Positions 1-64,000 of a stretch of DNA of 64,000 nt are shown in pieces. The position numbers and the translations under genes were made by a program. This DNA is from Halanaerobiaceae bacterium ANBcel28 (lineage in GTDB: Bacteria; Bacillota; Halanaerobiia; Halanaerobiales; DTU029). Under the pieces are notes generated by a model. It saw only the letters and a list, made by a program, of their open reading frames with translations, made no database searches and had not been told where the DNA came from. Positions within the stretch are counted from its first letter, which is position 1, and each line of letters opens with the position of its first letter. The stretch spans positions 77,019 through 141,018 of the forward strand of contig JBBJJH010000001.1 of NCBI GenBank assembly GCA_037623315.1. Reading direction: 5' to 3'.

Positions 1-166
1 TTTTTGATAAAAAAAGACTTTTACCAAACCGTCTAGGTCGGATAAAGAAAAGATATTTGCTATCCAATTCTTCTAGAGTTTGCAAATATAGAGTTTTATC
101 GATATATAAATATTTCTCTTGCCTTAATGAGCTAAAATCAGATATGCCATAAGGTATTTTAAGCAT
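1..166 (-). CDS. AAA-ATPase (PF09820-like) family protein, N-terminal fragment; 5' part only, gene continues beyond window start
   Basis: Minus-strand translation from ATG at 166..164 gives MLKIPYGISDFSSLRQEKYLYIDKTLYLQTLEELDSKYLFFIRPRRFGKSLFLSK, the characteristic N-terminus of the AAA-ATPase_like family (PIGIxxF..YVDKT..RPRRFGKS); AAGGAG SD 9 nt upstream. Confidence 0.5.
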   Translation of the reverse strand, partial: MLKIPYGISDFSSLRQEKYLYIDKTLYLQTLEELDSKYLFFIRPRRFGKSLFLSK

Positions 167-273
167 CTCCACTTACTCCTTACTATTATCTTAATTTCTT
201 TTTCAGTATTAACTCTATTATATTACACAATACTACTTATAGCAATTTAATTCCATTTTACATTCCTTTTATA

Positions 274-693
274 TCAAAATGTCTTTCTCATATCTCTATC
301 ATCCTGCATCTTTAGCTTTACCTGATACCATGCATTTTTTCCAAAATCTTTTTCCAGTCTCTTTTTTAGTAACTTCTCTTGTTTTTCTGTTAACTTAGGA
401 AGAAGACGAATATGAGTCACCTTATTATCATTTTCATTATAAAAATCTAACATATCATCAATTGTTACAGCTAAAGCCTTTTTTTCAATGGGAAGAAAAT
501 CCCATTTGCCTTCTTCATCAAAGAGAATATAATTAAGTCTTGCTGCTGAAACGTATAAACCCTCTTCTTCATTTTGATAATACAGAGTTAATAAAATTAG
601 TTTTTTACCTATCAGATCTGGAAAAGATCGTTCATGTGATTCTTTTCCAATCTTTTTTATTTTCTTATCCTCAATAAGATAATATCTAAACAA
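274..693 (-). CDS. hypothetical protein (139 aa)
   Basis: ORF only; no recognisable motif. Confidence 0.35.
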   Translation of the reverse strand: MFRYYLIEDKKIKKIGKESHERSFPDLIGKKLILLTLYYQNEEEGLYVSAARLNYILFDEEGKWDFLPIEKKALAVTIDDMLDFYNENDNKVTHIRLLPKLTEKQEKLLKKRLEKDFGKNAWYQVKLKMQDDRDMRKTF

Positions 694-745
694 AAAATCA
701 CCTCTTAAGTTTCCATAATCGCTAGATATTTGCTATTTGTTTTTT

Positions 746-2101
746 TTAATAAAACGGATATTGGTCTGGAGATTCCCCTTTGCTTCCAATAATTTCAGGT
801 TCAAAAATATCTGTTTTTTTATCAAGAATTTTTTCAACAGATATATTTATCTTCCAATTATCTCCGAAATCGAATAAGTAGAGAAAATTTTTACCTACAT
901 ATAAATTCAATTCACCTATTTTTATTTCTTCGACATATGGTCCTCTATTACACATTTTAGAATTATAGAAAATATTTGAACCATATACTCCATCCATGTA
1001 GAAAGAATAGAGATGGTCATCGTCAAAATCATAGGCTTTTTGTATAATATTATGTAAATCCAACAAAGTGTGATTATCTGCAATTTTTATCTCTCGCCAC
1101 ACTCTATTATTGTATGAGCATTTAAAAATATAAATACCTTCCTTAAATTTTTCTTTCAGACTTGAAAGGGTCTTTGTTAGTACACCAGAAGGGAAAATAG
1201 GCCTAAAAGCATGATAGAAGATATCGACTTCTATTTTGTTTTTTATCTTTGTTTTATCATTTAATTTTGACTTGATTTTTGCTTTGAAATTTCTCTTTAG
1301 TTCAGCATGTTGCTGATCTGTTAAAATTTTGCTTTCTTTTACTTTGTCAAAAATAAAGTCTGTAAGTATCCCATTATAGTTGTTTTCTCGTTCAAAACTG
1401 TTTTGATATGGACGATTCCAATTTGTAATTTTCCTTTTATTATAAAGAACATCTGCTAATAATATCCCCAATTTATTTGCTATTATTTTACCAGCTTCAT
1501 ATTCTTGTGTACTTAATGATTCACATTCAATGACATCCCAAAAACCAAAATAATAGAAGTTTCTTAGAAAGGCATTCCTCTCAGAAAAATACACTTGATA
1601 ATATCCTCCATGTATTTTTACTTCTTCTCCTGCTTTTAAGGCACATAAAATCTCTAAAACACTATCAACAGTAGCCAGAGATAAGTTATCATGATTATGA
1701 ATCCCTATACTCTCCCAATCAATATCAACCCAAAATGTTTCCAATAAAAAGATATACTTCTCATAAAAATTCAATTTTTTATAAGTATTATAGCTATCAG
1801 AAACCATCAATTTAGGTTGACGATTTCTACTATCTACTAAACACAACTGACTTTTTGTACTTAAATGAAATAGCAAGTTCAAAAAGGGATAGGAAAACTG
1901 ATTACTTTTCTCAGTAACACCCTCTTCTTTATTAGTCATTAATGCATTCATCGCATAAAGATCTTTTTGTTTCAAATTCTTTTTTTTCAAAGTAAGAATC
2001 AAATCATTAGCACTTATATACTCCATAAATAGGTCAAAATCCTCGACTATTGATGGACAAAAACTTTCTTCTTTTGAAAGTACTTTTTTGTCTCTAGACA
2101 T
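746..2101 (-). CDS. pRiA4b ORF-3-like domain protein (C-terminal), unknown N-terminal domain
   Basis: C-terminal segment IYIFKCSYNNRVWREIKIADNHTLLDLHNIIQKAYDFDDDHLYSFYMDG matches the plasmid pRiA4b ORF-3 family signature (WRrI.v..TL.dLH.viq.amgW.d.HLheF). Confidence 0.55.
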   Translation of the reverse strand: MSRDKKVLSKEESFCPSIVEDFDLFMEYISANDLILTLKKKNLKQKDLYAMNALMTNKEEGVTEKSNQFSYPFLNLLFHLSTKSQLCLVDSRNRQPKLMVSDSYNTYKKLNFYEKYIFLLETFWVDIDWESIGIHNHDNLSLATVDSVLEILCALKAGEEVKIHGGYYQVYFSERNAFLRNFYYFGFWDVIECESLSTQEYEAGKIIANKLGILLADVLYNKRKITNWNRPYQNSFERENNYNGILTDFIFDKVKESKILTDQQHAELKRNFKAKIKSKLNDKTKIKNKIEVDIFYHAFRPIFPSGVLTKTLSSLKEKFKEGIYIFKCSYNNRVWREIKIADNHTLLDLHNIIQKAYDFDDDHLYSFYMDGVYGSNIFYNSKMCNRGPYVEEIKIGELNLYVGKNFLYLFDFGDNWKINISVEKILDKKTDIFEPEIIGSKGESPDQYPFY

Positions 2102-2176
2102 TTAATTTACCCCTTTATTTACTTTTATTAATGTATATCAACTGCAATTAATCTCTACTTAAAAAGGTGGATTAAC

Positions 2177-3745
2177 TTACATTCCCCAGATTACAATCTT
2201 CTTATCATTATATTCCTTCTCTTTTCTGAAAATTTTCTCCTCCCAGCCCTTATCTTCACTTTTATCAAAAATAAGCAAATGACCAGTATTTGTTCCCGTT
2301 CTATCCATATATTCTGCAGTTTGTTCAAGACCAAGGGCTATTGTTTTTTCTAGACTCTTATGTAAGATTTTAAGTTCAAGTACATATTTACTACTATCCT
2401 TCCACTCAATAAGTATATCAGTCCGCATTTTCCCAAGACCATATTCTCTATAAATTCTACCACCACCATTAACTACCCTCTGTAAAAAGGCCTGCAATAA
2501 AAGCTGGGGACCAGCTTCTTTATAAGCAAAGCGTTCAATCCAGGTTTCTGAGTTTTCACGAAAAAATTCCTGGAAATTTTCAATAAGTTTACTGACATTT
2601 AAGCTGCCATCTTCATTTACATACCACTCTGGTTCATATAAAGAACCTAAACTCATTTGACTTATATAATTCAATTCTCTAGGAATAACTTCTTTATAGA
2701 TTGGGTTTGAAATTTCTATTTTTCCGTTAATGTTGCTAACTAAACCTAAATCTATAAGATATTGTAAATCATCCTGTGGAATTTCTTTAATTGCCAGTCC
2801 TTCTAAAATCGGCTCGATTATATTTTTAACTCTTTCTTCTTTTAATTTATCCACCAGTTGATCAAGATGAGTGACTCTACTTAGAATTAATTTATCTTTA
2901 GCTTGATTAATTAAGTCTACAGTTATGGGATTGTTTCTATCTTTTCCTTCTGGCATTTCGAAACATGCTTCATAAGCTAAAGCATTTACTAGCCAGGGTT
3001 GCCCCTTTGTCAAATTATAAGCCAGTTTTATTGCATCTTCACTAAATTCCTGTCCAGTTGATTCTGTATGTTGTAAATATAAGAATTTTACATCATTTTC
3101 TCTAAAATTTCCCAATCTTATTGATTTTGCTTTGACATTAAAACAACTGCCACCTGTAATAATTTCATTATGCTCACTGGAATGAATTCTATAGTCTCTC
3201 ACATCTCTTACACCACATAATATTATGCTTTGAGGGAATGCATTAGGTCTGGTGTCATACCTACTTCTTAACTGACGTAGAACAGAAATAAGAGAATCTC
3301 CTACTAATGAATCTATTTCATCAATAAGAAGAACTGTTGGTAAATCATTTTCTTGAGTCCATTTTGTTAAAATATTTGCTAATGCAGTGTGAGAACTTTT
3401 AAGAATATTTTTAACATGCTTGCTCATTTTATTTTCATTTAAATATATTGTTTCCCTATTTTCAAGCTCACTTAAAATAGATTCCATCGCTATTTCTACA
3501 TTCTCTCTAGCCGCTTGAGCACTTTCAACATTTATATACAAGCACTTATATTTTCCACTTTTATTCAAAAGATCCATAAGGGTTAAAAGACTGCTTGTTT
3601 TACCACTCTGTCTGGGTGCATGTAGTACAAAATATTTTTTCTGATCAATTAAAGAAAATATCTCTTCTTTATTTATTCTCGCAGTTATTGGTACATGATA
3701 ATGATCTTTAGCCACTACCGGCCCAGCTGTATTGAAAAACTTCAC
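2177..3745 (-). CDS. AAA-like domain ATPase (FNTAGP-type), unknown function
   Basis: N-terminus MKFFNTAGPVVAKDHYHVPITARINKEE...VLHAPRQSGKTSSLL is the hallmark of the AAA-like domain family (FNTAGPV..HY...R + Walker A PRQSGKT). Confidence 0.6.
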   Translation of the reverse strand: MKFFNTAGPVVAKDHYHVPITARINKEEIFSLIDQKKYFVLHAPRQSGKTSSLLTLMDLLNKSGKYKCLYINVESAQAARENVEIAMESILSELENRETIYLNENKMSKHVKNILKSSHTALANILTKWTQENDLPTVLLIDEIDSLVGDSLISVLRQLRSRYDTRPNAFPQSIILCGVRDVRDYRIHSSEHNEIITGGSCFNVKAKSIRLGNFRENDVKFLYLQHTESTGQEFSEDAIKLAYNLTKGQPWLVNALAYEACFEMPEGKDRNNPITVDLINQAKDKLILSRVTHLDQLVDKLKEERVKNIIEPILEGLAIKEIPQDDLQYLIDLGLVSNINGKIEISNPIYKEVIPRELNYISQMSLGSLYEPEWYVNEDGSLNVSKLIENFQEFFRENSETWIERFAYKEAGPQLLLQAFLQRVVNGGGRIYREYGLGKMRTDILIEWKDSSKYVLELKILHKSLEKTIALGLEQTAEYMDRTGTNTGHLLIFDKSEDKGWEEKIFRKEKEYNDKKIVIWGM

Positions 3746-3952
3746 AAAATCATCTCCCTTTTATATTTCTATTTAATATTATAAGCTAATTTTTCCTTTT
3801 TTACAACTAAAGATAATACTCAATTAAACCATATCTCTTTGCCCTTTCACTTTCTCCCTCGACTATCTTTTCCACACTTTGCATAAAATACTAAGCAGCC
3901 AGATTTACAGGAATTCAATCTATATCTTCCCTATAAACTGTAAATATCTTTA

Positions 3953-3998
3953 TTTGAAAAAAAGCCAGCCATTTATCCCTGTAAATGACTGGCTGAGT
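3953..3998 (-). terminator. rho-independent terminator ending the Wadjet/phd transcription unit
   Basis: Minus strand: CAGCCAGTCATTTA-caggga-TAAATGGCTGGCT followed by TTTTTTTCAAATA. Confidence 0.75.
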
Positions 3999-4079
3999 AG
4001 ATTGATTTGTATTATTCTTACATCTATAATATTTAAATAAGATTACTTTATCTGTACGTATAATTTCATACTTCATAAT

Positions 4080-4349
4080 TTACTTCCTTGAGGAAAGAGA
4101 CTGGCGTATTCCGTCAAAAGTATCCTTTATAGGTGCCACACGGCCTTGAGATAAATCTTCCTCTGATTCAGCCAGCATTCTTAGTAATTTTAGTTCTGAC
4201 TTCATTTGTTCATATTCTGCTAATCCAAGAATTACTGTATCTCTCCTACCATTGACTGTTATATATACTGGTTTTCTAGTTTCATGACAAACTTTTGATA
4301 TTTCACTATATTTATTCCTTAAATCAGCGAATGGTCTAATCATATCCAT
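4080..4349 (-). CDS. Phd/YefM family type II antitoxin (no cognate toxin ORF detected)
   Basis: 89 aa; ...RKPVYITVNGRRDTVILGLAEYEQMKSELKLL... typical Phd/YefM fold signature. Confidence 0.7.
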   Translation of the reverse strand: MDMIRPFADLRNKYSEISKVCHETRKPVYITVNGRRDTVILGLAEYEQMKSELKLLRMLAESEEDLSQGRVAPIKDTFDGIRQSLSSRK

Positions 4350-4447
4350 AGAAAAACCCCCTCATATTCTTGATAATCAAATAATATCATCATTTGACTA
4401 TATCTTCAATATTTCTGCTATTTTAATCTTGATAAAGATATCTTATC

Positions 4448-5749
4448 TTAGATCAATTCCCTCTTTATATCACTGATAAGCTCATCAATAAGCATTTCCT
4501 GATATCCTGCCATAGTATTTTTCTTAAGATAAGCAGCAAGATCTTTCAGTTTTTCATTCTTCAAATTCGCCAGTTTACTCAAACTTTTCGCACTTATTCT
4601 TTCTTTAGAAAGGGTTTTTTCGTAATCAGGCAGACTATATCTCCACAGTACTAATTTATCCCTATACCTACTTTTCAACCTATCTGCTATGCCTAAACCT
4701 TCTGGATCAAAATCTCCTGAGTAATAAATAATCGTATCTTCTTTAACCAGCATATCCAGTAGCAAAAGTGATGCTAGCTTTAACTGACCACTAGTACAGA
4801 CTAGGGACAAGTTATCATTACCCAAACTATCTATGATACTTGAAAAAACAGCAGGGTTTTCAAGTACAAAAACTTTGTCAAGAGGGCTTACTATTCTCTC
4901 AATAGAGCTTAGATTTTTAAGAGAGAGCAGCAGCGGTTCTTTCCTTTTACTAAAACCCTTCCATCCCTGATGAATCTCTCCATTACTTTCTGCCTCCAGT
5001 CCATAACAGAGGGTGTAATTGGCTACTTCATTGATTAAGATACCAGCATTATAGAATAGCTCTGCCCTTTCTTCAGCATTATTGGGTTTCTCACTGTTAA
5101 ATTGATATACTAAAGCATATTGAAGTAGGATATCAAGGTCTGTACCATGGTCAAAGGCATGTGGATTTTTTGTAATCTGAGAAGCAAAAACTGCCAGACG
5201 TGTCTTTTTTCCCCCATGGATAGGCAAGTTGTTTAAGGCACGAGCAGTCTGATAAATATCTATCTTAAGTTTTTCTGAATCAATATTATATCTTTTTAAG
5301 AGAAGACTATAGGCATTGTTTTTATTAGAGTAAAGATCCATAAGCCACTTAGCTGCTGGTCTGCCTTCCACCTGATTTATAATTTTTCCAAAAAATTTTT
5401 TTCTCTCAGACAAGTAAATATATCGTTCTTGCTTATATGAAATGATCTCTTCTTCTAAAAAATATTCTTTCAATATATCTTCTAACAATATACCGTCAAA
5501 CCTTGTTCCCTGTAGGGCTTCCTCAAATTTTTCAAGTCTTATTGTGGCCTGTTTCTGCCTGCTATAATCCTTTCTAAAATAGCCTGTTAAAGCCTCTTTT
5601 TCCTGCTGGCTTAGATTGCTAAGAACTATTTTACCACCAATTTTTCCTAGTGATTTATATTTCTTTTTCATCTTCAAAAAAACCCTGGAAAAGCCAGGAT
5701 TTTTTTTAAAGTATTCAACACAGTCTTCTAGCAACTTATTATTATTCAT
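4448..5749 (-). CDS. jetD: Wadjet JetD (DUF2399/TIGR02679, Toprim-containing)
   Basis: Toprim-like motif IIYYSGDFDPEGLGIADRL near C-terminus; last gene of the jetABCD arrangement. Start taken at ATG 5749 (AGAGG SD 9 nt upstream); track start 5758 is TTG. Confidence 0.75.
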   Translation of the reverse strand: MNNNKLLEDCVEYFKKNPGFSRVFLKMKKKYKSLGKIGGKIVLSNLSQQEKEALTGYFRKDYSRQKQATIRLEKFEEALQGTRFDGILLEDILKEYFLEEEIISYKQERYIYLSERKKFFGKIINQVEGRPAAKWLMDLYSNKNNAYSLLLKRYNIDSEKLKIDIYQTARALNNLPIHGGKKTRLAVFASQITKNPHAFDHGTDLDILLQYALVYQFNSEKPNNAEERAELFYNAGILINEVANYTLCYGLEAESNGEIHQGWKGFSKRKEPLLLSLKNLSSIERIVSPLDKVFVLENPAVFSSIIDSLGNDNLSLVCTSGQLKLASLLLLDMLVKEDTIIYYSGDFDPEGLGIADRLKSRYRDKLVLWRYSLPDYEKTLSKERISAKSLSKLANLKNEKLKDLAAYLKKNTMAGYQEMLIDELISDIKRELI

Positions 5750-5804
5750 AACCATCAACCTCTGATATATTATATATAAGAAAAGTTAGGATCAATTTTG
5801 CAGT

Positions 5805-6209
5805 TTAGCCAATAGAAGCGACTGCTAAATCTAATGTATTAGCAGCTTTTATTAATCTTTTGTCTAAAGTTACTAAAGTAGAATTCTTTCTTCTGCAAGT
5901 AACTAAGTACATCGCATCATAAGCAGGATGATCAATTTTACATGATAGCGATATAGCTTCTTCATAAACATCTTCAGCTTTGATGAATTGATCTACTATT
6001 TCTGTCATTTGCCTTGTTTTAGTAAGCAAATCATCTAAAGGATAGTTTTGAATAGAATGATATTTCCACATTACATTAGATGCTTCATAAATATATAAAG
6101 AAGGAGCTATAATCCAATCAGCATCTTTTAGAATATCAATTAGTATTTTTTGTTTGGGTCTTCCCATGACTATTTCAACGGCAGCACTAACATCAATAGT
6201 AAAAATCAT
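5805..6209 (-). CDS. vapC: PIN-domain toxin VapC
   Basis: 134 aa; MIFTIDVSAAVEIV...EASNV...DAMYLV...TLDKRL: PIN acidic residues at canonical positions; 4-bp ATGA overlap with upstream antitoxin. Confidence 0.8.
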   Translation of the reverse strand: MIFTIDVSAAVEIVMGRPKQKILIDILKDADWIIAPSLYIYEASNVMWKYHSIQNYPLDDLLTKTRQMTEIVDQFIKAEDVYEEAISLSCKIDHPAYDAMYLVTCRRKNSTLVTLDKRLIKAANTLDLAVASIG

Positions 6210-6454
6210 CGTTCTCTATCCTCTCTGATAAGAGGAACAGGATCAAGAATATCTTGGGCTTTTTTATTACCAGTTTCATCTATAATACTGTTAAAGAAAA
6301 TTTTTCTTCGTTCTTTATTATGTTTTTCAATTTCTAAGGCTTTTTCAAGTAAAACAATAGTTTCTTGAGTTATACTTCTTCTTTCAGTTTCAGCAAGTTG
6401 AACAATTTTTTGATAGATATGTTCGGGTAAGTCTCTAACTTGTAAAGAAGGCAT
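6206..6454 (-). CDS. vapB: ribbon-helix-helix antitoxin VapB
   Basis: MPSLQVRDLPEHIYQKIVQLAETERRSITQETIVLLEKAL = RHH (CopG/Arc) motif; AAAGGTGG SD 7 nt upstream of this ATG (track start 6472 lies in the SD). Confidence 0.75.
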   Translation of the reverse strand: MPSLQVRDLPEHIYQKIVQLAETERRSITQETIVLLEKALEIEKHNKERRKIFFNSIIDETGNKKAQDILDPVPLIREDRER

Positions 6455-6536
6455 ATTGATTCCACCTTTCATATTTGTCTAGATATATTATAACATATTG
6501 CAAAGCTTCATGCAATGTGCATGAATAACAACACAG

Positions 6537-9500
6537 TTAGCTTACAAGTGTTCTCACATTACCATCCCATTGATAACGAATAACTGATACAACATCAGCA
6601 TTATTAGGCCTTACTAATTCACAGATAGAAAGTGATGGTACTGTATCATAATCACCCCATAATACCTGAGAGTTTATCACAAAACTAAGATCTAACTCCT
6701 CTAATAGTCTAAACATATCCCTGATATTATTGCTGTCAACACCAGCAAAAGCCTCATCAAGTGATATAATTCTCGGGCAATCCTTACGACCATTTTCATA
6801 GCGGGCATATACAGCAGAGAACAAAGGAACATACATGGCCATTGCCTTTTCTCCCCCACTAAATCTATTAAAGGCATTGTTTGTAAGTTCTCTTTTGGGT
6901 TCATTTGTTTTCTGATAATAGAGACGAAATTCAAACCATTTGCGGTAATCAAGGATATCTTTCATGATAGCATGGAAGGTCTGGTTTGATCCACTATCTT
7001 CCATCACCTTTCTGACTTCACTTATCTTTGATCTAAAGTGTGCAGATAGTTTTTTAAAATCCTCTTCTTTCAGAAGACTGGCTTCTGATTTCAATATCTC
7101 TACTAATTCCCGAGTATCCATCTGCTCCTCAGTTTCTGCTACTCTACTTTTCCAGCGCAGGCTAAATGACAAGCCACTTGAGGTGTCCATACTTTCCATT
7201 AACTTATTCATTTTCTTAACCCACTGTTCTGCATGATAGATCCTGGCTCTGATTTTTTTGCTAATAGTGTTTGCCAGAATATCTTCAAACAATTGACGAT
7301 CACTTTCTTTTAGTAATTGTTCATTTTCAACAATAGATTCTTCTATAAAATCAACAAGTGTATAAAAATTAACATCTTTACCTTTAATACGAGCAGTAAA
7401 TTCTAACCTTTTAAAGTCTTCTATCATTTGATTAATATCTAAATCATCTATTTGCTTTATTTCTTCTTGCCAATCATCTTTAGTAAATAGATGTTCAGCC
7501 ATTAAATTATACTCAGTCAGATATTGTCTGTTCTGATAATATTTATCTGTCAAACTAGTAATGTAATCTATTTTTGATCTTTTCTCATCATCTGATCTTA
7601 AGCTCTTATATACTCCCCTGGCAGATGCAAACAAATCCTCTTCGTCTTCTCGACTATAGACATATGCTAAATTAATTTCCTTTTCAAAGGACAATTTAGA
7701 GATAGTATCAATCTCTTTTGCTCTTAGAATCCTCTTTTCTAAGCCAGCTAAATTATTAGCTATCCTCTGATATTTTTCCTGAGAAACAGCAGATCTTTTT
7801 GACTCTTTTTGCAGCTCTTCAGGTATTTCTTTTAAGACATTTATACATTGGTCAATTTCCCTTTCAATTTCTTGATAATCTGTTTTCTCCAGGATCTCTC
7901 GATAGCTGGCTATTATCTCGCTATTTTCTTTCAACTCCCGCTCAAGCCTATTGAGATCATAGAAGAGGTTGTCTATATCCTGCAGAACATCTTCAATCTG
8001 CTCCTGGCCATTACTTAGCTGATACCTTTTATTGACAAGCAAGGTATGTTTGCTACTTAACTCACTTAAGTGATCCTTATAATCTTCAGCTGCCTCAAGT
8101 GCTTCCTGATAGGCATTCAGATTAAGTGGAAGATAAATTTTTGCCGTAATTTCCTGTACCTGTTCAGATACTTCTTTTAGCTTTTTATATATTTTTTCAG
8201 CTTCTTCTTCCTTGCGTTTGGTTTCCTTTTGATGGTTTTCTAAGCTCAAACTAGCATTTTGAAGCATTTTTAGTCCAGTTTCCAGGTCATCTTTTCCAGG
8301 AAATCTTCTAAACTCTTCCTGAATAAGAGCTAATAACTCCTGTAGTTTTTTAATTTTAATTATCTCTTCCTCTATGTGACTATTTAGATCTCTAATTTCT
8401 GCTTCTAATCCCTCAATAACTTGCTGGCGATATTCTTCGCGGGCTTGAACACCAATATACTTAGCCTCAAAAGAAGCACTGGCCTTTCCCCTTAAAATAC
8501 CAATGCTAAATTCACCCTTTTCATTAAGAAATGTTAGTGAATCCCCCTTATTTAAGACAATACTCTTTAGCGCCTGATCAATAATAGCAGGGGTAATCTG
8601 ACTATCTTCTACTTTTTCTGCCTTTAAGAACAATGAAAGTTCATGGGTCATATATTGTGGATTGGAAAATATATATTTATCAGCCATACCTCTATCCATA
8701 TTAAGGACATCTTCTTCGCGGTACTCCTCGGGAACAATTAAGGCATCCAGTAGTCCCATGTCTATTAAGGCCTCTTCTAAAACTCCCCTGGCTTCTTGAG
8801 AAAGATCATCGCGAAAATCAACTGCTTTATAGAAGGGTAGGAAAGGAATTCCTTCCTCAGCCAGTCTTTCACGATTGCGAAGAACCTTTTCTTCTCTAGG
8901 GGGTTCTGGATCCTTTTTCTTTTTCCATTCCTCCAATTCTTTTTCCTTCTCTTGAAGCTCTTCTTGATAGCTATCTATAGTTGCTTCTATACTGGAATTC
9001 TCTCTATTAATATTACTTTCCAGCAAAGATGTTTTCTTTCTAAGCTCTACAAGAATATCATCAAAACTAGACCCTTCACCATAGCTCCTTACTATTCTTG
9101 AAAGATTTTGCATTTCCTCTTCAGATAATTTCAGCAGTAAATTATTTTTTTCCCAGCGATAGACCTTTTCTAAATATTCATCACGGGTCTCATCAAATAG
9201 GGATTGTACTCGTTCAAGCTCTCTACTGGCATCATCTTTTTCTTTTTTTGCCTGATCAAGAATCTGTAAAGCACGATCATATTCTACTTTTTGCTTTTTT
9301 TCCTCTGCTAGCTTTTTTAGCCCCTCTGCTATCCTCTCTCTATATCTAAGCAACTCATTTTTTAAATAAGTAAAGTCATATTCCCGTGGAGGCTTTTGAG
9401 CTATTTCTTCACTGGCAAAAGAATGTTCATCAAACTTAAACTCTTCTGCAAATTCAGCCATCTCTTTTAGGATAGTATTAATCTCTTTATCTAAATACTG

Positions 9501-10640
9501 ATATTCTTCTTCAAGATTTTTGTATTGACTTTGTAATTTCTTTTCTCTTTCTTGCTTTTCCTCCAGGTTTGTCTTCTTAGCCTTGTGCCGTTTTTGCAAT
9601 TCCTTTTCTTTTTCTTCCCTTTTATCAATTTCAATTTTGGCCTGATAGCTATCATGTTTTTCCAATTTCTGTTTTTTGTGTTCATATAATGTCTGCCTAG
9701 AATTAAGTTCATCAATTTTCTCTTCAGCTTCTTTATAAGCTGAATGAAATTCTTCCATAGCATTTTGCTGTTTTTCCAATTCTTCCTTGCTATCTTTTAA
9801 CTCCTTTTGAGCATTCAGATAAGTTTTTGCTTTTTCTAATAAAAGAAATCTATTATAGCGGTCATATTCACTTTTCAATTTATCTGCAGCTGCTTTACTT
9901 TCTTTTAAAGCCTCTAGCTGGGTTTTAATATTATCCATATTCTCAATGGCTTCTGACATTGGCCGCAAATCTTCATCAGATAGTGGCTGGATGGCATTAT
10001 TCATAATGTCATATATAACAGTTGGCTTAAAATCCTTGGATAGTTTAGGTGTGCGCAATTGCACAAGTAGTTTAACCAATTCATCATATTCCTCTATATT
10101 TTCAAAACCAAAGAGAAGCTTATTGACCATTTCCATATAATTTCCCTGACTATCGTAAAATTCACCACCATTGGCAACTCGATTTCTCAACTCAATCTTA
10201 CTTAAAGGTACTTTGTCCCCCATTTCCTTATAAAGAAAGAAATCTTTTCCGATTCTTCTGCCATCAGTAAGAGAAAACCCCCAGGAATTTAAAGGTTTTC
10301 CCCGTCTAGCTTGAAATCCCATGCCAATAGTTAGATATCTACCTGAATCCTTTTTCGCAAATTCCATATATAGATAGCCAGTACGCTCATCCTGTCCATT
10401 TTCATCTTCTCCAAGTAGGTAATTGTCCATCTTTCGAGCTCTAGAGCCAAAAGGATCCAATCTTTCTGGACTCCTATTACCATCAAGCAAAAGTGGTATA
10501 AAACTCTGCATGGTTACAGACTTACCTGATCCGTTTGACCCTCTTAGTAATAATCTACCATTTGAAAAATGAAACTCTTCTTCATCATAATACCAAAAAT
10601 TAAGCAAGCCCACTTTGTTTATTATCCATTTATCCTGCAT
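6537..10640 (-). CDS. jetC: Wadjet JetC, SMC-like ATPase (TIGR02680)
   Basis: 1367 aa; Walker A RGSNGSGKSVTMQ at N-terminus; long coiled coil; C-terminal RFSGGEKAMAMYVPLF (signature-like) and ISLDEAFAGVD Walker B; 1-bp overlap with jetB. Confidence 0.85.
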   Translation of the reverse strand: MQDKWIINKVGLLNFWYYDEEEFHFSNGRLLLRGSNGSGKSVTMQSFIPLLLDGNRSPERLDPFGSRARKMDNYLLGEDENGQDERTGYLYMEFAKKDSGRYLTIGMGFQARRGKPLNSWGFSLTDGRRIGKDFFLYKEMGDKVPLSKIELRNRVANGGEFYDSQGNYMEMVNKLLFGFENIEEYDELVKLLVQLRTPKLSKDFKPTVIYDIMNNAIQPLSDEDLRPMSEAIENMDNIKTQLEALKESKAAADKLKSEYDRYNRFLLLEKAKTYLNAQKELKDSKEELEKQQNAMEEFHSAYKEAEEKIDELNSRQTLYEHKKQKLEKHDSYQAKIEIDKREEKEKELQKRHKAKKTNLEEKQEREKKLQSQYKNLEEEYQYLDKEINTILKEMAEFAEEFKFDEHSFASEEIAQKPPREYDFTYLKNELLRYRERIAEGLKKLAEEKKQKVEYDRALQILDQAKKEKDDASRELERVQSLFDETRDEYLEKVYRWEKNNLLLKLSEEEMQNLSRIVRSYGEGSSFDDILVELRKKTSLLESNINRENSSIEATIDSYQEELQEKEKELEEWKKKKDPEPPREEKVLRNRERLAEEGIPFLPFYKAVDFRDDLSQEARGVLEEALIDMGLLDALIVPEEYREEDVLNMDRGMADKYIFSNPQYMTHELSLFLKAEKVEDSQITPAIIDQALKSIVLNKGDSLTFLNEKGEFSIGILRGKASASFEAKYIGVQAREEYRQQVIEGLEAEIRDLNSHIEEEIIKIKKLQELLALIQEEFRRFPGKDDLETGLKMLQNASLSLENHQKETKRKEEEAEKIYKKLKEVSEQVQEITAKIYLPLNLNAYQEALEAAEDYKDHLSELSSKHTLLVNKRYQLSNGQEQIEDVLQDIDNLFYDLNRLERELKENSEIIASYREILEKTDYQEIEREIDQCINVLKEIPEELQKESKRSAVSQEKYQRIANNLAGLEKRILRAKEIDTISKLSFEKEINLAYVYSREDEEDLFASARGVYKSLRSDDEKRSKIDYITSLTDKYYQNRQYLTEYNLMAEHLFTKDDWQEEIKQIDDLDINQMIEDFKRLEFTARIKGKDVNFYTLVDFIEESIVENEQLLKESDRQLFEDILANTISKKIRARIYHAEQWVKKMNKLMESMDTSSGLSFSLRWKSRVAETEEQMDTRELVEILKSEASLLKEEDFKKLSAHFRSKISEVRKVMEDSGSNQTFHAIMKDILDYRKWFEFRLYYQKTNEPKRELTNNAFNRFSGGEKAMAMYVPLFSAVYARYENGRKDCPRIISLDEAFAGVDSNNIRDMFRLLEELDLSFVINSQVLWGDYDTVPSLSICELVRPNNADVVSVIRYQWDGNVRTLVS

Positions 10641-11794
10641 TATTCTCCACCTTCTATCTTAAAATCATCTGGATATTTACCTATAATCTTACCCACTAAA
10701 GGAAGTATCCTTATTTCTTTCCTACTATTATCTGCTTCTAACATACTAAAACTTTTCATATATACTATAAGCTCTTCTACTAGCTTTTCTATACTCATCT
10801 CTCTATAGCCTTTGCTCCAGCCTGAATGATAGCGCTGATGACAAAGAACTACTATATTCGCAAATTTGACCTCTGAGATAGTTATGGTATCATCTTCTTT
10901 TTTGCTAAGATCCCCTTCTTCCAGCATTTCTCTGATAATAGCATTCATCTGTAATACAATATCTGATATACTCTTATTATCAGGAAAAACATCTTTAAAA
11001 TATTTGCTTTCATCAAGAGAAATAAAGGCACCATTTTTATGAACATGGAGTTCACTTTCTAGCAGATCCTCTACATCTTTTTTTAGCATATTGCGATAGT
11101 TTTTTATATAAAGGTAATCAGCATCATCAACACCCTCATTATAGACTACAGGAGACATAAAAAGACGGCGGTATACCCTGTTGCGCCTGACCCTTCCCCT
11201 ATCTCGATCCAGATCCAACCATTCGCCTTTTTCGATATCTTTGTATGAGGAATAATTGCTTATATTTCCGGCAAAATTCAGCATAAAGTATTTAGAAAGA
11301 CCAGTGTTTTCATATAGTACCTCTTCTTCAGCTGAACTAATAAAATTAGAGTCACTACCATCATTTGTTTTTATAAGGAAAATATCTTCTGCAAAGCGAA
11401 GCACTTTTACAAGATGTCTGCGATGATTGTATAGTGTCCAATCAAGCTCTATATCTCTATCTTGTGGAAAAATAGCTTCAATAAAATCTGTCAGCTGTGA
11501 GAGTATAAACTGTTCTTCTGCTCCTTTATCCTCAAGAAAGGTCAACAACAAGGTTAAAAAGGCATATTCTAATTTGTCAGTGAATTCTTCAATACCCATC
11601 CAGGATTCTGGTTTACCAGGTAACTTCTCTAATTTTATAAGATAGGGATTGATTATAAGTCGATATCCCAGCCTGTCCTGTAAAAAAGTTTTTAATTTAG
11701 GATAGGCATCTTTTATTCGATAGTAAAGTTCTTTGTCTTCTTCCTTACTAATCCAGTATCTTTCCAGTAATATCTCCAGTTCTTTCATAAGCAA
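10640..11794 (-). CDS. jetB: Wadjet JetB (DUF2398/TIGR02678, MksE-like)
   Basis: 384 aa acidic protein sandwiched between kleisin-like jetA and SMC-like jetC in the canonical order. Confidence 0.7.
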   Translation of the reverse strand: MLMKELEILLERYWISKEEDKELYYRIKDAYPKLKTFLQDRLGYRLIINPYLIKLEKLPGKPESWMGIEEFTDKLEYAFLTLLLTFLEDKGAEEQFILSQLTDFIEAIFPQDRDIELDWTLYNHRRHLVKVLRFAEDIFLIKTNDGSDSNFISSAEEEVLYENTGLSKYFMLNFAGNISNYSSYKDIEKGEWLDLDRDRGRVRRNRVYRRLFMSPVVYNEGVDDADYLYIKNYRNMLKKDVEDLLESELHVHKNGAFISLDESKYFKDVFPDNKSISDIVLQMNAIIREMLEEGDLSKKEDDTITISEVKFANIVVLCHQRYHSGWSKGYREMSIEKLVEELIVYMKSFSMLEADNSRKEIRILPLVGKIIGKYPDDFKIEGGE

Positions 11795-11804
11795 TCCTTT
11801 CTCT

Positions 11805-13325
11805 TTAAACTACACTTTGTTCAATTTCTACTTCCTGTTGAATATTTTCGACCAAAAACATAATCTTATAAGCAGGCATGGTTAGATTCCCATCTTCACA
11901 TCTAAGGATACAATCTTGCTCATTTACTGGCTTAATTAATTTGAATTCTCGTCCATCTTCTGTCTTTGCTAAATTGTTATGAGATGCGGTAGCTTTCCCT
12001 ATCCATTTTAATAATGTTATTCGGACATGTGATGGAATGAGGGGTAATTCTGAAAAATCAATTATATTCTCCTGAATATAGCTATCAATTACCTCCTGCT
12101 CCTGCTTCCTTTCTCGAATATATATTTTAAGTAATTTTTTCTTTTTTTTGGACTTGTCCTCTATAGGAATTCTTTTTCTCTTTTCCCGATAACGTCTAAC
12201 TCGTGGTTTGATTTTTAATTCCACTGCTGCCTCATCATAGATACCACTATTAATACTTTCGGTTTCTCTATTGATATTTGCTTTGATGTGACGGCTTCGA
12301 AAAATACCAAAACTAAGAGATGATAATTTGTTTGCTTCGTCCATATCCTGACAGTCTAAAAACAACTCACAAAGTTTCCGATACTCCTCTTTCCGATTGG
12401 CAGCACTATTACGATTTTCAATAATCTGGGAAGCAAAGCGTGTAATTTTCCTGATAATTTCGTTAGTAATTTCGAATAATTTTACTGCCTCACTCTCAGC
12501 CTCTCCACTCCCTAGAAACCAATCGCGAAAGTTTTTCCATCTGCCGGCTATATTTTCTTCTAAATCTTGATCTGTGACTTCATTTTCCAGTCTAGGTATT
12601 GACTTCTCAAATTGCCATGCCTTCTTCAATACCTTTTCCACCTGAGAGTCACTAAGTTTTTTAATTGTTTCTTCTATAATATAAAGATTTTTCTGTAGCT
12701 CTTTAACAAACTCTCTTAAGTAATCTATGACAGCATCTTTATAAGCAATAAATTCCCGAGTTCTCATCATTTCTTCTGCTTTTATACTATAAAAGCTACG
12801 AATATAATCCTGATAGTTTTGATTCAAGCGTTTAAAGTCTGTATTTAAATCCCTCCACCAGAGACCTACAACTTTTAGATCCTCTTCTGCCATAGAGGAG
12901 AATTTCTGAACCTCATCTTTAATCCGCTCAAGCAAGGTGGGTTCCAGAGAAGCCCCTTCCACAAAAATATTCTCTAACTTAATAGTCATTCGCTCTATTT
13001 CCACAGAGTATTCGGAGAGTTGATATCTAAATTGCTTATTCCTGAATTCTTCTATAGTTGCCGATTTAGAGGTATCCTGCATAGCCACTAAATTACCCCA
13101 ATCCAACAAGACGTCAAGATCCTGCTTACACTGTTCCATAGTATAATCTTTAAAAATCTCATGTTTTTTTAATTCCTGAAAGACCTCTTCTTTATACATC
13201 CAGTATTTGATTTTTTCATATTGCTCATAGAAATACCTTAGTATAGGACGATAACGCCATGAGTTATCTGTATTAAGATATTTCACTTCTACAAGCGGCT
13301 TTGTCAGCTTGGAATTAATATTCAT
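11805..13325 (-). CDS. jetA: Wadjet JetA (DUF2397/TIGR02677, MksF-like kleisin)
   Basis: 506 aa, first gene of the jetABCD arrangement. Confidence 0.7.
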   Translation of the reverse strand: MNINSKLTKPLVEVKYLNTDNSWRYRPILRYFYEQYEKIKYWMYKEEVFQELKKHEIFKDYTMEQCKQDLDVLLDWGNLVAMQDTSKSATIEEFRNKQFRYQLSEYSVEIERMTIKLENIFVEGASLEPTLLERIKDEVQKFSSMAEEDLKVVGLWWRDLNTDFKRLNQNYQDYIRSFYSIKAEEMMRTREFIAYKDAVIDYLREFVKELQKNLYIIEETIKKLSDSQVEKVLKKAWQFEKSIPRLENEVTDQDLEENIAGRWKNFRDWFLGSGEAESEAVKLFEITNEIIRKITRFASQIIENRNSAANRKEEYRKLCELFLDCQDMDEANKLSSLSFGIFRSRHIKANINRETESINSGIYDEAAVELKIKPRVRRYREKRKRIPIEDKSKKKKKLLKIYIRERKQEQEVIDSYIQENIIDFSELPLIPSHVRITLLKWIGKATASHNNLAKTEDGREFKLIKPVNEQDCILRCEDGNLTMPAYKIMFLVENIQQEVEIEQSVV

Positions 13326-13379
13326 AATCTACTCCTTATTCATGAATTATATGTATAATTTTGTTAGTATTATATACTT

Positions 13380-13409
13380 TTCAATAATAATTATAAGTAA
13401 TAATAGTAT
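13380..13409 (-). promoter_or_regulatory. consensus sigma-A promoter of jetA (TTGACA-18-TATAAT)
   Basis: Minus strand: TTGACA (13409..13404), 18-bp spacer, TATAAT (13385..13380); about 55 nt upstream of the jetA ATG. Confidence 0.7.
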
Positions 13410-13532
13410 CTTGTGTCAAGGAAGTATAGAAGAAGCTCAGTGCAAAACAGCCATATTCGCTGTACTTATCAAGTTTAAAATTCTTTTACTTAAGTATTTA
13501 CATTTCATTTCAATTCTTACAAAAGGTTTAGA

Positions 13533-14090
13533 CTACCAGTTACTAATAATTCCCAGCTGTATAAATGCAACTGAAAGTAAGCTCAATAACCTATATTTAG
13601 AATTTCTTAAGTAATAATGCTCCTGCCTATTAAATATATCCATATTAGCTCTTGCAAAATTATCGACATCAAAGTCTATTTTTTCTCTTTCTAGATATCT
13701 TTTTAATTCATTTACAGCTTCCTTAATTGTCCCATCATTTATATTATTTATTTGCATATGATTATTTGCAACAAGAAATGCCTTTGTTTCTGTACCAAGT
13801 GAAAAAGCAAGATCACAGGAATTAATATAGAAGTTAGATATGCAATAGCTTTCTATTGATGGATAGCTTAATAATAAAACACCACCCCGCATATCATCGT
13901 TATCATATGGATCTCTTAATTTTTGAATTAATTCTTTAATAAATTCAATATCTTCATTTGATTCTGGATCTCTATCAAATAAATAATATATCGCTGTATT
14001 ATCAACAGGGAAACTGTATTTAGTTATTAATTCCTCATATAAATTATCTAAGTAACTATTTTGGTCTTTAATATAAGAAATTATTAAGTT
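13533..14090 (-). pseudogene. Toprim-like C-terminal half of an OLD-family nuclease, in a frame shifted relative to the upstream ATPase ORF; no in-frame ATG/GTG/TTG before residue 67
   Basis: I translated the minus strand by hand. The frame is open from 14090 (just after an in-frame TAA at 14093..14091) down to the stop at 13533, 186 codons. The only canonical start is the ATG at 13892. The 66 start-less codons contain IYYLFDRDPES (a DxD Toprim-like motif), and SYPSIESY lies downstream. Confidence 0.45.
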
Positions 14091-15238
14091 TTATCATAGT
14101 TTGGAAGCCCCTCAAAAATACCGCTCAAATACATTTTTTCTAAATTCTGAGCTAGTCTAGGTTGTTCATCAGAAAATCTCTTAACCCAACTACCTTCTGA
14201 TCCATTAAAATTAACAGAATAAACCTGATCAGGTCTTAGAATTGAAGTGCTTAATAAATTAGTAGAATGGGAGACAAAGAAAATTTGAGAAGAGATTGAT
14301 GATTTCATAAAGTGTTTAATCAATAATTCTTCTAGTTCATTATGAAATCCACTTGAAAATTCATCTACTAAAAGCATACCTTTCTTATTTATAATATTTA
14401 AAAAAGAAGGTAATATATTTAGCAGAGTTTGATTTCCTAATGATTCTTCCTCATAGGGAATAACTGTAGCTATATCTTTTCTTCTAAAAAAAACAGTTTT
14501 ATTATTATCTATAGTTCTTAAATTTACCTTTCCATCAGAAAATTCCTTAGAATATTCTATTACCTGGTCAAACTTATGCTTCTCAAAAAAACTATTAATA
14601 CTTGCAGTACCCTGGTTTTTTAAAAACTCATCTAATAATAATTCTTCTTTACCATAATGAATTACATCACTATCAAAAGCATTAATATATATCGAATTCT
14701 GTAAATATTCAAACCAAGTCTTTAATATTTCATTACCTGCAAATCTTGTATTGAAATATAATGTTCTTAAAAATAATGTTTTATTATCCAGATCATCCTC
14801 ATCGTAAATAGTTTCTTTTTCGTCAACTATATAAGACCGTGCATTAAGGCCCATTCTATCTAGTAATAACTTATCTTCTATATGCAATTTCTCAAAAATA
14901 ATATTCTTTAGTGGATTGTTTATCACTGAATATCTAATTTCTTTATCCTTTATCTTAAAATAATAATCAATAGAAAATTCTTCTTCATCAGAGAATAAAC
15001 ATTTATAAATTCTTGATTTAGTATTTTTTTCTCTAAATAGCATATCTAATAAAAATTTTATTGCAATAAGAATATTAGATTTTCCAGAAGCATTTGCACC
15101 AACAAACATTATACCTTTTAGTATACCATTATCAGCAACATTACTATCTTCTAAAAATCTATAATTAGTTCGAGAAAAATCAATTTCAGTCTTCTCTTTA
15201 AAAGATTTAAAATTTTTGATTTCAACTTTTGATAACAT
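14084..15238 (-). CDS. OLD-family / AAA_21-type ABC ATPase (N-terminal half of an Old/GajA-like nuclease)
   Basis: MLSKVEIKNFKSFKEKTEIDF...FVGANASGKSNILIAIKFL (Walker A), LLVDEFSSGFH (Walker B); ends ...LSGIFEGLPNYDKT*, where FEG resembles the first Toprim glutamate motif. Confidence 0.7.
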   Translation of the reverse strand: MLSKVEIKNFKSFKEKTEIDFSRTNYRFLEDSNVADNGILKGIMFVGANASGKSNILIAIKFLLDMLFREKNTKSRIYKCLFSDEEEFSIDYYFKIKDKEIRYSVINNPLKNIIFEKLHIEDKLLLDRMGLNARSYIVDEKETIYDEDDLDNKTLFLRTLYFNTRFAGNEILKTWFEYLQNSIYINAFDSDVIHYGKEELLLDEFLKNQGTASINSFFEKHKFDQVIEYSKEFSDGKVNLRTIDNNKTVFFRRKDIATVIPYEEESLGNQTLLNILPSFLNIINKKGMLLVDEFSSGFHNELEELLIKHFMKSSISSQIFFVSHSTNLLSTSILRPDQVYSVNFNGSEGSWVKRFSDEQPRLAQNLEKMYLSGIFEGLPNYDKT

Positions 15239-15365
15239 TGCTTCTCACCCCTCTTTTTTTCAATTATATCATACATTTCTTATTATGTGTAATTTTTTTA
15301 CGATCAATACATGTTATAATGTATTTTTTTTACTACTCATTAGGTGCTAGTCGTATTTTAATATA

Positions 15366-15412
15366 CTATGCAAAACAGCCAGCCATTTATCACATAAACG
15401 GCTGACTGTTTC
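15366..15412 (-). terminator. rho-independent terminator downstream of ywbE
   Basis: Minus strand: AACAGTCAGCCGTTTATGTGATAAATGGCTGGCTGTT followed by TTTGCAT. Confidence 0.6.
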
Positions 15413-15448
15413 TCCTGATCTAGCAAACGCAAACTATAAGATCTTTTT

Positions 15449-15649
15449 CTATTTAATTTCTTTAACCCTACCAACAATTCCATCCTCCAGCATTACTTTA
15501 ATTCCATGTGGATGACTGGAAGAATTAGTGAGTATCTTTTTAACCACTCCTTCAGTAAGATTACCACTTCTTTGATCCTGCTTTTTTACAATCTTTACTG
15601 TATCACCTATTTTAATGTCACTTCTATTTCTACCATCCATTTGCTTCAC
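15449..15649 (-). CDS. ywbE: YwbE family small protein (DUF2196)
   Basis: 66 aa; ...GDTVKIVKKQDQRSGNLTEGVVKKILT...GIKVMLEDGIVGRVKEI matches the YwbE signature. Confidence 0.65.
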   Translation of the reverse strand: MKQMDGRNRSDIKIGDTVKIVKKQDQRSGNLTEGVVKKILTNSSSHPHGIKVMLEDGIVGRVKEIK

Positions 15650-15706
15650 CCTTTTCTCTCTCTTCCATTATTCTATTGGAATTAATTTAAATCTAATATA
15701 CACTTT

Positions 15707-15736
15707 TTCTATAATAATTATAAGTAATAATAAGAT
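15707..15736 (-). promoter_or_regulatory. consensus sigma-A promoter of ywbE, near-identical copy of the jetA promoter module
   Basis: Minus strand: TTGACA (15736..15731), 18-bp spacer, TATAAT (15712..15707). Confidence 0.7.
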
Positions 15737-15838
15737 ATCGTGTCAAGGAAAGACAGAAAGCCCCAGTAAGTATTATTCCTTATTACTGGGGAACTTATTT
15801 TAAATAGACCACACATATACTTTAGTAATAATAAATTT

Positions 15839-16663
15839 TCATCCCAGTAATAGAAAATATCCAAGAACTATTAAACCCAAGACTATACGATACCAGCCAA
15901 AGGCCTTAAAGTCATTGTTCTTAATATAGACCAATAAGAAGCGGATAGCTAATATAGAAACAGCAAAGGCTACAAACATACCAAGTAATAAAAAGGCCAA
16001 TTCCATGCCAGTAAAATTAAAGCCAAACTTAAGAAGTTTTAAGGCACTGGCACCAAACATCACTGGTATAGAGAGAAAAAATGAATACTCAGCAGCTATA
16101 TGACGTGATGTACCAAAGATAATCGCGCCTATAATAGTTGCTCCTGAACGAGAAGTTCCTGGTATTAAAGCTAAGACCTGAAAAAGACCAATACAGAAAG
16201 CTGTTCTATAGGATAATTCTGCAAATTTGTTTACTCTGCTAATCATATATTTATTACGATTTTCTATAAGGATAAAAAGTATCCCATAAACAATCAACAA
16301 GATTGCAACAGTCTGATAATTATATAAATGCTCATTTAAAATATCATCAAATAAAAGACCAATAACTGCTGCTGGAATAACCCCTACTATTACCTTATAC
16401 CATATTTGTATTGTTTCCACTTTTTCCTCTTTAGTTTTTTTAGAAGTGAAGGGATTTAATTTATGAAAAAAAAGAAAAACCACTGCCATAATAGCACCTA
16501 ATTGAATAAGTACTAAAAACATCTCTTTAAATTCTGCAGATGCATTTAAGTGGATAAATTCATCGACTAATATCATATGACCAGTACTACTGACAGGAAG
16601 CCATTCTGTAATCCCTTCTACAATTCCTATAATAACAACTTTTAATAATTCCAATAAAACCAT
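15839..16663 (-). CDS. uppP: undecaprenyl-diphosphatase
   Basis: [21 protein letters not shown] signature; start moved to the MVLLELL ATG (AGGGGGT SD 8 nt upstream). Confidence 0.85.
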
Positions 16664-16788
16664 AGTATTTTTACCCCCTGATAGAGTTAATTTATACATC
16701 TTTCTATAATATATATGAAAGTGACTTATGTAATATCTATTCTAAGAAAGGATAATGAAGTATATTGAAATTATTAAATAATATCTTT

Positions 16789-16857
16789 TTACAATGAAAA
16801 ACAGCCAGCCATTATCCCTATATAATGACTAGCTGTTAAGAATTTTTATTGCTTTAT
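16789..16857. terminator. bidirectional rho-independent terminator
   Basis: AACAGCCAGCCATTAT-ccct-ATAATGACTAGCTGTT flanked by T-runs on both strands. Confidence 0.65.
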
Positions 16858-18306
16858 ATCAAAGTAGCCTAAGGTACCTTCAAATTCAAGAATTATATCG
16901 TCTCCATCTCTTGGCAAATATCCTAATTCCCATTCAATCTCATCCAATATGGGTTGCAAACTTTCATGAACATTAGTAACTCGTACTTTAAACTCATTTA
17001 TTGGAGAATACTCAGGAAAATGTTCATTAAAATCTAAATCAAATTCAAGTCCTATATTTAATAAAGAACTATCTAAGTCAGTATCATAGATCAGCATTTG
17101 CCCATCATTATGTTTGAAATTAAAATACAAATTATTAATACTTAATTCAGGGACTTCAGCATCCCACATACCTACTCCTATATCTAGACCCATATCAAAT
17201 AACAGCATATATGCTAACATTACTTCCGCTTCTCCAGTAAAGATAGTATTAAGTCCTTCTAGTGCAAGATTAATTTCTCCTTCAGGAAAAACAAAACTAT
17301 AAGGATCATCATCATATACTCCTGATAAATCAAATTCTAATAATAATTTATCAATACTATATTCTCCAGTACTACTGGCTTCTCCGAAAGATAGATCTTC
17401 GAATAGTAATTTTGAATTACCTTCCATTTCATAATTAATAAATTCTAAGTTATTAAAGCTATTACCACTGTAGTTTACAATTACAGAGTAGTTTGTATCT
17501 AAAAAAGTATTTGTAAAATTCATTCCATCAAAAATAATTTGCTTATTATTACTATCATGTCTAATATCAACACTCATTTTATCTATAGTGCTTAATTCAG
17601 CTAGCTGAGGAAAAGCAAATTCAGCTAATTCTTCTAATTCAGCATAATACATATCCATTCCCATAATTTTTATAGATAATTGCTGATCTTCATCTAGTAT
17701 AAGATCAGGATTCAACTCCATATCTTTATGTATATAACCATCAAATTCTAAATCAATCTCTTCAATACTAAATTCCGGTTCTTCTCTATATGAAGAAACT
17801 CTTACTCCTTTCATATTAAGAAAGAATTTATCTATTTCATCAATATCTCCTTCTGTTTCTAATATCTCTTTAAGCTTAGCATATGTACTGGAAAGAGTGA
17901 CTTTGTCTATGTCTAAACGATCCCACCTATCTTCAAACACAAGATCACTAATGACAATTTCACCAAAAGCAGCGTTAACTGTCAAATCTGAATAATCAAC
18001 ACTCATATCTAAAGTTCTTTCTATATCTTTAATATTAGTAGATAATATTTCTTCAACTTGATCTACTAAATTATTACTAATTATGATGTTAATTATAAAA
18101 AAAGCAGTAAAAACAAGAAGTAGTGCAACGCCTGTTTTAACAAGCTTCCTTTTCTTCCCTTTTTTCTTCAAACTCTCTTCCTCTTTTGAACTTTGCTCCA
18201 ATTGATTTCCACAATCTCTACAAAAATTATCATTAGTTTTAACTTCATTTCCACAATATGAACAATACGGCATTTTAATATTCCCCCTCCTAGTGTTATC
18301 ATACAT
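16846..18306 (-). CDS. zinc-ribbon domain membrane-anchored protein, unknown function
   Basis: N-terminal CSYCGNEV...CRDCGN zinc ribbon, a lysine-rich linker, one transmembrane helix, then a long acidic extracytoplasmic domain. Confidence 0.5.
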   Translation of the reverse strand: MYDNTRRGNIKMPYCSYCGNEVKTNDNFCRDCGNQLEQSSKEEESLKKKGKKRKLVKTGVALLLVFTAFFIINIIISNNLVDQVEEILSTNIKDIERTLDMSVDYSDLTVNAAFGEIVISDLVFEDRWDRLDIDKVTLSSTYAKLKEILETEGDIDEIDKFFLNMKGVRVSSYREEPEFSIEEIDLEFDGYIHKDMELNPDLILDEDQQLSIKIMGMDMYYAELEELAEFAFPQLAELSTIDKMSVDIRHDSNNKQIIFDGMNFTNTFLDTNYSVIVNYSGNSFNNLEFINYEMEGNSKLLFEDLSFGEASSTGEYSIDKLLLEFDLSGVYDDDPYSFVFPEGEINLALEGLNTIFTGEAEVMLAYMLLFDMGLDIGVGMWDAEVPELSINNLYFNFKHNDGQMLIYDTDLDSSLLNIGLEFDLDFNEHFPEYSPINEFKVRVTNVHESLQPILDEIEWELGYLPRDGDDIILEFEGTLGYFDIKQ

Positions 18307-18367
18307 GTTCTCTACATATCTTATATTCTATAAGTTGATTAAAAGTACCTGCAGTAAATTCTTTTTT

Positions 18368-18412
18368 TTCTCATAAAAAAACAGCCAGCCTATTCAAAAT
18401 GGCTAGCTGTCT
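18368..18412 (-). terminator. rho-independent terminator
   Basis: Minus strand: ACAGCTAGCC-attttgaata-GGCTGGCTGT followed by TTTTTTTATGAG. Confidence 0.7.
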
Positions 18413-18421
18413 ACTTAATCC

Positions 18422-19738
18422 TTAGATTGTAATACTATTTTTCCAACGATTAAACTTTATCTCATCTATACCGTCAACATACATAATCTCTTCAATAGTA
18501 TCAAAGGAACCTTTTCTATTTCTATATTCAATCACTCTTTCTGCAATCACAGGCCCTACTCCCCATAAAGATTGCAATTGATGACTTGAAGCAGTATTTA
18601 TATTTAAGTTCTTAGAAAGATCTTCACTTGTTTTAACATTACTACTTTTCGAAACAGTAATATCATCCTTGATATTACTAAAAGTTCCTTCTCCAATTCC
18701 ATTTACATTCATTATATCTTCGATAGTCTCAAATAGCCCTATCTCTTCTCTATATCTAACTATACGCTCAGACAAAGCAGGCCCAATACCATTAAGTTCT
18801 TGCAACTCACGAGCAGAAGCAGTATTTATATTTATCTTATCTGAAGCACTTTCCTCTATTACAGGAGCTGCTTTAGTATCCATATCTTTGCTTGTTTGTA
18901 TTGAATATTCACTACCATCAGTAATTAGAACAATATCACCATGAAGATCATTCCTATAGACTTCTATCCCTCGGTCAAGAAGAGATTGAAGTACTTCAGC
19001 TGCTGGATGATCAAATCTATTGTCTTCTCCCACCTGAATTATTGCTACTTCTGGCATAACTCTATCTATAAACTCTTCATGACTTGAAGTACTACTGCCA
19101 TGATGGGCTACCTTTAATATATCTGATCTAATATTTAAGCCAGCTTCTAAAATCTTCTCTTCTGCCTTTAATTCAATATCTCCAGTAAAAAGGAATGATA
19201 CATCTCCATATTCTAAATGCAAAACTATAGAGGCATCATTTAAACTATATGCTTCAAGATTCTCCTCATCTGGATGTATAACAGAAAAGCTAAGCTCTCC
19301 TAGATTTATTTCATCACCTGCCCTGGGTGTATAAAAAGGTATATCCTTTTCATATATTAATAACAAGTATTCTTCATAAGTTGTACTTGTATGGACACGA
19401 CCACTGTCATAAATCTTTCCTACTTCAAAATTATTTATAATTGCTGGTATTCCTCCAATGTGGTCTGCATGTGGATGCGTGCCTACAATAATATCAATTT
19501 TTTCGATACCTAGTTCCTCTAAATATGATACCATTTTTTTAGCAACTGACGAATATCTATCACCGGCATCAATGAGCATATTTTTATTATCTGCTGTTTG
19601 TATTAAAATTGCATCGCCCTGTCCAACATCAATATAATGAACTTGTAGTTCAGCCATAACTGGTAGTGTAATAATCACGAGAAGTAATAATAATAAAGAC
19701 AATTTGATATTTTTCTTTGCTATTTTCACAAGATTCAT
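18422..19738 (-). CDS. secreted MBL-fold metallo-hydrolase fused to two ComEA-like helix-hairpin-helix DNA-binding domains
   Basis: Signal/TM LSLLLLLLVIITLPVMA; HYIDVGQGDAILI...GTHPHADHIGG (ComEC-type lactamase_B motif); two copies of INTAS..LQ.L.G(I/V)GP..(A/S)ERI(V/I).YR...G.F..IE.IM.V.GI (ComEA HhH). Confidence 0.7.
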   Translation of the reverse strand: MNLVKIAKKNIKLSLLLLLLVIITLPVMAELQVHYIDVGQGDAILIQTADNKNMLIDAGDRYSSVAKKMVSYLEELGIEKIDIIVGTHPHADHIGGIPAIINNFEVGKIYDSGRVHTSTTYEEYLLLIYEKDIPFYTPRAGDEINLGELSFSVIHPDEENLEAYSLNDASIVLHLEYGDVSFLFTGDIELKAEEKILEAGLNIRSDILKVAHHGSSTSSHEEFIDRVMPEVAIIQVGEDNRFDHPAAEVLQSLLDRGIEVYRNDLHGDIVLITDGSEYSIQTSKDMDTKAAPVIEESASDKININTASARELQELNGIGPALSERIVRYREEIGLFETIEDIMNVNGIGEGTFSNIKDDITVSKSSNVKTSEDLSKNLNINTASSHQLQSLWGVGPVIAERVIEYRNRKGSFDTIEEIMYVDGIDEIKFNRWKNSITI

Positions 19739-19999
19739 CCTTTCTATAACTCATATTTTATGTCCTACCCTATTATAAGTGTCTTGAATAATGTATATTA
19801 TTAAGCCGAACATTTATTGTAATATATTATTGAAGATGTATCAAGTGAATTTCAATAAGAGAATGATTTAACATTTTATTTAAAATGAAATGCTTTTCTA
19901 TACTAAATAAGATTTTTTTGCAGGATATTTCAATCCACATAGATAATATAATAATATATTCTTAATTAAATTTTTACTTAATTTGAAAGGAGAATTTAT

Positions 20000-20218
20000 A
20001 TGAAAGTTACTATTGATAGGTTTGAAAATGGCCAAGCAGTTCTATTGATAAGGGAAGATGAAAAAGAAGAGATTATATTAAATAAAAAACATCTCCCTGC
20101 AGAAGTTAAAGAAGGAGATATCTTAGATGTCAATTTTAAAATTAGTAAATCAGAAACTAAAGAAGCGGAAAAAAGAGTTGCTAATCTACTTGATAAATTA
20201 AAAAACAAGCAAAAGTAA
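20000..20218 (+). CDS. DUF3006 family small protein
   Basis: MKVTIDRFENGQAVLLIREDEKEEIILNKKHLPAEVKEGDILDV pattern; AAAGGAGAA SD. Confidence 0.55.
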   Translation: MKVTIDRFENGQAVLLIREDEKEEIILNKKHLPAEVKEGDILDVNFKISKSETKEAEKRVANLLDKLKNKQK

Positions 20219-20226
20219 TTCTCAGA

Positions 20227-20757
20227 CTAAGCTTTCAAAATCTTATACATTACATAGGCATCTACAAAGCCCAGATCAGGATGGTTGAAAGCTTCAGGTA
20301 ATCTTCCCACAATCTTGTATCCTAATTTCAGCCAGAGACTAACTGCCTTCAAATTAGTAGAAGCAACAAAATTAAATTGCATAGCTCGGAACCCAAGTTT
20401 TATTGCTTCCTTTTGGGAATGCTCACATAAGACAGTACCAAGCCCTTTCCCCCTTGCCTTTGAAGAAACCATATATCCACAGTTGCATACATGACTTCCC
20501 TGTCCACTATGGTTTGTTTTTATATAATATGTAGCTAAAACTTCGCCATCTATTTCTGCCAGATATACCTGCTTTGTTTTTTCTACCCAGACATGATAGG
20601 CCTCTTCTTTGCTCATATCAACAGGGTATTCATATGTCTTTCCTTCTCTTACTATTTCTTCGATTATAGGCCAAATTTGATCAAAGTCTTTCTTTTCTGC
20701 CGTTCTGATAATTAATTTTTTCTCATCTACTTCAATATCTATAAGAATTATTACCAC
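20227..20757 (-). CDS. GNAT family N-acetyltransferase
   Basis: ...VSSKARGKGLGTVLCEHSQKEAIKLGFRAMQFNFV acetyl-CoA binding motif. Confidence 0.7.
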   Translation of the reverse strand: MVIILIDIEVDEKKLIIRTAEKKDFDQIWPIIEEIVREGKTYEYPVDMSKEEAYHVWVEKTKQVYLAEIDGEVLATYYIKTNHSGQGSHVCNCGYMVSSKARGKGLGTVLCEHSQKEAIKLGFRAMQFNFVASTNLKAVSLWLKLGYKIVGRLPEAFNHPDLGFVDAYVMYKILKA

Positions 20758-20797
20758 CTCTAGTTTTTAAATAATTTTATAAGTACTCTATACTCTG

Positions 20798-21034
20798 CTA
20801 ATTTCTAATTTTTGTTCCAGTATAGGTAAAGGCATCACTATTCATCTTAACATATCCTTCTTCCAATTCACCTATTATATTGTCACAATTTCCACATACT
20901 AAATTCTCATCCTTAACTTCTCCATCATATACTCGCTTAATTCTGCTTTTCCAGCACTTAAGAACCTTTCCCATACCAATCTTCTTATATTTCATAATCT
21001 TGGCTTTGCATTTTGCACATTTGATAGTTAACAT
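20798..21034 (-). CDS. small zinc-ribbon protein
   Basis: CAKCKAK...C..CGNCDN cysteine pairs. Confidence 0.4.
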   Translation of the reverse strand: MLTIKCAKCKAKIMKYKKIGMGKVLKCWKSRIKRVYDGEVKDENLVCGNCDNIIGELEEGYVKMNSDAFTYTGTKIRN

Positions 21035-21070
21035 TAAATATCACTCCAATAGAATGTTCACCATTAGCCC

Positions 21071-21640
21071 TTACCCCTCAAACAATCTTTCTATAACTCT
21101 TTTGAACTCATTATACATCTTCAAACCCTCAAGTTCTTCCAAGCTTTCGATAAGACTTTCATAATACCATTTCTGCCGCTCTTTCCCTGCACTAAATCTA
21201 TTCCAAAAGTCCTCTTCCTTTTCATAATTTACTATGTCTCTCAGCATACTCCTGGCATTACTTAGCTTATCAGCACAGCCAATACACTTTACTGCAAATG
21301 GAGCCTTATCACGTAGAAAACTAATTGTATGTTCTTTTCTATCTTGCCATGGTCTATTATCTCTATCTTCTAATTCTTCAGATGCGCCTAAAACTAAATC
21401 CAATATGTATTTACCAAACTCTTCTCTCAATTCTTCTGGAGATACTGACGTATCTTCCAGGACGTCATGTAATAAGCCAGCAGCAATTACCTGAGCATTC
21501 ATACCATTATCCTGCAATATCATTGCAACTTCAAAGGGATGAACAATATAAGGTGTTTCAGACCCTTTTCTAGTACCATCTTTATGGGCAATAGTAGCTA
21601 CTTTCATAGCCTTAGCTACAAGGACATTATTCTCATTCAT
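21071..21640 (-). CDS. HD-domain protein, RelA/SpoT-type (p)ppGpp hydrolase-like (small alarmone hydrolase)
   Basis: ATIAHKDGTRKGSETPYIVHPFEVA...AAGLLHDVLEDT: SpoT/Mesh1 HD motif. Confidence 0.65.
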   Translation of the reverse strand: MNENNVLVAKAMKVATIAHKDGTRKGSETPYIVHPFEVAMILQDNGMNAQVIAAGLLHDVLEDTSVSPEELREEFGKYILDLVLGASEELEDRDNRPWQDRKEHTISFLRDKAPFAVKCIGCADKLSNARSMLRDIVNYEKEEDFWNRFSAGKERQKWYYESLIESLEELEGLKMYNEFKRVIERLFEG

Positions 21641-21660
21641 CTAATCTGATCTCCTCCTAA

Positions 21661-22473
21661 TCACTCTACATTATCCCTTGGTGTATAATGTCTTTTTAAC
21701 CATTTACACAAACCATCTAAACCAGGAAAGAGTACTCTTTCTGTAATATTTGCCTGATCAAGTTTGTCCCTTATTTCCCACTTTAATTCTTTGGGAACTA
21801 GTATCTTCTTATATAAACCAGGATGCTTTTCTAACCACTCGTCTAATACTAGCTTGGGATCTGATAATACAGAAAAGAGAGCATACTGGTTGATTATTCT
21901 GCCACTTGAAGAAGGTGGCTCAAAAAAGAATAGAACTGGATCTTCAGAAACATTATTTAGTTCTATAAAATTATCAATCTCTTTATTTAACATCTCTGCT
22001 GTAAAACTATCTGCTGCTTCATTGTTTAATATGTTCAAAAGTCTTGCTGGTAATAATTTTTTTACTTCAACAAAATTAATACACCAGATAACACCATCTC
22101 TATCAAATTGATCTATATCTTTTGTTGCAAAATGCAATGCTACATAGGGCGAATACGTCCAATCTAGTAATCTTGTGGGCAAACCGTGATGTTGTGCTAT
22201 AGATAGATAATTCCAGAAACCCATTTCTCCTGTAAAAGAAGAACTTGAATATTTTATAAAGTTCCTCATTAAACTTTTTTCTAGAAATTCATACTCATCA
22301 CAAATAAGTTTTAGACTTGTTTTTAATTCATGTTTCTTATCAGACATTCCCCTATATACAAACTTAGAACGATACCTAGATATTTCCTCATTCCAACTAT
22401 CACTAAATAATTGTTCCTGGAGATCTCCCCAACTCTTAACCTCAATAACTTTGTCCATCAAATCCCCTTTCAT
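21661..22473 (-). CDS. FRG domain protein
   Basis: FVYRGMSD...AQHHGLPTRLLDWTYSPYVALHFA matches the FRG domain signature. Confidence 0.6.
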   Translation of the reverse strand: MKGDLMDKVIEVKSWGDLQEQLFSDSWNEEISRYRSKFVYRGMSDKKHELKTSLKLICDEYEFLEKSLMRNFIKYSSSSFTGEMGFWNYLSIAQHHGLPTRLLDWTYSPYVALHFATKDIDQFDRDGVIWCINFVEVKKLLPARLLNILNNEAADSFTAEMLNKEIDNFIELNNVSEDPVLFFFEPPSSSGRIINQYALFSVLSDPKLVLDEWLEKHPGLYKKILVPKELKWEIRDKLDQANITERVLFPGLDGLCKWLKRHYTPRDNVE

Positions 22474-22769
22474 TTTAACTGAACTTTCTTTAATTAAATT
22501 TCAATATATCTACCCTTTGATACTTCCTCTAAAACAACTTCGTATTTAGGATTTAATTTCGTATCACTTTCACTTTTTTCTACTAAGCTTTAACTATATC
22601 TTTACCAAAAGGCATTAAAGACAAATAAGCAAGTTTTATTCAATATACTTTTTAAATAATTTCTGCAAATATTGCAAAATACCTTTTTTTGAAAATTATA
22701 CAATACTAGCATTCCCACACTAGATAATATCCACATACAATATACTAATATTATTAAGGTGGTGAACTT

Positions 22770-23351
22770 ATGAATGATTATAGAAAAGCCAGACTTATGC
22801 AAGAATCTGCCACTTACCCGCGTATAATACGCCCTGATAATCTTGCATTAGAACAAAGAATAAATAGTTTAATAAGAAGGACTGTAGAAGAAACATTACC
22901 TGCCGGAAGATATCGAGGTATGAACATTATTTCTGCAGCTAGTCAATATGATACAAAAGTCAATCAAAATGAAGTATTAAGCCTTAGATTTGAAAACTAT
23001 TATTACCCGGAAAGAATGGCAAGTGGTATTACTGAAGTTAGAGCTTTAACAGTGAATCTAATTACAGGGAAAAGATATAAACTTGGCGACCTCTTTACAG
23101 CAAATTACCAGTCTTATCTATCAAATATAATAGAAAGGCAGATAAAAGAACAGGATATTACACTAATAAATGAATTCCCTGGAATTACAGGAAGAGAGGT
23201 TTTTTATCTAACAGAAGAAAGTCTTGTCATTGTGTATCAACGCTATGAATTAACCCCGGGATATTATGGTGTTCTAGAATTTAATATCCCCTATACTGAA
23301 TTAAGCCCTGTAGTTAGAAAAGATGGAGCAATTGATATGATTATTAATTAA
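22770..23351 (+). CDS. DUF3298/DUF4163-like (RsiV/PdaC-like fold) protein
   Basis: AAGGTGG SD; low-certainty motif resemblance. Confidence 0.4.
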   Translation: MNDYRKARLMQESATYPRIIRPDNLALEQRINSLIRRTVEETLPAGRYRGMNIISAASQYDTKVNQNEVLSLRFENYYYPERMASGITEVRALTVNLITGKRYKLGDLFTANYQSYLSNIIERQIKEQDITLINEFPGITGREVFYLTEESLVIVYQRYELTPGYYGVLEFNIPYTELSPVVRKDGAIDMIIN

Positions 23352-23354
23352 TAT

Positions 23355-23936
23355 TTACAAGTCAAATTCACTCTGCAAATCATTAATCCTTGATTCTAAA
23401 CTATCTAAGTGAAAGCTATAGATTTTCCATTCACTATCGTGTAAACTCAATATTACCTCTTCTTGATGAGAAACTTTTTCAGCTTTTTCTAACTGTTCTA
23501 CCAAAATTTCTTCAATTCTTTTATCAATAATTTCTTGACTAGCTCCACCAAACTCTAAGCTCAAAACTATTCCTAGTGCTTCTTCTAAAAATCCTGTAAA
23601 TACTTGCTGAAAATTAGGTTTAAATAGATTAATATTAACTGTCGCAATACCATATTCATTATCTATTTCAGTTCCCTGAGTTTCAAGATCTATGTATTCT
23701 ATAAGTGTCCTTACGAATTCATCCTCTATTTCTGTAATATCAGGATCAAAAGCCCCTATATCACCTTCACGTTCTGGATGAATTCGTTTTCTAACTTCTT
23801 CAATATTTCCTTCTTTAAAATACTCCCAATATTCGTTTACAACCTGATCCGGAGCTATCGTGGGTGCGGAACATCCTCCTAAAATAATCAATACTAAGAA
23901 AAATATAATTATAGAATACATCCTTTTGTTTTTCAT
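23355..23936 (-). CDS. lipoprotein, unknown function
   Basis: Signal peptide with lipobox LILGGC. Confidence 0.55.
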   Translation of the reverse strand: MKNKRMYSIIIFFLVLIILGGCSAPTIAPDQVVNEYWEYFKEGNIEEVRKRIHPEREGDIGAFDPDITEIEDEFVRTLIEYIDLETQGTEIDNEYGIATVNINLFKPNFQQVFTGFLEEALGIVLSLEFGGASQEIIDKRIEEILVEQLEKAEKVSHQEEVILSLHDSEWKIYSFHLDSLESRINDLQSEFDL

Positions 23937-24242
23937 AGCTAATTCTCCTTTTTAATTAATTCTTTAAAACTTTAAAACTATATTTATTATATACTTTTAT
24001 CAATCATATAATTCATGAAACTTTCTATATTTTTGAATGTCTATGTCCCATCGAAATAGCTATTAAAAATATTAATTTTTCTCGTATTTTTGCAGGGAAT
24101 TTTATCTTGCATATCCAATATTATTAATAAGTAATTAAATAAACATGATATAAATTCTAATCATTCTAAAAAAAGATGAAAGGAGGATTCATATAACGTT
24201 ATTAGAAAGATTAAAAAACTTAATGTAAAGGAGTTAATATTT

Positions 24243-24872
24243 ATGAATAAAAAATTATCTTTTTTAGTTTTATTTTTTCTAATTTTATTAGCTTTCAATG
24301 GAAGAATATTTGCTTGTGAAGATCATTCTACATGTACTCATATTAGTACAAGTGTTACTAGAGTAGAACCTGATGTAATAGAAGAATGTGGACAAGTACT
24401 CATTCTTGAAGATCCTGAGATTAGCATTTATCTCCCAGCTAATTGGCAATATAATATTACTACTGGAACTACAAGAAGAATAAATGATATCTTCATAGAA
24501 CAAATTTTTTACGCCACTGGAGAAATGGAAGGGGAACATTATATAGTTGGTATTGCAAAAGACCGTGGCAATAAACTTCTAGAGCTAGCTTCTTATGGTT
24601 TCCCTCCTACAAAAACTGGTAGGATAGTCAAAAATGATGAAGTAAAAGGAAAAATCAATATCTATTCTTATGAAATAGATGAGTCATTATCTTATACAAT
24701 CAATACTTATTATCTACATAAAAATCATATACTGGAAATTATATTAAGCACTAGCGAAGAAGAAAGAATTGATCTTTTAAAAGAAATAATTAGCCAAACA
24801 ATTAAAAACTATAATTCAGAATTTGAAATTATAATGGATGATTTAGAAATTATAATGGAAGATCTAGATTAA
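24243..24872 (+). CDS. secreted hypothetical protein
   Basis: N-terminal signal peptide; AAAGGAG SD. Confidence 0.5.
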   Translation: MNKKLSFLVLFFLILLAFNGRIFACEDHSTCTHISTSVTRVEPDVIEECGQVLILEDPEISIYLPANWQYNITTGTTRRINDIFIEQIFYATGEMEGEHYIVGIAKDRGNKLLELASYGFPPTKTGRIVKNDEVKGKINIYSYEIDESLSYTINTYYLHKNHILEIILSTSEEERIDLLKEIISQTIKNYNSEFEIIMDDLEIIMEDLD

Positions 24873-24887
24873 AATAACATAGTGAAA

Positions 24888-24927
24888 AATGTAGCTATAT
24901 CATAAATAGCTACATTTTTTTACTTCT
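24888..24927. terminator. bidirectional terminator
   Basis: AAAAATGTAGCTAT-atcataa-ATAGCTACATTTTTTT. Confidence 0.7.
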
Positions 24928-24944
24928 ATGTACTTTTTCATAAC

Positions 24945-25895
24945 TTATTCTAAGCCAACTACATCCTGATAAGCCTGCTCTATTTTCTTCAATTCTTCTT
25001 TTGACAAATCCCAATCGGCTGCAGCAGCATTTTCTTTAGCCTGTCCAACTGTTTTTGCTCCTACCAATGCTGATGTAATTCCTTCTTGCTGCCTTACCCA
25101 ATTTAAAGCTACATGAGAAACAGGTGAATTATGATTTTCGGCAATTCTTTTTAATACTTCTACCAATTTCAATGCCTTTGAACGATATGGAGCCTTAAAA
25201 TACCGGTAAAACTTACTTCTCTTATCTCCTTCTTTCAGTTGAGATTCTTCTGTATATTTACCTGTTAAAATACCTCCAGCAAGAGAGCCATATGATAAGA
25301 TTTCAATCTGCTTTTCTCTACAAAAATCTAATATATCACCTTCTATATCACGGTCTAATATTGAATAACGAGGTTGAATGCAATCAATTTCAGCTATATT
25401 GCTTGCTTTTTTTAATAATTCAAGATCAAAATTAGATACACCTATATAGCGTATTTTTCCTGCTTCTTTAAAGCTGTTTAACTCCCCAAGAGTTTCTTCA
25501 AGTGGAGTATCAGGGTCAGGCCAATGAATAAAGTAGATATCAATCATATCTGTTCCTAGACGAGTAAAAGAATTCTCTATTTCTTTTCTTAAAGATTCTG
25601 CTTTTAGATTGCGCAGAGTTTTAGCATCTTCATTTGCCCAGGTCAAACCACATTTTGTAGAGATGATTACTTTATCTCTTTTACCCTTTATTGCTTTTCC
25701 AACAATACTTTCAGAATGTCCCCTTCCATAAGCTGGAGCAGTATCAATAAGATTTATGCCACTATCTATTGCTGCTTCAATAGTTCTAATGGACTGGGAA
25801 TCATCCGTTGCACCAAAATAATTGCCTCCCATCGCCCAAGTTCCCAATGCGATAGCTGATACTTCTAGATCATTGCCAATTTTCTTATATTTCAT
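24945..25895 (-). CDS. aldo/keto reductase
   Basis: LGTWAMGG...IDTAPAYGRGHSE AKR motifs. Confidence 0.85.
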   Translation of the reverse strand: MKYKKIGNDLEVSAIALGTWAMGGNYFGATDDSQSIRTIEAAIDSGINLIDTAPAYGRGHSESIVGKAIKGKRDKVIISTKCGLTWANEDAKTLRNLKAESLRKEIENSFTRLGTDMIDIYFIHWPDPDTPLEETLGELNSFKEAGKIRYIGVSNFDLELLKKASNIAEIDCIQPRYSILDRDIEGDILDFCREKQIEILSYGSLAGGILTGKYTEESQLKEGDKRSKFYRYFKAPYRSKALKLVEVLKRIAENHNSPVSHVALNWVRQQEGITSALVGAKTVGQAKENAAAADWDLSKEELKKIEQAYQDVVGLE

Positions 25896-26122
25896 AGTTA
25901 CTCATCCTCTCTTATGTAAGTATATTAATGCCTATTTATTATTTCTAGATTGTTTTTATTATCTCCTGCAATTTTTCATATAATTAGCTTAATTCATTTT
26001 TTACTATTTATATTAGCAAGTAAAAATTAGCTTAAATACAAAATCACCTCCTGAAATAATCATTTACAATTATCACAGAAGGTGATTAGAGATATCATTG
26101 TACTAAGTAGAGTTATTCTGTA

Positions 26123-29100
26123 TTAAGTAGAGATATTCTGCAAGTTTTGCTTATTAGCAATCAAGTTTAGATTTTCCCCTATAGTATTTAATTCTTTAAT
26201 TACTTCTTTTACCCTTTGACCGTCTTTTTCTGATTTTTTATCAAGGTAAATTTTCTTGATTTCATTCCATCTTTTTTCTTGTTCTGCTGACATTCTACTG
26301 CTAATTTCATAGAATTTTAGCAAACTAGCTTCTGCATGTGTTGCTAATGTCTGAGCATCATTGATATAGCTATTTTCTACTAATGCATCTATTTCCCCAT
26401 CATTCATAATAGAAACTACTTTTTCTACGATTTTATTCATATTTCTATAAGATCCTTGTAACTTAAATGGAGGTTCTGTTCTATATTCATCATTCTGAGA
26501 TGAAGAATATATATACTCCATATTTACCCGTAATATTTCATCCCTTATTTTAAGACAACTTCGTAAAACACTTAAAGCTTCTTCTATCTCTTCCTCAGTA
26601 TAAGTTCCACTTAAGTTAATCTCATCTCTATTTCCTGTGTTTACAATTTGAATTAGTTTATAGATATCCTCTGGCTCCTTCATATAAATAGCATTTAGAT
26701 GCTTATTTGAAGTAATTGAATTCTCTATATAACTTAACTTAAATGCTTCTTCATTTTCCCTCAACATATCTCCTAAATTATAAACATCTGCTCTGTTAGC
26801 TAGCATATCAGGAATCTTGAATTTATCTCCACTCTCAGTGTAAGGGTTACCGGCCATCACTACACAGACCTTTTTTCCTCTAAACTGATAGCTTTTACTA
26901 AGTCCCTTGTAAACACCTTCTATCTTTCTCTGCCCATCACATAAAGAGATAAACTTCTGTAAGAATTCTGGATTTGAATGCTGGATGTCATCTAAATAAA
27001 TCATCACATTATTCCCTATTTCAAAAGCTAAGTTTAGCTTTTTAATTTCCTCTCTAGCACTAGCATTCTCGGCCTCTGTAGGATCAAGAGAGCAAACTCC
27101 ATGACCAATAGTGGGGCAATTTATTTTAACTAGGAGCATATTCAATCTATTAGCAACATACTCTACAAGGGTTGTTTTCCCATAGCCTGGTGGAGAAATC
27201 ATCAAGAGCATTCCCATATTGTCCGTTCTCTTACTCTTTCCTGCTGTACCTATCTGTTTGGCTAAATTATCACCAATTAAGGGCAAATATACTTTATCAA
27301 TCAACTTACTACGAACAAATGATGTTAAAACTTTTGGTTTTAAATCTTCAAAATTAAGTTCCTTTTTAATAGTTCTAATCTTTTCAAACTTAAGTTTCTG
27401 AAACTCTTTATATAGAGGTATTATCTCATTTGTGAAATTATCCATTTTATCAAAATAGTCTACTAGATTTATTTTGTATTTACTATTATCAATTACTTTA
27501 TGGTTTCCAAACAACTTATTTATACTTATTTCTGATTTTTTATTAACAATTCTTCTTTTCGAATAATCCCCGAAGATCAAGATAGCCAATACTTCGTATA
27601 TATAATCACTAGAAGATATTTCTTTCTCATATAAATAAGATTGTAACCATTCATATATCAATATATATTTTCCCTCTATATCTTCATCTAATTTTTCTAT
27701 AGATTCTTTAAAATCCTTCTTCCCATTATTTGAAATCAGAAAGTTATTAAATTCTTCATATAATTTAGCTGCCTCTGCACTTAAAACAAAACTTTCATTC
27801 TGACTAATTTCTTCAGCCAGATATTTTGCTACTTTTTCACATGAACTACATTCTATCCACTTATTTTTTTCCAAAAAAGATCTTATTTCCTGACTTAATG
27901 CCGGGATAAACCCTAGAAGCAAATCCCTTTTGGAATGTTTAGAGATCAGATTTGCAGCCTTCAATCTTTTAGCCAGTTTTTCTTTTACTTCTTTTTCCAG
28001 GCCAATTTCCCAAAAAATATTAGCTATAGCTCTGATTTTAGGATTATATGAAGCCAGTTCTAATTCAAGGTAAGTGTCTACTATAGCACTTAGTATCTTT
28101 TGGCCATCATGGTCATGAACTCCTTTTGTATAGTATTCATTGGAGTGATTTTGAATATATTCTTTTACGATTTTCTCTAATTTCTGCTGACCCTCTTTAT
28201 ACAAGTCTTTTAAAGACTTATCTTCCTGATATCTTTTAAAAATATTGTATGCTAGAAATTCTCCACGATAGACATTGTCATTTTCAGATATAAGTTCTTG
28301 TTCCCAAACAGCTTGATAGTTAATAAAGTCTCCTCCATCTACCTTTTCCCAAAAATCTGTACCTGAAATATGAAAATAGAATCCATCTTCCTTTTTCAAT
28401 AAACTAAGTTCAGCCTTTTGATTGTTAACAAGAAATTGATTATTGCCAAATTTAATTGTATTTTCATCCAAAAATAGTTCATTTTTATCTTTAAGCTGTT
28501 TTACAGAAGATTCTTTTAGAGATTTTAACTTGTTTTCGATATCATCGGCTTTAGTACTATCCCCAAGTTCAATTAACTGTTCTATAATATCTCTTATTTT
28601 TTCTACCATAGGACTAGTAGAGAATAACTCAGTAATTGCACTTACTTCTTCCAAAGATTGTATTCTATTTTCTAAATTCTTCAATATTCTATCTGCTGCA
28701 TTACCTAAAGAAGCAATTTTTCTATTTTTCTTTTCAATTAACTGCTGTTTTTTCCCTTCAAATGTTGATATGATATCTTCCCTTTTTTCCGTTAACATTA
28801 CCAGGAAGTCATCAAAATCAGAAAACTCACTTTCTAATTCATCTATCTGAATTATTATTTTTGACATATATTCTTCAGTTTTTGCCACAGTATTAGATAA
28901 ATCTAAATGGTTAGAGACAGCATGAGTTAAAAGATTTAGTTTAGAATAAAATTCTGCTTCTTTTTCTTTAGAATTCAAATTATCTATTATATTTTTTAAT
29001 TTAGCCTTACTCTGATTTAAGTTTGAAAAAAGCACAGAAATCTTATCAATAATCTCAGCCGTTTTTGTTGAATCTTCGATTTTTAAATTATTCACTATAT

Positions 29101-31021
29101 CAATTAACATTTCTAATTCTTCTGATGCACTAATTATTTTTTCATTTAATGACTTTCCATCAACAACCTTTTCAACTTCATCTAATTCATTCTCTATTGT
29201 CTTTACCTTTTCAATATAAGGTTTTAGGCTTTCATCTTTTAATAAGAAATCTACACATTCTTTTGCTAACTTATCATTTTTTTCTTTAAGCATATTTGCT
29301 AAGTTTTCTACTTTATCTATATCAACAAATTGTAAGTCTCTTAAACCGGCTATTTCTCCTCTTAATTTTCTTACCTCTATCAAGTATTTTACAAAATCAT
29401 TAATGCTTTCAAAAGAAGTGTAGCCTATTGATTTACTAATATCTTCTACTTTTTCTTTAACTTGATTGTATTGTTCTGCTGTAATATTTTTTATCTTGTT
29501 AACCTTATCAAACTCTTTTATAGCGACTGCCCCTGCTTCTTTAATCTTTAACAGAGATTCTTTGATATTTAAAGCTTCCTCATTGTCAATCCAAAAATAA
29601 TTGTCTATAATTTTTTCTGCATCTTTAACTATGTCAATATATAAACCATAATAGCTATCATCTTTTTGTAATAAGTTATATAAGGAATAACAATCAGCCA
29701 TAAACCTAACTATCTCTTTATTGCCAATATTATATAAAAAATCATTCTTTTTTTCTTCTTTTTTTACTAATATCTTATCAGCAAAACTAGTCTGCCAGAT
29801 TTGTATGGTATGATTCCTTTTCGCTTCCTGTTCTGCTTTAAATACAAGCATCTCTCCATTATCAAAATGAGAATAACCATTACATATTAAAGGTGTCTCA
29901 ATATCCTGATGAATTATATTGTAATTATGAATATAGTATTCTCCTGTTTTTAAATCATAAAAAAAGTATTGATAATCTTCACCATTTATAGAAGCTTTTT
30001 TGTTTTGAAATACTACATTCTCATAATTTACTTCAAATTTTTTAAAACCTCCTGATTGTAGATAAATACCATCTGGGAAGATTATACCATGATCTTCTGG
30101 TAATGATACTACTGACTTTCCTATAGAATCAATTCTCTGTACTTCTTTAGTTTTTTCGTTAAAAACAAGATATCTATACTCATTTTCCTGATAAGGTTTT
30201 ATTTTTAGTAAAATAAGGTTTCCTACTATAGAGTAAAATATATTGGCATCATTAAGATTTTGATCTTTCTGTTCTACCTCTTCTTCATAAATTCCTTCTC
30301 CTGAATTTGTGTTATTTTCAATTTTTAAGGTTAATGTCCCAGCTATTGTTTCTACAAAGAGACGATCTTCAATGGATATATGAGGATGAGAACCAGCTAC
30401 CTGATCATCTCTTGTAGTCTCGATCCATTCGAGTTCTTGTTGACTAGGATAAGATATTTCATGACTATATCTATTTCCAAGGTATTCTATTGTATCGTCT
30501 TCTTTTAATACCCATTTGAAACTTTTTATATCATCTACTTTATCACCATTTTGAAAGACCATATAAATAAAATTATTTTTTTCATGGAATTTTGCAAAAA
30601 AGCTATCCTTATAGTAATTGTATAATTCTTTAAAATCACTTTTGAATTTTTCATTATCTATTAAAGAATAATCTTCCTTTACAAACCTATCTCCATTATA
30701 GCTATATATTGTAAAGACATCACTGAGTTCAAGTTCTGATTTTAAGCCTACATGCACATTGTATCCCAGAATAACTTTATTTCCTACTGGAACAATATCT
30801 CTAGTAATACAACTATTTTCTGTAACTATGGCCTCACTTTTCTTTAAACTATTTTTTATTTGACCATATATATCTACTCTTTTTTGATCTAATTCTTCTA
30901 ATTTATCTTTTAGAAGACTTGAGCCTTCATTTAATCGATTTCTAATGACATTATAGGAGCCAAAGCTTTCCTGCTTTTTCTCTTTGTTTAATTCTTTATC
31001 CATAACAATCCCCTTACTCAA
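26123..31021 (-). CDS. giant coiled-coil protein with C-terminal AAA_5 (MoxR/McrB/dynein-like) ATPase domain; function unknown
   Basis: Walker A LLMISPPGYGKTTLVEYVANRL; Walker B/sensor VMIYLDDIQHSNPEFLQ...KKVCVVMAGNPYTE. TTG at 31021 overlaps the flotillin gene by 8 bp; alternative ATG at 31003 has AAGGGGA SD. Confidence 0.6.
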   Translation of the reverse strand: MSKGIVMDKELNKEKKQESFGSYNVIRNRLNEGSSLLKDKLEELDQKRVDIYGQIKNSLKKSEAIVTENSCITRDIVPVGNKVILGYNVHVGLKSELELSDVFTIYSYNGDRFVKEDYSLIDNEKFKSDFKELYNYYKDSFFAKFHEKNNFIYMVFQNGDKVDDIKSFKWVLKEDDTIEYLGNRYSHEISYPSQQELEWIETTRDDQVAGSHPHISIEDRLFVETIAGTLTLKIENNTNSGEGIYEEEVEQKDQNLNDANIFYSIVGNLILLKIKPYQENEYRYLVFNEKTKEVQRIDSIGKSVVSLPEDHGIIFPDGIYLQSGGFKKFEVNYENVVFQNKKASINGEDYQYFFYDLKTGEYYIHNYNIIHQDIETPLICNGYSHFDNGEMLVFKAEQEAKRNHTIQIWQTSFADKILVKKEEKKNDFLYNIGNKEIVRFMADCYSLYNLLQKDDSYYGLYIDIVKDAEKIIDNYFWIDNEEALNIKESLLKIKEAGAVAIKEFDKVNKIKNITAEQYNQVKEKVEDISKSIGYTSFESINDFVKYLIEVRKLRGEIAGLRDLQFVDIDKVENLANMLKEKNDKLAKECVDFLLKDESLKPYIEKVKTIENELDEVEKVVDGKSLNEKIISASEELEMLIDIVNNLKIEDSTKTAEIIDKISVLFSNLNQSKAKLKNIIDNLNSKEKEAEFYSKLNLLTHAVSNHLDLSNTVAKTEEYMSKIIIQIDELESEFSDFDDFLVMLTEKREDIISTFEGKKQQLIEKKNRKIASLGNAADRILKNLENRIQSLEEVSAITELFSTSPMVEKIRDIIEQLIELGDSTKADDIENKLKSLKESSVKQLKDKNELFLDENTIKFGNNQFLVNNQKAELSLLKKEDGFYFHISGTDFWEKVDGGDFINYQAVWEQELISENDNVYRGEFLAYNIFKRYQEDKSLKDLYKEGQQKLEKIVKEYIQNHSNEYYTKGVHDHDGQKILSAIVDTYLELELASYNPKIRAIANIFWEIGLEKEVKEKLAKRLKAANLISKHSKRDLLLGFIPALSQEIRSFLEKNKWIECSSCEKVAKYLAEEISQNESFVLSAEAAKLYEEFNNFLISNNGKKDFKESIEKLDEDIEGKYILIYEWLQSYLYEKEISSSDYIYEVLAILIFGDYSKRRIVNKKSEISINKLFGNHKVIDNSKYKINLVDYFDKMDNFTNEIIPLYKEFQKLKFEKIRTIKKELNFEDLKPKVLTSFVRSKLIDKVYLPLIGDNLAKQIGTAGKSKRTDNMGMLLMISPPGYGKTTLVEYVANRLNMLLVKINCPTIGHGVCSLDPTEAENASAREEIKKLNLAFEIGNNVMIYLDDIQHSNPEFLQKFISLCDGQRKIEGVYKGLSKSYQFRGKKVCVVMAGNPYTESGDKFKIPDMLANRADVYNLGDMLRENEEAFKLSYIENSITSNKHLNAIYMKEPEDIYKLIQIVNTGNRDEINLSGTYTEEEIEEALSVLRSCLKIRDEILRVNMEYIYSSSQNDEYRTEPPFKLQGSYRNMNKIVEKVVSIMNDGEIDALVENSYINDAQTLATHAEASLLKFYEISSRMSAEQEKRWNEIKKIYLDKKSEKDGQRVKEVIKELNTIGENLNLIANKQNLQNIST

Positions 31022-32987
31022 TTATTGATGTTATTGGTTCATTTTCTATCCCCAATTTTTGAGCTTTATCCAATATTGATCTTCTAAGTGGATTTGGGCT
31101 ACCATTAGAATCATTCATGTATTTCATTATAGCACCTGAAATTGTCAGATCCCTAATTGTTTTGGAATCAAGATTCATATTACCCATTAGAGTTTTAAGT
31201 TGTTTTTTAAAATCTTCTAAACCCCCATTAAAAAATGTATCTTTTACATCTCCTATAACAGCAGAGTTGTTTACTAATCTATCAACTTGCTTTCCTCTAG
31301 TGATTGAATTTACAAGTTTATCAAAGAAGATTGAGTCTCCACCTACAATATCAACATTAGCATTTGATAGACCGTCTTTAATTATTTGCGCTTGTGCTTT
31401 TGCTATCTCTGCTTCAATATTTATTCTAGCTAATTCTACTTCTTTATCTTTATTTAGTTTTAGTTTGAACTCTTCATGTTCTTTTCCTACAGAATCTAAG
31501 TTTTTCATAGCTTCTGCTTTTTTATTAATTCCTTCAGCTTCTGCTTCTGCTTGCATGGTTTCAACCTTAGCTCTAGAAGCACCTTCTGCTTCAATGGCCT
31601 CAGCTTTTGCTTGCATAACTCTTGCTTCAGAAATTCCTTGAACTGCTGCATCCTCGATATTAGCTTCTGCCATTATTTTTATGGATTCTGCTTTTTGACG
31701 TGAAGTTTTTAATTCAGTCTCAGCAAGTATAAGTTCTTTTTCTGCTAACTCTTGAGCACTTCTCCTATCTGCTTCTGCCAGTTTTACTTTATCAATAGAT
31801 CTAGCTTCTGCTTCTCCTTCTGCTTTAGTAATACTGACTGTCTTTTCTCTGTTAGCTGCAGCAATATCTTTTGTATCTTTTACTTTTTCTTCTTCTTCAG
31901 CTACTGATTTTTCTACTATTACTCTCTCGCGTATTACTTCTTGCATACCTTTTTTCTCTTTTTCTATTTCTTTTTCTTTTTCAATTTCAGCAAGGGATAC
32001 TACTCTTTCTCTTTCTGTTACTTCTAGTTCTGTTTGCTTTCTTGCTCTTTCTGCTTCTACACCTTCGGTTCCTTCTTTAGCTATTCTTGCAATTAATATC
32101 TGTCTATCTTTATTTTCCTCAGCTATTGAAACTTCTTCATCTGTTTTTATTCTTACTCTTTCTGATTTTAGTCGCTCTTCCTCATCTACTATTATTATTT
32201 GTGAATTTTCCCTTGATTTTAGATTAGCTATTTCTCTCTTTTGTTTTTCTTCTGCTTCAGCTTGTTGTCGCTCAAGTTCCAGGATAGCTTCTTTAGCACT
32301 TACATCCTGTTTTACTATAGTTTTTTCTTTATTTCTTCTAACTTCATTTGCTCTAATGGCTTGTTCTGCAGTTAATTCGATAATTTTCTTTATACCTTCT
32401 GAATCAAGAACATTGTCTTCATCTAGGTTCTCCACTTTTGTTTGTTCTAAATAGTCAATAGCAGCATCATCCAAAACATAACCATTAAGATCAGTTCCTA
32501 TAACCTGTAAAATCTCTTCTTTAAAAGTATCTCTTTCAGTATATAGTTGAGTAAATTCGAATTTCTTACCTACTGTTTTTAGGGCTTCAGAAAATTTAGC
32601 ATCAAAGAAGCGCATTAAAGTATCAGTATCTGAAGCTTTTTTTGTTCCTAAAGACTTAGCTACTCTTAGTACGTCCTTTTCTGTATGATTTACCCTAACA
32701 AAAAAGGCTACCTTAATATCAGCTCTTAAATTATCTTTACAAATCAAACCATCTTTACCGCTTCTCTCGATTTCTACTCTTTTTATAGAGACATCCATCT
32801 TCTCCCAGTGATGCAAGATAGGTACAATCCAGGTTCCCGTAAAGGATACTTTTGAACCTCCTATTCCGTTTTTTACAATAGCAGTTCCTTGTTCTACCTT
32901 CTTGTAGAATAAAAGCAATAACAATGGAAAGGCTACAAAAAGTAGTAAAACAACCCCTATTACAACATAGATTATCATTTCTAACAT
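31014..32987 (-). CDS. flotillin family SPFH/band-7 protein
   Basis: N-terminal TM, SPFH core (...KDNLRADIKVAFFVRV...), then a long EA-rich coiled coil; AAGGGGGA SD. Confidence 0.8.
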   Translation of the reverse strand: MLEMIIYVVIGVVLLLFVAFPLLLLLFYKKVEQGTAIVKNGIGGSKVSFTGTWIVPILHHWEKMDVSIKRVEIERSGKDGLICKDNLRADIKVAFFVRVNHTEKDVLRVAKSLGTKKASDTDTLMRFFDAKFSEALKTVGKKFEFTQLYTERDTFKEEILQVIGTDLNGYVLDDAAIDYLEQTKVENLDEDNVLDSEGIKKIIELTAEQAIRANEVRRNKEKTIVKQDVSAKEAILELERQQAEAEEKQKREIANLKSRENSQIIIVDEEERLKSERVRIKTDEEVSIAEENKDRQILIARIAKEGTEGVEAERARKQTELEVTERERVVSLAEIEKEKEIEKEKKGMQEVIRERVIVEKSVAEEEEKVKDTKDIAAANREKTVSITKAEGEAEARSIDKVKLAEADRRSAQELAEKELILAETELKTSRQKAESIKIMAEANIEDAAVQGISEARVMQAKAEAIEAEGASRAKVETMQAEAEAEGINKKAEAMKNLDSVGKEHEEFKLKLNKDKEVELARINIEAEIAKAQAQIIKDGLSNANVDIVGGDSIFFDKLVNSITRGKQVDRLVNNSAVIGDVKDTFFNGGLEDFKKQLKTLMGNMNLDSKTIRDLTISGAIMKYMNDSNGSPNPLRRSILDKAQKLGIENEPITSIIE

Positions 32988-33038
32988 TCAACTTCCCCCT
33001 TATGTTATATTAAAAAACATGTTAAGAAGAATTCTTTT

Positions 33039-33758
33039 CTATATTTTCTCCTTAACAATATATAAATCTTTATCTTTTTCTTTAGATACCACAATTGTTT
33101 GGCTGCCTTTTAAAATCATTTCTCCTAAAGATTTTACATTTATTACAATAGGATACCCATCAAGATCAATTTCGCCTTGAGCAATATTATCTGAATTCAA
33201 ATTAGACTTTAAAACACAGCTTTTGCCGATAATTCTTACATTACTCCTATCTTCCATAGAAGCAAAAAAGTTTTTAAATGGTTCTGTAATTCCTTTTGCT
33301 ATAAAAAGAGAAATTATTAAGTTTTGCATAAAAATTAAAACTCCAAGAATAGAATTTGGTGAAATATTTATGTAGTAAGTTAACATACTTAAAACCCACA
33401 ATACAAGAATTAAGATAGTAGAGTATATCATTAAAGGAACAGCACCTATATTAAGAAAGTTTAATATTTTATACAGGTAATACTTTATTGAGACATTCTT
33501 TTTCTTTTGCTGTTTCGATTCTACACCCCCATCAAAGTACTTATCAGATGAGTAGTCTAGATCTGCGTCTAGATCTAAGTCACAATCTAAATCTAAGTCA
33601 CAATCTAGTTCAAGATCTAGATCTAAACCTAGATCTAAATCAAATAGATCAAAAGAAAAGAATCCAAGGATTATTAAGAGCCAATAAGATATTAGAAGAG
33701 ATAAAAAAACTGAAGGAATTAAATTGATACCTGTAAAAGCATATTGAAAATACTCCAT
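33039..33758 (-). CDS. NfeD-like membrane protein (YuaF/YqeZ-type, C-terminal OB fold) carrying a (DL)n repeat
   Basis: Membrane helices plus C-terminal VRIIGKSCVLK...GEIDLDGYPIVINVKSLGEMILKGSQTIVV OB-fold; conserved NfeD-flotillin gene order. Confidence 0.6.
   Translation of the reverse strand: MEYFQYAFTGINLIPSVFLSLLISYWLLIILGFFSFDLFDLDLGLDLDLELDCDLDLDCDLDLDADLDYSSDKYFDGGVESKQQKKKNVSIKYYLYKILNFLNIGAVPLMIYSTILILVLWVLSMLTYYINISPNSILGVLIFMQNLIISLFIAKGITEPFKNFFASMEDRSNVRIIGKSCVLKSNLNSDNIAQGEIDLDGYPIVINVKSLGEMILKGSQTIVVSKEKDKDLYIVKEKI
33556..33650 (-). repeat. hexanucleotide tandem repeats encoding DLDLGLDLDLELDCDLDLDCDLDLDADLD
   Basis: Direct reading: agatct/aagtca/caatct... units repeated about 15 times. 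Confidence 0.7.
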
Positions 33759-33876
33759 GATTGATTTCTCCTTTCTATGGATAATCAGATACTAATAAAC
33801 TTTACTCTTTAAGCCGCTTTCATAATTAAAAGTTCAGCGAAAGTACACTCTGTAAGAAGAAAATACATTTTTATCT

Positions 33877-34674
33877 TCAAGCTGAATAGTCATTTATTCT
33901 TTTAGCCATCGTCCTTAACTCAGCAAGACTTCTTTCAAATTCTCTTTTGCTTTGATTTGAAGATGTTTTTAAGCTTCCTAATTTTATTTTCATATTATCA
34001 ATATCTGTAATTGCTTTTTCATTAATAGAGATATATTTGTCTACAGAATTTAACTCATTGATGAGCATATCTTTTTTATTTCTTAAAGAGAGTAACTCCT
34101 CTGTCATCTCTTTACTTAAATCACTTTTTTTCTCCAAAGTATCTATTCTAGAATCTATATATTTTACATTAATATCATCTATAGATTGATAAACGTTTTT
34201 AACTCTCTCTAAATTTTCTAATATATTATAATAAACATCTTCAGTTACACTCATAAATTTATTATAGCTTAATTCTTCTTGATCAAATTTTACATCCAGT
34301 ATATTTTTAAATGTTTCAAACTTCTCTACTACTCTAAGTAATTGATTTAATGCCAGACGAGCACTTTCACGATAATATTTAGAATCTGTAAAATTAGTAA
34401 TTTGTGATTTTAATTCTTCAATAAATACTACTATGTCATTATTATAAGTTATCATATCTTTTGAAAGCTTTATCTCTTGAAAATCTTTTACTTCTAGACT
34501 TTCTTCTTTATTATCCATAGAATTTAAACTCAATTGTTTAAAATTTATGATTTCAACTAATAAAGCCCCTATTATTATTCCAAAGCCAAGTTGCTGAAAA
34601 GAACTTGTAAAATAAATTATCTCTATGGCTATTATAAAAGGAATTGCTTTTTTTATAATCTTTTTGATATCCAT
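33877..34674 (-). CDS. membrane-anchored coiled-coil protein, possibly first gene of the NfeD-flotillin operon
   Basis: Two N-terminal TM helices then coiled coil; 118 bp upstream of nfeD on the same strand. Confidence 0.4.
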   Translation of the reverse strand: MDIKKIIKKAIPFIIAIEIIYFTSSFQQLGFGIIIGALLVEIINFKQLSLNSMDNKEESLEVKDFQEIKLSKDMITYNNDIVVFIEELKSQITNFTDSKYYRESARLALNQLLRVVEKFETFKNILDVKFDQEELSYNKFMSVTEDVYYNILENLERVKNVYQSIDDINVKYIDSRIDTLEKKSDLSKEMTEELLSLRNKKDMLINELNSVDKYISINEKAITDIDNMKIKLGSLKTSSNQSKREFERSLAELRTMAKRINDYSA

Positions 34675-34862
34675 TATATTCTCCTAACTTATATAAGTCT
34701 TTTAAATAATTTTTCTCTTTATTTATCTTTAAATTTCTCTTAGAAATACCTCTTATAATAAGACTTTAAATACAATGAATCCCAGATAGGCTATATATAA
34801 TATATTCCACATATATAAAACAATGAATGTTTTTGCTTTAAAATTCCTTTTTTATAATTTAA

Positions 34863-34901
34863 CATGTAAAAATATAACTGTCAAGTATATTTTTACATGT
34901 A
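34863..34901. promoter_or_regulatory. perfect 15-bp inverted repeat (candidate operator)
   Basis: ACATGTAAAAATATA-actgtcaag-TATATTTTTACATGT. Confidence 0.45.
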
Positions 34902-34974
34902 GTTTGGCATTTTTAGTCTTGCGTAGAATAACTACTCAATTATCTAATGATTTTTTTATCTAAGCGTAGAAAAA

Positions 34975-35015
34975 ACTAGCTACCTTTTATTCTAAAAAGA
35001 TAGCTAGTTTTTATT
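34975..35015. terminator. bidirectional terminator-like hairpin
   Basis: AAAAACTAGCTA-ccttttattctaaaaaga-TAGCTAGTTTTTATTT. Confidence 0.55.
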
Positions 35016-35108
35016 TGAAAAGAATCCCTTTAATATTATAGAATTAAGATTCTAAAATATGTTAATAATAGATATAAGAAATTAAGATATCAAAAGGTGG
35101 TATATTTA

Positions 35109-35564
35109 ATGAAAAAAGATAGAGTTTATAATGGATTTATAGCAGGTTTTTTTGCCAGTATCGTTCCCACAGTGATTAATAATGGGGCTATAGCTCTTGA
35201 CCTTAGTACATTTCTTTGGTCAGATTATATGGGGTTGTTTATAATGGGACAAGAACCAGATGGATTTATTCAAACACTTTTCTTTTTTGCAGCAATGTAT
35301 GTATTCATGGGTCTTTTAGGAGCTATTTTTTCTTTTATTCTCCCCTATATTTCCAGTCAACACATTTTCTTCAAAGGAGTACTATTCGGGATTACTACCT
35401 GGTATATTTTACTTTCTATACCTTATATTTTACAAATATCAGGTATAGATCATGCTCCTTTTAAGACAGTCGTAACTCATATGCTTAGTGTATCTTTATG
35501 GAGTATTGCTATGGTTTTAATACTTAAAAAGATAGATAAAAAGATTGAAGATATCAATGTTTAA
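35109..35564 (+). CDS. membrane protein, unknown function
   Basis: Start at ATG 35109 with AAAGGTGG SD (track start is a GTG inside the SD). Confidence 0.5.
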   Translation: MKKDRVYNGFIAGFFASIVPTVINNGAIALDLSTFLWSDYMGLFIMGQEPDGFIQTLFFFAAMYVFMGLLGAIFSFILPYISSQHIFFKGVLFGITTWYILLSIPYILQISGIDHAPFKTVVTHMLSVSLWSIAMVLILKKIDKKIEDINV

Positions 35565-35697
35565 TTATATAAAAGATAGGTCCAGTATAAAGATATTCCA
35601 TTTTTCTCCACTAGTCACTTGGTTACTTAATTCAATTGCTCTATTATGACCTATATCAGGATCTTACTTACTTCTTAATGAAAAGTATAATAAACAT

Positions 35698-35730
35698 TTC
35701 GGGAAGATAATATTTCTTCCCGAAATGTTA
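35698..35730. terminator. bidirectional terminator
   Basis: TTTCGGGAAGA-taatattt-CTTCCCGAAA. Confidence 0.65.
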
Positions 35731-35767
35731 TAAATCAAAAAGTAAAATTATAAGTCTACAAGAAGTT

Positions 35768-37087
35768 TTATAAGCTAACTCCCTGTTTCCTTAACTCCTC
35801 CTGAAGATCTTGAACATCTACATCTCTAGCAGTAGTATTACTTTTTATAGCTACTCCTGCTGCTGTACCTGCAGCCTGACCTGTAGCCATACATGCAGAT
35901 ATAGCACGTACAGAGCTCTCTGCCATATGATCTGTACTAATACATCTTCCCGCTAACAGTAACTGTTCAATATTTACTGGCAATAATGATCGATAGGGGA
36001 TGCCATATTCCTTATCTAAGTCAACTACATAAACATGATCATCCCAGGTTCCTGTTGGAGATAGAATATCATAGACTCTAGGATAAAGGGCAATATTATC
36101 TTCAAACATTTTTTGACTATCTATATCTTCTTCTGTCAAACGATAGTCCCCTTTAATTCTTCTGCTATCCCGATAACCTATTGAAGGTGCAATGGAGGCG
36201 AGTTCAGCTTTTTCAAATCCAGGTAGATAGTCTCTCATAAAGTTAAATAATTTCATAACTCGTTCACGAGCCAGCACTTCTCCTTTTGTTATGTCATCTG
36301 CGTTAGTAGGATCTAACTTATAAGCATTACAAAAGTTGATATAAGTAATCTGCCCGCCTTCTGTTAATCTTCCCATAGGAAAACCCATTCTTTTATATCC
36401 CATATCAATGACACCCTCTGCAACTTTCTCATGGTATATATCATAATAATATTGGATCCCTTTTTCGTCTAATATTTCCTTAACTTTTTTGCTATTAACT
36501 CCAGCAAGTCTAAAATTAACTGTCCCTGGTTGTACCAGACCATCATTATCACGACCTTGTTCATAAGGAACACCTGCTCTTGCTGCAATATCTCCGTCTC
36601 CAGTACAATCAATAACTACATCGGACATTAAAGCTTCAAAGCCTGACTTGCTTGAACTTATTACTCCTTTAATAATATTATCTTCCACAATAACATCAGA
36701 TACCCTTGTGTGTAAACGAAGCCATACCCCCTCTTCTTCCATCTTCTTATCTAAAAAGACTTTCAGATATTCACTGGAAAAACGATGTGGGTCCATATCT
36801 GTTCTGATATCATCTGAGCGATCATACTCTTTTCTGTACTCATCTTCTATTTCTTTATAAATACCAGTCACCTGATAGGGATGCTTCCATAAGAAATGAT
36901 TACAGGTTTCTACATAAGAAGCAGTTATATTACCGCCTAAAAAGCCATTGTTTTCTATTAATGCCACCTTTATTCCCTGTCTGGCAGCCGCAATAGCTGC
37001 ACCAATTCCAGCTGGACCACCACCACAAACAATTAGATCAAATTTTTTCTTTATTGGTATTTCTCTGTTCATTGATAACTTTTGCAT
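35768..37087 (-). CDS. FAD-dependent oxidoreductase
   Basis: DLIVCGGGPAGIGAAIAAARQG dinucleotide-binding motif. Confidence 0.75.
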   Translation of the reverse strand: MQKLSMNREIPIKKKFDLIVCGGGPAGIGAAIAAARQGIKVALIENNGFLGGNITASYVETCNHFLWKHPYQVTGIYKEIEDEYRKEYDRSDDIRTDMDPHRFSSEYLKVFLDKKMEEEGVWLRLHTRVSDVIVEDNIIKGVISSSKSGFEALMSDVVIDCTGDGDIAARAGVPYEQGRDNDGLVQPGTVNFRLAGVNSKKVKEILDEKGIQYYYDIYHEKVAEGVIDMGYKRMGFPMGRLTEGGQITYINFCNAYKLDPTNADDITKGEVLARERVMKLFNFMRDYLPGFEKAELASIAPSIGYRDSRRIKGDYRLTEEDIDSQKMFEDNIALYPRVYDILSPTGTWDDHVYVVDLDKEYGIPYRSLLPVNIEQLLLAGRCISTDHMAESSVRAISACMATGQAAGTAAGVAIKSNTTARDVDVQDLQEELRKQGVSL

Positions 37088-37171
37088 TGTTTATCATCCC
37101 CTGAGAAAACAATATTTTATATATTTAATTTTTATATGTTTAACTGAATCTAATAGTAGAAATCTTTATTT

Positions 37172-38134
37172 TTAATTCATTACATTCTGTGGATCTCCTG
37201 CTAAATACTTATCAATATTTTCAAAGACAATGACTGCTCTTTTTATAAATGACTCATCTGTAGCAAAGGCCACATGTGGTGCTAGCACTACATTTTTTGC
37301 ATTTAAAAGTGGATGATCTCCTGGTATTGGCGGTTCCATTTCAAATACATCTATACCTGCTCCTGCAATTTCCTCATTATTTAAAGCATTAGCCAAAGCC
37401 TGACTATCTACTACAGGGCCTCTGGCTGCATTAATCAAAATACCATTTGATTTCATTAAAGCCAATTTCTCTTTATCAATCAAATTCCTTGTAGATTCTA
37501 ATAAGGGTACATGAAGACTGACAATATCACTTTTTTCCATTAATTCTTCTAAGCTTACATATTCAGCACCTAGCTTGATAACTTCTTCTCTTTGGCTAGT
37601 ACCATAAGCTAATAATTTACAACCAAATGCTTTAGCTATTTCAGCAACCTTCTGTCCAATCGATCCAGGTCCTACAATTCCAAATGTTTTGCCAGATATC
37701 TCGTTTCCAACTAAGCCAGTCCTAGTTTTACCATCACGAGTGGCTTTATCACATGGTATAATATTTCTCATAATAGAAATAGCAAGACCAAATACCAGTT
37801 CTGCAACTGCTTGATTTGCATATCCAGAAGAATTAGAAACTGTAATATTATTTTCCTTACATGCGTCCATATCAATATGATCAATACCAGTAAAAGCTAC
37901 TGAAATCATTTTCAAATTAGGACATGAGTTTATTACATTTGCTGAAAGTGGCAAATTGGTGATTATAAGAATATCAGCTTCTTTTGCTCTTTCTATCAAG
38001 ACATCGTCATCTTCAACCCTATCTTGATATGCTATTAGCTCATGACCTGCCTTTTCAAGATCTTCACGATATTTCTCTAGTTCTTTTTCTGTAATACTTA
38101 TTGATTCTAACATTACTATTTTCACTATTAACAC
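37172..38134 (-). CDS. D-isomer-specific 2-hydroxyacid dehydrogenase family protein
   Basis: GKTFGIVGPGSIGQKVAEIAKAFGCKL NAD-binding motif; catalytic H in VLAPHVA. Confidence 0.8.
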   Translation of the reverse strand: MLIVKIVMLESISITEKELEKYREDLEKAGHELIAYQDRVEDDDVLIERAKEADILIITNLPLSANVINSCPNLKMISVAFTGIDHIDMDACKENNITVSNSSGYANQAVAELVFGLAISIMRNIIPCDKATRDGKTRTGLVGNEISGKTFGIVGPGSIGQKVAEIAKAFGCKLLAYGTSQREEVIKLGAEYVSLEELMEKSDIVSLHVPLLESTRNLIDKEKLALMKSNGILINAARGPVVDSQALANALNNEEIAGAGIDVFEMEPPIPGDHPLLNAKNVVLAPHVAFATDESFIKRAVIVFENIDKYLAGDPQNVMN

Positions 38135-38382
38135 ACCTTTCGTCTGAAAATTTTACAATTACAGTAAATATTATTTTTACTATCATATAAATTATTCTAC
38201 ATTTTTTGCTTCATTCCTTGTTTTATCACAAAAACCTCAAAAATACTAGAATTTGATTTCGAATGCTAAGTCTCATAGAGGAAACGTAAAGTTAATGTAT
38301 ATATTTCGTTAAAAAACATATCATAAATTTAAATAAAAAGTATTTGTTGATTTAATTTCACTCAGTAAGGAGTCTATCATTT

Positions 38383-38838
38383 ATGGAAACTTTTTGGATA
38401 TACCCTATTTATACATCTGTTCTTGGCATAATCTTAATAATTCTTGTTCCGCGAGTAGAAATTAAAAAGCTGGCCATACCTGCTATTCTTTTAGGTGGAG
38501 TTGGAGATATTATTCTCCTATTATTATTAAAAATCATTGGTATTGATTTTTATGTTAACTATTTACCCTTTGGATTTAGATTACCTTTATTCCCACCTAT
38601 AGCATGGTCAATATGGTTTATCATGTTTTTTTACCTCTTACCAGAAGATAAAATAATTAAATACATTTACATAGTTACTGCTGGGGCTTATAGTACCTTA
38701 TTTGCTAATTTTTTGGGAAATGTACATATTATCCAATGGGAGTATGAGCGACTTTTTATCCCCTTGATTATATACAGTAGCTGGTTTTTAATAGCATGCT
38801 GGCTAAAAGAAAAAATAGATGACCAAATGAATGTTTAA
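38383..38838 (+). CDS. membrane protein, unknown function
   Basis: ORF plus hydrophobic segments. Confidence 0.45.
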   Translation: METFWIYPIYTSVLGIILIILVPRVEIKKLAIPAILLGGVGDIILLLLLKIIGIDFYVNYLPFGFRLPLFPPIAWSIWFIMFFYLLPEDKIIKYIYIVTAGAYSTLFANFLGNVHIIQWEYERLFIPLIIYSSWFLIACWLKEKIDDQMNV

Positions 38839-38933
38839 ATTCATAGTCAGCAAATCCGAGGCAATAGATTGCCAAGTGGGATGTTTATAATTCTTGTCTT
38901 TCTCCACTTAAATCAAAGATTTAAGTGGAGTTT

Positions 38934-40892
38934 TTAATGCTTTTTTGTTAAATGACTTACCTCAGTAATACTAGTAAGCACTAATTGTCTTTTATTATTA
39001 AATTCAGATACTTTCAACTTGCGTAATTCATACCATCTATTTTCTTCGAGCAGTGGAGCATTAGCATTTTCCCAGGATAGAAACTTGACAACTTTCCCTG
39101 CCTTGGTTTTTAATAATCCTACTTGTTTTATCTTTGAACTATGTTCTTTCCAAAGAGTTTCAACTTTAGCTTTTATATCTATATATTCAGCAGTCTCTGT
39201 TGAATTACTGACTATTTTCTTTACTTTTATATAAGGTCGTATTTCTTTTATAAACGGTGATATATTATTTTCTTGACTTAGAATATGAAGATTTTTAGCT
39301 GTACGTGTCATAGCTACATAGAAGAGTCTTCTTTCTTCCTCAAGATGGTCCACTTTATTTATTTTGACTGTATCTAATAATTCGTTTTCCCTCGCTGCTT
39401 CTGGAAAGCTATGAGGACCTTTAGCAACTGCATGAACTAAGATTACATTATCTGCCTCACATCCCTTAGATTGATGAATAGAAAATACTGAAACAGCGTT
39501 TTTAGGTTTTCTTGATTGGTCTTTAGGATTATAATAATCATTAGATTTTCCTTGATAGGGTATTTTTTCTTTTCTTAAATAATTTTTTACTTTATCAAGA
39601 TAAGGAACAGCTTCATCATACCGACATAGAATCATAATATCCGATGGCTTAGAACCTTGTTTTAATAAATTTTTTAGCAAAATTAAAGTATATCTAGCAA
39701 GAAAATCTTTGTAGTTCAATTTCTTTTCTAAGATATGTAAAACGGGCCTTGAATCATTTTTATTATTAGCCCTTACTTTTTTCTTAATTTGATTTTTATT
39801 ATTTGAAATTAATGAATTTCCTGCATCCAGTATTGTAGCTGGACACCTATAGTTATCAGTTAAATATGTTTTTGCTGCCTGTCCAAAATAATTTTCAAAC
39901 TTGATAAAATATTTTGGTTCTGAACCCTGAAAAGAATAAATACTTTGCCAATCATCACCTACACAGAATAAGTTCATATTTGAACCTTTTGTAAAAAAAT
40001 TTTTAATAAACTTAATATGAGCTAGGGATACATCTTGAAACTCATCAACTAGCATATGATCGTATTCTTTATAATACTTTTCTGGCTTCTTTTTTAATAT
40101 ATCAATAGACTTATAAATCATATCATTGAAATCAAGCTTTTGATTTTTTAATAAATATAAGTGATATTTCTCATATAGTATTTTTGCGCTTAATCCAAAG
40201 TAATATTGACTTTCATTATTTTTATTTAAAAGTTTCTCTATTTCTTCTACCTTAATATTATTCTTTTTAGCAAGATCTATAAACATTATGAAATTATCCA
40301 GCAAAGTAAAATTATTAATTGTCATCTTAGTAATTAACTCTGTATCGTCTTCAAAAATTGAATTATTCAATTCTTCATTATGATAATATCTGAAAAACTT
40401 AAAGTAATAATTTTGAAAATCAGCATCGTTATTAATTAAATGATTAATTTCATTTCTTATAAATTTTTTCATTTCATATGCTGTTACAATTGATTGGGGT
40501 TCCTTATATTCTTTTCTAATTATCTTGTAAGCAAAAGAATGAATAGTCCTTACTTCAACCTTATTTATACTAAATTGTCTTTTTAAGCGTATCTCCATTT
40601 CCTTAGCTGCTTTTTTTGAATATGTAATAGCTAATATCCTTTTAGGATCTATTCCTTCTTCAATAAGATATTTTATTCTATATGCTAGAACAGTGGTTTT
40701 ACCTGTCCCAGCTGCTGCAATAACTTGATTATATTTTTTATTTTTAATGACAGCCTCACATTGCTTAGGATTTAATGGATATTTGCCAGTCTTATAAAAA
40801 AGATCATGATACTCTCTAATCTTTCTGTCAATATATTCTTGTTCTTCATCTATAAATAAATTAAAAAAGCTTTTGATTATTCTTAATAACAT
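38934..40892 (-). CDS. UvrD/Rep-family helicase domain protein
   Basis: Walker A AAAGTGKTTVLAYRIKYL; DEFQD motif (LVDEFQDVSLAH). Confidence 0.75.
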   Translation of the reverse strand: MLLRIIKSFFNLFIDEEQEYIDRKIREYHDLFYKTGKYPLNPKQCEAVIKNKKYNQVIAAAGTGKTTVLAYRIKYLIEEGIDPKRILAITYSKKAAKEMEIRLKRQFSINKVEVRTIHSFAYKIIRKEYKEPQSIVTAYEMKKFIRNEINHLINNDADFQNYYFKFFRYYHNEELNNSIFEDDTELITKMTINNFTLLDNFIMFIDLAKKNNIKVEEIEKLLNKNNESQYYFGLSAKILYEKYHLYLLKNQKLDFNDMIYKSIDILKKKPEKYYKEYDHMLVDEFQDVSLAHIKFIKNFFTKGSNMNLFCVGDDWQSIYSFQGSEPKYFIKFENYFGQAAKTYLTDNYRCPATILDAGNSLISNNKNQIKKKVRANNKNDSRPVLHILEKKLNYKDFLARYTLILLKNLLKQGSKPSDIMILCRYDEAVPYLDKVKNYLRKEKIPYQGKSNDYYNPKDQSRKPKNAVSVFSIHQSKGCEADNVILVHAVAKGPHSFPEAARENELLDTVKINKVDHLEEERRLFYVAMTRTAKNLHILSQENNISPFIKEIRPYIKVKKIVSNSTETAEYIDIKAKVETLWKEHSSKIKQVGLLKTKAGKVVKFLSWENANAPLLEENRWYELRKLKVSEFNNKRQLVLTSITEVSHLTKKH

Positions 40893-41146
40893 ATTTTACT
40901 CAACCCCTTTTAAAAAAGTACAAAATGAAAATATCAAAGCTATGCTTATAATACTTACAAACTACTCTAAGACTATTTTTTATATTCTTCATAGCTTTTG
41001 ATAAACCTTCATATATTAGTTTTTTAATCATATCAAGCATTGCTGGTGTATAATTTACCATAAAATAATCAGAGAAAACTATTGCAGATAATTCAGATAG
41101 GAATTATAATTATTTTATACATATAAAATACATAGGAGTTGACTAA

Positions 41147-41896
41147 ATGAATAAATTAAGCATTAAAATAGGATTAATACTAGCAATCTTAACAATAAGT
41201 ACTTTTTCTTTACAGACAGTTCAGGCCCAAAACTCAATAGAATTCTACCTAAACTTATTCAATATTACTCAGAATCAATATGATTATATTGCTGAATTAA
41301 ATCTATCCAATAAAGACCTTAGTTTTGTTTTATATCTATATTCAAATTCTGATAGATCTATAAACGAAGATGATCTGGAGTTTATAAAAAATCATAGAAA
41401 TAACTTAAGCCAGCTTTCTCTTTATTTTGGAATGCCACCTATTATTTTTGAAGATGGATTAATAGAACTACATAATCAAAATCCAGGTCGTAGAAGGCTT
41501 CTCCCTACAAGTAATAGAAGAAATTTCGAAGAAAAACATACAGGAAGATATGAAGAAGAAATAATAAGGAGACGAGGTAACACATACACATATACTTATA
41601 AAAATAGTCGATATAATATTACGGAGAAAATAGAAAGTAAAAACAACAAATATGAGTACTATTACTCAGATTCTAATGTTACAGAAAAGTTAAAGGTTAT
41701 ATTTGCTAATAATAAATACGAATACTACTTTAAAAATCACCGCAGTGGTGAAGTTATTAGAAAAGAAGGTCGTGGTCAGAGATTGGACCCTAAGACTTTC
41801 TATAAAGAATTAGAACAAAAACAAATAAAAGAAGAACAAGAAAAAGAAAGTGGATTTAACTTTAATTTTGGTTTCGATTTTAAGTTTAATTTTTAA
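41147..41896 (+). CDS. secreted hypothetical protein
   Basis: Signal peptide; terminator hairpin ATCCCTTCTG..CAGGAGGGATTTTTTTG follows at 41925-41960. Confidence 0.5.
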   Translation: MNKLSIKIGLILAILTISTFSLQTVQAQNSIEFYLNLFNITQNQYDYIAELNLSNKDLSFVLYLYSNSDRSINEDDLEFIKNHRNNLSQLSLYFGMPPIIFEDGLIELHNQNPGRRRLLPTSNRRNFEEKHTGRYEEEIIRRRGNTYTYTYKNSRYNITEKIESKNNKYEYYYSDSNVTEKLKVIFANNKYEYYFKNHRSGEVIRKEGRGQRLDPKTFYKELEQKQIKEEQEKESGFNFNFGFDFKFNF

Positions 41897-42045
41897 AATT
41901 TTAATTAAGAATAAAAAATATCCCTTCTGCTAAACACGTCAGGAGGGATTTTTTTGATATTATTTTGTCCTATTTTGCAAAATATTAACTATTTTTAGAT
42001 AAGAGAATATAATATAGTAGAATTACTTCGAAAGGAGAGTTTAAT

Positions 42046-42567
42046 ATGCTTTCTCAATGCCCTCCTAATACCTTTGCTTATACTATTAGAGCAGGTGATA
42101 CTTTTTACAGTATAGCCAGACGTTACAATACTACTGTATCTGCTCTAATATCTGCAAACCCTAATGTGGACTATGATAGATTGCAAGTCGGAAGAAGAAT
42201 ATGTGTCCCAAGACAAAGGCATTATTCACCATGTCCTGAAGGAAATTATTATACAATTAGAGCTGGTGATACCTTCTTCTCCATTGCAAGGCGATTTAAT
42301 ATTTCTGTCGATGATCTCAGGCAAGCAAATCCTTATTTTGATCCGGATTTTTTAAGGGTTGGAGAAGTAATATGTATTCCGGTAGCTACACCACCACCAA
42401 GATGTCCAGCTGGTTCAAGAAGATATACAATTAGACGTGGAGACACTTATTATTCAATCGCACAAAGACTAAACACCAGTGTCCAGGAACTGAAGAGGCT
42501 TAACCCAGGTATAAATCCAGAATACCTCTTAATAGGTCAAGAAATTTGTGTACCTGCTAGAAGATAA
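42046..42567 (+). CDS. triple LysM domain protein
   Basis: Three repeats of YTI(R)AGDT(F/Y)(F/Y)SIA(R/Q)R(Y/F/L)N(T/I)(T/S)V..L...NP. Confidence 0.8.
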   Translation: MLSQCPPNTFAYTIRAGDTFYSIARRYNTTVSALISANPNVDYDRLQVGRRICVPRQRHYSPCPEGNYYTIRAGDTFFSIARRFNISVDDLRQANPYFDPDFLRVGEVICIPVATPPPRCPAGSRRYTIRRGDTYYSIAQRLNTSVQELKRLNPGINPEYLLIGQEICVPARR

Positions 42568-42610
42568 AACGTTAAACCCCCTTTTCGGGGGTTTAACTTA
42601 TGCTATTTAC

Positions 42611-43402
42611 TTAATTTCTCATGCGTATTATCTTAATTATACCTGCTGCTATTGCAATCATAGCTATTATCAAAACTATCACAACAGATATTTCAACAGG
42701 CTCTGTAGTCAACCTCCTATACACAATTCCAAAAAAAGCCCATAATCCAACAAGTCCATATATCCAATCCTTATTTTTTAGCATAAACCTAAGAATAATA
42801 TATGTAGCAATAATTGTAAGAATAATCATCCAGAAAGAATCAGGAAGCCCGAAGCCCTGCCAGCCTATAGATACTAGATATACTGTCACATTGGCTACAG
42901 TTGCTATAGTTATCCATCCCACATAGATGCTAAAAGCTATTCTTGATATTATGAGCCCTGGTTCTTCTCGAGAAGCTGCATGTATTCTATAATAAAGAGT
43001 AATTAAATTAATAAGTAATAAAATCATAATTAGCAGAGAAAGGCCAATCATTAGATAATGCCAGGCAAAAATCCAGACAATATTTAGCAAAGAAGAACTT
43101 AGAAACAGATAAGATACGCGCCTGACGAAGTTTAGTTCTCTTCCTTTTATCAGATACACTAATTGGTAAGCTACAAAGACAGCCAGTAGAAAATAAATCA
43201 AACCCCATATAGCAAAGGTAAATCCAGCTGGTGTAAAAAGATTTGGATATAGTTCTGATACTTCTCCCGTAGTAATATCATTAATAGGCAAAGCATTTGC
43301 TAGATAATTAACCACTACCATAGCTATAAAGGCAAGAATATTTAAAATTACTAAAAGCTTATAATTCAAAGAAGATTTTTCATTCACCACCAACACCTCC
43401 AT
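42611..43402 (-). CDS. membrane protein with TspO/MBR-like N-terminal region
   Basis: LFTPAGFTFAIWGLIYFLL resembles the TspO motif; low certainty. Confidence 0.4.
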   Translation of the reverse strand: MEVLVVNEKSSLNYKLLVILNILAFIAMVVVNYLANALPINDITTGEVSELYPNLFTPAGFTFAIWGLIYFLLAVFVAYQLVYLIKGRELNFVRRVSYLFLSSSLLNIVWIFAWHYLMIGLSLLIMILLLINLITLYYRIHAASREEPGLIISRIAFSIYVGWITIATVANVTVYLVSIGWQGFGLPDSFWMIILTIIATYIILRFMLKNKDWIYGLVGLWAFFGIVYRRLTTEPVEISVVIVLIIAMIAIAAGIIKIIRMRN

Positions 43403-43490
43403 AATTATATATTACTATTAATATATTCATAAATTATATAAAAATTAGGATTTAAATGAAAAAATCTAAATTTTATAACTTGCTCTTCTA

Positions 43491-43934
43491 TTAATTTCTT
43501 TTTGGAGATAATGCTTTTAATATCAAACCTGCCCCAGCTGCTGTCATACCATACATTAAAACACCTTGATATAAGGAAACCGGTCTAAAAATTATCCTTA
43601 AGCCCATTAAAATACCTAATAAAATTGTTACGATTCCAAATATAAGTAAAACCCATCCCAATATAGATTTACTATTATAAAATAAAACTCCAATTCCAAA
43701 AAGCAAAGGCAGTAAGACTAAGCCAAAAGGAGGAGTAAATCCTAATATATCCATAAGGGAAAAATTAGTCACTAAAGTTGTATTCTGCATAATTAAAAAA
43801 ATTCCAATCCCAGATAGAGCCAAACCGATAATAAGATTAGTAAAAGCATTGTCACTTGAATTTGTATAATGCTCATTTAATTCGTTTTTACTCATAAAAG
43901 CATAACCCCCTATAATATCATTTAAATAGGTCAA
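43491..43934 (-). CDS. membrane protein, unknown function
   Basis: ORF with four predicted TM helices. Confidence 0.45.
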   Translation of the reverse strand: MTYLNDIIGGYAFMSKNELNEHYTNSSDNAFTNLIIGLALSGIGIFLIMQNTTLVTNFSLMDILGFTPPFGLVLLPLLFGIGVLFYNSKSILGWVLLIFGIVTILLGILMGLRIIFRPVSLYQGVLMYGMTAAGAGLILKALSPKRN

Positions 43935-44010
43935 TCTAATTTATTAATTCCCTATAGTTTTCAAATTTCCTTCTTTAAAAAAAGAAAAATTTGTAATATG
44001 AATTTTTCAC

Positions 44011-44220
44011 TTAATTGTTCTCTTCTTTATTTGTGCTTATGCCAAGCTTCTTATATATTGGACAGTATCTTGCCATTCCAGTAAAGAAAGGAATTGCCCC
44101 AGCTATTATAAGTAAGAACCTATTATCTCCTTCTACAACAAATATGAACGAAAAAAATATTAAACCCAGTATAATTCTAATTGTACGATCTATCTTTCCT
44201 ACATTTTGCATCTTAATCAC
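44011..44220 (-). CDS. DUF2892 (YgaP-like TM domain) protein
   Basis: DRTIRIILGLIFF...GAIPFFTGMARYCPIYKKLGIST. Confidence 0.6.
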   Translation of the reverse strand: MIKMQNVGKIDRTIRIILGLIFFSFIFVVEGDNRFLLIIAGAIPFFTGMARYCPIYKKLGISTNKEENN

Positions 44221-44430
44221 CTTCTTTTATTGTAAGGAAAAACCTATTTATTGAATAAACAATTCTATAATATATTATTCTACAGAGGCTTATTTAATCC
44301 TCTTTCAGATTTCCTTAATCCTAGTCAAATGAGTGTTATTAGTTATACTTACTTTTTTTATAATGAAATTTTGACAATATAAGAAAAAATGCTTATATCG
44401 ATTTGATATAAGCATTTTTTCCTTTTCCAT

Positions 44431-45021
44431 CTATTGAGGATTATACATCCCATTATTTTGCATGTAATTGAAAATACCTTCTCCATGTTGTTGTTCTTCT
44501 TTTTGTATATGATTTAAAGCGCTACGAATATTGGAATCAGTACATTCAAAAATAGCAGTATCATAAGTTCCAGATACGTATTTTTCTGTCATTAGTAGAT
44601 CAGTACATAATTTAGCATCTTTTTGATTAGTCATTCCAGCTTGATTACCTTGATTTTGAGACTGATTTTGTGATTGCTGCATATTTTGCTTAGAAGCTTG
44701 ATTTGAATTTTGATTTTGCATAGATTGTTGCATATTCTGATTTGATCCTTGTTGATTTCCTTGTGAGTTGCCACCTGTTTGAGGTACAGAACCACTAAGA
44801 ATTTGATTGATAGTATTTAGGTGTTGTCTTTCTTGATCTGCATAGCTATTAAACAAGTTTTTTAATTCAGGGTCTTGAGCTTGTTGAGCATAATTTGTGT
44901 ACTTTTCAATACATATTTCTTCATGACTTTTTTGATCTTTTAAAAGCGTTTTTTCTTTTTGTGTTAGATTCACATTGATCACCTCATATATATTTTGTGT
45001 TTTTTCATTTTTAATATACAT
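44431..45021 (-). CDS. spore coat protein F (CotF)-like with Q/N-rich linker
   Basis: Coat_F-like halves (LTQKEKTLLKD..., LLMTEKYVSGTYDTAIFECTD...) separated by low-complexity QN-rich segment. Confidence 0.6.
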   Translation of the reverse strand: MYIKNEKTQNIYEVINVNLTQKEKTLLKDQKSHEEICIEKYTNYAQQAQDPELKNLFNSYADQERQHLNTINQILSGSVPQTGGNSQGNQQGSNQNMQQSMQNQNSNQASKQNMQQSQNQSQNQGNQAGMTNQKDAKLCTDLLMTEKYVSGTYDTAIFECTDSNIRSALNHIQKEEQQHGEGIFNYMQNNGMYNPQ

Positions 45022-45050
45022 GATTTAGGAAAAATATGAGTTATCATGCT

Positions 45051-45884
45051 TCAAAATATCTTTTGCAAATACTGATAATCTATCATCTGATTTTTTACTT
45101 CTTCAAAAGAACCTTCTTCTCTCACCCTATCGAGAATACTTTTCATATTCTTCATAACTCCCGAAATTAAAAGTGTTGGCAAACTTACTCTAGCTATACC
45201 TAATTCAATACAGTCATTAATAGAAAATTCATCTATATTATAAGGTAGACCTGCCGCTATACTAATAGGCCCATCAATTTCTCTTGCCAGTATCTCTATC
45301 TCACTTTTTGTTTTAACATATGCAATAAAGCATATATCTGCACCTAAATCTAAATATGTATTTGCCCTTTCAATAGCTAATCCTAGTGCTTTTTCTCTAT
45401 TATCAAGACTTCTTAAAGCATCTGTTCGGGCATTCAAAACAAAGTTTTCAATACCCATCTCTTTTTTGATTTTTATGACTTCGTCTACTTTATCAGTCAT
45501 TTTGTCCATTGATACAATCTTTTCAGAACAATATGGATCCCATAGAATTTGATCTTCTATATTAATACCTGCTATACCTGTTTCAATAAATTTTATTATG
45601 TTTTGTCTAAAAATATTTTTATTGCCATAACCATCTTCACCATCAGCTATCACAGGAACATCCACAGCTGCTACTATTTCTTTTGTTCGTTTAAGATTAT
45701 CTTCAAGAGTCAATAATGTTTCATCCTTCAACATTTTTGAAATAGACATGCTATATCCCGAACATTGCACAGCTTTAAATCCACAAAGCTCTATCATCTT
45801 GGCTGACAATCCATCATAAGCATCAGGAACTACAAGGGTTTCACTATCATTAATCAAGGTTTTAAGTAAGTTATATTTATTCAC
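45051..45884 (-). CDS. PEP mutase / isocitrate lyase family protein (methylisocitrate lyase / carboxyvinyl-carboxyphosphonate phosphorylmutase-like)
   Basis: VVPDAYDGLSAKMIELCGFKAV...SGY...VPVIADGEDGYGN family signature; GTG start. Confidence 0.75.
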   Translation of the reverse strand: MNKYNLLKTLINDSETLVVPDAYDGLSAKMIELCGFKAVQCSGYSMSISKMLKDETLLTLEDNLKRTKEIVAAVDVPVIADGEDGYGNKNIFRQNIIKFIETGIAGINIEDQILWDPYCSEKIVSMDKMTDKVDEVIKIKKEMGIENFVLNARTDALRSLDNREKALGLAIERANTYLDLGADICFIAYVKTKSEIEILAREIDGPISIAAGLPYNIDEFSINDCIELGIARVSLPTLLISGVMKNMKSILDRVREEGSFEEVKNQMIDYQYLQKIF

Positions 45885-46096
45885 TTAATCACTCCCCCAC
45901 TATATGTACTCAAATAATCATTAAAAAACTTTCATACTTGTTTGCAAAATAAGTTTTATCCGAGAGCTAACTGCCACTAAAACTCCCACTTCTATAAGTG
46001 GGAAATAAGTGGCACTAACCTCCTGGATTCGTTTTACTAAGTTTCAGTGGGAGATAAAAAACTCCCTCTGAAACTAAGAACTCACTTTATTAAGCT

Positions 46097-46537
46097 TCAA
46101 CAGCAATCAATTTGGTCAACTGCTTTTAGCAATAGTTCCAGGCTTTCCAGAACCTGATCTTTTTTGTTCTCAGGTAAAGAATTAAATATTATCTCAAAAT
46201 ATCGGTCCATGTCACTTTCTATCGTAGTGAATAATTTTTCACCGTCTTTTGATAGAGAAATTTTTATGTATCTTCGATCTTCAGGGTCAGTCCTCCGTTC
46301 TACATATCCATTTTCCACAAGACTATTTACTGTTCTACTTACTGTGCTCTTTTCTAAGTTTAGTAGTTCTGCTAATTGTTTTAATGAAATAGATTTAGCT
46401 CTACCTATCTCTACTAGTGCCTGACATTGTGCAAGCGTGATTCCACAACAACTCATTTCTTCATCTAATAGTCCAAGCTTTCTTTCAAATGATCTAATTA
46501 GCTCTCTTAGTTCAGTATGATTTTTTTTATTATTCAT
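46097..46537 (-). CDS. MarR family transcriptional regulator
   Basis: wHTH SLKQLAELLNLEKSTVSRTVNSLVENGYVERRTDPEDRR; start set to MNNKKNH. Confidence 0.8.
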   Translation of the reverse strand: MNNKKNHTELRELIRSFERKLGLLDEEMSCCGITLAQCQALVEIGRAKSISLKQLAELLNLEKSTVSRTVNSLVENGYVERRTDPEDRRYIKISLSKDGEKLFTTIESDMDRYFEIIFNSLPENKKDQVLESLELLLKAVDQIDCC

Positions 46538-46584
46538 AATTGAATTCCTCCTAATTTCCATACTAATATAGTTCTGAATAAATT

Positions 46585-46625
46585 GTAACACACAATAGTT
46601 GTATGTGTCAACTATTGTGTGTTAC
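46585..46625. promoter_or_regulatory. perfect 17-bp inverted repeat in the marR / ABC-transporter divergent promoter region (candidate MarR operator)
   Basis: GTAACACACAATAGTTG-tatgtgt-CAACTATTGTGTGTTAC. Confidence 0.6.
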
Positions 46626-46885
46626 TTGTTAATCATATCATCTTTACTTCCAGAGATACTATATAATCTTACTTAGGCCTCATGGATGACCTAAAGGACA
46701 GGCCCAGGCAGTTTACCCTGGGATAAATTTGCCATTTTTTTATTGTCCATCTCATTCACAAATGTTATAATAATACTGAAAGCATCGGTCAGAAGCTTAA
46801 AGTGATTAAATTATAGAAAAGTAAGTTATAGACTTTATCAAATTTATTAAAGATGAGTATTGAGATCAAAAAAAGGAGGGCGAAA

Positions 46886-47776
46886 ATGGCGGTAATTAAA
46901 GCCAGTAATTTAAAGAAAAATTTTGGAAAAGCAAAAGCTCTGGATGGTGTTGATTTAGAGGTAAACAAGGGTGAAATTTACGGATTTATCGGTCCTAATG
47001 GAGCTGGTAAGACTACAACTATTCGCATCTTACTGGGAATTATAAAAGCTGATGAAGGTTATGCAAGTATTTTTGGCAAAGATGCCTGGAATGACGCTGT
47101 GGAAATACACAAAAGAGTAGCCTATGTACCTGGTGATGTGAATCTCTGGTCAAACTTAACTGGTGGTGAGGTTATTGATCTATTTGTTAAACTTCGAGGC
47201 TCAAATAATAAGAATCGTCGGGAAGAACTTATAGAAAAATTTGATCTGGATCCTTCTAAAAAATGCCGTAGTTATTCCAAAGGTAACAGACAAAAGGTTG
47301 CCCTAGTTGCTGCTTTCGCAGCCGAAGCTGACCTCTATATCTTAGACGAGCCTACTTCTGGTCTAGATCCTTTAATGGAAAGGGTTTTCCAGCAATGTGT
47401 CATGGATATAAAAAGACAGGGTAAAAGTATATTGCTCTCCAGTCACATTCTTTCTGAGGTAGAAAAACTATGTGATAAAGTAAGCATCATACGTGAAGGG
47501 AAGATTATTGAAGCAGGTTCTTTGGATGAATTACGACATCTAACACGAACAAGTATGTCTATTAAAACCAGAGAAGAAATACCTTCTCTTGATGAAGTCA
47601 AAGGAATTCATGATATTCAAGAAAAAGATGATCTTCTGACTTTTCAAGTAGATACTGAAGAATTAAGTGATATTATTAAATATATAAGCAAATATGATCT
47701 TGTAAAACTAGAAAGTACAGGACCCAAACTAGAAGATTTATTCATGCGTCACTATGAAGGAGACGGAGGTGTGTGA
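46886..47776 (+). CDS. ABC transporter ATP-binding protein
   Basis: GPNGAGKTTTIRIL Walker A, LSGGE-like and ILDEPTSGLD; AGGAGGG SD before MAVIKASNL. Confidence 0.85.
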   Translation: MAVIKASNLKKNFGKAKALDGVDLEVNKGEIYGFIGPNGAGKTTTIRILLGIIKADEGYASIFGKDAWNDAVEIHKRVAYVPGDVNLWSNLTGGEVIDLFVKLRGSNNKNRREELIEKFDLDPSKKCRSYSKGNRQKVALVAAFAAEADLYILDEPTSGLDPLMERVFQQCVMDIKRQGKSILLSSHILSEVEKLCDKVSIIREGKIIEAGSLDELRHLTRTSMSIKTREEIPSLDEVKGIHDIQEKDDLLTFQVDTEELSDIIKYISKYDLVKLESTGPKLEDLFMRHYEGDGGV

Positions 47777-49383
47777 TAATGTCTAAAAATCAATTTCAAA
47801 ACACAGGACAACTAGCAAAATTTATTTTACATAGAGATAGAGTCAGAATTCCTATCTGGATAATTGCAATTACTTTACTTACAATAATTATTGCACCGGC
47901 CTTCACTGAACTATTTCCCACAGATCAAGATATTCATGCAATAGCTGAAACAATGAGAAACCCGGCCATGACAGCAATGGTAGGTCCTGGCTACGGACTT
48001 GATAATTATACATACGGTGCCATGATGTCACATATGATGCTTCTTTTTACTGCTTTTGCAGTTGCTATTATGAGCATCTTTATCGTAATACGTCATACCA
48101 GAGGCGATGAAGAAAGTGGTCGCATTGAAGTAATTTGTTCTCTACCTGTAGGACGCTTATCTAATCTGGCTTCTACTATAATCGTATCTATTGGCGTGAA
48201 TATACTACTAGGTTTAGTAGTAGCTATAGGATTAGCTGTACTTGGCATTGAAAGCATAGATTTACAAGGCTCAATTTTATATGGGGCTGTTTTAACTGCA
48301 ACTGGCATATTCTTCACTGCTATTACAGCTCTATTTGCTCAACTCACAGAAAATACTAGAGGAGCTATTGGCTATTCATTTACTTTTTTAGGCCTGAGTT
48401 ATTTATTACGTTCAATTGGTGATGTTAGTAGTGAAGTACTTTCCTTAATATCACCACTTGGTCTAATCTTACGAGCCGAAGTTTATGTAAATAATTACTG
48501 GTGGCCTGTTATAATTACTGTTCTTGCTGCTATTCCTTTTCTGATACTAGCTTTCTACCTTAACGCTATTCGAGACCTTGAAGCAGGACTGATACCATCA
48601 AAAGGGGGAAGAATTAATGCTTCTAGATTCTTACAAAGTCCTTTGGGCCTGGCCTTAAGATTACAACGTACTACTATAATTTCCTGGTTGATAGGGGCCT
48701 TTGTGCTGGGGGCATCATATGGTTCAGTTGCTGGTGATTTAGATACATTTTTAGAGGCCAATGAAATGTATAGACAGATATTCGCAATTGAAGGTGGACT
48801 TCCTATATTAGAACAATTCATATCTATCTTAATGTCAGTGATAGCAATAATCTGTGCCGTTCCTGCTGTTTTGCTTTTTTTAAAACTCAAGAAGGAAGAA
48901 ATGAAAAATCGAACAGAGCATCTTTATGCAAGAGCAGTCTCTCGCAACAAGGTAATGGGAAGTTTTTTAGCTATCTCTCTTGCCGTTGGCTTTTCGACTC
49001 TTTTCCTGGCTGCTTTTGGTTTATGGGCTACTGCAGCTACAGTAATGGAAGACCCTATTTCTTTTAGCACTATCTTTAATTCTGCTATGATTTATTTACC
49101 ATCAACATTTGTGATTATTGGTATTTCTGGGTTTTTAATAGGCTTTTTTCCAAAGCGAACAATTATAAGCTGGGTATACCTAATCTATTCATTTTTTGTG
49201 GTATATTTAGGTGGAATACTACAATTTCCAGATTGGATGGAAAGTCTAAGCCCTTATGGTATTGTTCCTCAATTGCCTATTGATGAGATGAATTGGGCTA
49301 TAGTTATAGGAGTTATTCTCATTGCACTATTCTTTACTGTAGCCGGCTTTTTTGGCTATAACAGAAGGGACTTAGCGGGTTAG
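47773..49383 (+). CDS. ABC-2 family transporter permease
   Basis: 536-aa polytopic membrane protein; overlapping start with the ATPase gene; terminator hairpin at 49400-49445. Confidence 0.7.
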   Translation: MIMSKNQFQNTGQLAKFILHRDRVRIPIWIIAITLLTIIIAPAFTELFPTDQDIHAIAETMRNPAMTAMVGPGYGLDNYTYGAMMSHMMLLFTAFAVAIMSIFIVIRHTRGDEESGRIEVICSLPVGRLSNLASTIIVSIGVNILLGLVVAIGLAVLGIESIDLQGSILYGAVLTATGIFFTAITALFAQLTENTRGAIGYSFTFLGLSYLLRSIGDVSSEVLSLISPLGLILRAEVYVNNYWWPVIITVLAAIPFLILAFYLNAIRDLEAGLIPSKGGRINASRFLQSPLGLALRLQRTTIISWLIGAFVLGASYGSVAGDLDTFLEANEMYRQIFAIEGGLPILEQFISILMSVIAIICAVPAVLLFLKLKKEEMKNRTEHLYARAVSRNKVMGSFLAISLAVGFSTLFLAAFGLWATAATVMEDPISFSTIFNSAMIYLPSTFVIIGISGFLIGFFPKRTIISWVYLIYSFFVVYLGGILQFPDWMESLSPYGIVPQLPIDEMNWAIVIGVILIALFFTVAGFFGYNRRDLAG

Positions 49384-49455
49384 GGATTGGATGATAAAAA
49401 TCAAAAAGACAGATTGCTAATTTGACATTCTGTCTTTTTGATTAATTACTTAAAT

Positions 49456-50865
49456 CTATTTTAATAGCTCCTTTAAAACATCAATAAGGTATTGTCTTTT
49501 TTGGCATTTTTCAAAACTAAAGGCTTCTCTATGCATTTCTTTTATTTCATCAACAGTCATGTCAAGAAATTGGTCTGCATATAAAGGGGCAATAGTATTA
49601 GCAATAGAACTAGTTATAGCCTGTCTACCTAATTTAAAGTATCCTCTGCCATTATAATCTAGGCTATAATCCTTCATATGTTCTGCTGTAAGATCAGCAA
49701 CTTTTCTTACAATATTTAATGCTTCACTACGGACAAGTCCACGATCTCTAGAAGTCCAGACATCTAAGCCAAGTTTCTCTTTTATTTTATTAATTGGACC
49801 CATCCTTCTAATGTATTCACAATCTCCTTTAGGCACGACTAATCCCTGTACCCCTATATCTTTATATGTCCATATTGTCCAGTGTTGTTCATATTTGTTG
49901 AAAATATCAATTTGATCTTTCAAAGCATTTAATCTTGCAAGATCAAAGCTACTTAGATTGCTTTCTGAACCATCATATAATGCTCCAAACTCACCAATCC
50001 ATGATGGTCGTTTGTGATCTAAAATCCAATTGTTTCTCTCTAAAAAAGCTTCTTCTAGCCATTTTTTATCAATATAAGTACCATTAACATATCCTGGATA
50101 TTTACGAGCCACATGAGTAGCAGGATTATAGTTATGAGAACTATATGCTAAATTTTCATCAAAAGGCTCTTCAAGTCCCTCAAATTCCGTTCCTTTACTA
50201 TTTCCCTCTAAAAAAATAATATGTTTTTTATCAACAGCTCTTATTGCATCTACAATTTCGTGATATACCATATTAAGGGAATCTATATCAGGGGCTTCTG
50301 GCTCATTTAAAAGATCATATCCTGCAATATAATCTTTATCTTTATACCTTTTAGCAATATGTATCCACAGATTTTTAACCCTCTCTATATAATCTCTATT
50401 CTTCCAGAGTAATGCAATATTGTGAGGATTATCTGAGTGCCACCCCTCATTTTGCCAGCCTTGAGCTGCATGTAAATCAAGAATTATATATATATTGTAT
50501 TTCTCTCCCCAGCTAATCACCTTATCTAGATATTTAAATACAGTATCATCATATTCGCCAGGTCGCAGGTCATCCTCAAAATGCCTATAATTAAAAGGTA
50601 CTCGTACAGCTGTAACACCAATCTCTGAGAGAAATTTAAAGTCACTTTCTTTTATAAACGAGTCAAGTAAGCTTTCAAAGAAAGCTATATATCGTTCTTC
50701 TCCTAATTCTTCTTTGATAGCCCTTCTCACTATACTTTCAGATCCAATATATCCTGTAATAAAATTCTCCATATTCAACCAACCACCAAAGCTAACACCT
50801 CTTAAAAAAACTTTTTCTCCTTTTGCGTTTATAATATCTTTTCCTTTGACTTTTAAAAAACTCAT
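49456..50865 (-). CDS. glycoside hydrolase family 5 protein
   Basis: VTAVRVPFNY...ILDLHAAQGWQN...DLLNEPE (acid/base NEP motif). Confidence 0.7.
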   Translation of the reverse strand: MSFLKVKGKDIINAKGEKVFLRGVSFGGWLNMENFITGYIGSESIVRRAIKEELGEERYIAFFESLLDSFIKESDFKFLSEIGVTAVRVPFNYRHFEDDLRPGEYDDTVFKYLDKVISWGEKYNIYIILDLHAAQGWQNEGWHSDNPHNIALLWKNRDYIERVKNLWIHIAKRYKDKDYIAGYDLLNEPEAPDIDSLNMVYHEIVDAIRAVDKKHIIFLEGNSKGTEFEGLEEPFDENLAYSSHNYNPATHVARKYPGYVNGTYIDKKWLEEAFLERNNWILDHKRPSWIGEFGALYDGSESNLSSFDLARLNALKDQIDIFNKYEQHWTIWTYKDIGVQGLVVPKGDCEYIRRMGPINKIKEKLGLDVWTSRDRGLVRSEALNIVRKVADLTAEHMKDYSLDYNGRGYFKLGRQAITSSIANTIAPLYADQFLDMTVDEIKEMHREAFSFEKCQKRQYLIDVLKELLK

Positions 50866-51142
50866 TGAATTATCTCCTTTGCTATTTCAAAATATAATTT
50901 CCACAAAACCTTTTTATTATATATCGTCTAAATTTAAAATTCTGTTCTCAAAAAAGTATTTCCATATTATATATTCTTTAACTCCATTTTTAATCCTTTT
51001 TCTAAAGCTGAATAGACCTTGTTTTCTTTTTTGACTTTTTAATCTAATTTAAAGGATAAATACAAGTTCTGCTGAATATAATTACTAGAATTTCATTATT
51101 AAATAAAAAGTGATATAAGCTTAAGATAAAGATGAACGGGAG

Positions 51143-53113
51143 ATGGTAAAAATTAATAAAAACTGTTGTTTATTTAAAAAGATTAGCTGCTTAAAACTGA
51201 ATTTAATTTCTTTTATATGTTGTGTAATTTTACTTGTTTTTATTGCTAACTTTTCAAGTGCAGCAACAATTGAAGCAAGTGATCTAGAGGCTTTTCTGGA
51301 TGGAGTAATATACAGCCAGTTGGATGAACACAATATACCAGGAGCTACACTTTCAGTAGTCAAAGATGGGGAATTACTTCTTTCTAAAGGATATGGTTTT
51401 GCGAATCTGGAAAATCGCGTGCCTGTTGACCCAGATCGCAGCCTCTTCCGTCCAGGCTCTGTTTCCAAACTATTTACCTGGACAGCTGTAATGCAAGTTG
51501 TAGAACAGGGTGAAATTGATTTAAATGATGATATTAATAAATATCTAGATTTTAAGATTCCAGAGTTTGTTAGTAAGAGTTCTAATTCTGAAACAAAGCC
51601 TATTACTATGAAACATCTTATGACACATAGACCTGGATTTGAAGAGCTTATGGAAAACTTATTTGTTCTTTCCGAGGATAAAATGCTTTCCCTGGAAGAA
51701 TATCTACGTGAAAATATACCAGAAAGAGTTTTTCCTCCAGGAGAAATTATGGCCTATTCTAATTATGGATCAGCACTAGCAGGATATATTGTAGAAGAAA
51801 TTTCTGGACAATCTTTTGAGGACTATGTTGAAGAGCATATACTATATCCTCTCGAAATGTATAATAGCACCTTCCGTCAGCCGCTACCAGAAAATCTGGC
51901 TGCTGATATGACTGGCGCCTATAAATTTCTAGGAGGAGAATATCACAAGGCTGCTTTTGAATATATACCCGCTGCACCTGCAGGAGCTATGAGCACTACT
52001 GCATCAGATATGGCTAAGTTTATGATAGCCCATTTACAAAATGGCAGATATCAAGATACGCAAATATTAGATGAAGAAACTGCTGAGATGATGCATCGTC
52101 AGCAGTTTACTCACCATCCAGAAATTGATGGAATGGCTTTAGGTTTTATTAGAGAATCATTTAATGGTGAGCAGATTATAAGTCATAGTGGAGGAACTAC
52201 ACTGTTTTACAGCTGCCTTTATCTGATACCAGAACATAATATAGGTCTTTTCGTATCTTATAGTGGGGGTACGGGTATAGAGCATGTTAAACTATTCCAG
52301 GCTTTTATGGATCGATATTTTCCAAAAGAAGTCACTTATTCCCCTGTAAGTAATGAAAACACTCAAGAAAATGCTTTATCATTCAGAGGTGAGTATCACC
52401 CTAATCGTAGTAATTTTTCTAACTTAGAATATCTTTTAGGTATAGCTCAGCGAGTAAGAATAGATGTGAATGCTGACGGTTACCTGCTTGCAAACTTCAT
52501 GGGAAGTACAGATCAGTTTGTGGAAATTGAAGAAGGGCTTTTTCAGAATCGTAATACTGATGGTACTCAGTTAATAAATAAACTGGCTTTTACAAACGAC
52601 ACTGAAGGCAAAACTTTATTAGTATTTGGTGGTCCTTTAAGCTACACTATAGTCCCCTGGTATGGCTCCATGTCTGTACTTGGATTATTAACTCTCTTAG
52701 CAATTGTATTATTCATTATGACAGTGATTAGCTGGACAGTATCCTATATAAGAAGAAAGCTGAAAAAAGAAAAAACAAAGGCCTCTCCATGGGAAAAAGC
52801 TGCACGTGGACTTATAATAGCTTTTGCCTTAACGACTATTATCTTCTTTATAGGCTTTATTGCTATCTTTGCCAATATAAATCCAGCCTATGGGGTTCCT
52901 GATATCGTCTTTAATATCTATAATCCAGTTACATTTTATTTCGTACTTAGCTTACCTTATGTTTTGGCTATTCTTACTCTAGCTATCTTTCTCTTTACAA
53001 TATTAATATGGTGGAAGAATTACTGGAAACTAGGTGCACGTCTATACTATAGCCTACTTTCTTTAAGTGCTTTTGGATTGTTATGGGTTTTATTTTATAC
53101 CAATCTAATATAG
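51143..53113 (+). CDS. serine hydrolase (beta-lactamase/PBP-like) with C-terminal membrane anchor
   Basis: Signal peptide; SxxK motif FRPGSVSKLFT; C-terminal TM helices; terminator AAGGCTTATGTC..GACATAAGCCTTTTATTTT at 53128-53165. Confidence 0.75.
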   Translation: MVKINKNCCLFKKISCLKLNLISFICCVILLVFIANFSSAATIEASDLEAFLDGVIYSQLDEHNIPGATLSVVKDGELLLSKGYGFANLENRVPVDPDRSLFRPGSVSKLFTWTAVMQVVEQGEIDLNDDINKYLDFKIPEFVSKSSNSETKPITMKHLMTHRPGFEELMENLFVLSEDKMLSLEEYLRENIPERVFPPGEIMAYSNYGSALAGYIVEEISGQSFEDYVEEHILYPLEMYNSTFRQPLPENLAADMTGAYKFLGGEYHKAAFEYIPAAPAGAMSTTASDMAKFMIAHLQNGRYQDTQILDEETAEMMHRQQFTHHPEIDGMALGFIRESFNGEQIISHSGGTTLFYSCLYLIPEHNIGLFVSYSGGTGIEHVKLFQAFMDRYFPKEVTYSPVSNENTQENALSFRGEYHPNRSNFSNLEYLLGIAQRVRIDVNADGYLLANFMGSTDQFVEIEEGLFQNRNTDGTQLINKLAFTNDTEGKTLLVFGGPLSYTIVPWYGSMSVLGLLTLLAIVLFIMTVISWTVSYIRRKLKKEKTKASPWEKAARGLIIAFALTTIIFFIGFIAIFANINPAYGVPDIVFNIYNPVTFYFVLSLPYVLAILTLAIFLFTILIWWKNYWKLGARLYYSLLSLSAFGLLWVLFYTNLI

Positions 53114-53186
53114 TTAAGAAATTTCAAAAAGGCTTATGTCCGCGAAGACATAAGCCTTTTATTTTACTAATTTTTATATGATTTTA

Positions 53187-53702
53187 CTATTTTAAAAATC
53201 CAGCAATTTTCTTATATACAAGAATCGCAACTACACTGTTTAATCCACCTTTAATTAAATTAAATGGAACTATAAAAGTAAATAAGAATCCCCACTCAGC
53301 TGGCAAACCATACATTGGAAAGATTAAGTATTTATTCGATAACAATCCCAAAGTAGTCATGGCCAGTGTTCCAACAATTACACCTATTATAGCTGTTGTC
53401 TTACTCTTTTTATAGTGGTAAATCATACTTGCTGTCAATACAAAAGAACTACCCACAATAAAATTAGAAAGTTCTCCTACTCCTCCTGTACTGGTCTTTG
53501 TTAAAAAGTCCAGTATATTCCTCACTAGAATAATAGCTACACCCGGTATAGGGCCAAGAACAAAAGCTCCAATCAGAGCAGGGAGTTCTGCTATATCCAA
53601 TTTAAGATATTCAGGAAACAGAGGCAATGGTACTCTAATGAATGTTAAGAGATAAGACAATGCTACTAATAAAGAAACCTTTACCATTATATTTGTACTC
53701 AT
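53187..53702 (-). CDS. ribU: ECF transporter S component for riboflavin
   Basis: Polytopic ECF S-type protein directly downstream of an FMN riboswitch; start set at MSTNIMVKV (AAGGAAAG SD); the track's longer ORF runs into the riboswitch terminator. Confidence 0.7.
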   Translation of the reverse strand: MSTNIMVKVSLLVALSYLLTFIRVPLPLFPEYLKLDIAELPALIGAFVLGPIPGVAIILVRNILDFLTKTSTGGVGELSNFIVGSSFVLTASMIYHYKKSKTTAIIGVIVGTLAMTTLGLLSNKYLIFPMYGLPAEWGFLFTFIVPFNLIKGGLNSVVAILVYKKIAGFLK

Positions 53703-53774
53703 TTTTTCTTTCCTTATTACTTTAGAACTACTTGTTTGCATAATGTATTCCCCCATTAATTATTATAAGGAAAC

Positions 53775-53960
53775 TAAAAAGACCCCTGATATACATCAGG
53801 GATCTAAAAGTTCTAGATAATTGCACATAAAAACAAAAGCAATTTTATCTTCTTCCATCCAGACTATACTGTCGGCTCTGGAATTAAACCAGATCAGCTC
53901 TTAAAAAGAGTTCGCGGGCTGTACCGCCGGTCGGGTATTTAACCCTGCCCTGAAGATATA
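53775..53960 (-). ncRNA. FMN riboswitch (RFN element) with intrinsic terminator expression platform
   Basis: Minus strand: CTTCAGGGCAGGGTTAAATACCCGACCGGCGGTACAGCCCGCGA...GATCTGGTTTAATTCCAGAGCCGACAGTATAGTCTGGATGGAAGAAGAT, then terminator GATCCCTGATGTATATCAGGGGTCTTTTTAG. Confidence 0.85.
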
Positions 53961-54126
53961 TATCAGATATTTAATTTTCCTTTAAAAAATATTATATCAT
54001 AACTTAGTAAAAAATCAACATTGCAATTATATGATATAGTCCCTTGATCACTTATTATTTTCAAAAAACTATGCTTTTTCTAAGTTCTTCTGCTACTTCC
54101 TCCCCTTTTTAATACTTCTGCAATTT

Positions 54127-54888
54127 TTAATTCTTTTCTAAAAAACTTATCCTTCTCTTACCAATTGTACAATGTTTAATTCTATGATAATTCTTGTGTT
54201 CTATCTTATGTTTTTTATCACTTATTATCGTAATTATTGATCTCTCATTTAAAAAATTTAGCATATTATTAAGGAACAGTTCTATATTCTCTTTGTCATC
54301 AGTAGCACTTTTGTTCCATTCTACAATATTTCCATATGGTATATCAGTAATTACTAAATCTACTTTATCTATAATTTCTTTAGCTTCACATACCTTATCT
54401 ATTGTAGGTTTATCACCTAAGGCATTAGCTAAAAAACATTTTATTTCTGGATTGGAATCCATTCCATCTAAGGTTTCTTTTAAAGTAATAGCACTCTTAA
54501 GGGCCTTTTTATGAGACTCTTTATTAAACTTTTCTATATCTTCCTGCAGTTCATTAATGCGCTTATTAATACCTTCTAATTTTAATAACGATAAGTTTCT
54601 CCTGGCCAAATCTACCATCTCTTCTTCTATATCTGAAGCATATATTTTAGAGATAGAATTGCCGTGCAAAAAAAACAGTATTGATAGCATATATCCTCCA
54701 CCACAACAAGGATCATATATAGAAATAGGTTCTTTCACCTTTTTCTGCTCTAAGTAGGCCTTAGCCCTTAAGAATATCTCACTTGCTAATCTGACTGGGA
54801 AAGCAGTTGCTCCTTTTTGATTATAGAGGACTCTACCACTGGCCAGGTCTTGATAATTTTTTGCTTCTTTCTCATATTTATATTTCAA
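54127..54888 (-). CDS. class I SAM-dependent methyltransferase with DPPY-type motif IV (TDIPYG)
   Basis: Motif I IYDPCCGGGYML; motif IV LVITDIPYG; substrate (DNA vs RNA vs protein) not determinable by eye. Confidence 0.6.
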   Translation of the reverse strand: MKYKYEKEAKNYQDLASGRVLYNQKGATAFPVRLASEIFLRAKAYLEQKKVKEPISIYDPCCGGGYMLSILFFLHGNSISKIYASDIEEEMVDLARRNLSLLKLEGINKRINELQEDIEKFNKESHKKALKSAITLKETLDGMDSNPEIKCFLANALGDKPTIDKVCEAKEIIDKVDLVITDIPYGNIVEWNKSATDDKENIELFLNNMLNFLNERSIITIISDKKHKIEHKNYHRIKHCTIGKRRISFLEKN

Positions 54889-54971
54889 TTTCTTTCACCT
54901 TCTAAAAACAAAATTTAAGCTAAGTACATTTTTAAATAGCATAGCTTTATTTATATTAAAATAATTACAAA

Positions 54972-55742
54972 CTATAGGAGGTTTGTAAATAAATCATCAA
55001 CATCCAAAGATAAAGCAGAAAAAACCATTGATTCTGCAATTGCTTCTCTTTTATATATTTCATATTTTTCAATTTCACAATCCTTAAAAGTATATACCAT
55101 AATATTTTCCTGCCCGGGGTCAACAATCCAATATTCTTCAACTCCAGATAGCATATAAGTATTTAATTTATCTACCATATCTTTTTTCCGGGTACTATTA
55201 GATAAAATCTCAATTACAAGAGTAGGAGTGCCCATGTAACGATTTTTTTCTGTTACTATATTTTTCAGATCACAGATTACTAATAAATCTGGCTGCATTA
55301 CATCTGGCTCTTTAAGATCCTTCTTTTTAAAATGCACATCAAAAGGAGCTAAAAATACTCTACACTTCCTATCTTTAAAATATTCCGTAAAGCGCAGATA
55401 TAATCTTCCTAATATCTCTTGGTGAGCAATAGTAGGTGAAGATAATATATGAATTTCACCATTAATAAATTCCATCCTCAAAGTACTCTTTTCATATATC
55501 TCCATAAATTCATCATAGGATACTTTCTTACCACCATATTTATAATCCAGAGCATTTTCTCGTACTGTAAAATACTGTTCAATATCTGTTACATAAGGTG
55601 TTAACCGGGCTATTTTATTCCCGTTTTTACTTATCACTACATCATTATCCTCTTTTTCAACAAAAGCCAGATATTTGCCCAGATTCTGTTTCAACTCTGT
55701 TGCAGTTATGACAACTCCTTCTTTATAATTTGCCGATTCCAT
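54972..55742 (-). CDS. Phd/YefM-like N-terminal domain fused to Uma2-family (PD-(D/E)xK) endonuclease
   Basis: N-terminus GVVITATELKQNLGKYLAFVEKEDNDVVISKNGNKIARLTPY (Phd/YefM pattern); C-terminal domain HQEILGRLY...PDLLVICD...PTLVIEILSNSTRKKD...GVEEYWIVDP (Uma2 pattern). Confidence 0.6.
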   Translation of the reverse strand: MESANYKEGVVITATELKQNLGKYLAFVEKEDNDVVISKNGNKIARLTPYVTDIEQYFTVRENALDYKYGGKKVSYDEFMEIYEKSTLRMEFINGEIHILSSPTIAHQEILGRLYLRFTEYFKDRKCRVFLAPFDVHFKKKDLKEPDVMQPDLLVICDLKNIVTEKNRYMGTPTLVIEILSNSTRKKDMVDKLNTYMLSGVEEYWIVDPGQENIMVYTFKDCEIEKYEIYKREAIAESMVFSALSLDVDDLFTNLL

Positions 55743-55814
55743 CCAATCACCTCCAGTAATATTATACCATATTATGCGTTTTGAAGCAATTTTTTTGTTC
55801 GATTGTTAATTATA

Positions 55815-55849
55815 TTTTGTACGGTATGATACATTATTTTGTACGGTGA
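55815..55849. promoter_or_regulatory. two direct repeats TATTTTGTACGGT spaced 22 bp apart upstream of the Phd-Uma2 gene
   Basis: Exact 13-bp repeat at 55815-55827 and 55837-55849. Confidence 0.4.
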
Positions 55850-56042
55850 TTAATCATCCTACTTTTTATTTGGGAGTAGGTTTGCCTGTAAAATTCAGCA
55901 ATTTGAGCATTGATGGTGAGAGAATTGAAGAGGACTATATAAAGAGAGGACAAAAAGTGGAGTCTTTATTATAAGAAAAAAACACAGGAACTTCATTTGG
56001 AAGTATCATATCACTTCTGGAATTATCGCTTTTACTTATATC

Positions 56043-56915
56043 TCAAAACAATCTCATTTGTGTATAATCATTTTTACTTTCATATTTATGTAGGTATTCA
56101 AAGACTTTTCCTGTTCCTATGAGCACGTTATTTTTAATACAAACATCCTTAACAATTTTCATTAAGTATTTATTATTAGGACTTAGAATTTCATAGTTAT
56201 TACCATAATTGCTGATATATTTTTCCTTGATACCTGGAAATAATTGATCTAGCTTCTGATAATAATATTCACGATTTCCTTTTCTTAGTGTCAAACCCAT
56301 ATTAAAACAAAGAATAGCCTTCACCTCTGCCTCAATACAATAATCCAGTATACCTCTTATGTTTTCTTCTGTGTCATTTATAAAAGGCAAAATTGGGTCA
56401 AGCCAGACAACAGTTGGTATTCCATGATCCCTCATTATTTTCAGCACTTCAAATCGTTCTTTCGTTGTACTGACATAAGGCTCTATTTTTTTGCATAAAT
56501 CTTCATCATAGGTAGTTAAAGTTATCTGAACTACACACTTAGATTTTTCATTGATACTTTTCAATAAATCCAGATCCCTGAGTATCAAATTAGACTTAGT
56601 CTGAATAGCAAGACCAAAAGCGTATTTATCGATTATCTCAAGACATCTTCTTGTGTTTTCTAATTTCTTTTCTAAAGCTATGTAAGGATCAGACATAGAG
56701 CCTGTGCCAATCATGCATTTCTTTCTTTTTTTTCTAAGGGATTCTTCCAACAGTTGTGGTGCATTAGCTTTTACTTCTACATCCTCAAAATCATGTCTCA
56801 TTTGATAGCATTCACTTCTTGAATCACAATATATACAGCCATGGGTACAACCTCTGTAAATATTCATTGCATTTTTAGATGACAAAATCCCTTTTGCTAA
56901 TACCTCATGCATCAT
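56043..56915 (-). CDS. radical SAM protein, spore-photoproduct-lyase-like (SPL/COG1533 family)
   Basis: CTHGCIYCD CxxxCxxC cluster near N-terminus. Confidence 0.65.
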   Translation of the reverse strand: MMHEVLAKGILSSKNAMNIYRGCTHGCIYCDSRSECYQMRHDFEDVEVKANAPQLLEESLRKKRKKCMIGTGSMSDPYIALEKKLENTRRCLEIIDKYAFGLAIQTKSNLILRDLDLLKSINEKSKCVVQITLTTYDEDLCKKIEPYVSTTKERFEVLKIMRDHGIPTVVWLDPILPFINDTEENIRGILDYCIEAEVKAILCFNMGLTLRKGNREYYYQKLDQLFPGIKEKYISNYGNNYEILSPNNKYLMKIVKDVCIKNNVLIGTGKVFEYLHKYESKNDYTQMRLF

Positions 56916-57044
56916 TCATCCCTCAATTCGTTATACATTCCTAAATACAGTTTTAAAATCTATATTCAGTCCTTATATACACTTCTTGAATTATAAGGAT
57001 TTACCTGCATTTTTTTGTATCCAATATAAGAATAGCATAAGATT

Positions 57045-58520
57045 TTAGGTGCCGCAAAAAGTCCGATAAGGATAATGTGAAGATGGAGGAAGTGAGGCAT
57101 ATTCAGACTGTTCCTCAGAGTGGGCATATGGATTAGCAAGAGCATCAAGAAATCGCTTCATTACAGTATAGTCTCCTTCTTCCACAGCAGCTTCCAGTGC
57201 CTCTTCTACCCGGTGATTACGAGGAATCAGGGCAGGATTAGAATCTCGCATCAACTGATAGGAGAATTGCTTTAAACCATCCTGACTATCTAACCTTGCC
57301 TGCCATCTTTTATGCCATTGAGCAAATTCCTCACTTTCAAACAATTCCATATCAGATAGTTGATTAAAGGTCAATGCAATAAAGGTATTGCTAAAGTCGG
57401 CTTCATACTTTTCCATTAAATCAAGGAGATCCTCAATAAGGGCTTCATCCTCTGCTTTTTCGTTGCTTAATCCCAGCTTCGATCTCATTCCCTCCAGCCA
57501 ATTACAGTGATAGATATTTTTATACTCAGCAAGAACACCCTGTGCCAGATCTACAGCCTCTTCCTGCTCATCATCAATCAGTGGTAGCAGGGTTTCTGCA
57601 AATCGAGCCAGATTCCAGGCACCTATATCTGGCTGATTCCCATAGGCATAACGGCCATATCTATCAATGGAACTGAATACCGTCTCCGGGTCGTAGCTGT
57701 CCATAAATGCACAAGGACCATAATCAATGGTCTCTCCACTAAGAGCCATGTTATCCGTATTCATTACCCCATGAACAAACCCAAGCAACTGCCATTTAGC
57801 TATCAACTCAGCCTGGCGTTTGGCCACTCCTTTGAGTAAGGCAAGATAGCAATTTACTGTGTCTTTTGCCTCAGGATAATGTCTTTCTATTGTATAGTCA
57901 GCAATGGTCCGCAACTCATCAACAGTACCCCATTTTGCAATATATTCGAAGGTTCCTACCCGAAGATGACTGGCTGCCACACGAGTTAATATTGCACCAG
58001 TATTCTCAGATTCACGCCTTATCGTCTCGCCCGTTGTCACCACTGCCAGGCTGCGAGTAGTAGGAATTCCAAGGCCATACATGGCTTCACTGATAATGTA
58101 TTCCCGAAGCATGGGTCCCAGTACCGCTCTACCATCACCTTGCCTCGAATAAGGTGTTTTCCCTGAACCCTTAAGTTGGATGTCAAATCTATTACCCTTA
58201 GGAGTTATTTGCTCCCCCAGCAAAATAGCCCGACCATCGCCTAACTTAGTAAAGTGACCGAACTGATGCCCTGCATAAGCTTGAGCAAGGGGGTCACCAC
58301 CTTCAGGAATCTCATTGCCAGCAAATATATCCACAGCATATTCACTTTTCAGTGCATGGGGGTCAAAGCCTAGGGATTTTGCCAATTTATCATTAAATAT
58401 AATCAACTTCGGGTCTGGTACAGGGGTTGGTTTGACTCTAGTAAAAAATAATGTAGGCAGATGAGAATAACTATTGTCTAAGTTCCACCCTGTCTCAATA
58501 CTTTCTTTTATCTCTGTCAT
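57045..58520 (-). CDS. selO: protein adenylyltransferase SelO (YdiU/UPF0061)
   Basis: [11 protein letters not shown]...[33 protein letters not shown] signature; GC content visibly higher than neighbours. Confidence 0.85.
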
Positions 58521-58691
58521 AGTATCCTCTTTCTTTTCATAGTTTTTTTTAGTTTCTGCTTATCCCACTTTTTTCATGCAAAAAGAAGATATTAAAATCA
58601 TCATTTGTTCCTACTAAAATAACCAGCTCCCCATATGTGACTTCCGCCTTAGGAGCAAAAACCCCTTGTGCTCTACCTTTAGCCTGGCAAA

Positions 58692-58883
58692 TTATTCTTC
58701 ACTACAACAATCTTGAGAATCTTGAGAAGTTTCTCTCCTATCTACCATGATTACTTCTTCTAAAGGCACTCCATCTTTATAGTCAGTAGTCCAGCGAACC
58801 TGACTCGTCAGAAATAAAGCAAGTAATAAAGCAAGAGCTAAAATTATAAGCATAAACCTCTCTATAGTTCTGCTCATTTTCAT
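58692..58883 (-). CDS. small membrane protein, unknown (end of ccm operon)
   Basis: 63 aa; one TM helix then acidic tail with CC motif. Confidence 0.35.
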   Translation of the reverse strand: MKMSRTIERFMLIILALALLLALFLTSQVRWTTDYKDGVPLEEVIMVDRRETSQDSQDCCSEE

Positions 58884-58954
58884 CCCCCTTTTTAGCTTCT
58901 TAGATCTTTTAAAATTTATTTTTCTAATCTACTTATTTTGAAAGACTAATAATT

Positions 58955-59095
58955 CTATTTCTTTTCTAAAACCTTTCTTAAGAACTTAATCTCTTTTTCT
59001 ATCTTTTTTTGCTTACTTTCTATCTTAAGAGTATAGGCAAAAATAAGAGTCCAAATAAGTAGATAAGCTATTAACAAATAATTAAGATAATCCAT
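58955..59095 (-). CDS. ccmD: heme exporter protein CcmD (46 aa; below ORF-track cutoff)
   Basis: Hand translation: GGAGG SD then ATG: MDYLNYLLIAYLLIWTLIFAYTLKIESKQKKIEKEIKFLRKVLEKK*, immediately downstream of ccmC. Confidence 0.6.
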   Translation of the reverse strand: MDYLNYLLIAYLLIWTLIFAYTLKIESKQKKIEKEIKFLRKVLEKK

Positions 59096-59215
59096 TTTTT
59101 CCTCCTTTTTACTTCTTTACTTACAAAAGAATTTCATAATAAACTTAAATGAAAACAATCATGACGTTACCTCTTTATCTATAGTTTATCTATAGACACT
59201 TAATATACACGACGA

Positions 59216-59911
59216 TTAATTACGCTTCTTTTTCAAAGCTTCTTTAATCTCTCTCAATTCTTCAGACAAGATCTCTAATTTGATCCTTTTAACTAATATA
59301 TGCCAATATAAAAAACTGAAGGCCAGTACACTTACTATTAATGTATGTATCATTCTGATATCTAAACTGTTACTACCTCCCGAAACTACAGTTGGGTGTA
59401 TTGAACTCCACCATCTAACTGACATAAATACTATTGGAACATTAATAAATGCAATAATTCCAAAAACAGCTGCTAATACTCCTGTCTTTTCATTGTCTGC
59501 TGAAAGTCTAATTAGAATATATGCTAGATATATAAAGCAAAGAATCAAAGTTGTAGTTAAACGAGGATCCCAGGTCCACCATGCATTCCAAACTGGCTTT
59601 GCCCAAATAGGTCCTGTAATTAAAACAATTGTTGTAAAAACAAGTCCAATTTCAGCTGATGCTAAGGCAAGTACATTGGAAATATAGTCCCTCTTTTTTA
59701 AGTAATATATACTTGCTAAAAAAACTACAAAGAAAGCAAAAAAAGCAACCCAGGCTGATGCTACATGATAATAGAAAATACGCTGTATATCCCCCATGAT
59801 TAACTCTTGGGGTGCATAAATAAAAATCATGTAAAGACTTATACTTACAAGTAAAAAAGTAGGCCACTTAGAAAATTGAGATACTTTATTAATAAAATCC
59901 ACTTTATGCAT
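59216..59911 (-). CDS. ccmC: heme exporter protein CcmC
   Basis: WWD motif NAWWTWDPRLT. Confidence 0.85.
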   Translation of the reverse strand: MHKVDFINKVSQFSKWPTFLLVSISLYMIFIYAPQELIMGDIQRIFYYHVASAWVAFFAFFVVFLASIYYLKKRDYISNVLALASAEIGLVFTTIVLITGPIWAKPVWNAWWTWDPRLTTTLILCFIYLAYILIRLSADNEKTGVLAAVFGIIAFINVPIVFMSVRWWSSIHPTVVSGGSNSLDIRMIHTLIVSVLAFSFLYWHILVKRIKLEILSEELREIKEALKKKRN

Positions 59912-59915
59912 TTCA

Positions 59916-60605
59916 CTACACCTCCATTAAAAAATCAAATAGAACAAAGGGTACAACAATAAAGAGTATATTATAGACTATTAAGAGTCTTAGCCAAAAA
60001 GCCATTTCAATAATTTCTTTACCTTCTAGAACACCTGTTGTTAATTCTAGTGCTGCTATTAAAATAGGTAAGAACATCGGTAAAAAAATGACTGGAAATA
60101 ATACTTCACTTCCACTTAGATTTGAACTTAATGCTGCTAAAAAGGTCCCAATTGCTACAAAGGCAAAGGTCCCTAAACTGACGACAATGATTAAAGCAAG
60201 AAAAGATCCTGTCATTTCGTAATTAAATATTACTATTAAAAAAAATAAGGATAATCCTTCTATTATGAACATATATATTAGATTTGCCAATAACTTAGCG
60301 AAATATATAACGCTTTTATCAAGAGGACAGAGCATTAAACCATATATACTATTATTATTCTTTTCAAGATTGAAAGAGCGATTAAGTGCCATTATACCGG
60401 AAAAGATGAAAATCACCCATATAAGCCCTGGGAAAATATATTCTAAATTTATTGCTCTAGAATCAAAGACAAAGGCAAATACAAGCACCACCAGGAAAGC
60501 AAAAACTATTACAGAAGCTATCATGTCTTTTTTTCTAAACTCAATTTTTAAATCTTTCAAAACAATTATTTTTATTTGCTTTAAATATAGCAATATATCT
60601 TTCAT
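59916..60605 (-). CDS. ccmB: heme exporter permease CcmB
   Basis: Polytopic membrane protein between ccmA and ccmC; overlapping stop/start with ccmA. Confidence 0.75.
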   Translation of the reverse strand: MKDILLYLKQIKIIVLKDLKIEFRKKDMIASVIVFAFLVVLVFAFVFDSRAINLEYIFPGLIWVIFIFSGIMALNRSFNLEKNNNSIYGLMLCPLDKSVIYFAKLLANLIYMFIIEGLSLFFLIVIFNYEMTGSFLALIIVVSLGTFAFVAIGTFLAALSSNLSGSEVLFPVIFLPMFLPILIAALELTTGVLEGKEIIEMAFWLRLLIVYNILFIVVPFVLFDFLMEV

Positions 60606-61333
60606 TCATTCTCACCTATTAGTTCACTATACCTGTCATATAATTCTTTCAAAGTATAATTAGAAGTTCTAGCAGAATATTTTATACTACCATTTAATAA
60701 TATTATGAACTTATCAGATATTTTGAAGCCTTGCTCTAAATTATGAGTAACAATTACTGTAGATCTTCCCTTTTTGTTCAAGTCCTTAATAATCTTATTT
60801 AAAATTACAATAGCATGCTGATCAAGTCCAGTATATGGTTCATCTAATAGCAATAATTCGGGATAATGTATAATCGCTCTAGCTATAGCAAGTCGCTGCT
60901 TCATTCCTCTAGAAAAGCTATCCACCAAATCATAAAGACAATAATCCAAACCTACTTCTCTAATTACTGTCAGAATCCTATCTTCATAATTAGACAAACT
61001 ATACATTTGAGCATAAAACTCAAGATTTTCATATGCGGTTAAGCTGTCATATAAAAAGGTCTTATGGGAAACCAGTCCTACTTTTCTTTTAATCTTAGCT
61101 GATGTTTTACGAATATCTTCCCCCATTAGAATAATTTTTCCCTTTGCAGGAGTGCTTAGAGTAGATAGTAGGTTTAATAAAGTTGTTTTTCCAGCACCAT
61201 TTGGGCCAAAAATAGATAGTATCTCTCCCTCTTGCAGATTCAAACTGATACCTTTTAAAACCTCTTTACCAGCCAGTCTCTTTTTTAGATTCTCTACTAC
61301 TAATGTTGACTTAACTGCCTCCACAGTAAACAC
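60602..61333 (-). CDS. ccmA: heme exporter ATP-binding protein CcmA
   Basis: GPNGAGKTTLLNLL Walker A; LLDEPYTGLD. Confidence 0.8.
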   Translation of the reverse strand: MFTVEAVKSTLVVENLKKRLAGKEVLKGISLNLQEGEILSIFGPNGAGKTTLLNLLSTLSTPAKGKIILMGEDIRKTSAKIKRKVGLVSHKTFLYDSLTAYENLEFYAQMYSLSNYEDRILTVIREVGLDYCLYDLVDSFSRGMKQRLAIARAIIHYPELLLLDEPYTGLDQHAIVILNKIIKDLNKKGRSTVIVTHNLEQGFKISDKFIILLNGSIKYSARTSNYTLKELYDRYSELIGENE

Positions 61334-61405
61334 TCCCCATATAACTTTATGTGCTTCAGATAAAATTTCATAATTATATTAAGATTTTAAGCTTTTTCTT
61401 TAGCT

Positions 61406-61651
61406 CTAAAATTTGCTTATAATATTCTTAATTTCTTTTTTAAAATGTCTATACTTCTCTTCTGATATGTTATTTAATAAATAATCAAACTCAAGCTGAT
61501 CATATAGACGTAATACTTTCTTTAAACTTGATTTTTCTACCTTTAAAGAACTTATTTCTTTCGAGTAATTAACGACTTCTTTTTCGAAAAAAGGATATGC
61601 AATTAGATAAAAAATTAAAATTGCAAAGATGAAACTTATGACTACTTCCAT
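61406..61651 (-). CDS. small membrane protein between ccmF and ccmA
   Basis: 81 aa; N-terminal TM helix. Confidence 0.4.
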   Translation of the reverse strand: MEVVISFIFAILIFYLIAYPFFEKEVVNYSKEISSLKVEKSSLKKVLRLYDQLEFDYLLNNISEEKYRHFKKEIKNIISKF

Positions 61652-61743
61652 TTTAATTCACCTCAAATTACTTGTCATCTTCATTTTTATAGGAACTTAT
61701 AGTATTAATAGCAAGAAAGAGACCTGTAGTAAAATACTTTTCT

Positions 61744-63726
61744 TTATATAGGATCCTTTGATAGCCTTTTATAATATTCTCTGTCATCAGGCCAAAGAGC
61801 AATTATTGCACCAATAACAAGAACTCTCATTCCCCAGAATAAGAAGGCAATTAGCGGATTACTCACAATCCAGAAAGTGGCTTCTGCTCCGGCAAAATCC
61901 CAGCCAGCTAATACCATATATAAATCTCTAGCTGGCTTTCTTTGAAAATCAACTCTTGCACTTGAATTATTAGCCTGAGGTGTGCCGAAATATTCCTGCG
62001 CCGGACGTAAGATAGCATAATCAAGGCCATCTTTCCTTACATCAACTTCCGCAAAAACTGTAGTTTTGTGGTCTGATTCAGTATGTTTTAAACCATTATA
62101 AGCCAGTTCATAATCTAAAAATTGAATACTTTCTCCTGCTGCAAGACTTACCTCTATTTCATCTTGATAAGTACTAGAAGCTGCTATTCCAAGCACCATC
62201 ATAATAATCGCAATATGTACTATATATCCTCCATATCTTCTTCTATTATCAGCAAACAGTTTAAAAATAGCAGTAAAAATTCCTTTCCCCTGCCCTTTTA
62301 TACTAATTCTTATATCACGCATAAAACGATATACTGTGACTTCTAATACGAAAAATGAAGCTGTAATTGCAAATAATGCTGGTAGATTTCTTATTTCCAA
62401 AAAGAAATATAATACAGTTGCGAAAAGAAAAGCAAAAATAAAAGGCATAATAAATAGCTTTTTTATTCTATTTGATGATAAGTGACCCCAGGGCATAAGT
62501 GTAGAAAAACCCATTAGTACAAGCATAACTATCCATAATGGAATAGTAATCATATTAAAAAACTCTTCTCCCAAGTACACCTGTGTACCTATTAGCCAAT
62601 CTGTAAGTAATGGGTAGATTGTACCAAATAGAACAGCAAGAACAGTAAGAACCTGAATAACATTATTAGCTAAAAAGCTATTTTCTTTGGATAATAGTGC
62701 TATCTCCCTCTTTTTACTTTTTAAACCTTGATGACGCCAAATAAATAACGTAAGACTAGCAGTGATAATTACTAAGATGAAAATCAAAAAGTAAATTCCA
62801 GTATCTCTTTCAGCAAAGGCATGGACAGAAGCCAATATTCCGCTCCTAGTTATAAATGTTCCAAAGATTGTCAGAATAAAACTGGACATTACTAAGACAA
62901 CATTCCATATCTTAAAACTGCCTTTCTTCTCTTGTATAATAAGTGAATGTAAGAAAGCTGTTATTGTTAACCATGGAAAAAGAGAAGCATTTTCAACAGG
63001 ATCCCAGGCCCAATAACCCCCCCAACCTAGTTCCACATAGGCCCATTCTGCCCCAGATACCATACCAAGTGTCAAAAAGAGCCAGGTAAACAAGGTCCAC
63101 CTTCTAACTACTTTTATCCAGGCCTCCCCTTTCAAACCTAATAGTAAGTCCGCTATTAGATAAGCAAAAGGTATTGCTACCCCAACATAGCCTAAATATT
63201 GTGTTAAGGGATGAATAAGCATACCTATATTTTGCAACATAGGATTCATACCGGCCCCATCTTGTACAATAAAATTCACTCTGTTAAAGGGGTTACTATC
63301 GAAATTTAGTAATATTAAAAAGAAAGAAGCAATAAGCAAAACTACCATACTTGCATATGGTTTTAATCTTGACTTTAAAGGATCTTTTGAGAAAGTAAGA
63401 ATTACTCCATATATAGATAAAATCCATACCCATAATAGTAATGAACCACTATTTCCAGCCCAGAATGCTGATAACTTATACATCATAGGCAGATCTCTAT
63501 TTGTATAATGTGCAACATATTCAAGTGAAAAATCACTTATACCTAATAAATAAAGCAAAATTATTGATGCAGATGTGAGTAAAATTGCATTAGCTAGTAC
63601 ACCATTTTGAGCACTTCTAATTACTTTCTTATTATTAAATTTTACCCCTATTATAAAAGAAAATATTGAATAAATTACTACTACTAAAGCCATCCATAAC
63701 AAAGCTGATGCAATTTCTGCCATCAA
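61744..63726 (-). CDS. ccmF: cytochrome c-type biogenesis protein CcmF
   Basis: WWD motif GWGGYWAWDPVENASL; about 15 TM helices. Confidence 0.85.
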   Translation of the reverse strand: MMAEIASALLWMALVVVIYSIFSFIIGVKFNNKKVIRSAQNGVLANAILLTSASIILLYLLGISDFSLEYVAHYTNRDLPMMYKLSAFWAGNSGSLLLWVWILSIYGVILTFSKDPLKSRLKPYASMVVLLIASFFLILLNFDSNPFNRVNFIVQDGAGMNPMLQNIGMLIHPLTQYLGYVGVAIPFAYLIADLLLGLKGEAWIKVVRRWTLFTWLFLTLGMVSGAEWAYVELGWGGYWAWDPVENASLFPWLTITAFLHSLIIQEKKGSFKIWNVVLVMSSFILTIFGTFITRSGILASVHAFAERDTGIYFLIFILVIITASLTLFIWRHQGLKSKKREIALLSKENSFLANNVIQVLTVLAVLFGTIYPLLTDWLIGTQVYLGEEFFNMITIPLWIVMLVLMGFSTLMPWGHLSSNRIKKLFIMPFIFAFLFATVLYFFLEIRNLPALFAITASFFVLEVTVYRFMRDIRISIKGQGKGIFTAIFKLFADNRRRYGGYIVHIAIIMMVLGIAASSTYQDEIEVSLAAGESIQFLDYELAYNGLKHTESDHKTTVFAEVDVRKDGLDYAILRPAQEYFGTPQANNSSARVDFQRKPARDLYMVLAGWDFAGAEATFWIVSNPLIAFLFWGMRVLVIGAIIALWPDDREYYKRLSKDPI

Positions 63727-63831
63727 ATCCCCCCTGAATCGAACTATTCTTAATAAAAGTCATTATTACCTTCTATATATAAATCTACCCGCGAGTTAAG
63801 TACTACTAAAACTATCTCCTAAACGAATATC

Positions 63832-64000
63832 TCACTCTATTTCATCAGGATGTTCTTGAAAATCTGATGCTTCATATCTAGAAGGACACTGCATTAGCAA
63901 TTCATGAGCATCTATATATTCTCCATTGATAAATTTACCTTTTACAATAGCTACTTGTCCATCTTGAAAATTATTTGGTTTAATACCCTGATATACTACA
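63832..64000 (-). CDS. ccmE: cytochrome c maturation protein CcmE, C-terminal fragment (gene continues beyond window end)
   Basis: Hand translation: ...VYQGIKPNNFQDGQVAIVKGKFINGEYIDAHELLMQCPSRYEASDFQEHPDEIE*; the QCPSRY tail resembles the CcmE KCPSKY C-terminal motif. Confidence 0.55.
   Translation of the reverse strand, partial: VVYQGIKPNNFQDGQVAIVKGKFINGEYIDAHELLMQCPSRYEASDFQEHPDEIE

What the first reader, a model, noticed from the sequence alone, without database searches (positions are those of the whole stretch)
4448..13410. Complete type I Wadjet (JetABCD) condensin-like anti-plasmid operon with its own consensus promoter and terminator
Gene order, sizes and motifs match Wadjet: jetA (506 aa), jetB (384 aa), jetC (1367 aa SMC-like ATPase, Walker A GSNGSGKS) and jetD (Toprim GDFDPEG). 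The genes are tightly packed, with a 1-bp jetB/jetC overlap. Transcription is framed by a TTGACA-18-TATAAT promoter and a strong intrinsic terminator at 3953-3998. Local GC in jetC (about 42-50% in sampled 60-mers) is clearly above the surrounding 20-30% genes, suggesting horizontal acquisition. The operon is likely unannotated as a defence locus in an anaerobe of this type.
Basis: partly seen in the sequence, partly recalled or inferred. Interest (0 to 1): 0.55.

Follow-up and report, generated by a model that had tools for sequence, protein, structure and literature searches.

The report
Type II Wadjet operon with embedded toxin-antitoxin
This is an intact, ordinary anti-plasmid Wadjet operon of type II (not type I as first read), unusual only because a small self-contained VapBC toxin-antitoxin cassette is inserted between its motor gene jetC and its nuclease gene jetD.

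Summary
The jetA-jetB-jetC-jetD operon is real. It lies on the minus strand at 13325-4448 and all four genes are intact. The genome is Natronospora cellulosivora (Halanaerobiales). All four proteins match the TYPE II profiles, not type I: PADLOC JetA2/B2/C2/D2, TIGR02677/78/80/79, and DUF2397, DUF2398, DUF3323+DUF2399. JetA, JetB and JetC align full-length to the solved Neobacillus vireti type II complex (PDB 9QE0/9QE1). A confident JetD model matches MksG, JetD and topoisomerase VI-A.

The consensus promoter (13419-13390), the 1-nt jetB/jetC overlap and the terminator (3994-3963) are all confirmed.

"Tightly packed" is wrong. jetC and jetD are 787 nt apart, and the gap holds a same-strand vapB-vapC (RHH antitoxin + PIN toxin) cassette with its own conserved promoter and palindrome. 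In 158 related type II loci this gap has a median of -3 to -4 nt and a maximum of 250 nt, and none carries such a cassette. The same cassette occurs alone, in unrelated contexts, in Halocella and in a metagenome contig. It is therefore a secondary insertion.

The terminator lies about 450 nt beyond jetD, after an orphan phd antitoxin and a toxin stub. The GC excess is small (34-35% against 31.6%).

Verdict: a new member of a known kind, with a rare "embedded" cassette. Interest is low to moderate.

The parts
13390..13419 (-). jetA promoter: TTGACA, 18-nt spacer, TATAAT. It is part of a 54-nt module (13378-13431) that recurs at 15705-15758.
   Evidence: 12/12 consensus match. Two perfect sites occur in the window against 0.13 expected. 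The site is conserved upstream of jetA in L002. The 54-nt repeat is 85% identical.
11805..13325 (-). jetA, type II kleisin (506 aa)
   Evidence: PADLOC JetA2 1.8e-205. TIGR02677 326 bits against a 166-bit cut-off. DUF2397 1.4e-151. PDB 9qe0_E JetA 2.5e-87, residues 8-490.
10640..11788 (-). jetB, type II tandem-KITE subunit (382 aa from the ATG at 11788; the longest ORF starts at a TTG at 11794). It overlaps the jetC start by 1 nt.
   Evidence: PADLOC JetB2 8.1e-152. TIGR02678 211 bits against 125. DUF2398. PDB 9qe0_D JetB 3.3e-86. A 382-aa gene is called on the identical contig L001.
6537..10640 (-). jetC, SMC-like ABC ATPase (1367 aa). It has Walker A GSNGSGKS, signature FSGGEK and Walker B IISLDEAF.
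   Evidence: PADLOC JetC2 1651 bits against 104 bits for the best JetC1 model. TIGR02680 889 bits against 463. SbcC_Walker_B. PDB 9qe0_A JetC 1.1e-254, residues 3-1366 aligned to 5-1357 of 1371. Motifs read.
6487..6524 (-). Promoter and operator of the embedded cassette. The palindrome CATGCA-cat-TGCATG (6523-6509) overlaps the -35 TTGCAT (6515-6510). A 17-nt spacer follows, then the extended -10 TGtTATAAT (-10 hexamer at 6492-6487).
   Evidence: Read. Conserved in the independent cassettes L091 and L092. The 15-mer is found only in these three loci out of 172, and 0.08 matches are expected per window at up to 2 mismatches.
6206..6454 (-). vapB, ribbon-helix-helix antitoxin (82 aa from the ATG at 6454, which has an AAGGTGGA ribosome-binding site; the longest ORF starts at 6472). 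It overlaps vapC by 4 nt.
   Evidence: FitA-like_RHH 24.8 bits, just under the 27-bit cut-off. Homologous cassettes encode 82-83 aa antitoxins. DNA alignment.
5805..6209 (-). vapC, PIN-domain toxin (134 aa). The acidic residues D6, E42, D98 and D116 are conserved.
   Evidence: Pfam PIN 35.1 bits against 23.6. 87-90% identical to proteins that NCBI names 'VapC family toxin' in Halocella. Invariant or near-invariant columns.
4448..5749 (-). jetD, type II Toprim nuclease (433 aa). It has E297 (ENP) and D346xD348 (GDFDPEG), numbered from the ATG.
   Evidence: PADLOC JetD2 3.6e-155. TIGR02679 234 bits against 196. DUF3323+DUF2399. 100% identical to NCBI P0001. Invariant residues. AlphaFold2 pLDDT 93.5. 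Foldseek hits to MksG 8b7f, JetD 7til and Topo VI-A 1d3y.
4080..4349 (-). Orphan phd/YefM-family antitoxin gene, downstream of jetD and upstream of the terminator.
   Evidence: PhdYeFM_antitox 2.5e-13. TIGR01552 31 bits against 20.8.
4040..4076 (-). Remnant of the partner toxin gene. The start codon lies 4 nt after the phd stop. About 11 plausible codons (MKYEIIRTDKV) are followed by unrelated sequence that runs into the terminator.
   Evidence: Sequence. No family hit for the 53-aa ORF. This is an inference.
3963..3994 (-). Intrinsic terminator that ends the transcription unit.
   Evidence: 13-bp stem with 5 G-C pairs, then T7. -18.1 kcal/mol, z = -5.1, 0 of 200 shuffles fold as well.

Best explanation
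The locus is an intact type II Wadjet (JetA2-B2-C2-D2) anti-plasmid system of Natronospora cellulosivora. It is transcribed on the minus strand from a consensus sigma-70 promoter at 13419-13390 to the terminator at 3994-3963.

Mechanism, by homology with the reconstituted Neobacillus vireti system. JetC dimers form an ATP-driven SMC motor together with the JetA kleisin and the tandem-KITE JetB. The motor loop-extrudes DNA, recognises small circular molecules, and then licenses the Toprim nuclease JetD to cut them at random positions. The chromosome and linear DNA are spared.

The embedded cassette. After this operon lineage arose, a 728-nt autonomous vapB-vapC type II toxin-antitoxin cassette (about 6532-5805) was inserted 4-6 nt after the jetC stop codon, in the same orientation. 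It carries its own palindrome-bearing promoter. I read it as a secondary and essentially selfish or neutral 'embedded' passenger. It did not damage any jet gene.

Expression of jetD. jetD is probably still expressed by read-through from the jetA promoter and additionally from the autoregulated TA promoter, because no terminator separates the genes. The cassette may incidentally stabilise the island against loss.

What is shown: identity and type of all six genes, their intactness, the rarity of the insertion, and the independence of the cassette.
What is inferred: the transcription pattern, the activity of both systems, and the absence of functional coupling.
For: - Type II identity. PADLOC JetA2/B2/C2/D2 match at E 1e-152 to 0 with full-length coverage. 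Type I models hit only JetC, and weakly. All four NCBIfam equivalogs score above their cut-offs. The Pfam domains are DUF2397, DUF2398 and DUF3323+DUF2399.
- Architecture. There are full-length hits to PDB 9QE0/9QE1 JetA/B/C of N. vireti. Protein sizes of 506/382/1367 aa compare with 500/389/1371. The paper reports ATP- and JetABCD-dependent, Mn-dependent cleavage of circular DNA only.
- JetD. pLDDT is 93.5. The fold matches MksG, JetD and Topo VI-A. E297, D346 and D348 are invariant in 27 homologues.
- The insertion is secondary. In 80 genome loci and 78 metagenome loci the jetC-jetD gap has a median of -3 and -4 nt and a maximum of 250 nt, and none has PIN or RHH genes. The closest relatives (79, 78, 72 and 69% JetD identity) have gaps of 158, 142, 106 and 9 nt without a TA pair.
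- The cassette is autonomous. It is 89% and 84% identical at the DNA level to solitary cassettes in L091 and in the Halocella sp. SP3-1 chromosome, from the promoter to the vapC stop, in unrelated contexts.
- Composition differs. Third-codon-position GC (GC3) of the cassette is 0.12-0.17, against 0.28-0.32 in the surrounding jet genes.
- Read-through is possible. No terminator-like site or significant RNA structure lies in the internal spacers.
- The embedding of defence or TA-like genes in the same orientation inside multi-gene defence systems is a described phenomenon.
Against: - No expression or activity data exist for this organism.
- A strong TA promoter and operator placed between jetC and jetD could change the JetD:JetABC ratio, so 'neutral' is an assumption.
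- The RHH antitoxin scores just under Pfam's gathering threshold (24.8 against 27 bits).
- The survey covers about 158 loci, partly redundant and mostly Bacillota, out of more than 470 candidates per collection. Embedding elsewhere in the family cannot be excluded.
- The closest relatives already have unusually long jetC-jetD spacers (106-158 nt) of unknown content, so this junction may have a history I did not resolve.
Confidence: 0.75

Rival explanations
1. One reading: a compact type I Wadjet operon whose four genes are tightly packed and directly framed by promoter and terminator.
For: Gene order, Walker A, the Toprim motif and the jetB/jetC overlap are as described. JetC gives weak hits to JetC1 models (104 bits).
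Against: There are no hits to any JetA1, JetB1 or JetD1 model, or to DUF3375, DUF4194, DUF3322 or DUF2220. JetB is 382 aa (tandem KITE), not about 240 aa. JetC is 1367 aa. All four type II equivalogs score above their cut-offs. A 787-nt gap with two extra genes separates jetC from jetD. phd lies between jetD and the terminator.
Confidence: 0.01
2. The vapBC insertion has uncoupled or reduced jetD expression. The locus then behaves as an attenuated or nuclease-poor Wadjet (JetABC without enough JetD), on its way to decay or tolerated because it lets the host keep plasmids.
For: In most relatives jetC and jetD overlap or abut (median -3 to -4 nt), which suggests translational coupling that is lost here. 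TA promoters are normally autorepressed. A predicted hairpin can pair with the jetD ribosome-binding site, though it is weak (z = -1.5). The neighbouring PDC-M12 system and the phd partner toxin are visibly degraded, so the island is eroding.
Against: All four jet ORFs are full-length with invariant catalytic residues. No terminator lies between jetC and jetD. jetD keeps the AGAGG ribosome-binding site and start context of its relatives. The closest relatives already lack jetC-jetD coupling, with 106-158 nt spacers, and yet keep intact genes.
Confidence: 0.14
3. The embedded VapBC is a functional partner of Wadjet. It could be a back-up abortive or growth-arrest module released when Wadjet is inhibited. 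Alternatively it could act as a regulator that ties jetD transcription to antitoxin stability. The analogy is PrrC embedded in EcoprrI.
For: The cassette has the same orientation and sits immediately upstream of the nuclease gene. Its promoter would read into jetD. 'Guilt by embedding' has a good record for other defence systems. TA modules are frequent defence genes.
Against: This is a single instance among 158 related loci. The same cassette is found alone next to metabolic genes. It matches no PADLOC model. Its composition shows a separate origin.
Confidence: 0.1

Closest known systems
Type II Wadjet (JetABCD-II) of Neobacillus vireti LMG 21834 (PDB 9QE0/9QE1; bioRxiv 10.1101/2025.03.10.642339)
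   Same: The four families are the same and in the same order. Protein sizes are nearly the same: JetA 506 against 500 aa, JetB 382 against 389, JetC 1367 against 1371. Sequence alignments are full-length (E 2.5e-87, 3.3e-86, 1.1e-254). The ATPase motifs are intact, and JetD has a Toprim plus CAP-like fold.
   Different: The host is different (a Halanaerobiales anaerobe). A vapBC cassette sits between jetC and jetD. An orphan phd gene precedes the terminator. No biochemical data exist for this locus.
Type I Wadjet / MksBEFG (E. coli GF4-3, P. aeruginosa PA14, C. glutamicum)
   Same: The overall logic is the same: an SMC motor plus kleisin and KITE sense circular DNA, and a Toprim nuclease cuts it. 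JetD is related in fold to 7til and 8b7f.
   Different: Type I has different JetA, JetB and JetD families (DUF3375, DUF4194, DUF3322/DUF2220), none of which is detected here. Its JetB is a single KITE and its JetC is shorter. Its JetD N-terminal region differs, and its subunits are not interchangeable with type II.
VapBC / FitAB-type type II toxin-antitoxin modules
   Same: A small N-terminal RHH antitoxin gene overlaps a 134-aa PIN toxin gene by 4 nt. The four PIN acidic residues are conserved. A palindrome overlaps the promoter.
   Different: Its location is inside a Wadjet operon. Activity has not been tested. The antitoxin scores slightly below the Pfam threshold.
Defence genes 'embedded' in multi-gene defence systems (Payne et al., bioRxiv 10.1101/2024.01.29.577857)
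   Same: Extra genes are nested between genes of a defence operon in the same orientation, without disrupting them.
   Different: [quoted passage not shown] I found no report for Wadjet. Here the passenger is a classic TA pair, seen once.

Membership tests
Wadjet type II (JetABCD-II) | JetA kleisin of the DUF2397 / TIGR02677 family | tested here: met
   TIGR02677 326 bits (cut-off 166), DUF2397 1.4e-151, PADLOC JetA2 1.8e-205. PDB JetA 9qe0_E 2.5e-87.
Wadjet type II (JetABCD-II) | Large (about 385 aa) tandem-KITE JetB of the DUF2398 / TIGR02678 family | tested here: met
   382-384 aa. TIGR02678 211 bits (cut-off 125), DUF2398 4.2e-106, JetB2 8.1e-152. Aligns to residues 16-386 of 9qe0_D. The four-WHD fold itself was not modelled.
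Wadjet type II (JetABCD-II) | Long (about 1370 aa) SMC-like JetC (TIGR02680) with split ABC ATPase head, coiled coil and hinge | tested here: met
   TIGR02680 889 bits (cut-off 463). Collinear with the solved JetC 9qe0_A over residues 3-1366. Walker A, signature and Walker B motifs are present. The coiled coil and hinge are inferred from homology, not modelled, because the protein exceeds the 1200-aa limit.
Wadjet type II (JetABCD-II) | JetD with DUF3323 N-terminal region and DUF2399 Toprim domain (TIGR02679), with catalytic E and DxD | tested here: met
   TIGR02679 234 bits (cut-off 196). DUF3323 3.3e-48 and DUF2399 1.2e-32. E297, D346 and D348 invariant. The model matches MksG, JetD and Topo VI-A.
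Wadjet type II (JetABCD-II) | Contiguous, co-oriented jetA-jetB-jetC-jetD operon | tested here: inconclusive
   Order and strand are met. Contiguity is broken at jetC/jetD by two embedded genes (787 nt, against at most 250 nt in 158 relatives).
Wadjet type II (JetABCD-II) | ATP-dependent cleavage of circular DNA and reduced plasmid transformation | not testable with these tools
   Known for N. vireti only.
Wadjet type I | JetA DUF3375, JetB DUF4194 (about 240 aa), JetD DUF3322+DUF2220 | tested here: not met
   None of these Pfam families, and no PADLOC JetA1, JetB1 or JetD1 model, matches at E <= 1e-3. Only weak JetC1 hits occur (at most 104 bits, against 1651 for JetC2).
VapBC type II toxin-antitoxin | PIN-domain toxin with the conserved acidic quartet | tested here: met
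   PIN 35.1 bits (cut-off 23.6). E42, D98 and D116 are invariant and D6 is at least 90% conserved in 14 homologues. Homologues are named VapC family toxin.
VapBC type II toxin-antitoxin | Small DNA-binding antitoxin gene immediately upstream, overlapping the toxin gene, with a palindromic operator at the promoter | tested here: inconclusive
   The 82-aa ORF overlaps vapC by 4 nt. FitA-like RHH scores 24.8 bits, below the 27-bit cut-off. The palindrome and promoter are conserved in three independent cassettes. Binding and neutralisation were not tested.
Embedded defence genes (guilt-by-embedding) | Up to 3 extra co-oriented genes nested between genes of an otherwise complete defence system | tested here: met
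   Two co-oriented genes lie between jetC and jetD, and all jet genes are intact. Definition as.

The most novel reading that the evidence does not exclude
The VapBC cassette is not a mere passenger but a working part of this Wadjet. Its autorepressed promoter would control the nuclease gene jetD, and/or VapC would act as a back-up growth-arrest effector when Wadjet is blocked. That would make it the first toxin-antitoxin module functionally embedded in an SMC-based anti-plasmid system.
Probability: 0.1. Interest if true: 0.55.

Novelty: new member of a known kind. Interest (0 to 1): 0.25.

Why it matters
This adds an intact type II Wadjet from a haloalkaliphilic, cellulolytic Halanaerobiales anaerobe. 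That is practically relevant, because Wadjet blocks plasmid uptake and deleting it made Clostridium cellulovorans far more transformable. So jetABCD is a likely obstacle to genetic work in Natronospora.

The embedded vapBC shows that the jetC-jetD junction can accept a promoter-bearing cassette without loss of any jet gene. It also extends the known 'embedding' of genes inside defence operons to Wadjet. If the cassette's promoter really feeds jetD, the locus would be a natural experiment on how much the nuclease:motor ratio matters. Otherwise the locus is ordinary.

Tried and rejected
- Exact-sequence look-ups of JetD (TTG start), VapC and P0001 found nothing on record. JetA gave only a 5.8-kb Logan contig identical to the window.
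- VapC homologue P0204 and JetD homologue P0059 share a contig length of 20311, which suggested a second co-occurrence. The contig carries no Wadjet genes.
- Cassette DNA against the plasmid and phage collections gave no match, so no vehicle was identified.
- JetD against PDB sequences gave no hit. A fold search was needed instead.
- L087 was tried to delimit the cassette, but its antitoxin is replaced, so it was uninformative for the left end. L091 and L092 solved this.
- Rfam and tRNA scans found nothing in or next to the locus, and no integrase or tRNA marks an island border.
- Flanking direct repeats of the cassette: only an 11-nt word (TATAATATATC) at 6492-6482 and 5774-5764. It was reached by 14 of 5000 shuffles of the two spacers. 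It is suggestive of a microhomology junction but unproven.
- A search for a YwbE/DUF2196 gene near Wadjet in the other loci found none.
- A whole-JetC structure prediction was not possible (1367 aa exceeds the 1200-aa limit). Homology to 9QE0 was used instead.

Full report
OBSERVATION

- JetC contains GSNGSGKS near its N-terminus, and FSGGEK followed by IISLDEAF near its C-terminus.
- JetD contains VLENP and GDFDPEG.
- The jetB stop and the jetC start share one base at 10640. This is also seen in the gene calls of an identical 5.8-kb public contig, L001.
- The likely true starts are the ATG at 11788 for jetB (382 aa) and the ATG at 5749 for jetD. The latter gives 433 aa, identical to the NCBI protein P0001 of Natronospora cellulosivora, and has the same AGAGGTTGA-N5-ATG context as its relatives.

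The organism is a member of Halanaerobiales.

IDENTITY: TYPE II, NOT TYPE I

PADLOC models assign the four proteins to JetA2, JetB2, JetC2 and JetD2, with full-length matches.
- Scores are 681, 504, 1651 and 515 bits.
- The only type I hits are weak ones to JetC1 (at most 104 bits). There are none to JetA1, JetB1 or JetD1.

NCBIfam TIGR02677, 02678, 02680 and 02679 all score above their curated cut-offs: 326/166, 211/125, 889/463 and 234/196 bits. Pfam gives DUF2397, DUF2398, SbcC_Walker_B, and DUF3323+DUF2399. These are the type II families.

JetA, JetB and JetC match, over their whole lengths, the chains of PDB 9QE0/9QE1 (E = 2.5e-87, 3.3e-86, 1.1e-254). That entry is the Neobacillus vireti type II JetABC complex. 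By collinear homology, JetC has the head, elbow, long coiled coil and channel-less hinge architecture of a solved JetC.

JetD has no sequence relative in the PDB. An AlphaFold2 model built on 27 homologues is confident (pLDDT 93.5). Its best structural matches are the C. glutamicum MksG nuclease, P. aeruginosa JetD and topoisomerase VI-A. E297, D346 and D348 are invariant in the family alignment.

MECHANISM BY HOMOLOGY (INFERRED)

For the N. vireti system, cleavage needs JetABC, JetD, ATP and Mn2+. It acts on circular or artificially circularised DNA only, at random positions. In vivo restriction waned for DNA circles of 50 kb and beyond. Nothing in the sequence here argues against the same extrusion-then-cleavage mechanism.

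jetC stops at 6537 and jetD starts at 5749. The 787 nt in between hold two co-oriented genes.
- The first is an 82-aa ribbon-helix-helix antitoxin gene (6454-6206). It scores 24.8 bits against FitA-like RHH, just below the cut-off.
- The second is a 134-aa PIN toxin gene (6209-5805) that overlaps the first by 4 nt. It scores 35.1 bits against PIN, above the cut-off.
- Homologues of the toxin are common in Halanaerobiales and are named VapC-family toxins. The PIN acidic residues are conserved.

Upstream lies TTGCAT-17-TGtTATAAT, with the perfect palindrome CATGCA-cat-TGCATG across the -35.

Two independent homologous cassettes carry the same promoter, palindrome, antitoxin and toxin. One is on a metagenome contig (L091). 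The other is in the Halocella sp. SP3-1 chromosome between TRAP-transporter operons (L092).
- DNA identity to the window is 89% and 84%.
- The identity runs from 4-6 nt after the jetC stop exactly to the vapC stop.
- The 15-nt palindrome occurs in only these three of the 172 loci fetched.

The unit is therefore a self-contained module of about 728 nt (about 6532-5805).

IS THE INSERTION USUAL?

No.
- In 80 genome loci that contain both the jetC end and the jetD start, the gap has a median of -3 nt and a maximum of 250 nt.
- In 78 metagenome loci it has a median of -4 nt and a maximum of 240 nt.
- None contains a PIN or RHH homologue.
- The four closest relatives (79-69% JetD identity) have gaps of 158, 142, 106 and 9 nt with no TA pair.

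The cassette's third-codon-position GC (GC3) is 0.12-0.17, whereas the jet genes around it have 0.28-0.32. Together these results show a secondary insertion into a pre-existing operon.

Other homologues of the toxin sit in ordinary chromosomal contexts. No copy was found in the plasmid or phage collections.

[quoted passage not shown] I found no report of it for Wadjet.

TRANSCRIPTION FRAME

The TTGACA-18-TATAAT promoter is real as a sequence. It is a 12/12 match, and 0.13 perfect sites are expected per window. It is conserved, together with part of the leader, in front of jetA in the closest relative L002.

No terminator-like site or significantly stable RNA structure lies in the jetC-vapB, vapC-jetD or jetD-phd spacers. 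A transcript of about 9.4 kb ending at the strong terminator 3994-3963 (z = -5.1) is therefore plausible.

That terminator is not jetD's own. Between jetD and the terminator lie a phd/YefM-family antitoxin gene (4349-4080) and the first 11 or so codons of a toxin gene that then dissolves into the terminator hairpin. This is an orphan antitoxin with a deleted partner.

COMPOSITION AND ORIGIN
- The jet genes are 34-35% GC against a window mean of 31.6%. Elsewhere the maximum for an 8.9-kb stretch is 34.2%.
- Their GC3 is 1.5-2.5 SD above that of 44 other ORFs.
- jetC 60-mers average 35%, not 42-50%.
- The flanks of the operon in L002 are unrelated to those here, apart from a distant PRiA4_ORF3-like gene on the other side.
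- The neighbourhood has defence-island character. A PDC-M12A ATPase with a 5'-truncated M12B partner lies directly upstream. An FRG-domain PDC-S15 candidate lies at 21661-22473.

Horizontal acquisition is therefore likely, but the compositional signal is modest.

A SECOND COPY OF THE PROMOTER

The perfect promoter occurs twice in the window. A 54-nt module at 13378-13431 is repeated at 15705-15758 with 85% identity. The upstream copy precedes a DUF2196/YwbE-family gene (15640-15449).

The 2.3 kb between the two copies holds that gene, its terminator and the degraded PDC-M12 pair. L002's single jetA promoter shares its 3' edge with the upstream copy and its leader with the jetA copy. This pattern would fit insertion of the 2.3-kb block into an ancestral jetA promoter-leader with duplication of the promoter. 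I did not test this further.

ASSESSMENT

The finding is a correct recognition of a Wadjet operon with the wrong subtype and an incomplete anatomy. It is a new member of a well-described kind. The one unusual feature is the embedded vapBC cassette at the motor/nuclease junction.

I consider it most likely a selfish or neutral passenger that leaves the system functional (0.75 for the whole account). The alternatives are that it attenuates jetD expression (0.14) or is functionally coupled (0.10). Only transcript mapping and deletion constructs can separate these.

Noticed in passing
window 15705-15758 and 13378-13431 (minus strand): The jetA consensus promoter is one of two copies of a 54-nt module (85% identical, 2327 nt apart). 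The upstream copy drives a DUF2196/YwbE-family gene at 15449-15640. The single jetA promoter of the closest relative L002 shares features with both copies. This suggests the 2.3-kb block between the copies was inserted into the ancestral jetA promoter-leader.
   Followed up: partly
window 14084-15238 and 13533-14083 (minus strand): Directly upstream of jetA lies an AbiLi-like / PDC-M12A AAA_21 ATPase (full-length match). It is followed by an ORF that matches only positions 77-228 of 251 of PDC-M12B and has no start codon before M at 13892. This is a candidate defence pair whose second gene has lost its 5' end.
   Followed up: partly
window 4080-4349 and 4040-4076 (minus strand): An orphan phd/YefM antitoxin gene lies between jetD and the terminator. 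Its partner toxin is reduced to about 11 codons before the terminator hairpin.
   Followed up: partly
window 5764-5774 and 6482-6492: The 11-nt word TATAATATATC (minus strand) occurs both as the -10 region of the vapBC promoter and just before the jetD ribosome-binding site, where relatives have a different sequence. It was reached by 14 of 5000 shuffles. It may be a microhomology junction of the insertion, and it puts a second TATAAT in front of jetD.
   Followed up: partly
L002 9834-9991, L088 563-704, L090 7090-7195: The closest relatives of this operon have unusually long non-coding jetC-jetD spacers of 106-158 nt, partly conserved between L002 and L090. In most type II loci the two genes overlap or abut. 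This junction may be a recurrent insertion or deletion site, or may hold a regulatory element.
   Followed up: no
window 3958-3977, 15372-15391, 16798-16813 (also 13441-13453, 18378-18390): Several terminator hairpins in the window share the motif AAATGGCTGGCTGTTTT. This looks like a repeated terminator-type element rather than independent sequences.
   Followed up: no
window 26123-31021 and 31014-32987 (minus strand): A 1632-aa protein has DUF3686 ('ATPase involved in DNA repair'), DUF7902 and a C-terminal AAA domain. It overlaps a 657-aa gene with no Pfam or PADLOC match, and two small membrane-like ORFs follow. This looks like an uncharacterised multi-gene module.
   Followed up: no
window 21661-22473 (minus strand): An FRG-domain protein matches the candidate defence family PDC-S15 (4.9e-45), next to an HD-domain protein at 21071-21640.
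   Followed up: no
window 746-2101 and 2177-3745 (minus strand): Downstream of the terminator lie a 522-aa AAA_22/AAA_35 ATPase (weak PDC-S01 hit) and a protein with a PRiA4_ORF3-like domain. A distant homologue of the latter lies next to the Wadjet operon of L002, but on the opposite side.
   Followed up: no
window 53843-53961 (minus strand): FMN riboswitch (RF00050, 117 bits) upstream of the gene at 53187-53756.
   Followed up: no
window 38934-40892 (minus strand): A UvrD-family helicase gives strong matches to GajB and to DRT-associated helicase models (up to 1e-64). No partner genes were examined, and it may simply be a housekeeping helicase.
   Followed up: no

Follow-up and report, generated by a model that had tools for sequence, protein, structure and literature searches.

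A predicted vapBC toxin-antitoxin cassette lies between jetC and jetD of a type II Wadjet operon in a Natronospora genome

The classic case of a gene embedded in a defence system is PrrC in EcoprrI, where PrrC is silenced by the host system. Toxin-antitoxin cassettes stabilise integrons and genomic islands, and the characterised VapC toxins cleave either initiator tRNA or the 23S sarcin-ricin loop. Examples of the VapBC/FitAB family are FitAB of Neisseria gonorrhoeae (PDB 2BSQ), VapBC of M. tuberculosis (PDB 5X3T) and PAE0151 of Pyrobaculum (PDB 2FE1). Among the multi-gene defence systems, Hma, BREX, DISARM as well as type I RM are reported to carry embedded genes (Payne et al. 2024, bioRxiv 10.1101/2024.01.29.577857), and the presence of toxin-antitoxin cassettes in defence islands is well established (Makarova et al. 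2011, as cited in bioRxiv 10.1101/2024.01.29.577857). Type II Wadjet shares its mode of plasmid cleavage with type I (bioRxiv 10.1101/2025.03.10.642339). In the literature that we searched no paper was found on a Wadjet operon with an embedded toxin-antitoxin pair, which agrees with an earlier note on the DNA studied here, whose author knew of no Wadjet operon split by such a cassette.

The window (the whole stretch of DNA that was analysed, 64 kb of Natronospora cellulosivora, with positions counted from its first letter) carries on its minus strand, at 4448-13325, a complete type II Wadjet operon in which jetA, jetB, jetC and jetD follow each other in this order and all four genes are of full length. 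The products cover the PADLOC profiles JetA2, JetB2, JetC2 and JetD2 nearly completely (E from 1e-152 to 0) and also match TIGR02677-02680. The genes and signals, read in the direction of the operon, are as follows.

13390..13419, minus strand: candidate sigma-70 promoter of the jet operon, TTGACA-18-TATAAT, 12/12 in a consensus scan (a match to the consensus only)
11805-13325, minus strand: jetA, type II Wadjet kleisin, DUF2397/TIGR02677, 506 aa (Pfam 1.4e-151; PADLOC JetA2 1.8e-205, full length)
10640-11794, minus strand: jetB, tandem KITE subunit, DUF2398/TIGR02678, 384 aa (Pfam 4.2e-106; PADLOC JetB2 8e-152)
6537-10640, minus strand: jetC, SMC-like ABC ATPase, SbcC_Walker_B/TIGR02680, 1367 aa, full length (PADLOC JetC2 E=0, aligned 1-1366; TIGR02680 889 bits)
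4448-5749, minus strand: jetD, Toprim nuclease effector, DUF3323+DUF2399/TIGR02679, 433 aa (PADLOC JetD2 3.6e-155; TIGR02679)
3963..3994, minus strand: first terminator-like hairpin with T-run downstream of the jet genes (terminator scan)

The candidate promoter precedes the jetA start by 65 nt, the jetB stop overlaps the jetC start, and the C-terminus of jetC is collinear with those of the three closest Wadjet loci (L007, L004 and L005). For jetD the longest open reading frame is 4448-5758 with the start at the ATG at 5749, preceded by the ribosome-binding site (RBS) AGAGG at 5759-5763; its product is 100% identical to NCBI MEJ6949439.1, and across the JetD alignment there is no variation in the Toprim motifs E297-N298 and D346-F-D348-P-E-G. 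The terminator-like hairpin is placed beyond a Phd/YefM antitoxin gene (4080-4349). It may be noted that the neighbourhood resembles a defence island, with an AbiLi-like ATPase, a Phd antitoxin and an AAA+PD-(D/E)XK protein. What departs from the family is that jetC does not adjoin jetD, as 787 nt (6536..5750) and two genes intervene between the jetC stop and the jetD start. This separation is an architectural deviation in which no component of the system is lost. The earlier note had placed the end of jetC at 6537, as we also find, and had given the spacer as 780 bp, which becomes 787 nt with the jetD start at the ATG at 5749.

The space between the two jet genes is occupied by the following features.

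6487..6524, minus strand: promoter of vapB with a putative operator (sequence reading and cassette alignments)
6206-6454, minus strand: vapB, predicted antitoxin with an RHH (FitA/Arc-like) N-terminus and a C-terminal tail, 82 aa (Pfam FitA-like_RHH, homologues, AF2)
5805-6209, minus strand: vapC, PIN-domain predicted ribonuclease, 134 aa (PF01850, 35.1 bits)

The open reading frames, the sequence itself and Pfam (for RHH with a score below its cut-off) point to a VapBC-type pair of RHH and PIN genes in the jetC-jetD spacer, oriented like the jet genes, as had been proposed, the vapC start overlapping the vapB stop by 4 bp (ATGA). The VapC match to PF01850 lies above the cut-off of 23.6 and spans residues 5-123, and the protein is NCBI MEJ6949440.1, named 'VapC family toxin'. 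Its residues D6, E42, D98 and D116 align with the acidic residues of the Pyrobaculum PIN proteins PAE0151 and PAE2754; among 31 homologues E42, D98 and D116 never change and the conservation of D6 is at least 90%, so that the catalytic acidic residues, on whose presence the earlier reading depended, are all kept. The AF2 model (pLDDT 96.7, pTM 0.89) has PAE0151 as its top Foldseek match (E=2.8e-7, TM 0.82), followed by VapC chains of M. tuberculosis, Shigella and Rickettsia and by FitB chains. Detectable homologues in the PIN family number 93 and are found chiefly in Halanaerobiales and related Clostridia. By sequence and by modelled fold the PIN protein is a VapC, and its ribonuclease activity is a prediction from both.

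The longest open reading frame of vapB is 6206-6472, and 6472 had earlier been taken as the start of the gene. A second ATG is present at 6454, and this is most likely the true start on the sequence evidence, since a conserved RBS GAAAGGTGG precedes it, homologues have 82-83 aa and the NCBI call (MEJ6949441.1) agrees. The VapB score against FitA-like_RHH (PF22513) is 24.8 bits, just under the cut-off of 27, and no NCBIfam match was found; there are 465 homologues, many of them with a precomputed PF22513 match. A profile search against PDB returned AmrZ alone, with a weak E=0.05. The mean pLDDT of the AF2 monomer is 82, rising to about 95 for residues 11-50, and the model has an extended N-terminus followed by helices at 11-23 and 28-67. 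The leading Foldseek matches are nearly all RHH proteins (AmrZ, Arc, CopG, MatP, CopA, AtaR and TacA) with a probability of at most 0.98 and weak E-values of at least 0.12, as is expected for 45 residues. Sequence and model together suggest that the upstream protein is probably a FitA/Arc-like RHH VapB.

The predicted promoter of vapB begins with TTGCAT (6510-6515) as -35 element; after a 17-nt spacer, which has TG at 6494-6495, comes the -10 element TATAAT (6487-6492), so that the promoter is of the extended -10 type. A palindrome TCATGCAcatTGCATGA at 6508-6524, which occurs only once in the window, overlaps the -35 element. Six cassettes from different genera were aligned (the one in the window, those of Halocella, Halothermothrix and a Tepidanaerobacteraceae MAG, and two from metagenome contigs), and these show little or no variation in the palindrome core ATGCAnATTGCATG, the TG, the -10 element, the RBS and the first codons. 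To judge from these signals, the layout is that of a classic autoregulated type II toxin-antitoxin operon, in which VapB would bind the palindrome and repress its own promoter. No second VapB operator, for example at jetA, was found within 3 mismatches across the window, nor was a paralogue of the cassette found within the window. Base composition was considered as a sign of foreign origin and does not discriminate, the cassette having 30% GC against 34-35% for the jet genes and 31.6% for the window.

Relatives of the cassette that are 65-90% identical were found in Halocella, Halothermothrix, the Tepidanaerobacteraceae MAG and metagenomes, and none of the eight contexts is a Wadjet locus. In all eight the cassette is a self-contained pair of genes coding for 82-89 aa and 134 aa, among metabolic, transport or miscellaneous genes, and antitoxin and toxin are paired in each of the 9 other loci for which upstream sequence was available. 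A second copy, 91% identical, is present on another contig of the same Natronospora genome, the one with MEJ6949981.1. DNA homology between the window copy and the stand-alone cassettes runs from about 7-12 nt past the jetC stop to about 20 nt past the PIN stop. Carriage by phage or plasmid was considered and rejected, as no relatives were found in phage records and viral contigs and the plasmid matches to the cassette proteins are distant only (<34% identity). Neither VapB nor VapC has a PADLOC match.

To see how the junction behaves in the family, we may turn to 152 other type II loci, which were drawn from genome and metagenome scans and are in part redundant. The median gap between jetC and jetD is 2 nt, 150 of these loci do not go beyond 266 nt, and none of the 152 has an RHH or PIN match; a tblastn search with the RHH and PIN proteins gave no match in any of 160 Wadjet loci. 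In the three closest loci the spacer is free of open reading frames: it measures 167 nt in L007 (a Halanaerobiales MAG, JetD 79% identical to that of the window), 106 nt in L004 (72%) and at most 81 nt in L005 (69%). The comparison with related loci that the earlier note had called for thus shows jetC and jetD adjacent in all three. It may be noted that the flanks of these closest loci are not syntenic with the window, and therefore the word insertion, as used here, rests on the architecture of the whole family instead of an empty orthologous site. At the jetB-jetC junction, in contrast, all 67 loci measured are tight (-56 to +45 nt). Two of the loci have large jetC-jetD gaps: that of L070 spans 4.2 kb and holds an open reading frame resembling an IS3-type transposase (judged by eye from the translation) along with HD-domain and CHC2 zinc-finger genes, and that of L038 is 844 bp long with an open reading frame of 73 aa. 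As both gaps hold unrelated DNA, the jetC-jetD junction appears to tolerate insertions. A third candidate for a large insert, in Petroclostridium (L019), turned out to be a degraded locus in which an N-terminal fragment of JetA abuts jetD. Also, a swap of the jetD module at the junction was considered and set aside, because JetD diverges more than JetB and JetC in every pair compared, with nothing specific to this genome. On the sequences compared, jetC-jetD is the sole junction of the operon seen to tolerate foreign DNA, and vapBC was inserted there in a single lineage.

The ends of the cassette were compared with those of its relatives. Several stand-alone copies are flanked by imperfect inverted repeats of 18-19 nt, GTTATryGAAGTTCAGC and GCTGAATTTyrCATAAC, which lie exactly 743 nt apart in L002 and L170/L171 and are present in weaker forms in L001 and L167. 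The two features at the jetD side of the window copy that bear on this comparison are the following.

5785..5804, minus strand: degenerate 3' end of the cassette ACTGCAAAATTGATCCTAAC, counterpart of the stand-alone 3' repeat GCTGAATTTyrCATAAC (alignment)
5764..5774, minus strand: second copy of the 11-mer TATAATATATC (repeat count)

No match to the stand-alone inverted repeat within 3 mismatches was found anywhere in the window, and no flanking inverted repeat was found around the window copy, whose 5' repeat is missing because the 3' end of jetC occupies that position. The repeats were thus set aside as the route into the operon, since they flank the stand-alone copies and are missing here. 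As the window copy is without the 18-19-nt flanking repeats, the insertion event need not be recent. The first copy of the 11-mer, at 6482-6492, is within the -10 region of vapB, and the second adjoins a conserved block with the jetD RBS AGAGGTTGA, with homology to L007 and L004 restarting right after. Two copies are present in 64 kb against 0.26 expected, and 2 of 100 shuffles reach this number. The second copy could be the -10 element of a weak jetD-proximal promoter, a microhomology at the junction, or chance in AT-rich DNA. The repeat was also considered as the single-crossover footprint of a circular cassette; this predicts a palindrome downstream of vapC, which is absent there. Beside the cassette no integron attC site, integrase or transposase was found, and a search for a published toxin-antitoxin type with terminal inverted repeats gave nothing relevant by title or abstract.

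On the minus strand a simple consensus scan finds no terminator-like site from the jetA start to 3994, the folding of the two intergenic RNAs does not surpass that of shuffled sequence (z = -0.10 and -0.34), and Rfam and tRNA scans are empty for this region. The statement that no terminator separates jetC from jetD therefore stands as far as the scan and the folding go. The vapC stop and the jetD start are 55 nt apart. As the scan gives no terminator-like site, transcription probably reaches jetD from two promoters, that of jetA and the VapB-regulated one of vapB. The cassette brings its own operator-controlled promoter, and for this reason it is predicted to be also an independent transcription unit able to read into jetD. 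The claim that the four jet genes are co-transcribed with the toxin-antitoxin pair is thus upheld in so far as we infer the same from the missing terminator, and falls short in that the cassette has a promoter of its own, which the claim had left out. A co-opted pair would likewise be expected to lie on the same strand and to let transcription run on into jetD.

We consider it probable that this is an ordinary autonomous vapBC, either a passenger or an addiction module, whose effect on the transcription of jetD is incidental. The course of events would be that a type II vapBC cassette of about 740 bp (roughly 5785-6530) was inserted, in the Natronospora lineage, into the spacer between jetC and jetD. 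This site would have been the one to receive it as the only junction of the operon without translational coupling, and for lack of that coupling an insertion here breaks no gene. By analogy with the family, VapB dimers would repress both genes by binding to the palindrome at the -35 element, and the C-terminal tail of VapB would block the active site of VapC. If VapB were lost or degraded, VapC, as a Mg2+-dependent PIN endoribonuclease, would be expected from the family to cut an essential RNA and arrest growth, and loss of the locus would thereby be penalised. Wadjet itself would work as usual, JetABC extruding loops and sensing small circular DNA and JetD cleaving it. Nothing that we found in the sequences favours vapBC as a fifth Wadjet component. 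The earlier note had left the choice between an addiction module and a co-opted regulatory or abortive component; the sequences fit the first of these, a selfish or addiction-type cassette, as the nearest relatives are stand-alone pairs among unrelated genes, and nothing found here supports the second.

A related explanation is that vapBC is kept by selection at the level of the host or the island, as an addiction module guarding Wadjet and the surrounding defence island from deletion. It overlaps with the autonomous-cassette reading and differs in that selection, and not mere tolerance, is the keeper. We regard it as possible but rather doubtful. Toxin and antitoxin are both intact with all family-invariant residues present, and the position in the middle of the operon means that a deletion of jetC-jetD takes vapB too; the defence-island-like neighbourhood (AbiLi-like ATPase, Phd antitoxin and AAA+PD-(D/E)XK protein) would also suit it, as would the stabilisation of integrons and islands by toxin-antitoxin pairs in the literature and the linked benefit discussed in bioRxiv 10.1101/2024.01.29.577857. 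However, the arrangement occurs in one of about 153 loci and hence points to no recurrent selection, the 91% identical paralogue in the genome could cross-neutralise the toxin and so weaken addiction, and by sequence alone such selection looks the same as neutral persistence.

That the VapB-controlled promoter has been co-opted as the main or a stress-inducible promoter of jetD, JetD rising when VapB is degraded, seems improbable to us. The conserved extended -10 promoter is indeed directed at jetD, the 55 nt from the vapC stop to the jetD start hold no terminator-like element and the jetD RBS is preserved, but the argument is purely positional, JetD acts in complex with JetABC (bioRxiv 10.1101/2025.03.10.642339), and the arrangement is found in no other locus, with the palindrome unique in the window and so no VapB site near jetA. 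Least credible is a second line of defence in the manner of PrrC, by which VapC would be freed when an invader inhibits Wadjet or host transcription and would, as a back-up, abort the infection or exclude the plasmid: there is precedent for back-up effectors that are embedded and for 'guilt by embedding' (bioRxiv 10.1101/2024.01.29.577857) and some toxin-antitoxin pairs act against phage, but none of the 152 other Wadjet loci carries the pair and all eight relatives are elsewhere, neither protein matches PADLOC and no relative is present in phage or viral collections, and with its own antitoxin VapC needs no Wadjet partner for its silencing. More generally, a functional integration of vapBC with Wadjet appears very unlikely, and we would give just as little credit to its two forms taken together, in which a VapB-repressed promoter makes jetD and vapC inducible on VapB degradation or VapC serves as a fail-safe when an invader disables Wadjet.

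With the autonomous cassette as the preferred reading, Wadjet joins the multi-gene defence systems able to carry a nested module, and the insertion-tolerant site of its operon is seen to be jetC-jetD and not jetB-jetC, which bears on the engineering of Wadjet operons. For annotation, such loci could be overlooked or broken up by pipelines that require the jet genes to be contiguous. If the cassette promoter feeds jetD, this would be a natural nuclease effector under toxin-antitoxin autoregulation, and if the back-up or regulator reading were true, a Wadjet operon with a toxin-antitoxin back-up or regulator of its own would be seen here for the first time, comparable to PrrC in EcoprrI. The general biological weight of the case is small, as it is a single-lineage event with a very common kind of cassette.

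Compared with the known systems, the pair resembles VapBC/FitAB in having the antitoxin gene first, a 4-bp overlap, a PIN toxin with four acidic residues, an antitoxin with an RHH-like N-terminus, a palindrome over the promoter and predicted fold matches with TM up to 0.82. It differs in an identity of about 10-21% to the solved VapCs, in an antitoxin HMM score just below the cut-off and in its unusual location within a Wadjet operon. As for type II Wadjet (Neobacillus vireti JetABCD-II), the same four families are present in the same order and at full length with the Toprim motifs kept, whereas jetC and jetD are here parted by 787 nt with two additional genes, the median distance in the 152 loci being 2 nt. 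The likeness to toxin-antitoxin cassettes of islands is that of a mobile, multi-copy element in a region rich in defence genes; in contrast to these it lies inside the operon and not beside it, with no attC, integrase or transposase adjoining. With the embedded genes of Payne et al. 2024 it has in common that a small nuclease module sits among the genes of a defence operon, in their orientation and without disrupting them, but the host is Wadjet, which is not reported as a host there, and the occurrence is single, the cassette having no recurrent association with Wadjet or defence loci (0 of the 152 loci, and 8 of 8 contexts elsewhere). Unlike PrrC, the embedded vapBC comes with an antitoxin and a promoter of its own. 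Both the embedding of genes in defence operons and the presence of toxin-antitoxin pairs in defence islands are already known, and vapBC within Wadjet is a new instance of this known phenomenon.

Stand-alone copies of the vapBC cassette, which lie outside Wadjet loci, are flanked by imperfect inverted repeats of 18-19 nt (GTTATryGAAGTTCAGC ... GCTGAATTTyrCATAAC), the pairs being located as follows:
L002: 2815-2833 and 3577-3595
L170: 5645-5662 and 6406-6423
L171: 4971-4988 and 5732-5749
Weaker versions of these repeats are seen around the copies in L001 and L167. The repeat-to-repeat distance around the cassette is exactly 743 nt in two genera and, taken with the repeats themselves, this spacing is suggestive of a toxin-antitoxin cassette that is MITE-like or mobilised by a recombinase. 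Neither a target-site duplication nor a cognate transposase was found for the repeat-flanked stand-alone copies, and the Wadjet-embedded copy of the window is without these flanking repeats. It may be noted that the Natronospora cellulosivora genome encodes a further VapC of the same family on another contig of 189,708 bp (MEJ6949981.1, handle P0337), which is 91% identical to the Wadjet-embedded VapC.

The 11-mer TATAATATATC is present in only 2 copies in the 64-kb window (0.26 expected):
6482-6492, minus strand: within the vapB -10 region
5764-5774, minus strand: immediately 5′ of the jetD RBS
It may be a jetD -10 box, a junction microhomology or a chance occurrence.

Unusual jetC-jetD junctions were also found in three other Wadjet loci:
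L070, 1792-5995: insert of 4.2 kb with an ORF and genes for HD-domain and CHC2 zinc-finger (primase-like) proteins
L038, 5141-5983: gap of 844 bp holding a hydrophobic ORF of 73 aa
L019 (Petroclostridium), 5555-6022: degraded locus, with jetD directly adjoined by an N-terminal fragment of JetA
By eye, the L070 insert ORF looks like an IS3-type transposase. Among the Wadjet locus of the window and its closest homologues (L007, L004 and L005), JetD is consistently the more divergent protein when set against JetB and JetC of the same pair of loci; L007 and L004, for example, share 91% identity in JetC and 74% in JetD. Between the window and L007, JetC identity is 92-95% at the head-proximal ends, as opposed to only 72-77% in the mid coiled coil.

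Downstream of jetD the following features are present:
4080-4349, minus strand: Phd/YefM-family antitoxin gene, immediately 3′ of jetD
3915-4076, minus strand: 53-aa ORF (begins MKYEIIRTDK), after the antitoxin gene
3963-3994, minus strand: terminator-like hairpin, overlapped by the 53-aa ORF
2177-3745, minus strand: AAA/NACHT-like ATPase of 522 aa, carrying a PD-(D/E)XK nuclease domain at its C-terminus
746-2101, minus strand: 451-aa protein with a PRiA4_ORF3 domain
The 53-aa ORF has no Pfam match and looks, by eye, like a truncated toxin remnant; the Phd/YefM gene would therefore be an orphan antitoxin. The last two genes are candidate defence or mobile-element genes.

Elsewhere in the window, which has no tRNA genes, we found:
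53843-53961, minus strand: FMN riboswitch (RF00050, 117 bits), the sole Rfam match
31014-32987, minus strand: 657-aa protein without a Pfam match
26123-31021, minus strand: 1632-aa DUF3686, DUF7902 and AAA protein, overlapping its 657-aa partner
21661-22473, minus strand: FRG-domain protein, near these two genes
14084-15238, minus strand: AbiLi-like/PDC-M12A-like AAA_21 ABC ATPase (PADLOC, 1.4e-45), just 5′ of jetA
13533-13892, minus strand: 119-aa unannotated ORF, just 5′ of jetA
The DUF3686/AAA protein, its partner and the FRG-domain neighbour may form a further uncharacterised defence-like system, and the AbiLi-like ATPase and the 119-aa ORF probably constitute another two-gene defence system.

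What the first reader, a model, noticed from the sequence alone, without database searches (positions are those of the whole stretch)
13365..15755. Two near-identical ~60-bp consensus promoter modules bracket the OLD-like locus and drive jetA and ywbE
The sequence ACTTTT.C.A.AATAATTATAAGTAATAATA..AT.T.GTGTCAAGGAA occurs at 13366-13415 and 15693-15743 at about 85% identity. On the minus strand each copy is a textbook TTGACA-18-TATAAT promoter plus about 12 nt of identical initial transcript. One copy sits in front of jetA and the other in front of ywbE, with the frameshifted OLD-like gene between them. This layout suggests the OLD-like gene was inserted with a duplication of the promoter region, or that one promoter cassette was copied. 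The ORF track's spurious plus-strand ORFs 13309-13614 and 15615-15803 share the peptide SIIIISNN because of this repeat.
Basis: seen in the sequence. Interest (0 to 1): 0.55.

Follow-up and report, generated by a model that had tools for sequence, protein, structure and literature searches.

The report
Duplicated consensus promoter before jetA and ywbE
Two homologous copies of one textbook housekeeping promoter, about 46-65 bp long and 2.3 kb apart, sit in front of a Wadjet anti-plasmid operon and a small conserved gene (ywbE) in Natronospora cellulosivora; the repeat is real and not chance, but it is an ordinary case of a promoter being copied.

Summary
The repeat is confirmed. On the minus strand, 13368-13431 and 15694-15758 align over 65 nt at 83% identity. 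The core is 41/46 identical and includes a 22-nt exact block. This pair is the strongest dispersed repeat in the 64-kb window. The two copies are also the only perfect TTGACA-18-TATAAT sites in the window. Significant similarity is limited to about -39..+7, which is the promoter itself. One copy lies 64 nt upstream of jetA of a type II Wadjet operon, and the other 76 nt upstream of ywbE. No third copy was found in the window, in 185,579 species genomes or in JGI metagenomes. JetA relatives at 82% and 78% amino-acid identity carry an orthologous CTTGACA-18-..TTACTTATAAT promoter upstream of jetA, so the module belongs to the Wadjet lineage. The ywbE copy is therefore most likely the secondary one. 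The "insertion scar" reading could not be tested because no close relative of this genome is available. It also fits poorly: the repeats bracket ywbE plus the ATPase gene, and no recombinase lies between them. The "OLD-like" gene is an AbiLi-like AAA_21 ATPase with no detectable TOPRIM domain. It is frameshifted at an A4 run at 14089-14092. Overall this is ordinary and of low interest.

The parts
13368..13431 (-). Promoter module copy 1 (P1), upstream of jetA. The -35 TTGACA is at 13414-13419 and the -10 TATAAT at 13390-13395, with an 18-nt spacer. The predicted transcription start is near 13383, giving a 5' UTR of about 58 nt.
   Evidence: identical in an independent Logan contig of the same strain (L001)
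15694..15758 (-). Promoter module copy 2 (P2), upstream of ywbE. The -35 TTGACA is at 15741-15746 and the -10 TATAAT at 15717-15722, with an 18-nt spacer. The predicted transcription start is near 15710, giving a 5' UTR of about 70 nt.
11805..13325 (-). jetA (type II Wadjet, DUF2397, 506 aa), first gene driven by P1. Its ribosome-binding site AAGGAG lies 7 nt before the ATG.
   Evidence: Pfam PF09660 E=1.4e-151; PADLOC JetA2 E=1.8e-205; identical to the NCBI protein of Natronospora cellulosivora
4448..11794 (-). Rest of the operon: jetB 10640-11794, jetC 6537-10640, a vapB-like/PIN toxin-antitoxin pair at 6206-6472 and 5805-6209, and jetD 4448-5758.
3952..4004 (-). Terminator hairpin after jetD, a member of the local T family.
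15449..15640 (-). ywbE (DUF2196/TIGR03833, 63 aa; the true start is the ATG at 15640), driven by P2.
15365..15417 (-). Terminator hairpin after ywbE, a T-family member.
   Evidence: (D10)
13533..15238 (-). It is split by a frameshift at the A4 run 14089-14092; an A5 run restores a 568-aa ORF. GC content is 26%. It has its own TG-extended promoter at 15263-15291.
13440..13463 (-). Short terminator-like hairpin (ACAGC-7-GCTGT followed by TTTTG) after the ATPase gene, immediately upstream of P1.
   Evidence: read from the sequence; not detected by the scan or the nhmmer search
15750..15791 (-). uppP terminator (CCCCAGTAA...TTACTGGGG followed by CTTTCTGTCTT). Its T-rich tail runs into the upstream edge of P2.
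   Evidence: read from the sequence

Best explanation
The two sequences are homologous copies of one housekeeping (sigma-A/sigma-70-type) promoter. Each has a perfect -35 and -10 hexamer with an 18-nt spacer, and each starts its own transcription unit on the minus strand. P1 drives jetA-jetB-jetC-(vapB/PIN)-jetD, and P2 drives the monocistronic ywbE. Each copy lies directly after the terminator of the preceding unit.

The module is native to this clade of type II Wadjet operons. In Natronospora, or in the donor of the island, a promoter-sized piece was copied about 2.3 kb upstream so that it now drives ywbE. The route may have been a local duplication whose flanks later decayed, or ectopic gene conversion. 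Purifying selection on promoter function has since kept about -39..+7 at 89% identity and kept the spacer at 18 nt despite changes in its 5' part, while everything outside has no detectable similarity.

Shown here: the repeat, its statistics, the promoter anatomy, the gene identities, and orthologous promoters upstream of jetA in relatives. Inferred: that both copies fire in vivo, the direction of copying (jetA to ywbE), and the mechanism of copying.
For: The repeat is real and unique in the window. The two copies are the only 12/12 consensus promoters in 64 kb. Homology is confined to the promoter core, with z=12.3 there and non-significant flanks. Other near-consensus promoters in the window do not share the spacer.

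jetA relatives carry the same architecture upstream of jetA. L012 has CTTGACA-N10-TTATTACTTATAAT and L027/L028 have CCTTGACA-N13-TTACTTATAAT, all with 18-nt spacers. At the 34 non-hexamer positions, L012 and L027 match P1/P2 at 17-23 positions, against 10.7 +/- 3.0 for 207 control promoter-like sites. That places them in the top 2% to 0% of controls. P1 against P2 is 29/34.

The 20-base pattern shared with L012 occurs only 9 times in 241 million JGI metagenome records, all in unrelated contexts. Upstream genes of jetA differ in every relative, so only the promoter travels with the operon. ywbE homologues elsewhere have unrelated upstream regions. No Rfam RNA family matches the region.
Against: There are no transcription data, so activity of either copy is inferred from consensus alone. 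The direction of copying rests on outgroups for jetA only. No close relative of the ywbE locus exists, so an ancestral ywbE promoter of this type cannot be excluded. P2 is at least as similar to the L027 jetA promoter as P1 is (23 against 21 of 34), which gives no polarity. Two jetA relatives (L013, L026) lack a clearly matching promoter. The rest of the genome outside the 64-kb window could not be searched for more copies.
Confidence: 0.72

Rival explanations
1. Insertion scar. A DNA segment (the ATPase gene, with or without ywbE) was inserted at or next to a single ancestral promoter, and the event duplicated about 60 bp of promoter, leaving direct repeats at both ends.
For: Direct repeats bracket a 2.3-kb segment. 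The ATPase gene has a clearly lower GC content (26% against 33-35% for its neighbours). It is absent upstream of jetA in all relatives with data (L013, L026, L027/L028). The region is a defence island.
Against: The bracketed segment includes ywbE, a widespread conserved gene, and not only the ATPase gene. There is no integrase, transposase or recombinase between or beside the repeats. The copies are only 83-89% identical, with differences clustered in the spacer, and 46-65 bp is far longer than typical target-site duplications. The repeat boundaries coincide with the functional promoter rather than with an element end.
Confidence: 0.12
2. Shared operator. The conserved spacer and discriminator (TATTATTACT..TATTAT) is kept because a common DNA-binding regulator binds there, coupling expression of Wadjet and ywbE. 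This is not exclusive of common descent.
For: The 22-nt exact block extends beyond the two hexamers into the spacer and the discriminator. TTACT before the -10 is also kept in jetA promoters of relatives. The spacer length of 18 is preserved despite changes in its 5' part.
Against: There is no convincing dyad symmetry, only an 8-bp ATAATTAT palindrome that is trivial in AT-rich DNA (read from the sequence). No regulator gene lies adjacent. ywbE is not linked to jet genes in any relative. Recent common descent alone explains the identity.
Confidence: 0.08
3. The two copies belong to a genome-wide family of repeated intergenic promoter-bearing elements (REP/MITE-like), of which only two fall in this window.
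For: The same 15-kb stretch holds a family of four homologous terminator hairpins, so short regulatory modules do recur in this genome. A Logan contig of the same strain ends inside copy 2, at 15708.
Against: There are only 2 copies in 64 kb at up to 3 mismatches and no weaker blast hits. The 22-mer gives 8 unrelated hits in 185,579 species genomes, 9 unrelated promoter hits in JGI metagenomes and 1 in IMG/VR. The module has no terminal inverted repeats. The exact repeat (22 nt) is shorter than Logan's k=31, so the contig break is not explained by it.
Confidence: 0.07
4. Chance or convergent similarity of two strong promoters in AT-rich DNA.
For: Both hexamers are consensus, so 12 of the matches come from promoter function. 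The genome is 31.6% GC.
Against: 29 of 34 non-hexamer positions are identical, against 10.7 +/- 3.0 (maximum 21) for 207 control promoter-like sites. Zero matches are expected in shuffles. blast E=1.7e-10.
Confidence: 0.01

Closest known systems
Canonical sigma-70/sigma-A housekeeping promoter (TTGACA-17+/-1-TATAAT)
   Same: Perfect -35 and -10 hexamers, spacing within the 16-18 range, correct orientation, and 64-76 nt upstream of a start codon that has a good ribosome-binding site. Each copy sits just after the upstream terminator.
   Different: The spacer is 18 rather than the optimal 17. There is no TG extended -10 and no A/T-rich UP element. Activity was not measured.
Promoter duplication or promoter capture by local duplication or ectopic gene conversion (known in bacterial genome evolution; from my own knowledge, not tested here)
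   Same: A promoter-sized DNA segment recurs in front of an unrelated gene nearby, with similarity ending at the functional boundaries.
   Different: The mechanism and direction are only inferred here. No intermediate or empty-site genome is available.
Short dispersed intergenic repeats that carry regulatory signals (REP/BIME, Correia, BOX/RUP)
   Same: A short intergenic repeat carrying a transcription signal. A separate four-member terminator-hairpin family lies in the same 15 kb.
   Different: Only two copies are known. There are no terminal inverted repeats, no hairpin and no target-site duplication, and the module is absent from other genomes searched.
Type II Wadjet (JetABCD) operons
   Same: JetA2/B2/C2/D2 are all present in the canonical order. 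Relatives share the upstream promoter architecture.
   Different: A vapB-like/PIN pair is inserted between jetC and jetD. In the relative L013, jetC and jetD are adjacent.

Membership tests
Sigma-70/sigma-A promoter | -35 hexamer close to TTGACA and -10 hexamer close to TATAAT | tested here: met
   6/6 plus 6/6 in both copies; they are the only 12/12 sites in 64 kb
Sigma-70/sigma-A promoter | Spacer of 16-18 nt | tested here: met
   18 nt in both copies and in the jetA promoters of L012 and L027/L028
Sigma-70/sigma-A promoter | Placed upstream of, and co-oriented with, a gene that has a ribosome-binding site, with no terminator in between | tested here: met
   The -10 ends 64 nt before the jetA ATG and 76 nt before the ywbE ATG. 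The terminator scan finds none in between.
Sigma-70/sigma-A promoter | Transcription initiates there in vivo | not testable with these tools
   Needs 5'-RACE, dRNA-seq or Cappable-seq
Wadjet type II (JetABCD) | JetA (DUF2397), JetB (DUF2398), JetC (SMC-like ATPase) and JetD (DUF3323+DUF2399) encoded together | tested here: met
   Pfam; PADLOC JetA2 1.8e-205, JetB2 8.1e-152, JetC2 E=0, JetD2 3.6e-155. The operon is interrupted by a vapB-like/PIN pair.
YwbE family (TIGR03833 / DUF2196) | Score above the curated cutoff of the family model | tested here: met
   TIGR03833 at 109 bits against a cutoff of 63.4; PF09962 at 106.8 bits against 25
OLD-family nuclease | N-terminal ABC-type ATPase | tested here: met
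   AAA_21 2.5e-20 and AAA_15 2.1e-9
OLD-family nuclease | C-terminal TOPRIM nuclease domain | tested here: not met
   The repaired 568-aa protein has no TOPRIM, OLD or RloB hit in Pfam at E<=1, NCBIfam or PDB sequences. The PADLOC ATPase-Toprim_I-B model matches only the ATPase part, residues 271-355. The AF2 model of the C-terminal 185 aa was unusable, with pLDDT 40.
AbiL (AbiLi ATPase + AbiLii) | AbiLi-type ATPase | tested here: met
   PADLOC AbiLi E=1.6e-45 over residues 1-391
AbiL (AbiLi ATPase + AbiLii) | Partner AbiLii/RloB-like protein | tested here: inconclusive
   There is no separate partner gene. The fused C-terminal 185 aa has a DRD motif but no family hit.
Insertion scar / att-type or target-site duplication | Direct repeats flank a segment that encodes or adjoins a recombinase or transposase | tested here: not met
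   Only ywbE and the ATPase gene lie between the repeats
Insertion scar / att-type or target-site duplication | An empty site with a single copy in a close relative | not testable with these tools
   No close relative found. The best ywbE (85%) and uppP (81%) homologues are not syntenic.
Dispersed repeat family (REP/MITE-like) | Many copies per genome | tested here: inconclusive
   2 copies in the 64-kb window. There are no related copies in the GTDB species genomes, JGI metagenomes or IMG/VR.

The most novel reading that the evidence does not exclude
The promoter of an incoming Wadjet defence operon was copied onto a neighbouring conserved host gene (ywbE), and the unusually well-kept spacer and discriminator is a shared operator. 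Under this reading YwbE and Wadjet are co-regulated and perhaps functionally linked. Together with the local family of four homologous terminators, it would indicate active shuffling of regulatory modules within this defence island.
Probability: 0.07. Interest if true: 0.45.

Novelty: new member of a known kind. Interest (0 to 1): 0.18.

Why it matters
The practical value is modest. The result gives two well-defined, probably strong promoters in a barely studied haloalkaliphilic anaerobe, Natronospora cellulosivora, which could be useful for annotation or as genetic parts. It also shows that this clade of type II Wadjet operons carries its own conserved consensus promoter, consistent with constitutive expression. 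It is a small, clean example of a promoter-sized segment being reused for a neighbouring gene. It does not open a new question unless a regulator is found to bind the shared spacer.

Tried and rejected
- **Whole-collection scans.** I scanned for the 22-mer in genome contigs (8 unrelated hits; the Clostridium cavendishii hit is part of an unrelated inverted repeat near a membrane-protein gene start) and in viral contigs (1 hit). I scanned metagenome contigs for TTGACA-N10-TTATTACTTATAAT and got 9 hits in unrelated organisms at 24-52% GC. None helps trace the history.
- **Synteny search.** Exact or close protein look-ups for ywbE (L023-L025) and uppP (L029/L030) showed no synteny and no similar promoter.
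- **Plasmid search.** A search with 13340-15800 matched only the ywbE coding sequence.
- **Rfam.** No RNA family matched 12800-16900 at E<=1.
- **Structure prediction.** The single-sequence AlphaFold model of the ATPase C-terminal domain had pLDDT 40, so I did not run a fold search.
- **Operator idea.** I looked for dyad symmetry and found nothing beyond an 8-bp AT palindrome.
- **Polarity from outgroups.** Positions where P1 and P2 differ are not resolved by L012/L027.
- **Contig break as evidence of extra copies.** Rejected, because the exact repeat (22 nt) is shorter than k=31.
- **Terminator at 13440-13463 as a T-family member.** The partial match ATGGCTG..TTTTGCA is not significant by nhmmer.
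- **Literature.** I found nothing on Wadjet promoters, YwbE function or this genome's regulation.
Full report
**Observation.** The repeat finder reports 13378-13431 and 15705-15758 as a 54-nt direct repeat at 85% identity, spaced 2327 nt apart. blastn-short gives 41/46 identities with E=1.7e-9. In a self-comparison of the whole window, the pair 13368-13431 / 15694-15758 (65 nt, 83%, one 1-nt gap, E=1.7e-10) is the strongest dispersed repeat in all 64 kb. A 36-nt degenerate pattern derived from the two copies matches exactly twice at up to 3 mismatches, against 0.00 expected from shuffles.

Read on the minus strand, both copies are TTCCTTGACAC-...-TATTATTACT-TATAAT-TATTAT. That is a perfect TTGACA, an 18-nt spacer and a perfect TATAAT. 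They are the only 12/12 matches in the window. The spurious plus-strand ORFs do share FSIIIISNN.

Segment-wise permutation tests show that significant similarity is confined to about -39..+7 (z=12.3). The 'identical initial transcript', the rest of the 5' UTRs and the upstream regions are not significant on their own. The repeated unit is therefore a promoter and nothing more.

**Context.** The window comes from Natronospora cellulosivora (Halanaerobiales). Its JetA, YwbE and UppP proteins are 100% identical to NCBI proteins of that species on a 262,599-bp contig. All relevant genes are on the minus strand. In transcription order they are:
- uppP (15839-16699), followed by its terminator hairpin (15761-15791).
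- P2, then ywbE (true start ATG 15640, 63 aa, TIGR03833/DUF2196), then a terminator (15365-15417).
- A TG-extended promoter (15263-15291) driving an AAA_21 ATPase gene (15238-13533), followed by a short hairpin (13440-13463).
- P1, then jetA (13325-11805), jetB, jetC, a vapB-like/PIN pair, jetD, and a terminator (3952-4004).

PADLOC and Pfam identify a complete type II Wadjet system: JetA2 1.8e-205, JetB2 8.1e-152, JetC2 E=0, JetD2 3.6e-155. Each promoter copy therefore opens its own transcription unit, directly after the preceding terminator and 64 or 76 nt before a start codon with a good ribosome-binding site.

**The 'OLD-like' gene.** It is frameshifted. Frame 0 stops after ...PNYDKT, and the reading continues in another frame. 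Adding one A to the A4 run at 14089-14092 restores a 568-aa ORF. The repaired protein matches AAA_21 and AAA_15, and its best match is PADLOC AbiLi (1.6e-45, residues 1-391). The C-terminal 185 aa has no TOPRIM, OLD or RloB match in Pfam at E<=1, in NCBIfam or in PDB sequences. A single-sequence AlphaFold model was unusable, with pLDDT 40. 'OLD-like' is thus correct only in that the protein shares the ABC-type ATPase head. The defining TOPRIM domain was tested and not found. The gene's GC content is 26%, against 33-35% for ywbE and the jet genes.

**Copy number elsewhere.** The window has no third copy, and other near-consensus promoters in it have unrelated spacers. The exact 22-mer occurs 8 times in 185,579 species genomes, all in unrelated contexts. 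This genome is not in that collection. The 22-mer occurs once in IMG/VR. The pattern TTGACA-N10-TTATTACTTATAAT occurs 9 times in 241 million JGI metagenome records, in organisms of 24-52% GC with unrelated flanks.

**Relatives.** The same strain's Logan contigs (L001, L002) are exact substrings of the window, and L001 confirms copy 1. For jetA, five homologues gave upstream sequence:
- L012 (82% amino-acid identity) has CTTGACA-N10-TTATTACTTATAAT at about the same distance from the start codon as in the window.
- L027/L028 (78%) have CCTTGACA-N13-TTACTTATAAT.
- L013 (87%) has a different near-consensus promoter, TTTACA-17-TATAAT, further upstream. Its start codon is ATA.
- L026 (78%) shows only a terminator and a short gap.
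- L011 (89%) has just 30 nt of upstream sequence.

At the 34 non-hexamer positions of the 46-nt core, P1 and P2 match each other at 29. L012 matches them at 17-18 and L027 at 21-23. By comparison, 207 control promoter-like sites with the same spacing score 10.7 +/- 3.0, with a maximum of 21. The jetA promoters of relatives are therefore orthologous to the module. The genes upstream of jetA differ in every relative: a 574-aa secreted-type protein in L027/L028, another gene in L013, and never the ATPase or ywbE. The module thus travels with the Wadjet operon.

For ywbE (best homologues 83-85%) and uppP (best 79-81%), the contexts are not syntenic and the upstream DNA is unrelated. No genome close enough to show an 'empty site' exists in the collections.

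**Interpretation.** Chance or convergence is excluded. The most economical reading is common descent of two functional sigma-A-type promoters. The jetA copy is native and the ywbE copy was derived after this Wadjet lineage split from the L012 and L027 lineages, because P1 and P2 are much closer to each other (41/46) than to either outgroup (29-35/46). Positions at which P1 and P2 differ are not resolved by the outgroups, so the polarity rests on the observation that only jetA carries this promoter in other organisms.

The differences between the copies cluster in the 5' part of the spacer, while the 18-nt length is kept. Similarity stops at the functional boundaries. Both features fit selection for promoter function in both copies.

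The insertion-scar model is not excluded, but it fits less well. The repeats enclose ywbE as well as the ATPase gene, no recombinase is present, and the repeat is long and imperfect. A shared-operator model has no positive evidence, since there is no dyad, no adjacent regulator and no ywbE-jet linkage elsewhere. A genome-wide repeat family remains possible only because the rest of the genome could not be searched.

**Comparison with known systems, and novelty.** These are canonical housekeeping promoters. The gene systems are a type II Wadjet operon, a YwbE-family gene and an AbiLi-like ATPase pseudogene. Promoter duplication or capture is a known kind of event; that statement is from my own knowledge and was not tested here. 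Nothing here departs from known kinds. Interest is low. The main useful results are the corrected anatomy, the evidence that this Wadjet clade carries a conserved consensus promoter, and the side observations listed separately.

Noticed in passing
window 3952-4004, 15365-15417, 16791-16841, 18372-18416 (all minus strand): A family of four homologous terminator hairpins (..CAGC(C/T)AG(T/C)CATT-loop-ATGGCTGGCTGTTTT..). nhmmer E-values run from 4e-13 to 8e-9, and the loop sequence is also conserved, so the members share an origin rather than converging. All four lie in the first 19 kb, with none in 19-64 kb and none in the relatives' loci. They follow jetD, ywbE, a zinc-ribbon gene and an MBL/HHH gene. 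The jet and ywbE units therefore share both promoter type and terminator type.
   Followed up: partly
window 5805-6472 (minus strand): A toxin-antitoxin-like pair lies between jetC and jetD: an 88-aa ORF at 6206-6472 that looks by eye like a ribbon-helix-helix antitoxin (not checked against any family library), and a PIN-domain protein at 5805-6209 (PF01850, 2.3e-8). In the relative L013, jetC and jetD are adjacent.
   Followed up: partly
window 14089-14092: The frameshift in the AbiLi-like ATPase gene maps to an A4 run, and A5 would restore a 568-aa ORF. The independent Logan contigs of the same strain do not cover this site, so a sequencing error is not excluded.
   Followed up: partly
window 13536-14090 (minus strand): The C-terminal 185 aa of the repaired ATPase has no match in Pfam, NCBIfam, PADLOC or PDB sequences. 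It contains a DRD motif after a predicted strand (YYLFDRD), which might indicate a degenerate TOPRIM/RloB-like fold. The AlphaFold single-sequence model was too poor to test this.
   Followed up: partly
L013:277-300: The closest jetA homologue with upstream sequence (87% amino-acid identity) has ATA in place of the ATG start codon. The gene caller therefore truncated it to 434 aa. This may be a pseudogene or an unusual start.
   Followed up: no
window 746-3745 and 21661-22473 (minus strand): Further defence-island-type genes flank the region: an AAA_22/AAA_35 STAND-like ATPase at 2177-3745 (weak PADLOC PDC-S01 hit), a PRiA4_ORF3-domain protein at 746-2101, and an FRG-domain protein at 21661-22473.
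   Followed up: no
window 15839-16699: The longest uppP ORF is 286 aa, but the NCBI-annotated protein and all homologues are about 274 aa. The real start is therefore about 12 codons downstream of the ORF start.
   Followed up: no

Follow-up and report, generated by a model that had tools for sequence, protein, structure and literature searches.

Does this locus, which lies on the minus strand of the 64-kb window (the whole stretch of DNA analysed here), represent a single gene broken in two, or two genes of which one is broken? The preliminary description had taken it for an ATPase-Toprim nuclease of the OLD family, encoded as one chain and split by a frameshift between its ATPase and Toprim halves. 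Comparison with intact orthologues, set beforehand as the test by which that reading could be refuted, revealed instead a consistent arrangement of two genes, the second of which has a proper start codon of its own. Below we describe what each gene encodes, what the window has lost and how the loss is best explained.

The ATPase gene and the open frame behind it

Gene A (14084..15238, minus strand) starts with an ATG and encodes a complete 384-aa ABC-type ATPase (AAA_15/AAA_21) that resembles AbiLi and PDC-M12A. Its coordinates and two of its motifs, Walker A (GANASGKS) and Walker B (LLVDEF), had been given correctly, as the list of open reading frames confirms; it also has an H-loop (SHS), and its C-terminal end reads ...SGIFEGLPNYDKT. 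In Pfam the protein matched AAA_21 (2.5e-20) and also AAA_15. Among the PADLOC models the best score was that of AbiLi (1.4e-45), and PDC-M12A (1.2e-36) was covered over profile positions 1-368/369, which indicates that gene A is complete at its C-terminus. The gene A product of an intact locus, L001, aligns with it ungapped along the full 384 residues at 85% identity; the best 120 homologues found for the window ATPase are all 371-412 aa long; and in an alignment of 36 sequences, gene A included, every invariant column is present in it. A public 'AAA family ATPase' from Natronospora cellulosivora (P0121) is identical to gene A, and a sequence search of the PDB with the ATPase gave marginal matches only. 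Upstream lies a block of predicted expression signals (15244..15291, minus strand), composed of a putative promoter (TACACA-17-TATAAT with an upstream TG, 15291-15263), which is a pattern match from a consensus scan only, and a putative Shine-Dalgarno sequence (GAGGGGTGAG, 15253-15244), likewise proposed from its pattern only.

The tail of the ATPase, ...MYLSG(I/V)F(E/G)G(L/I)P..., is kept up to the stop, and its residues F375, G377, L378 and P379 are invariant. The glutamate of the FEG triplet in this tail had been proposed as the Toprim glutamate. However, E376 is not among the invariant columns and is replaced by G in two other loci, L065 and L072, and hence it cannot have that role.

Behind gene A, a second frame is open from 14090 down to 13533, with 185 codons and a stop (13533-13535), and is preceded by TGA TAA (14096-14091). 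Several earlier observations on this frame were borne out: it follows a TAA and contains IYYLFDRDPES; it has no ATG, GTG or TTG before residue 67 (the ATG at 13892, from which the list of open reading frames gives 119 aa only); and, having no usable start codon, it is not fully translatable. The run of A residues at 14092-14089 is likewise present, and a slippery heptamer is absent, as had been noted, there being no X XXY YYZ pattern in the two codons, AAA ACT, that precede the stop of A.

The open frame is not a product of chance, since it aligns without a gap to residues 71-250 of a real protein, P0001 (251 aa), a stretch of 180 residues of which 72% are identical (E = 7e-80). What the window holds is thus the 3' remnant of a gene B (13533..14081, minus strand, 182 codons plus stop), which corresponds to P0001 residues 71-250 and keeps both the DxD motif (FDRDPES) and a SYPSIES motif. 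The remnant also matched the PADLOC model PDC-M12B (2e-5) at profile positions 77-228/251, so that the frame resembles a protein deprived of its first 55-75 residues. Its first in-frame ATG opens the 119-aa ORF (13533..13892, minus strand) that is publicly annotated as a hypothetical protein (P0003, Natronospora cellulosivora, 100% identical to the window ORF from 13892). This ORF has neither the Glu motif nor the DxD motif, and on inspection of the sequence no Shine-Dalgarno-like sequence was visible before 13892.

Two genes in the relatives and a deletion in the window

A database search with the B frame retrieved 189 proteins, nearly all of them 245-257 aa long and without a Pfam domain, which align to 95-97% of the frame, carry additional N-terminal residues and start MMKLNKNKSIGRVLFIVEGGRTEFSLL.... 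In the loci that encode five of these proteins (P0001, P0002, P0004, P0024 and P0006), the gene of 238-251 aa comes directly after one for an AAA_21 ATPase of 385-388 aa; four of these loci have the two genes overlapping, by 11-17 nt. A profile built from the B alignment, searched against 1.84 billion representatives, returned 484 proteins at E <= 0.001 (these being clusters at 50% identity, which make up a family without a Pfam model), and none of the best 150 exceeds 279 aa. A scan of genomes, one per species, then gave 67 loci; by our reading of the tblastn table, a full-length A stands directly before a full-length B in about 49 of them, and several more are interrupted by the end of a contig. 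Among the relatives, loci and best-ranked homologues examined there was no gene in which A and B are fused. The orthologues found encode A (about 385 aa) and B (about 250 aa) separately, in genes that overlap, and the position of the B start codon inside the last codons of A suggests translational coupling. The neighbourhoods of the pair are unrelated among the relatives, sometimes including restriction-modification or other defence genes. A tblastn search of plasmid and phage collections with intact B gave no match, and among the viral contigs searched the family is present on one only.

The window has kept the beginning of gene B as well. A 5' stub (14082..14097, minus strand), identified in DNA alignments to orthologues, consists of an ATG (14097-14095) and 13 further bases (MIKLN...); this ATG, in the third frame, opens a reading frame that shares 14 nt with the end of gene A and, if read onward, gives MIKLNNFLY*, 9 codons with a stop at 14070-14068. 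The same start, ATGATGAAA(C/A)T.AATAA, is common to the stub and to L001, L002, L003, L005 and L006 in the DNA alignments. When the A/B junction was aligned with L001 and L002, or with all five of these loci, a gap of 194 columns appeared in the window only: identity remains high to the end of gene A and on through the opening 16 nt of B (ATGATAAAACTTAATA), the gap follows, and the window sequence then restarts with codon 71 at ATTTCTTATATT (ISYI). Between the window and L001 the blastn offsets differ by exactly 194 nt, and together with the alignment gap they place the deletion junction at 14081..14082 (+/-1 nt, minus strand). The junction shows a microhomology of 1 nt at most, and the missing 5' segment of B has no copy elsewhere in the 64-kb window. 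Compared with L001, the loss corresponds to about codons 6-70 of B (about 64 codons) and, 194 not being divisible by three, it puts the remnant in a different frame from that of its own ATG. The lesion is therefore an internal deletion in gene B, not the homopolymer indel previously suspected; the earlier reading had overlooked the ATG of the stub and had taken for a simple shift of frame what is an absence of about 64 codons.

The lost and the kept parts of B differ in their conserved residues. In the family alignment, the deleted segment contains the nearly invariant stretch I10-G-R-V-L-F-I-V-E18-G19, plus E23, and the glutamate of its VEG motif is, from the sequence, the probable Toprim glutamate of gene B. 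Of the conserved positions in the retained part, D106-R107 is invariant and D108 nearly so, and P109, S111, N112, Y143, P144, E147 and others follow; the window keeps all of them.

What gene B encodes and how the cassette compares with known systems

The assignment of B to a known family was approached from profiles, structure models and distant relatives. No meaningful match was obtained when the remnant was scanned against Pfam and NCBIfam or intact B against Pfam, where RloB (PF13707) gave no match to intact B even at E <= 10; a PDB profile search with the B family also found none. The PADLOC models were more informative: the intact orthologue P0004 matched PDC-M12B at 3e-8 (positions 9-232/251), and both P0001 and P0004 matched AbiLii at 1e-4. 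An AlphaFold2 model of P0001 built with 59 sequences (pLDDT 92.6, pTM 0.91) places E18 immediately after a strand (12-17) and D106-x-D108 at the end of another (100-106), so the motif order in this model is that of a Toprim domain, described (Aravind et al. 1998) as an alpha/beta core in which strand 1 is followed by a conserved Glu and strand 3 by a DxD. Foldseek found nothing significant for the model in the PDB, and among viral models (BFVD) a single significant full-length match, to an 'RloB-like protein' (E 2.3e-4, prob 1.0). Distant A relatives on plasmids (23-27% identity) have PDC-M12B partners, with scores of 1e-114 (Raoultella p23_F) and 6e-89 (an Acinetobacter plasmid), and in an Enterococcus faecium relative the partner is a Pfam RloB / PADLOC AbiLii protein that weakly touches OLD-like_TOPRIM. 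The B-family profile reaches these three partners with E values of 0.0016-0.009, the VEG..TE, (Y/F)DxD and SYP.(I/V)E motifs being aligned; for the genuine RloB protein among them the hhalign E value is a marginal 0.009, with the DxD motifs in register. These sequence and model comparisons suggest that B is a divergent RloB/AbiLii/PDC-M12B-like protein, probably with a Toprim fold.

Among named systems, the closest likeness is to PDC-M12 and to AbiL. With PDC-M12 the cassette shares the order of A then B, the size of B (about 250 aa), the match of A over the whole profile and the colinear coverage of PDC-M12B by both the remnant and intact B (2e-5 to 3e-8). However, the true members on proteobacterial plasmids score far better than B does here, and these weak scores make the family from Clostridia and Halanaerobiales a distant branch; moreover, a working PDC-M12 or AbiL system would need both genes intact and translatable, whereas B in the window is a deletion pseudogene. 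PDC-M12 itself is a predicted PADLOC candidate only, and we found no paper that names it. AbiL of Lactococcus (AbiLi plus AbiLii) and RloA/RloB likewise consist of two genes, for an ABC ATPase and a small RloB-type, Toprim-like partner, and the first gene here is an AbiLi-type AAA_21 ATPase. The differences are that gene A covers the AbiLi profile only at positions 49-288/326, and that B does not match Pfam RloB and has a marginal similarity to genuine RloB. AbiL has been grouped with PARIS, Old, Gabija and MADS as systems in which a TOPRIM nuclease is paired with an AAA15/21 ABC ATPase (PMC11464382); the mechanism of AbiL is described as still unknown, and the Lactococcus system as the only one for which AbiL protection is known (PMC13064643).

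The likeness to the other members of this group is more limited. PARIS (AriA plus AriB, a DUF4435 Toprim nuclease; class 4 OLD-like) also has its ATPase and Toprim-like effector on adjacent separate genes, and gene A matches the AriA models at 2.5e-17; in contrast, neither the remnant nor intact B matched AriB or DUF4435 in the Pfam and PADLOC scans, and B has about 250 aa against about 300 for AriB. In class 1 OLD proteins (P2 Old and the Thermus scotoductus OLD, 6P74) both domains lie on one chain of about 520-590 aa, whereas the relatives of the present locus have two genes; the similarity of A to OLD and GajA models is confined to the P-loop region, and of the Toprim core of this class (Glu plus DxD) the window remnant has FDRDP, its VEG/TE glutamate segment having been deleted. 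As to Gabija (GajA plus GajB; class 2 OLD), the GajA HMM matches residues 24-71 of A only, and no GajB/UvrD-like helicase adjoins the locus; it had been rightly remarked that none follows, the next genes being jetA-D of a Wadjet system. Thus, of the OLD-family assignment, what stands is an ABC ATPase with a probably Toprim-like partner, within the wider OLD/PARIS/AbiL group, and what falls is the single-chain class 1 OLD.

Decay of gene B, competing readings and surroundings

Gene A is intact, its relatives carry two genes and the deletion in B is exact. From this we consider it very likely that the locus belongs to the AbiL / PADLOC PDC-M12 type of two-gene cassette, suffered an out-of-frame 194-nt deletion in B and is now, most likely, a disarmed defence module. 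Gene A encodes the ABC-type ATPase (AAA_15/21) and gene B, in its normal state, a separate RloB/AbiLii-like protein of ~250 aa, probably with a Toprim fold. In intact copies, by analogy with AriA and AriB of PARIS (PMC11464382), the ATPase may act as sensor and keeper, and B as a metal-dependent nuclease effector that would be released or activated on infection; in PARIS, release of AriB from the AriA hexamer that holds it is triggered by a phage protein, and the freed AriB cleaves tRNA (PMC11464382). With the deletion, B has lost its first strand, which bears the conserved VEG(G)xTE glutamate motif, along with helix 1 and the strands that come next; what remains is the 16-nt stub and then a predicted untranslatable remnant of 182 codons. 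Since the Glu-bearing N-terminal third is lost and the gene's own start is unusable, the window copy of the cassette is most likely inactive.

How old the lesion is can be judged from what the remnant has kept. In AT-rich sequence its 182 codons are still free of stops and every invariant residue is retained, which makes the deletion look fairly recent. The identity of the window to other loci is much alike for B and A (B/A 72/85 for L001, 66/78 for L002, 59/67 for L003 and 58/69 for L006), so there is no obvious extra divergence of the remnant. A relative-rate test for relaxed selection on the remnant was equivocal, with unique changes in B of 14 vs 9 and 16 vs 4 depending on the outgroup.

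The cassette has decayed in other genomes too. In L065, a Hungatella MAG, A and 11 codons of B are kept and 169 nt are then missing (2930-3060, codons 12-67); L072, compared with the 91-96% identical L035, lacks 130 nt of B (2900-3060, codons 13-55), and its A is frameshifted and its B also truncated at the 3' end. Both deletions are independent, out of frame and remove VLFIVEGG, and in both loci the reading frame of A still lies upstream. L055, L058, L075 and L076 have B remnants from about residues 54-140 with no ATPase gene upstream, and are further decayed copies of the cassette. Frameshifts in B were found in L013 and L054, and damaged A genes in L050 and L071. L013, the closest relative of P0001 (92% identical), has its frameshift near codon 56 (about 3162-3171), and the B gene of L002 (Iocasia) has a 1-nt gap in its first codons (7979-8001), its annotated start having been moved to MFIVEGG; these two anomalies may be real lesions or assembly errors. 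In Defluviitalea phaphyphila (L011, 5329-5604), about 1.6 kb downstream of an intact A-B pair, there is a 91-aa mosaic ORF composed of a fragment of A (about 334-366), a short fragment of B (LLRRIFC) and B residues about 96-141, and the peptide FQFLIGRLET recurs in minus-strand ORFs nearby, suggesting a DNA repeat array.

The three deletions with A retained (the window, L065 and L072) raise the idea that the B family of Clostridia and Halanaerobiales is a distinct clade of Toprim-like effectors in which the N-terminus is recurrently and selectively deleted while the ATPase is kept, an idea that we regard as unlikely; were it true, effector toxicity would drive recurrent disarming, or the ATPase and a truncated partner would be kept for a role other than that of a nuclease. 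A deletion hotspot was considered and rejected: the end points differ (codons 6-70, 12-67 and 13-55), microhomology is at most 1-3 nt, and detection of remnants is biased to copies that keep the FDRDP and LLLSYP patterns.

Three other accounts of the window have to be weighed against deletion from a two-gene cassette. That intact B is present in the genome and 194 nt were lost at assembly or in sequencing is improbable: the source is a draft contig, and relatives from MAGs such as L013 and L054 have small frameshifts that are possibly erroneous, but a clean loss of 194 nt without a flanking repeat of more than about 1 nt is atypical of a homopolymer or collapse error, the window contains no copy of the missing segment, and the comparable but different deletions in the L065 and L072 assemblies indicate that such lesions occur naturally. 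Nor do we find it at all probable that the remnant is still used, be it as a shortened B (the 119-aa ORF, or a product of +1 slippage from the MIKLN stub) or as an orphan ATPase, in the role of a regulator, a decoy or an antitoxin-like factor. The freedom from stops, the retention of all invariant residues, the full integrity of A and the recurrence of 5' deletions of B with A retained in L065 and L072 would all agree with continued use; against it, the 119-aa ORF is without Glu, DxD and a visible ribosome-binding site, the first in-frame starts fall at non-conserved positions (window, L065, L072 and L055), the frameshifted A and 3'-truncated B of L072 look like plain decay, and all three deletions are out of frame.

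The third account, a single-chain class 1 OLD gene (P2 Old-like) with a 1-nt frameshift or a programmed -1 frameshift, is hardly credible. It draws on the joint length of about 570 aa, which resembles that of class 1 OLD, on the second frame being -1 relative to A and opening just before the A stop, and on the existence of fused AriAB forms in PARIS (PMC11464382). However, all the relatives found have two genes, A matches its profile to the last position with a tail conserved up to the stop, and the FEG glutamate is G in some homologues; the only place for a -1 slip is the AAA ACT before the stop, which offers no X XXY YYZ heptamer, and even when joined, the frames would still be without about 64 residues, the conserved Glu among them. 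Programmed frameshifting is rejected for this reason, as the B sequence it would need is absent from the DNA. What the locus shows is the ordinary decay of a defence gene rather than the splitting of a single-chain OLD nuclease.

The DNA around the cassette is rich in defence genes. A type II Wadjet operon lies directly downstream, with matches to JetA2, JetB2, JetC2 and JetD2 (jetA 11805-13325, jetB 10640-11794, jetC 6537-10640 and jetD 4448-5758), and upstream of gene A are a DUF2196 gene and bacA/uppP. Between jetC and jetD of this operon sits a pair of minus-strand genes with a 4-nt overlap, for a FitA-like ribbon-helix-helix antitoxin (6206-6472) and a PIN-domain toxin (5805-6209). A direct repeat of 54 nt, 85% identical (13378-13431 and 15705-15758), none being expected by chance, lies upstream of jetA and of the DUF2196 gene, respectively; each copy holds a perfect TTGACA-18-TATAAT promoter pattern on the minus strand, and between the two lie the DUF2196 gene, gene A and what is left of B. 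Just past jetD, on the minus strand (746-3745), are an AAA_22/AAA_35 ATPase of 522 aa (2177-3745) with a weak PDC-S01 match and a PRiA4_ORF3-domain protein of 451 aa (746-2101), which may be further defence-island content. Elsewhere on the minus strand, at 26123-32987, the end of a gene for a 657-aa protein without a Pfam or PADLOC match is overlapped by one for a 1632-aa protein (DUF3686 'ATPase involved in DNA repair', DUF7902 and an AAA domain), and the pair may be an uncharacterised two-gene module; at 54127-55742, a 256-aa protein in which a Phd/YefM antitoxin domain is joined to a Uma2 restriction-endonuclease-like domain (PADLOC PDC-S03, 4.5e-59) is encoded beside an AviRa-type methyltransferase.

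These findings bear mainly on annotation. The public 119-aa hypothetical protein is really part of an effector deletion pseudogene beside an AbiL/PDC-M12-type ATPase gene, and the locus should be counted neither as an active defence system nor as an OLD nuclease. An apparent 'frameshifted fusion' involving an AAA_21 ATPase should be tested first against the very common two-gene architecture with overlapping start. Taken together with the decayed copies found in other genomes, this small census offers a first view of how frequently the effector gene decays in the B family.
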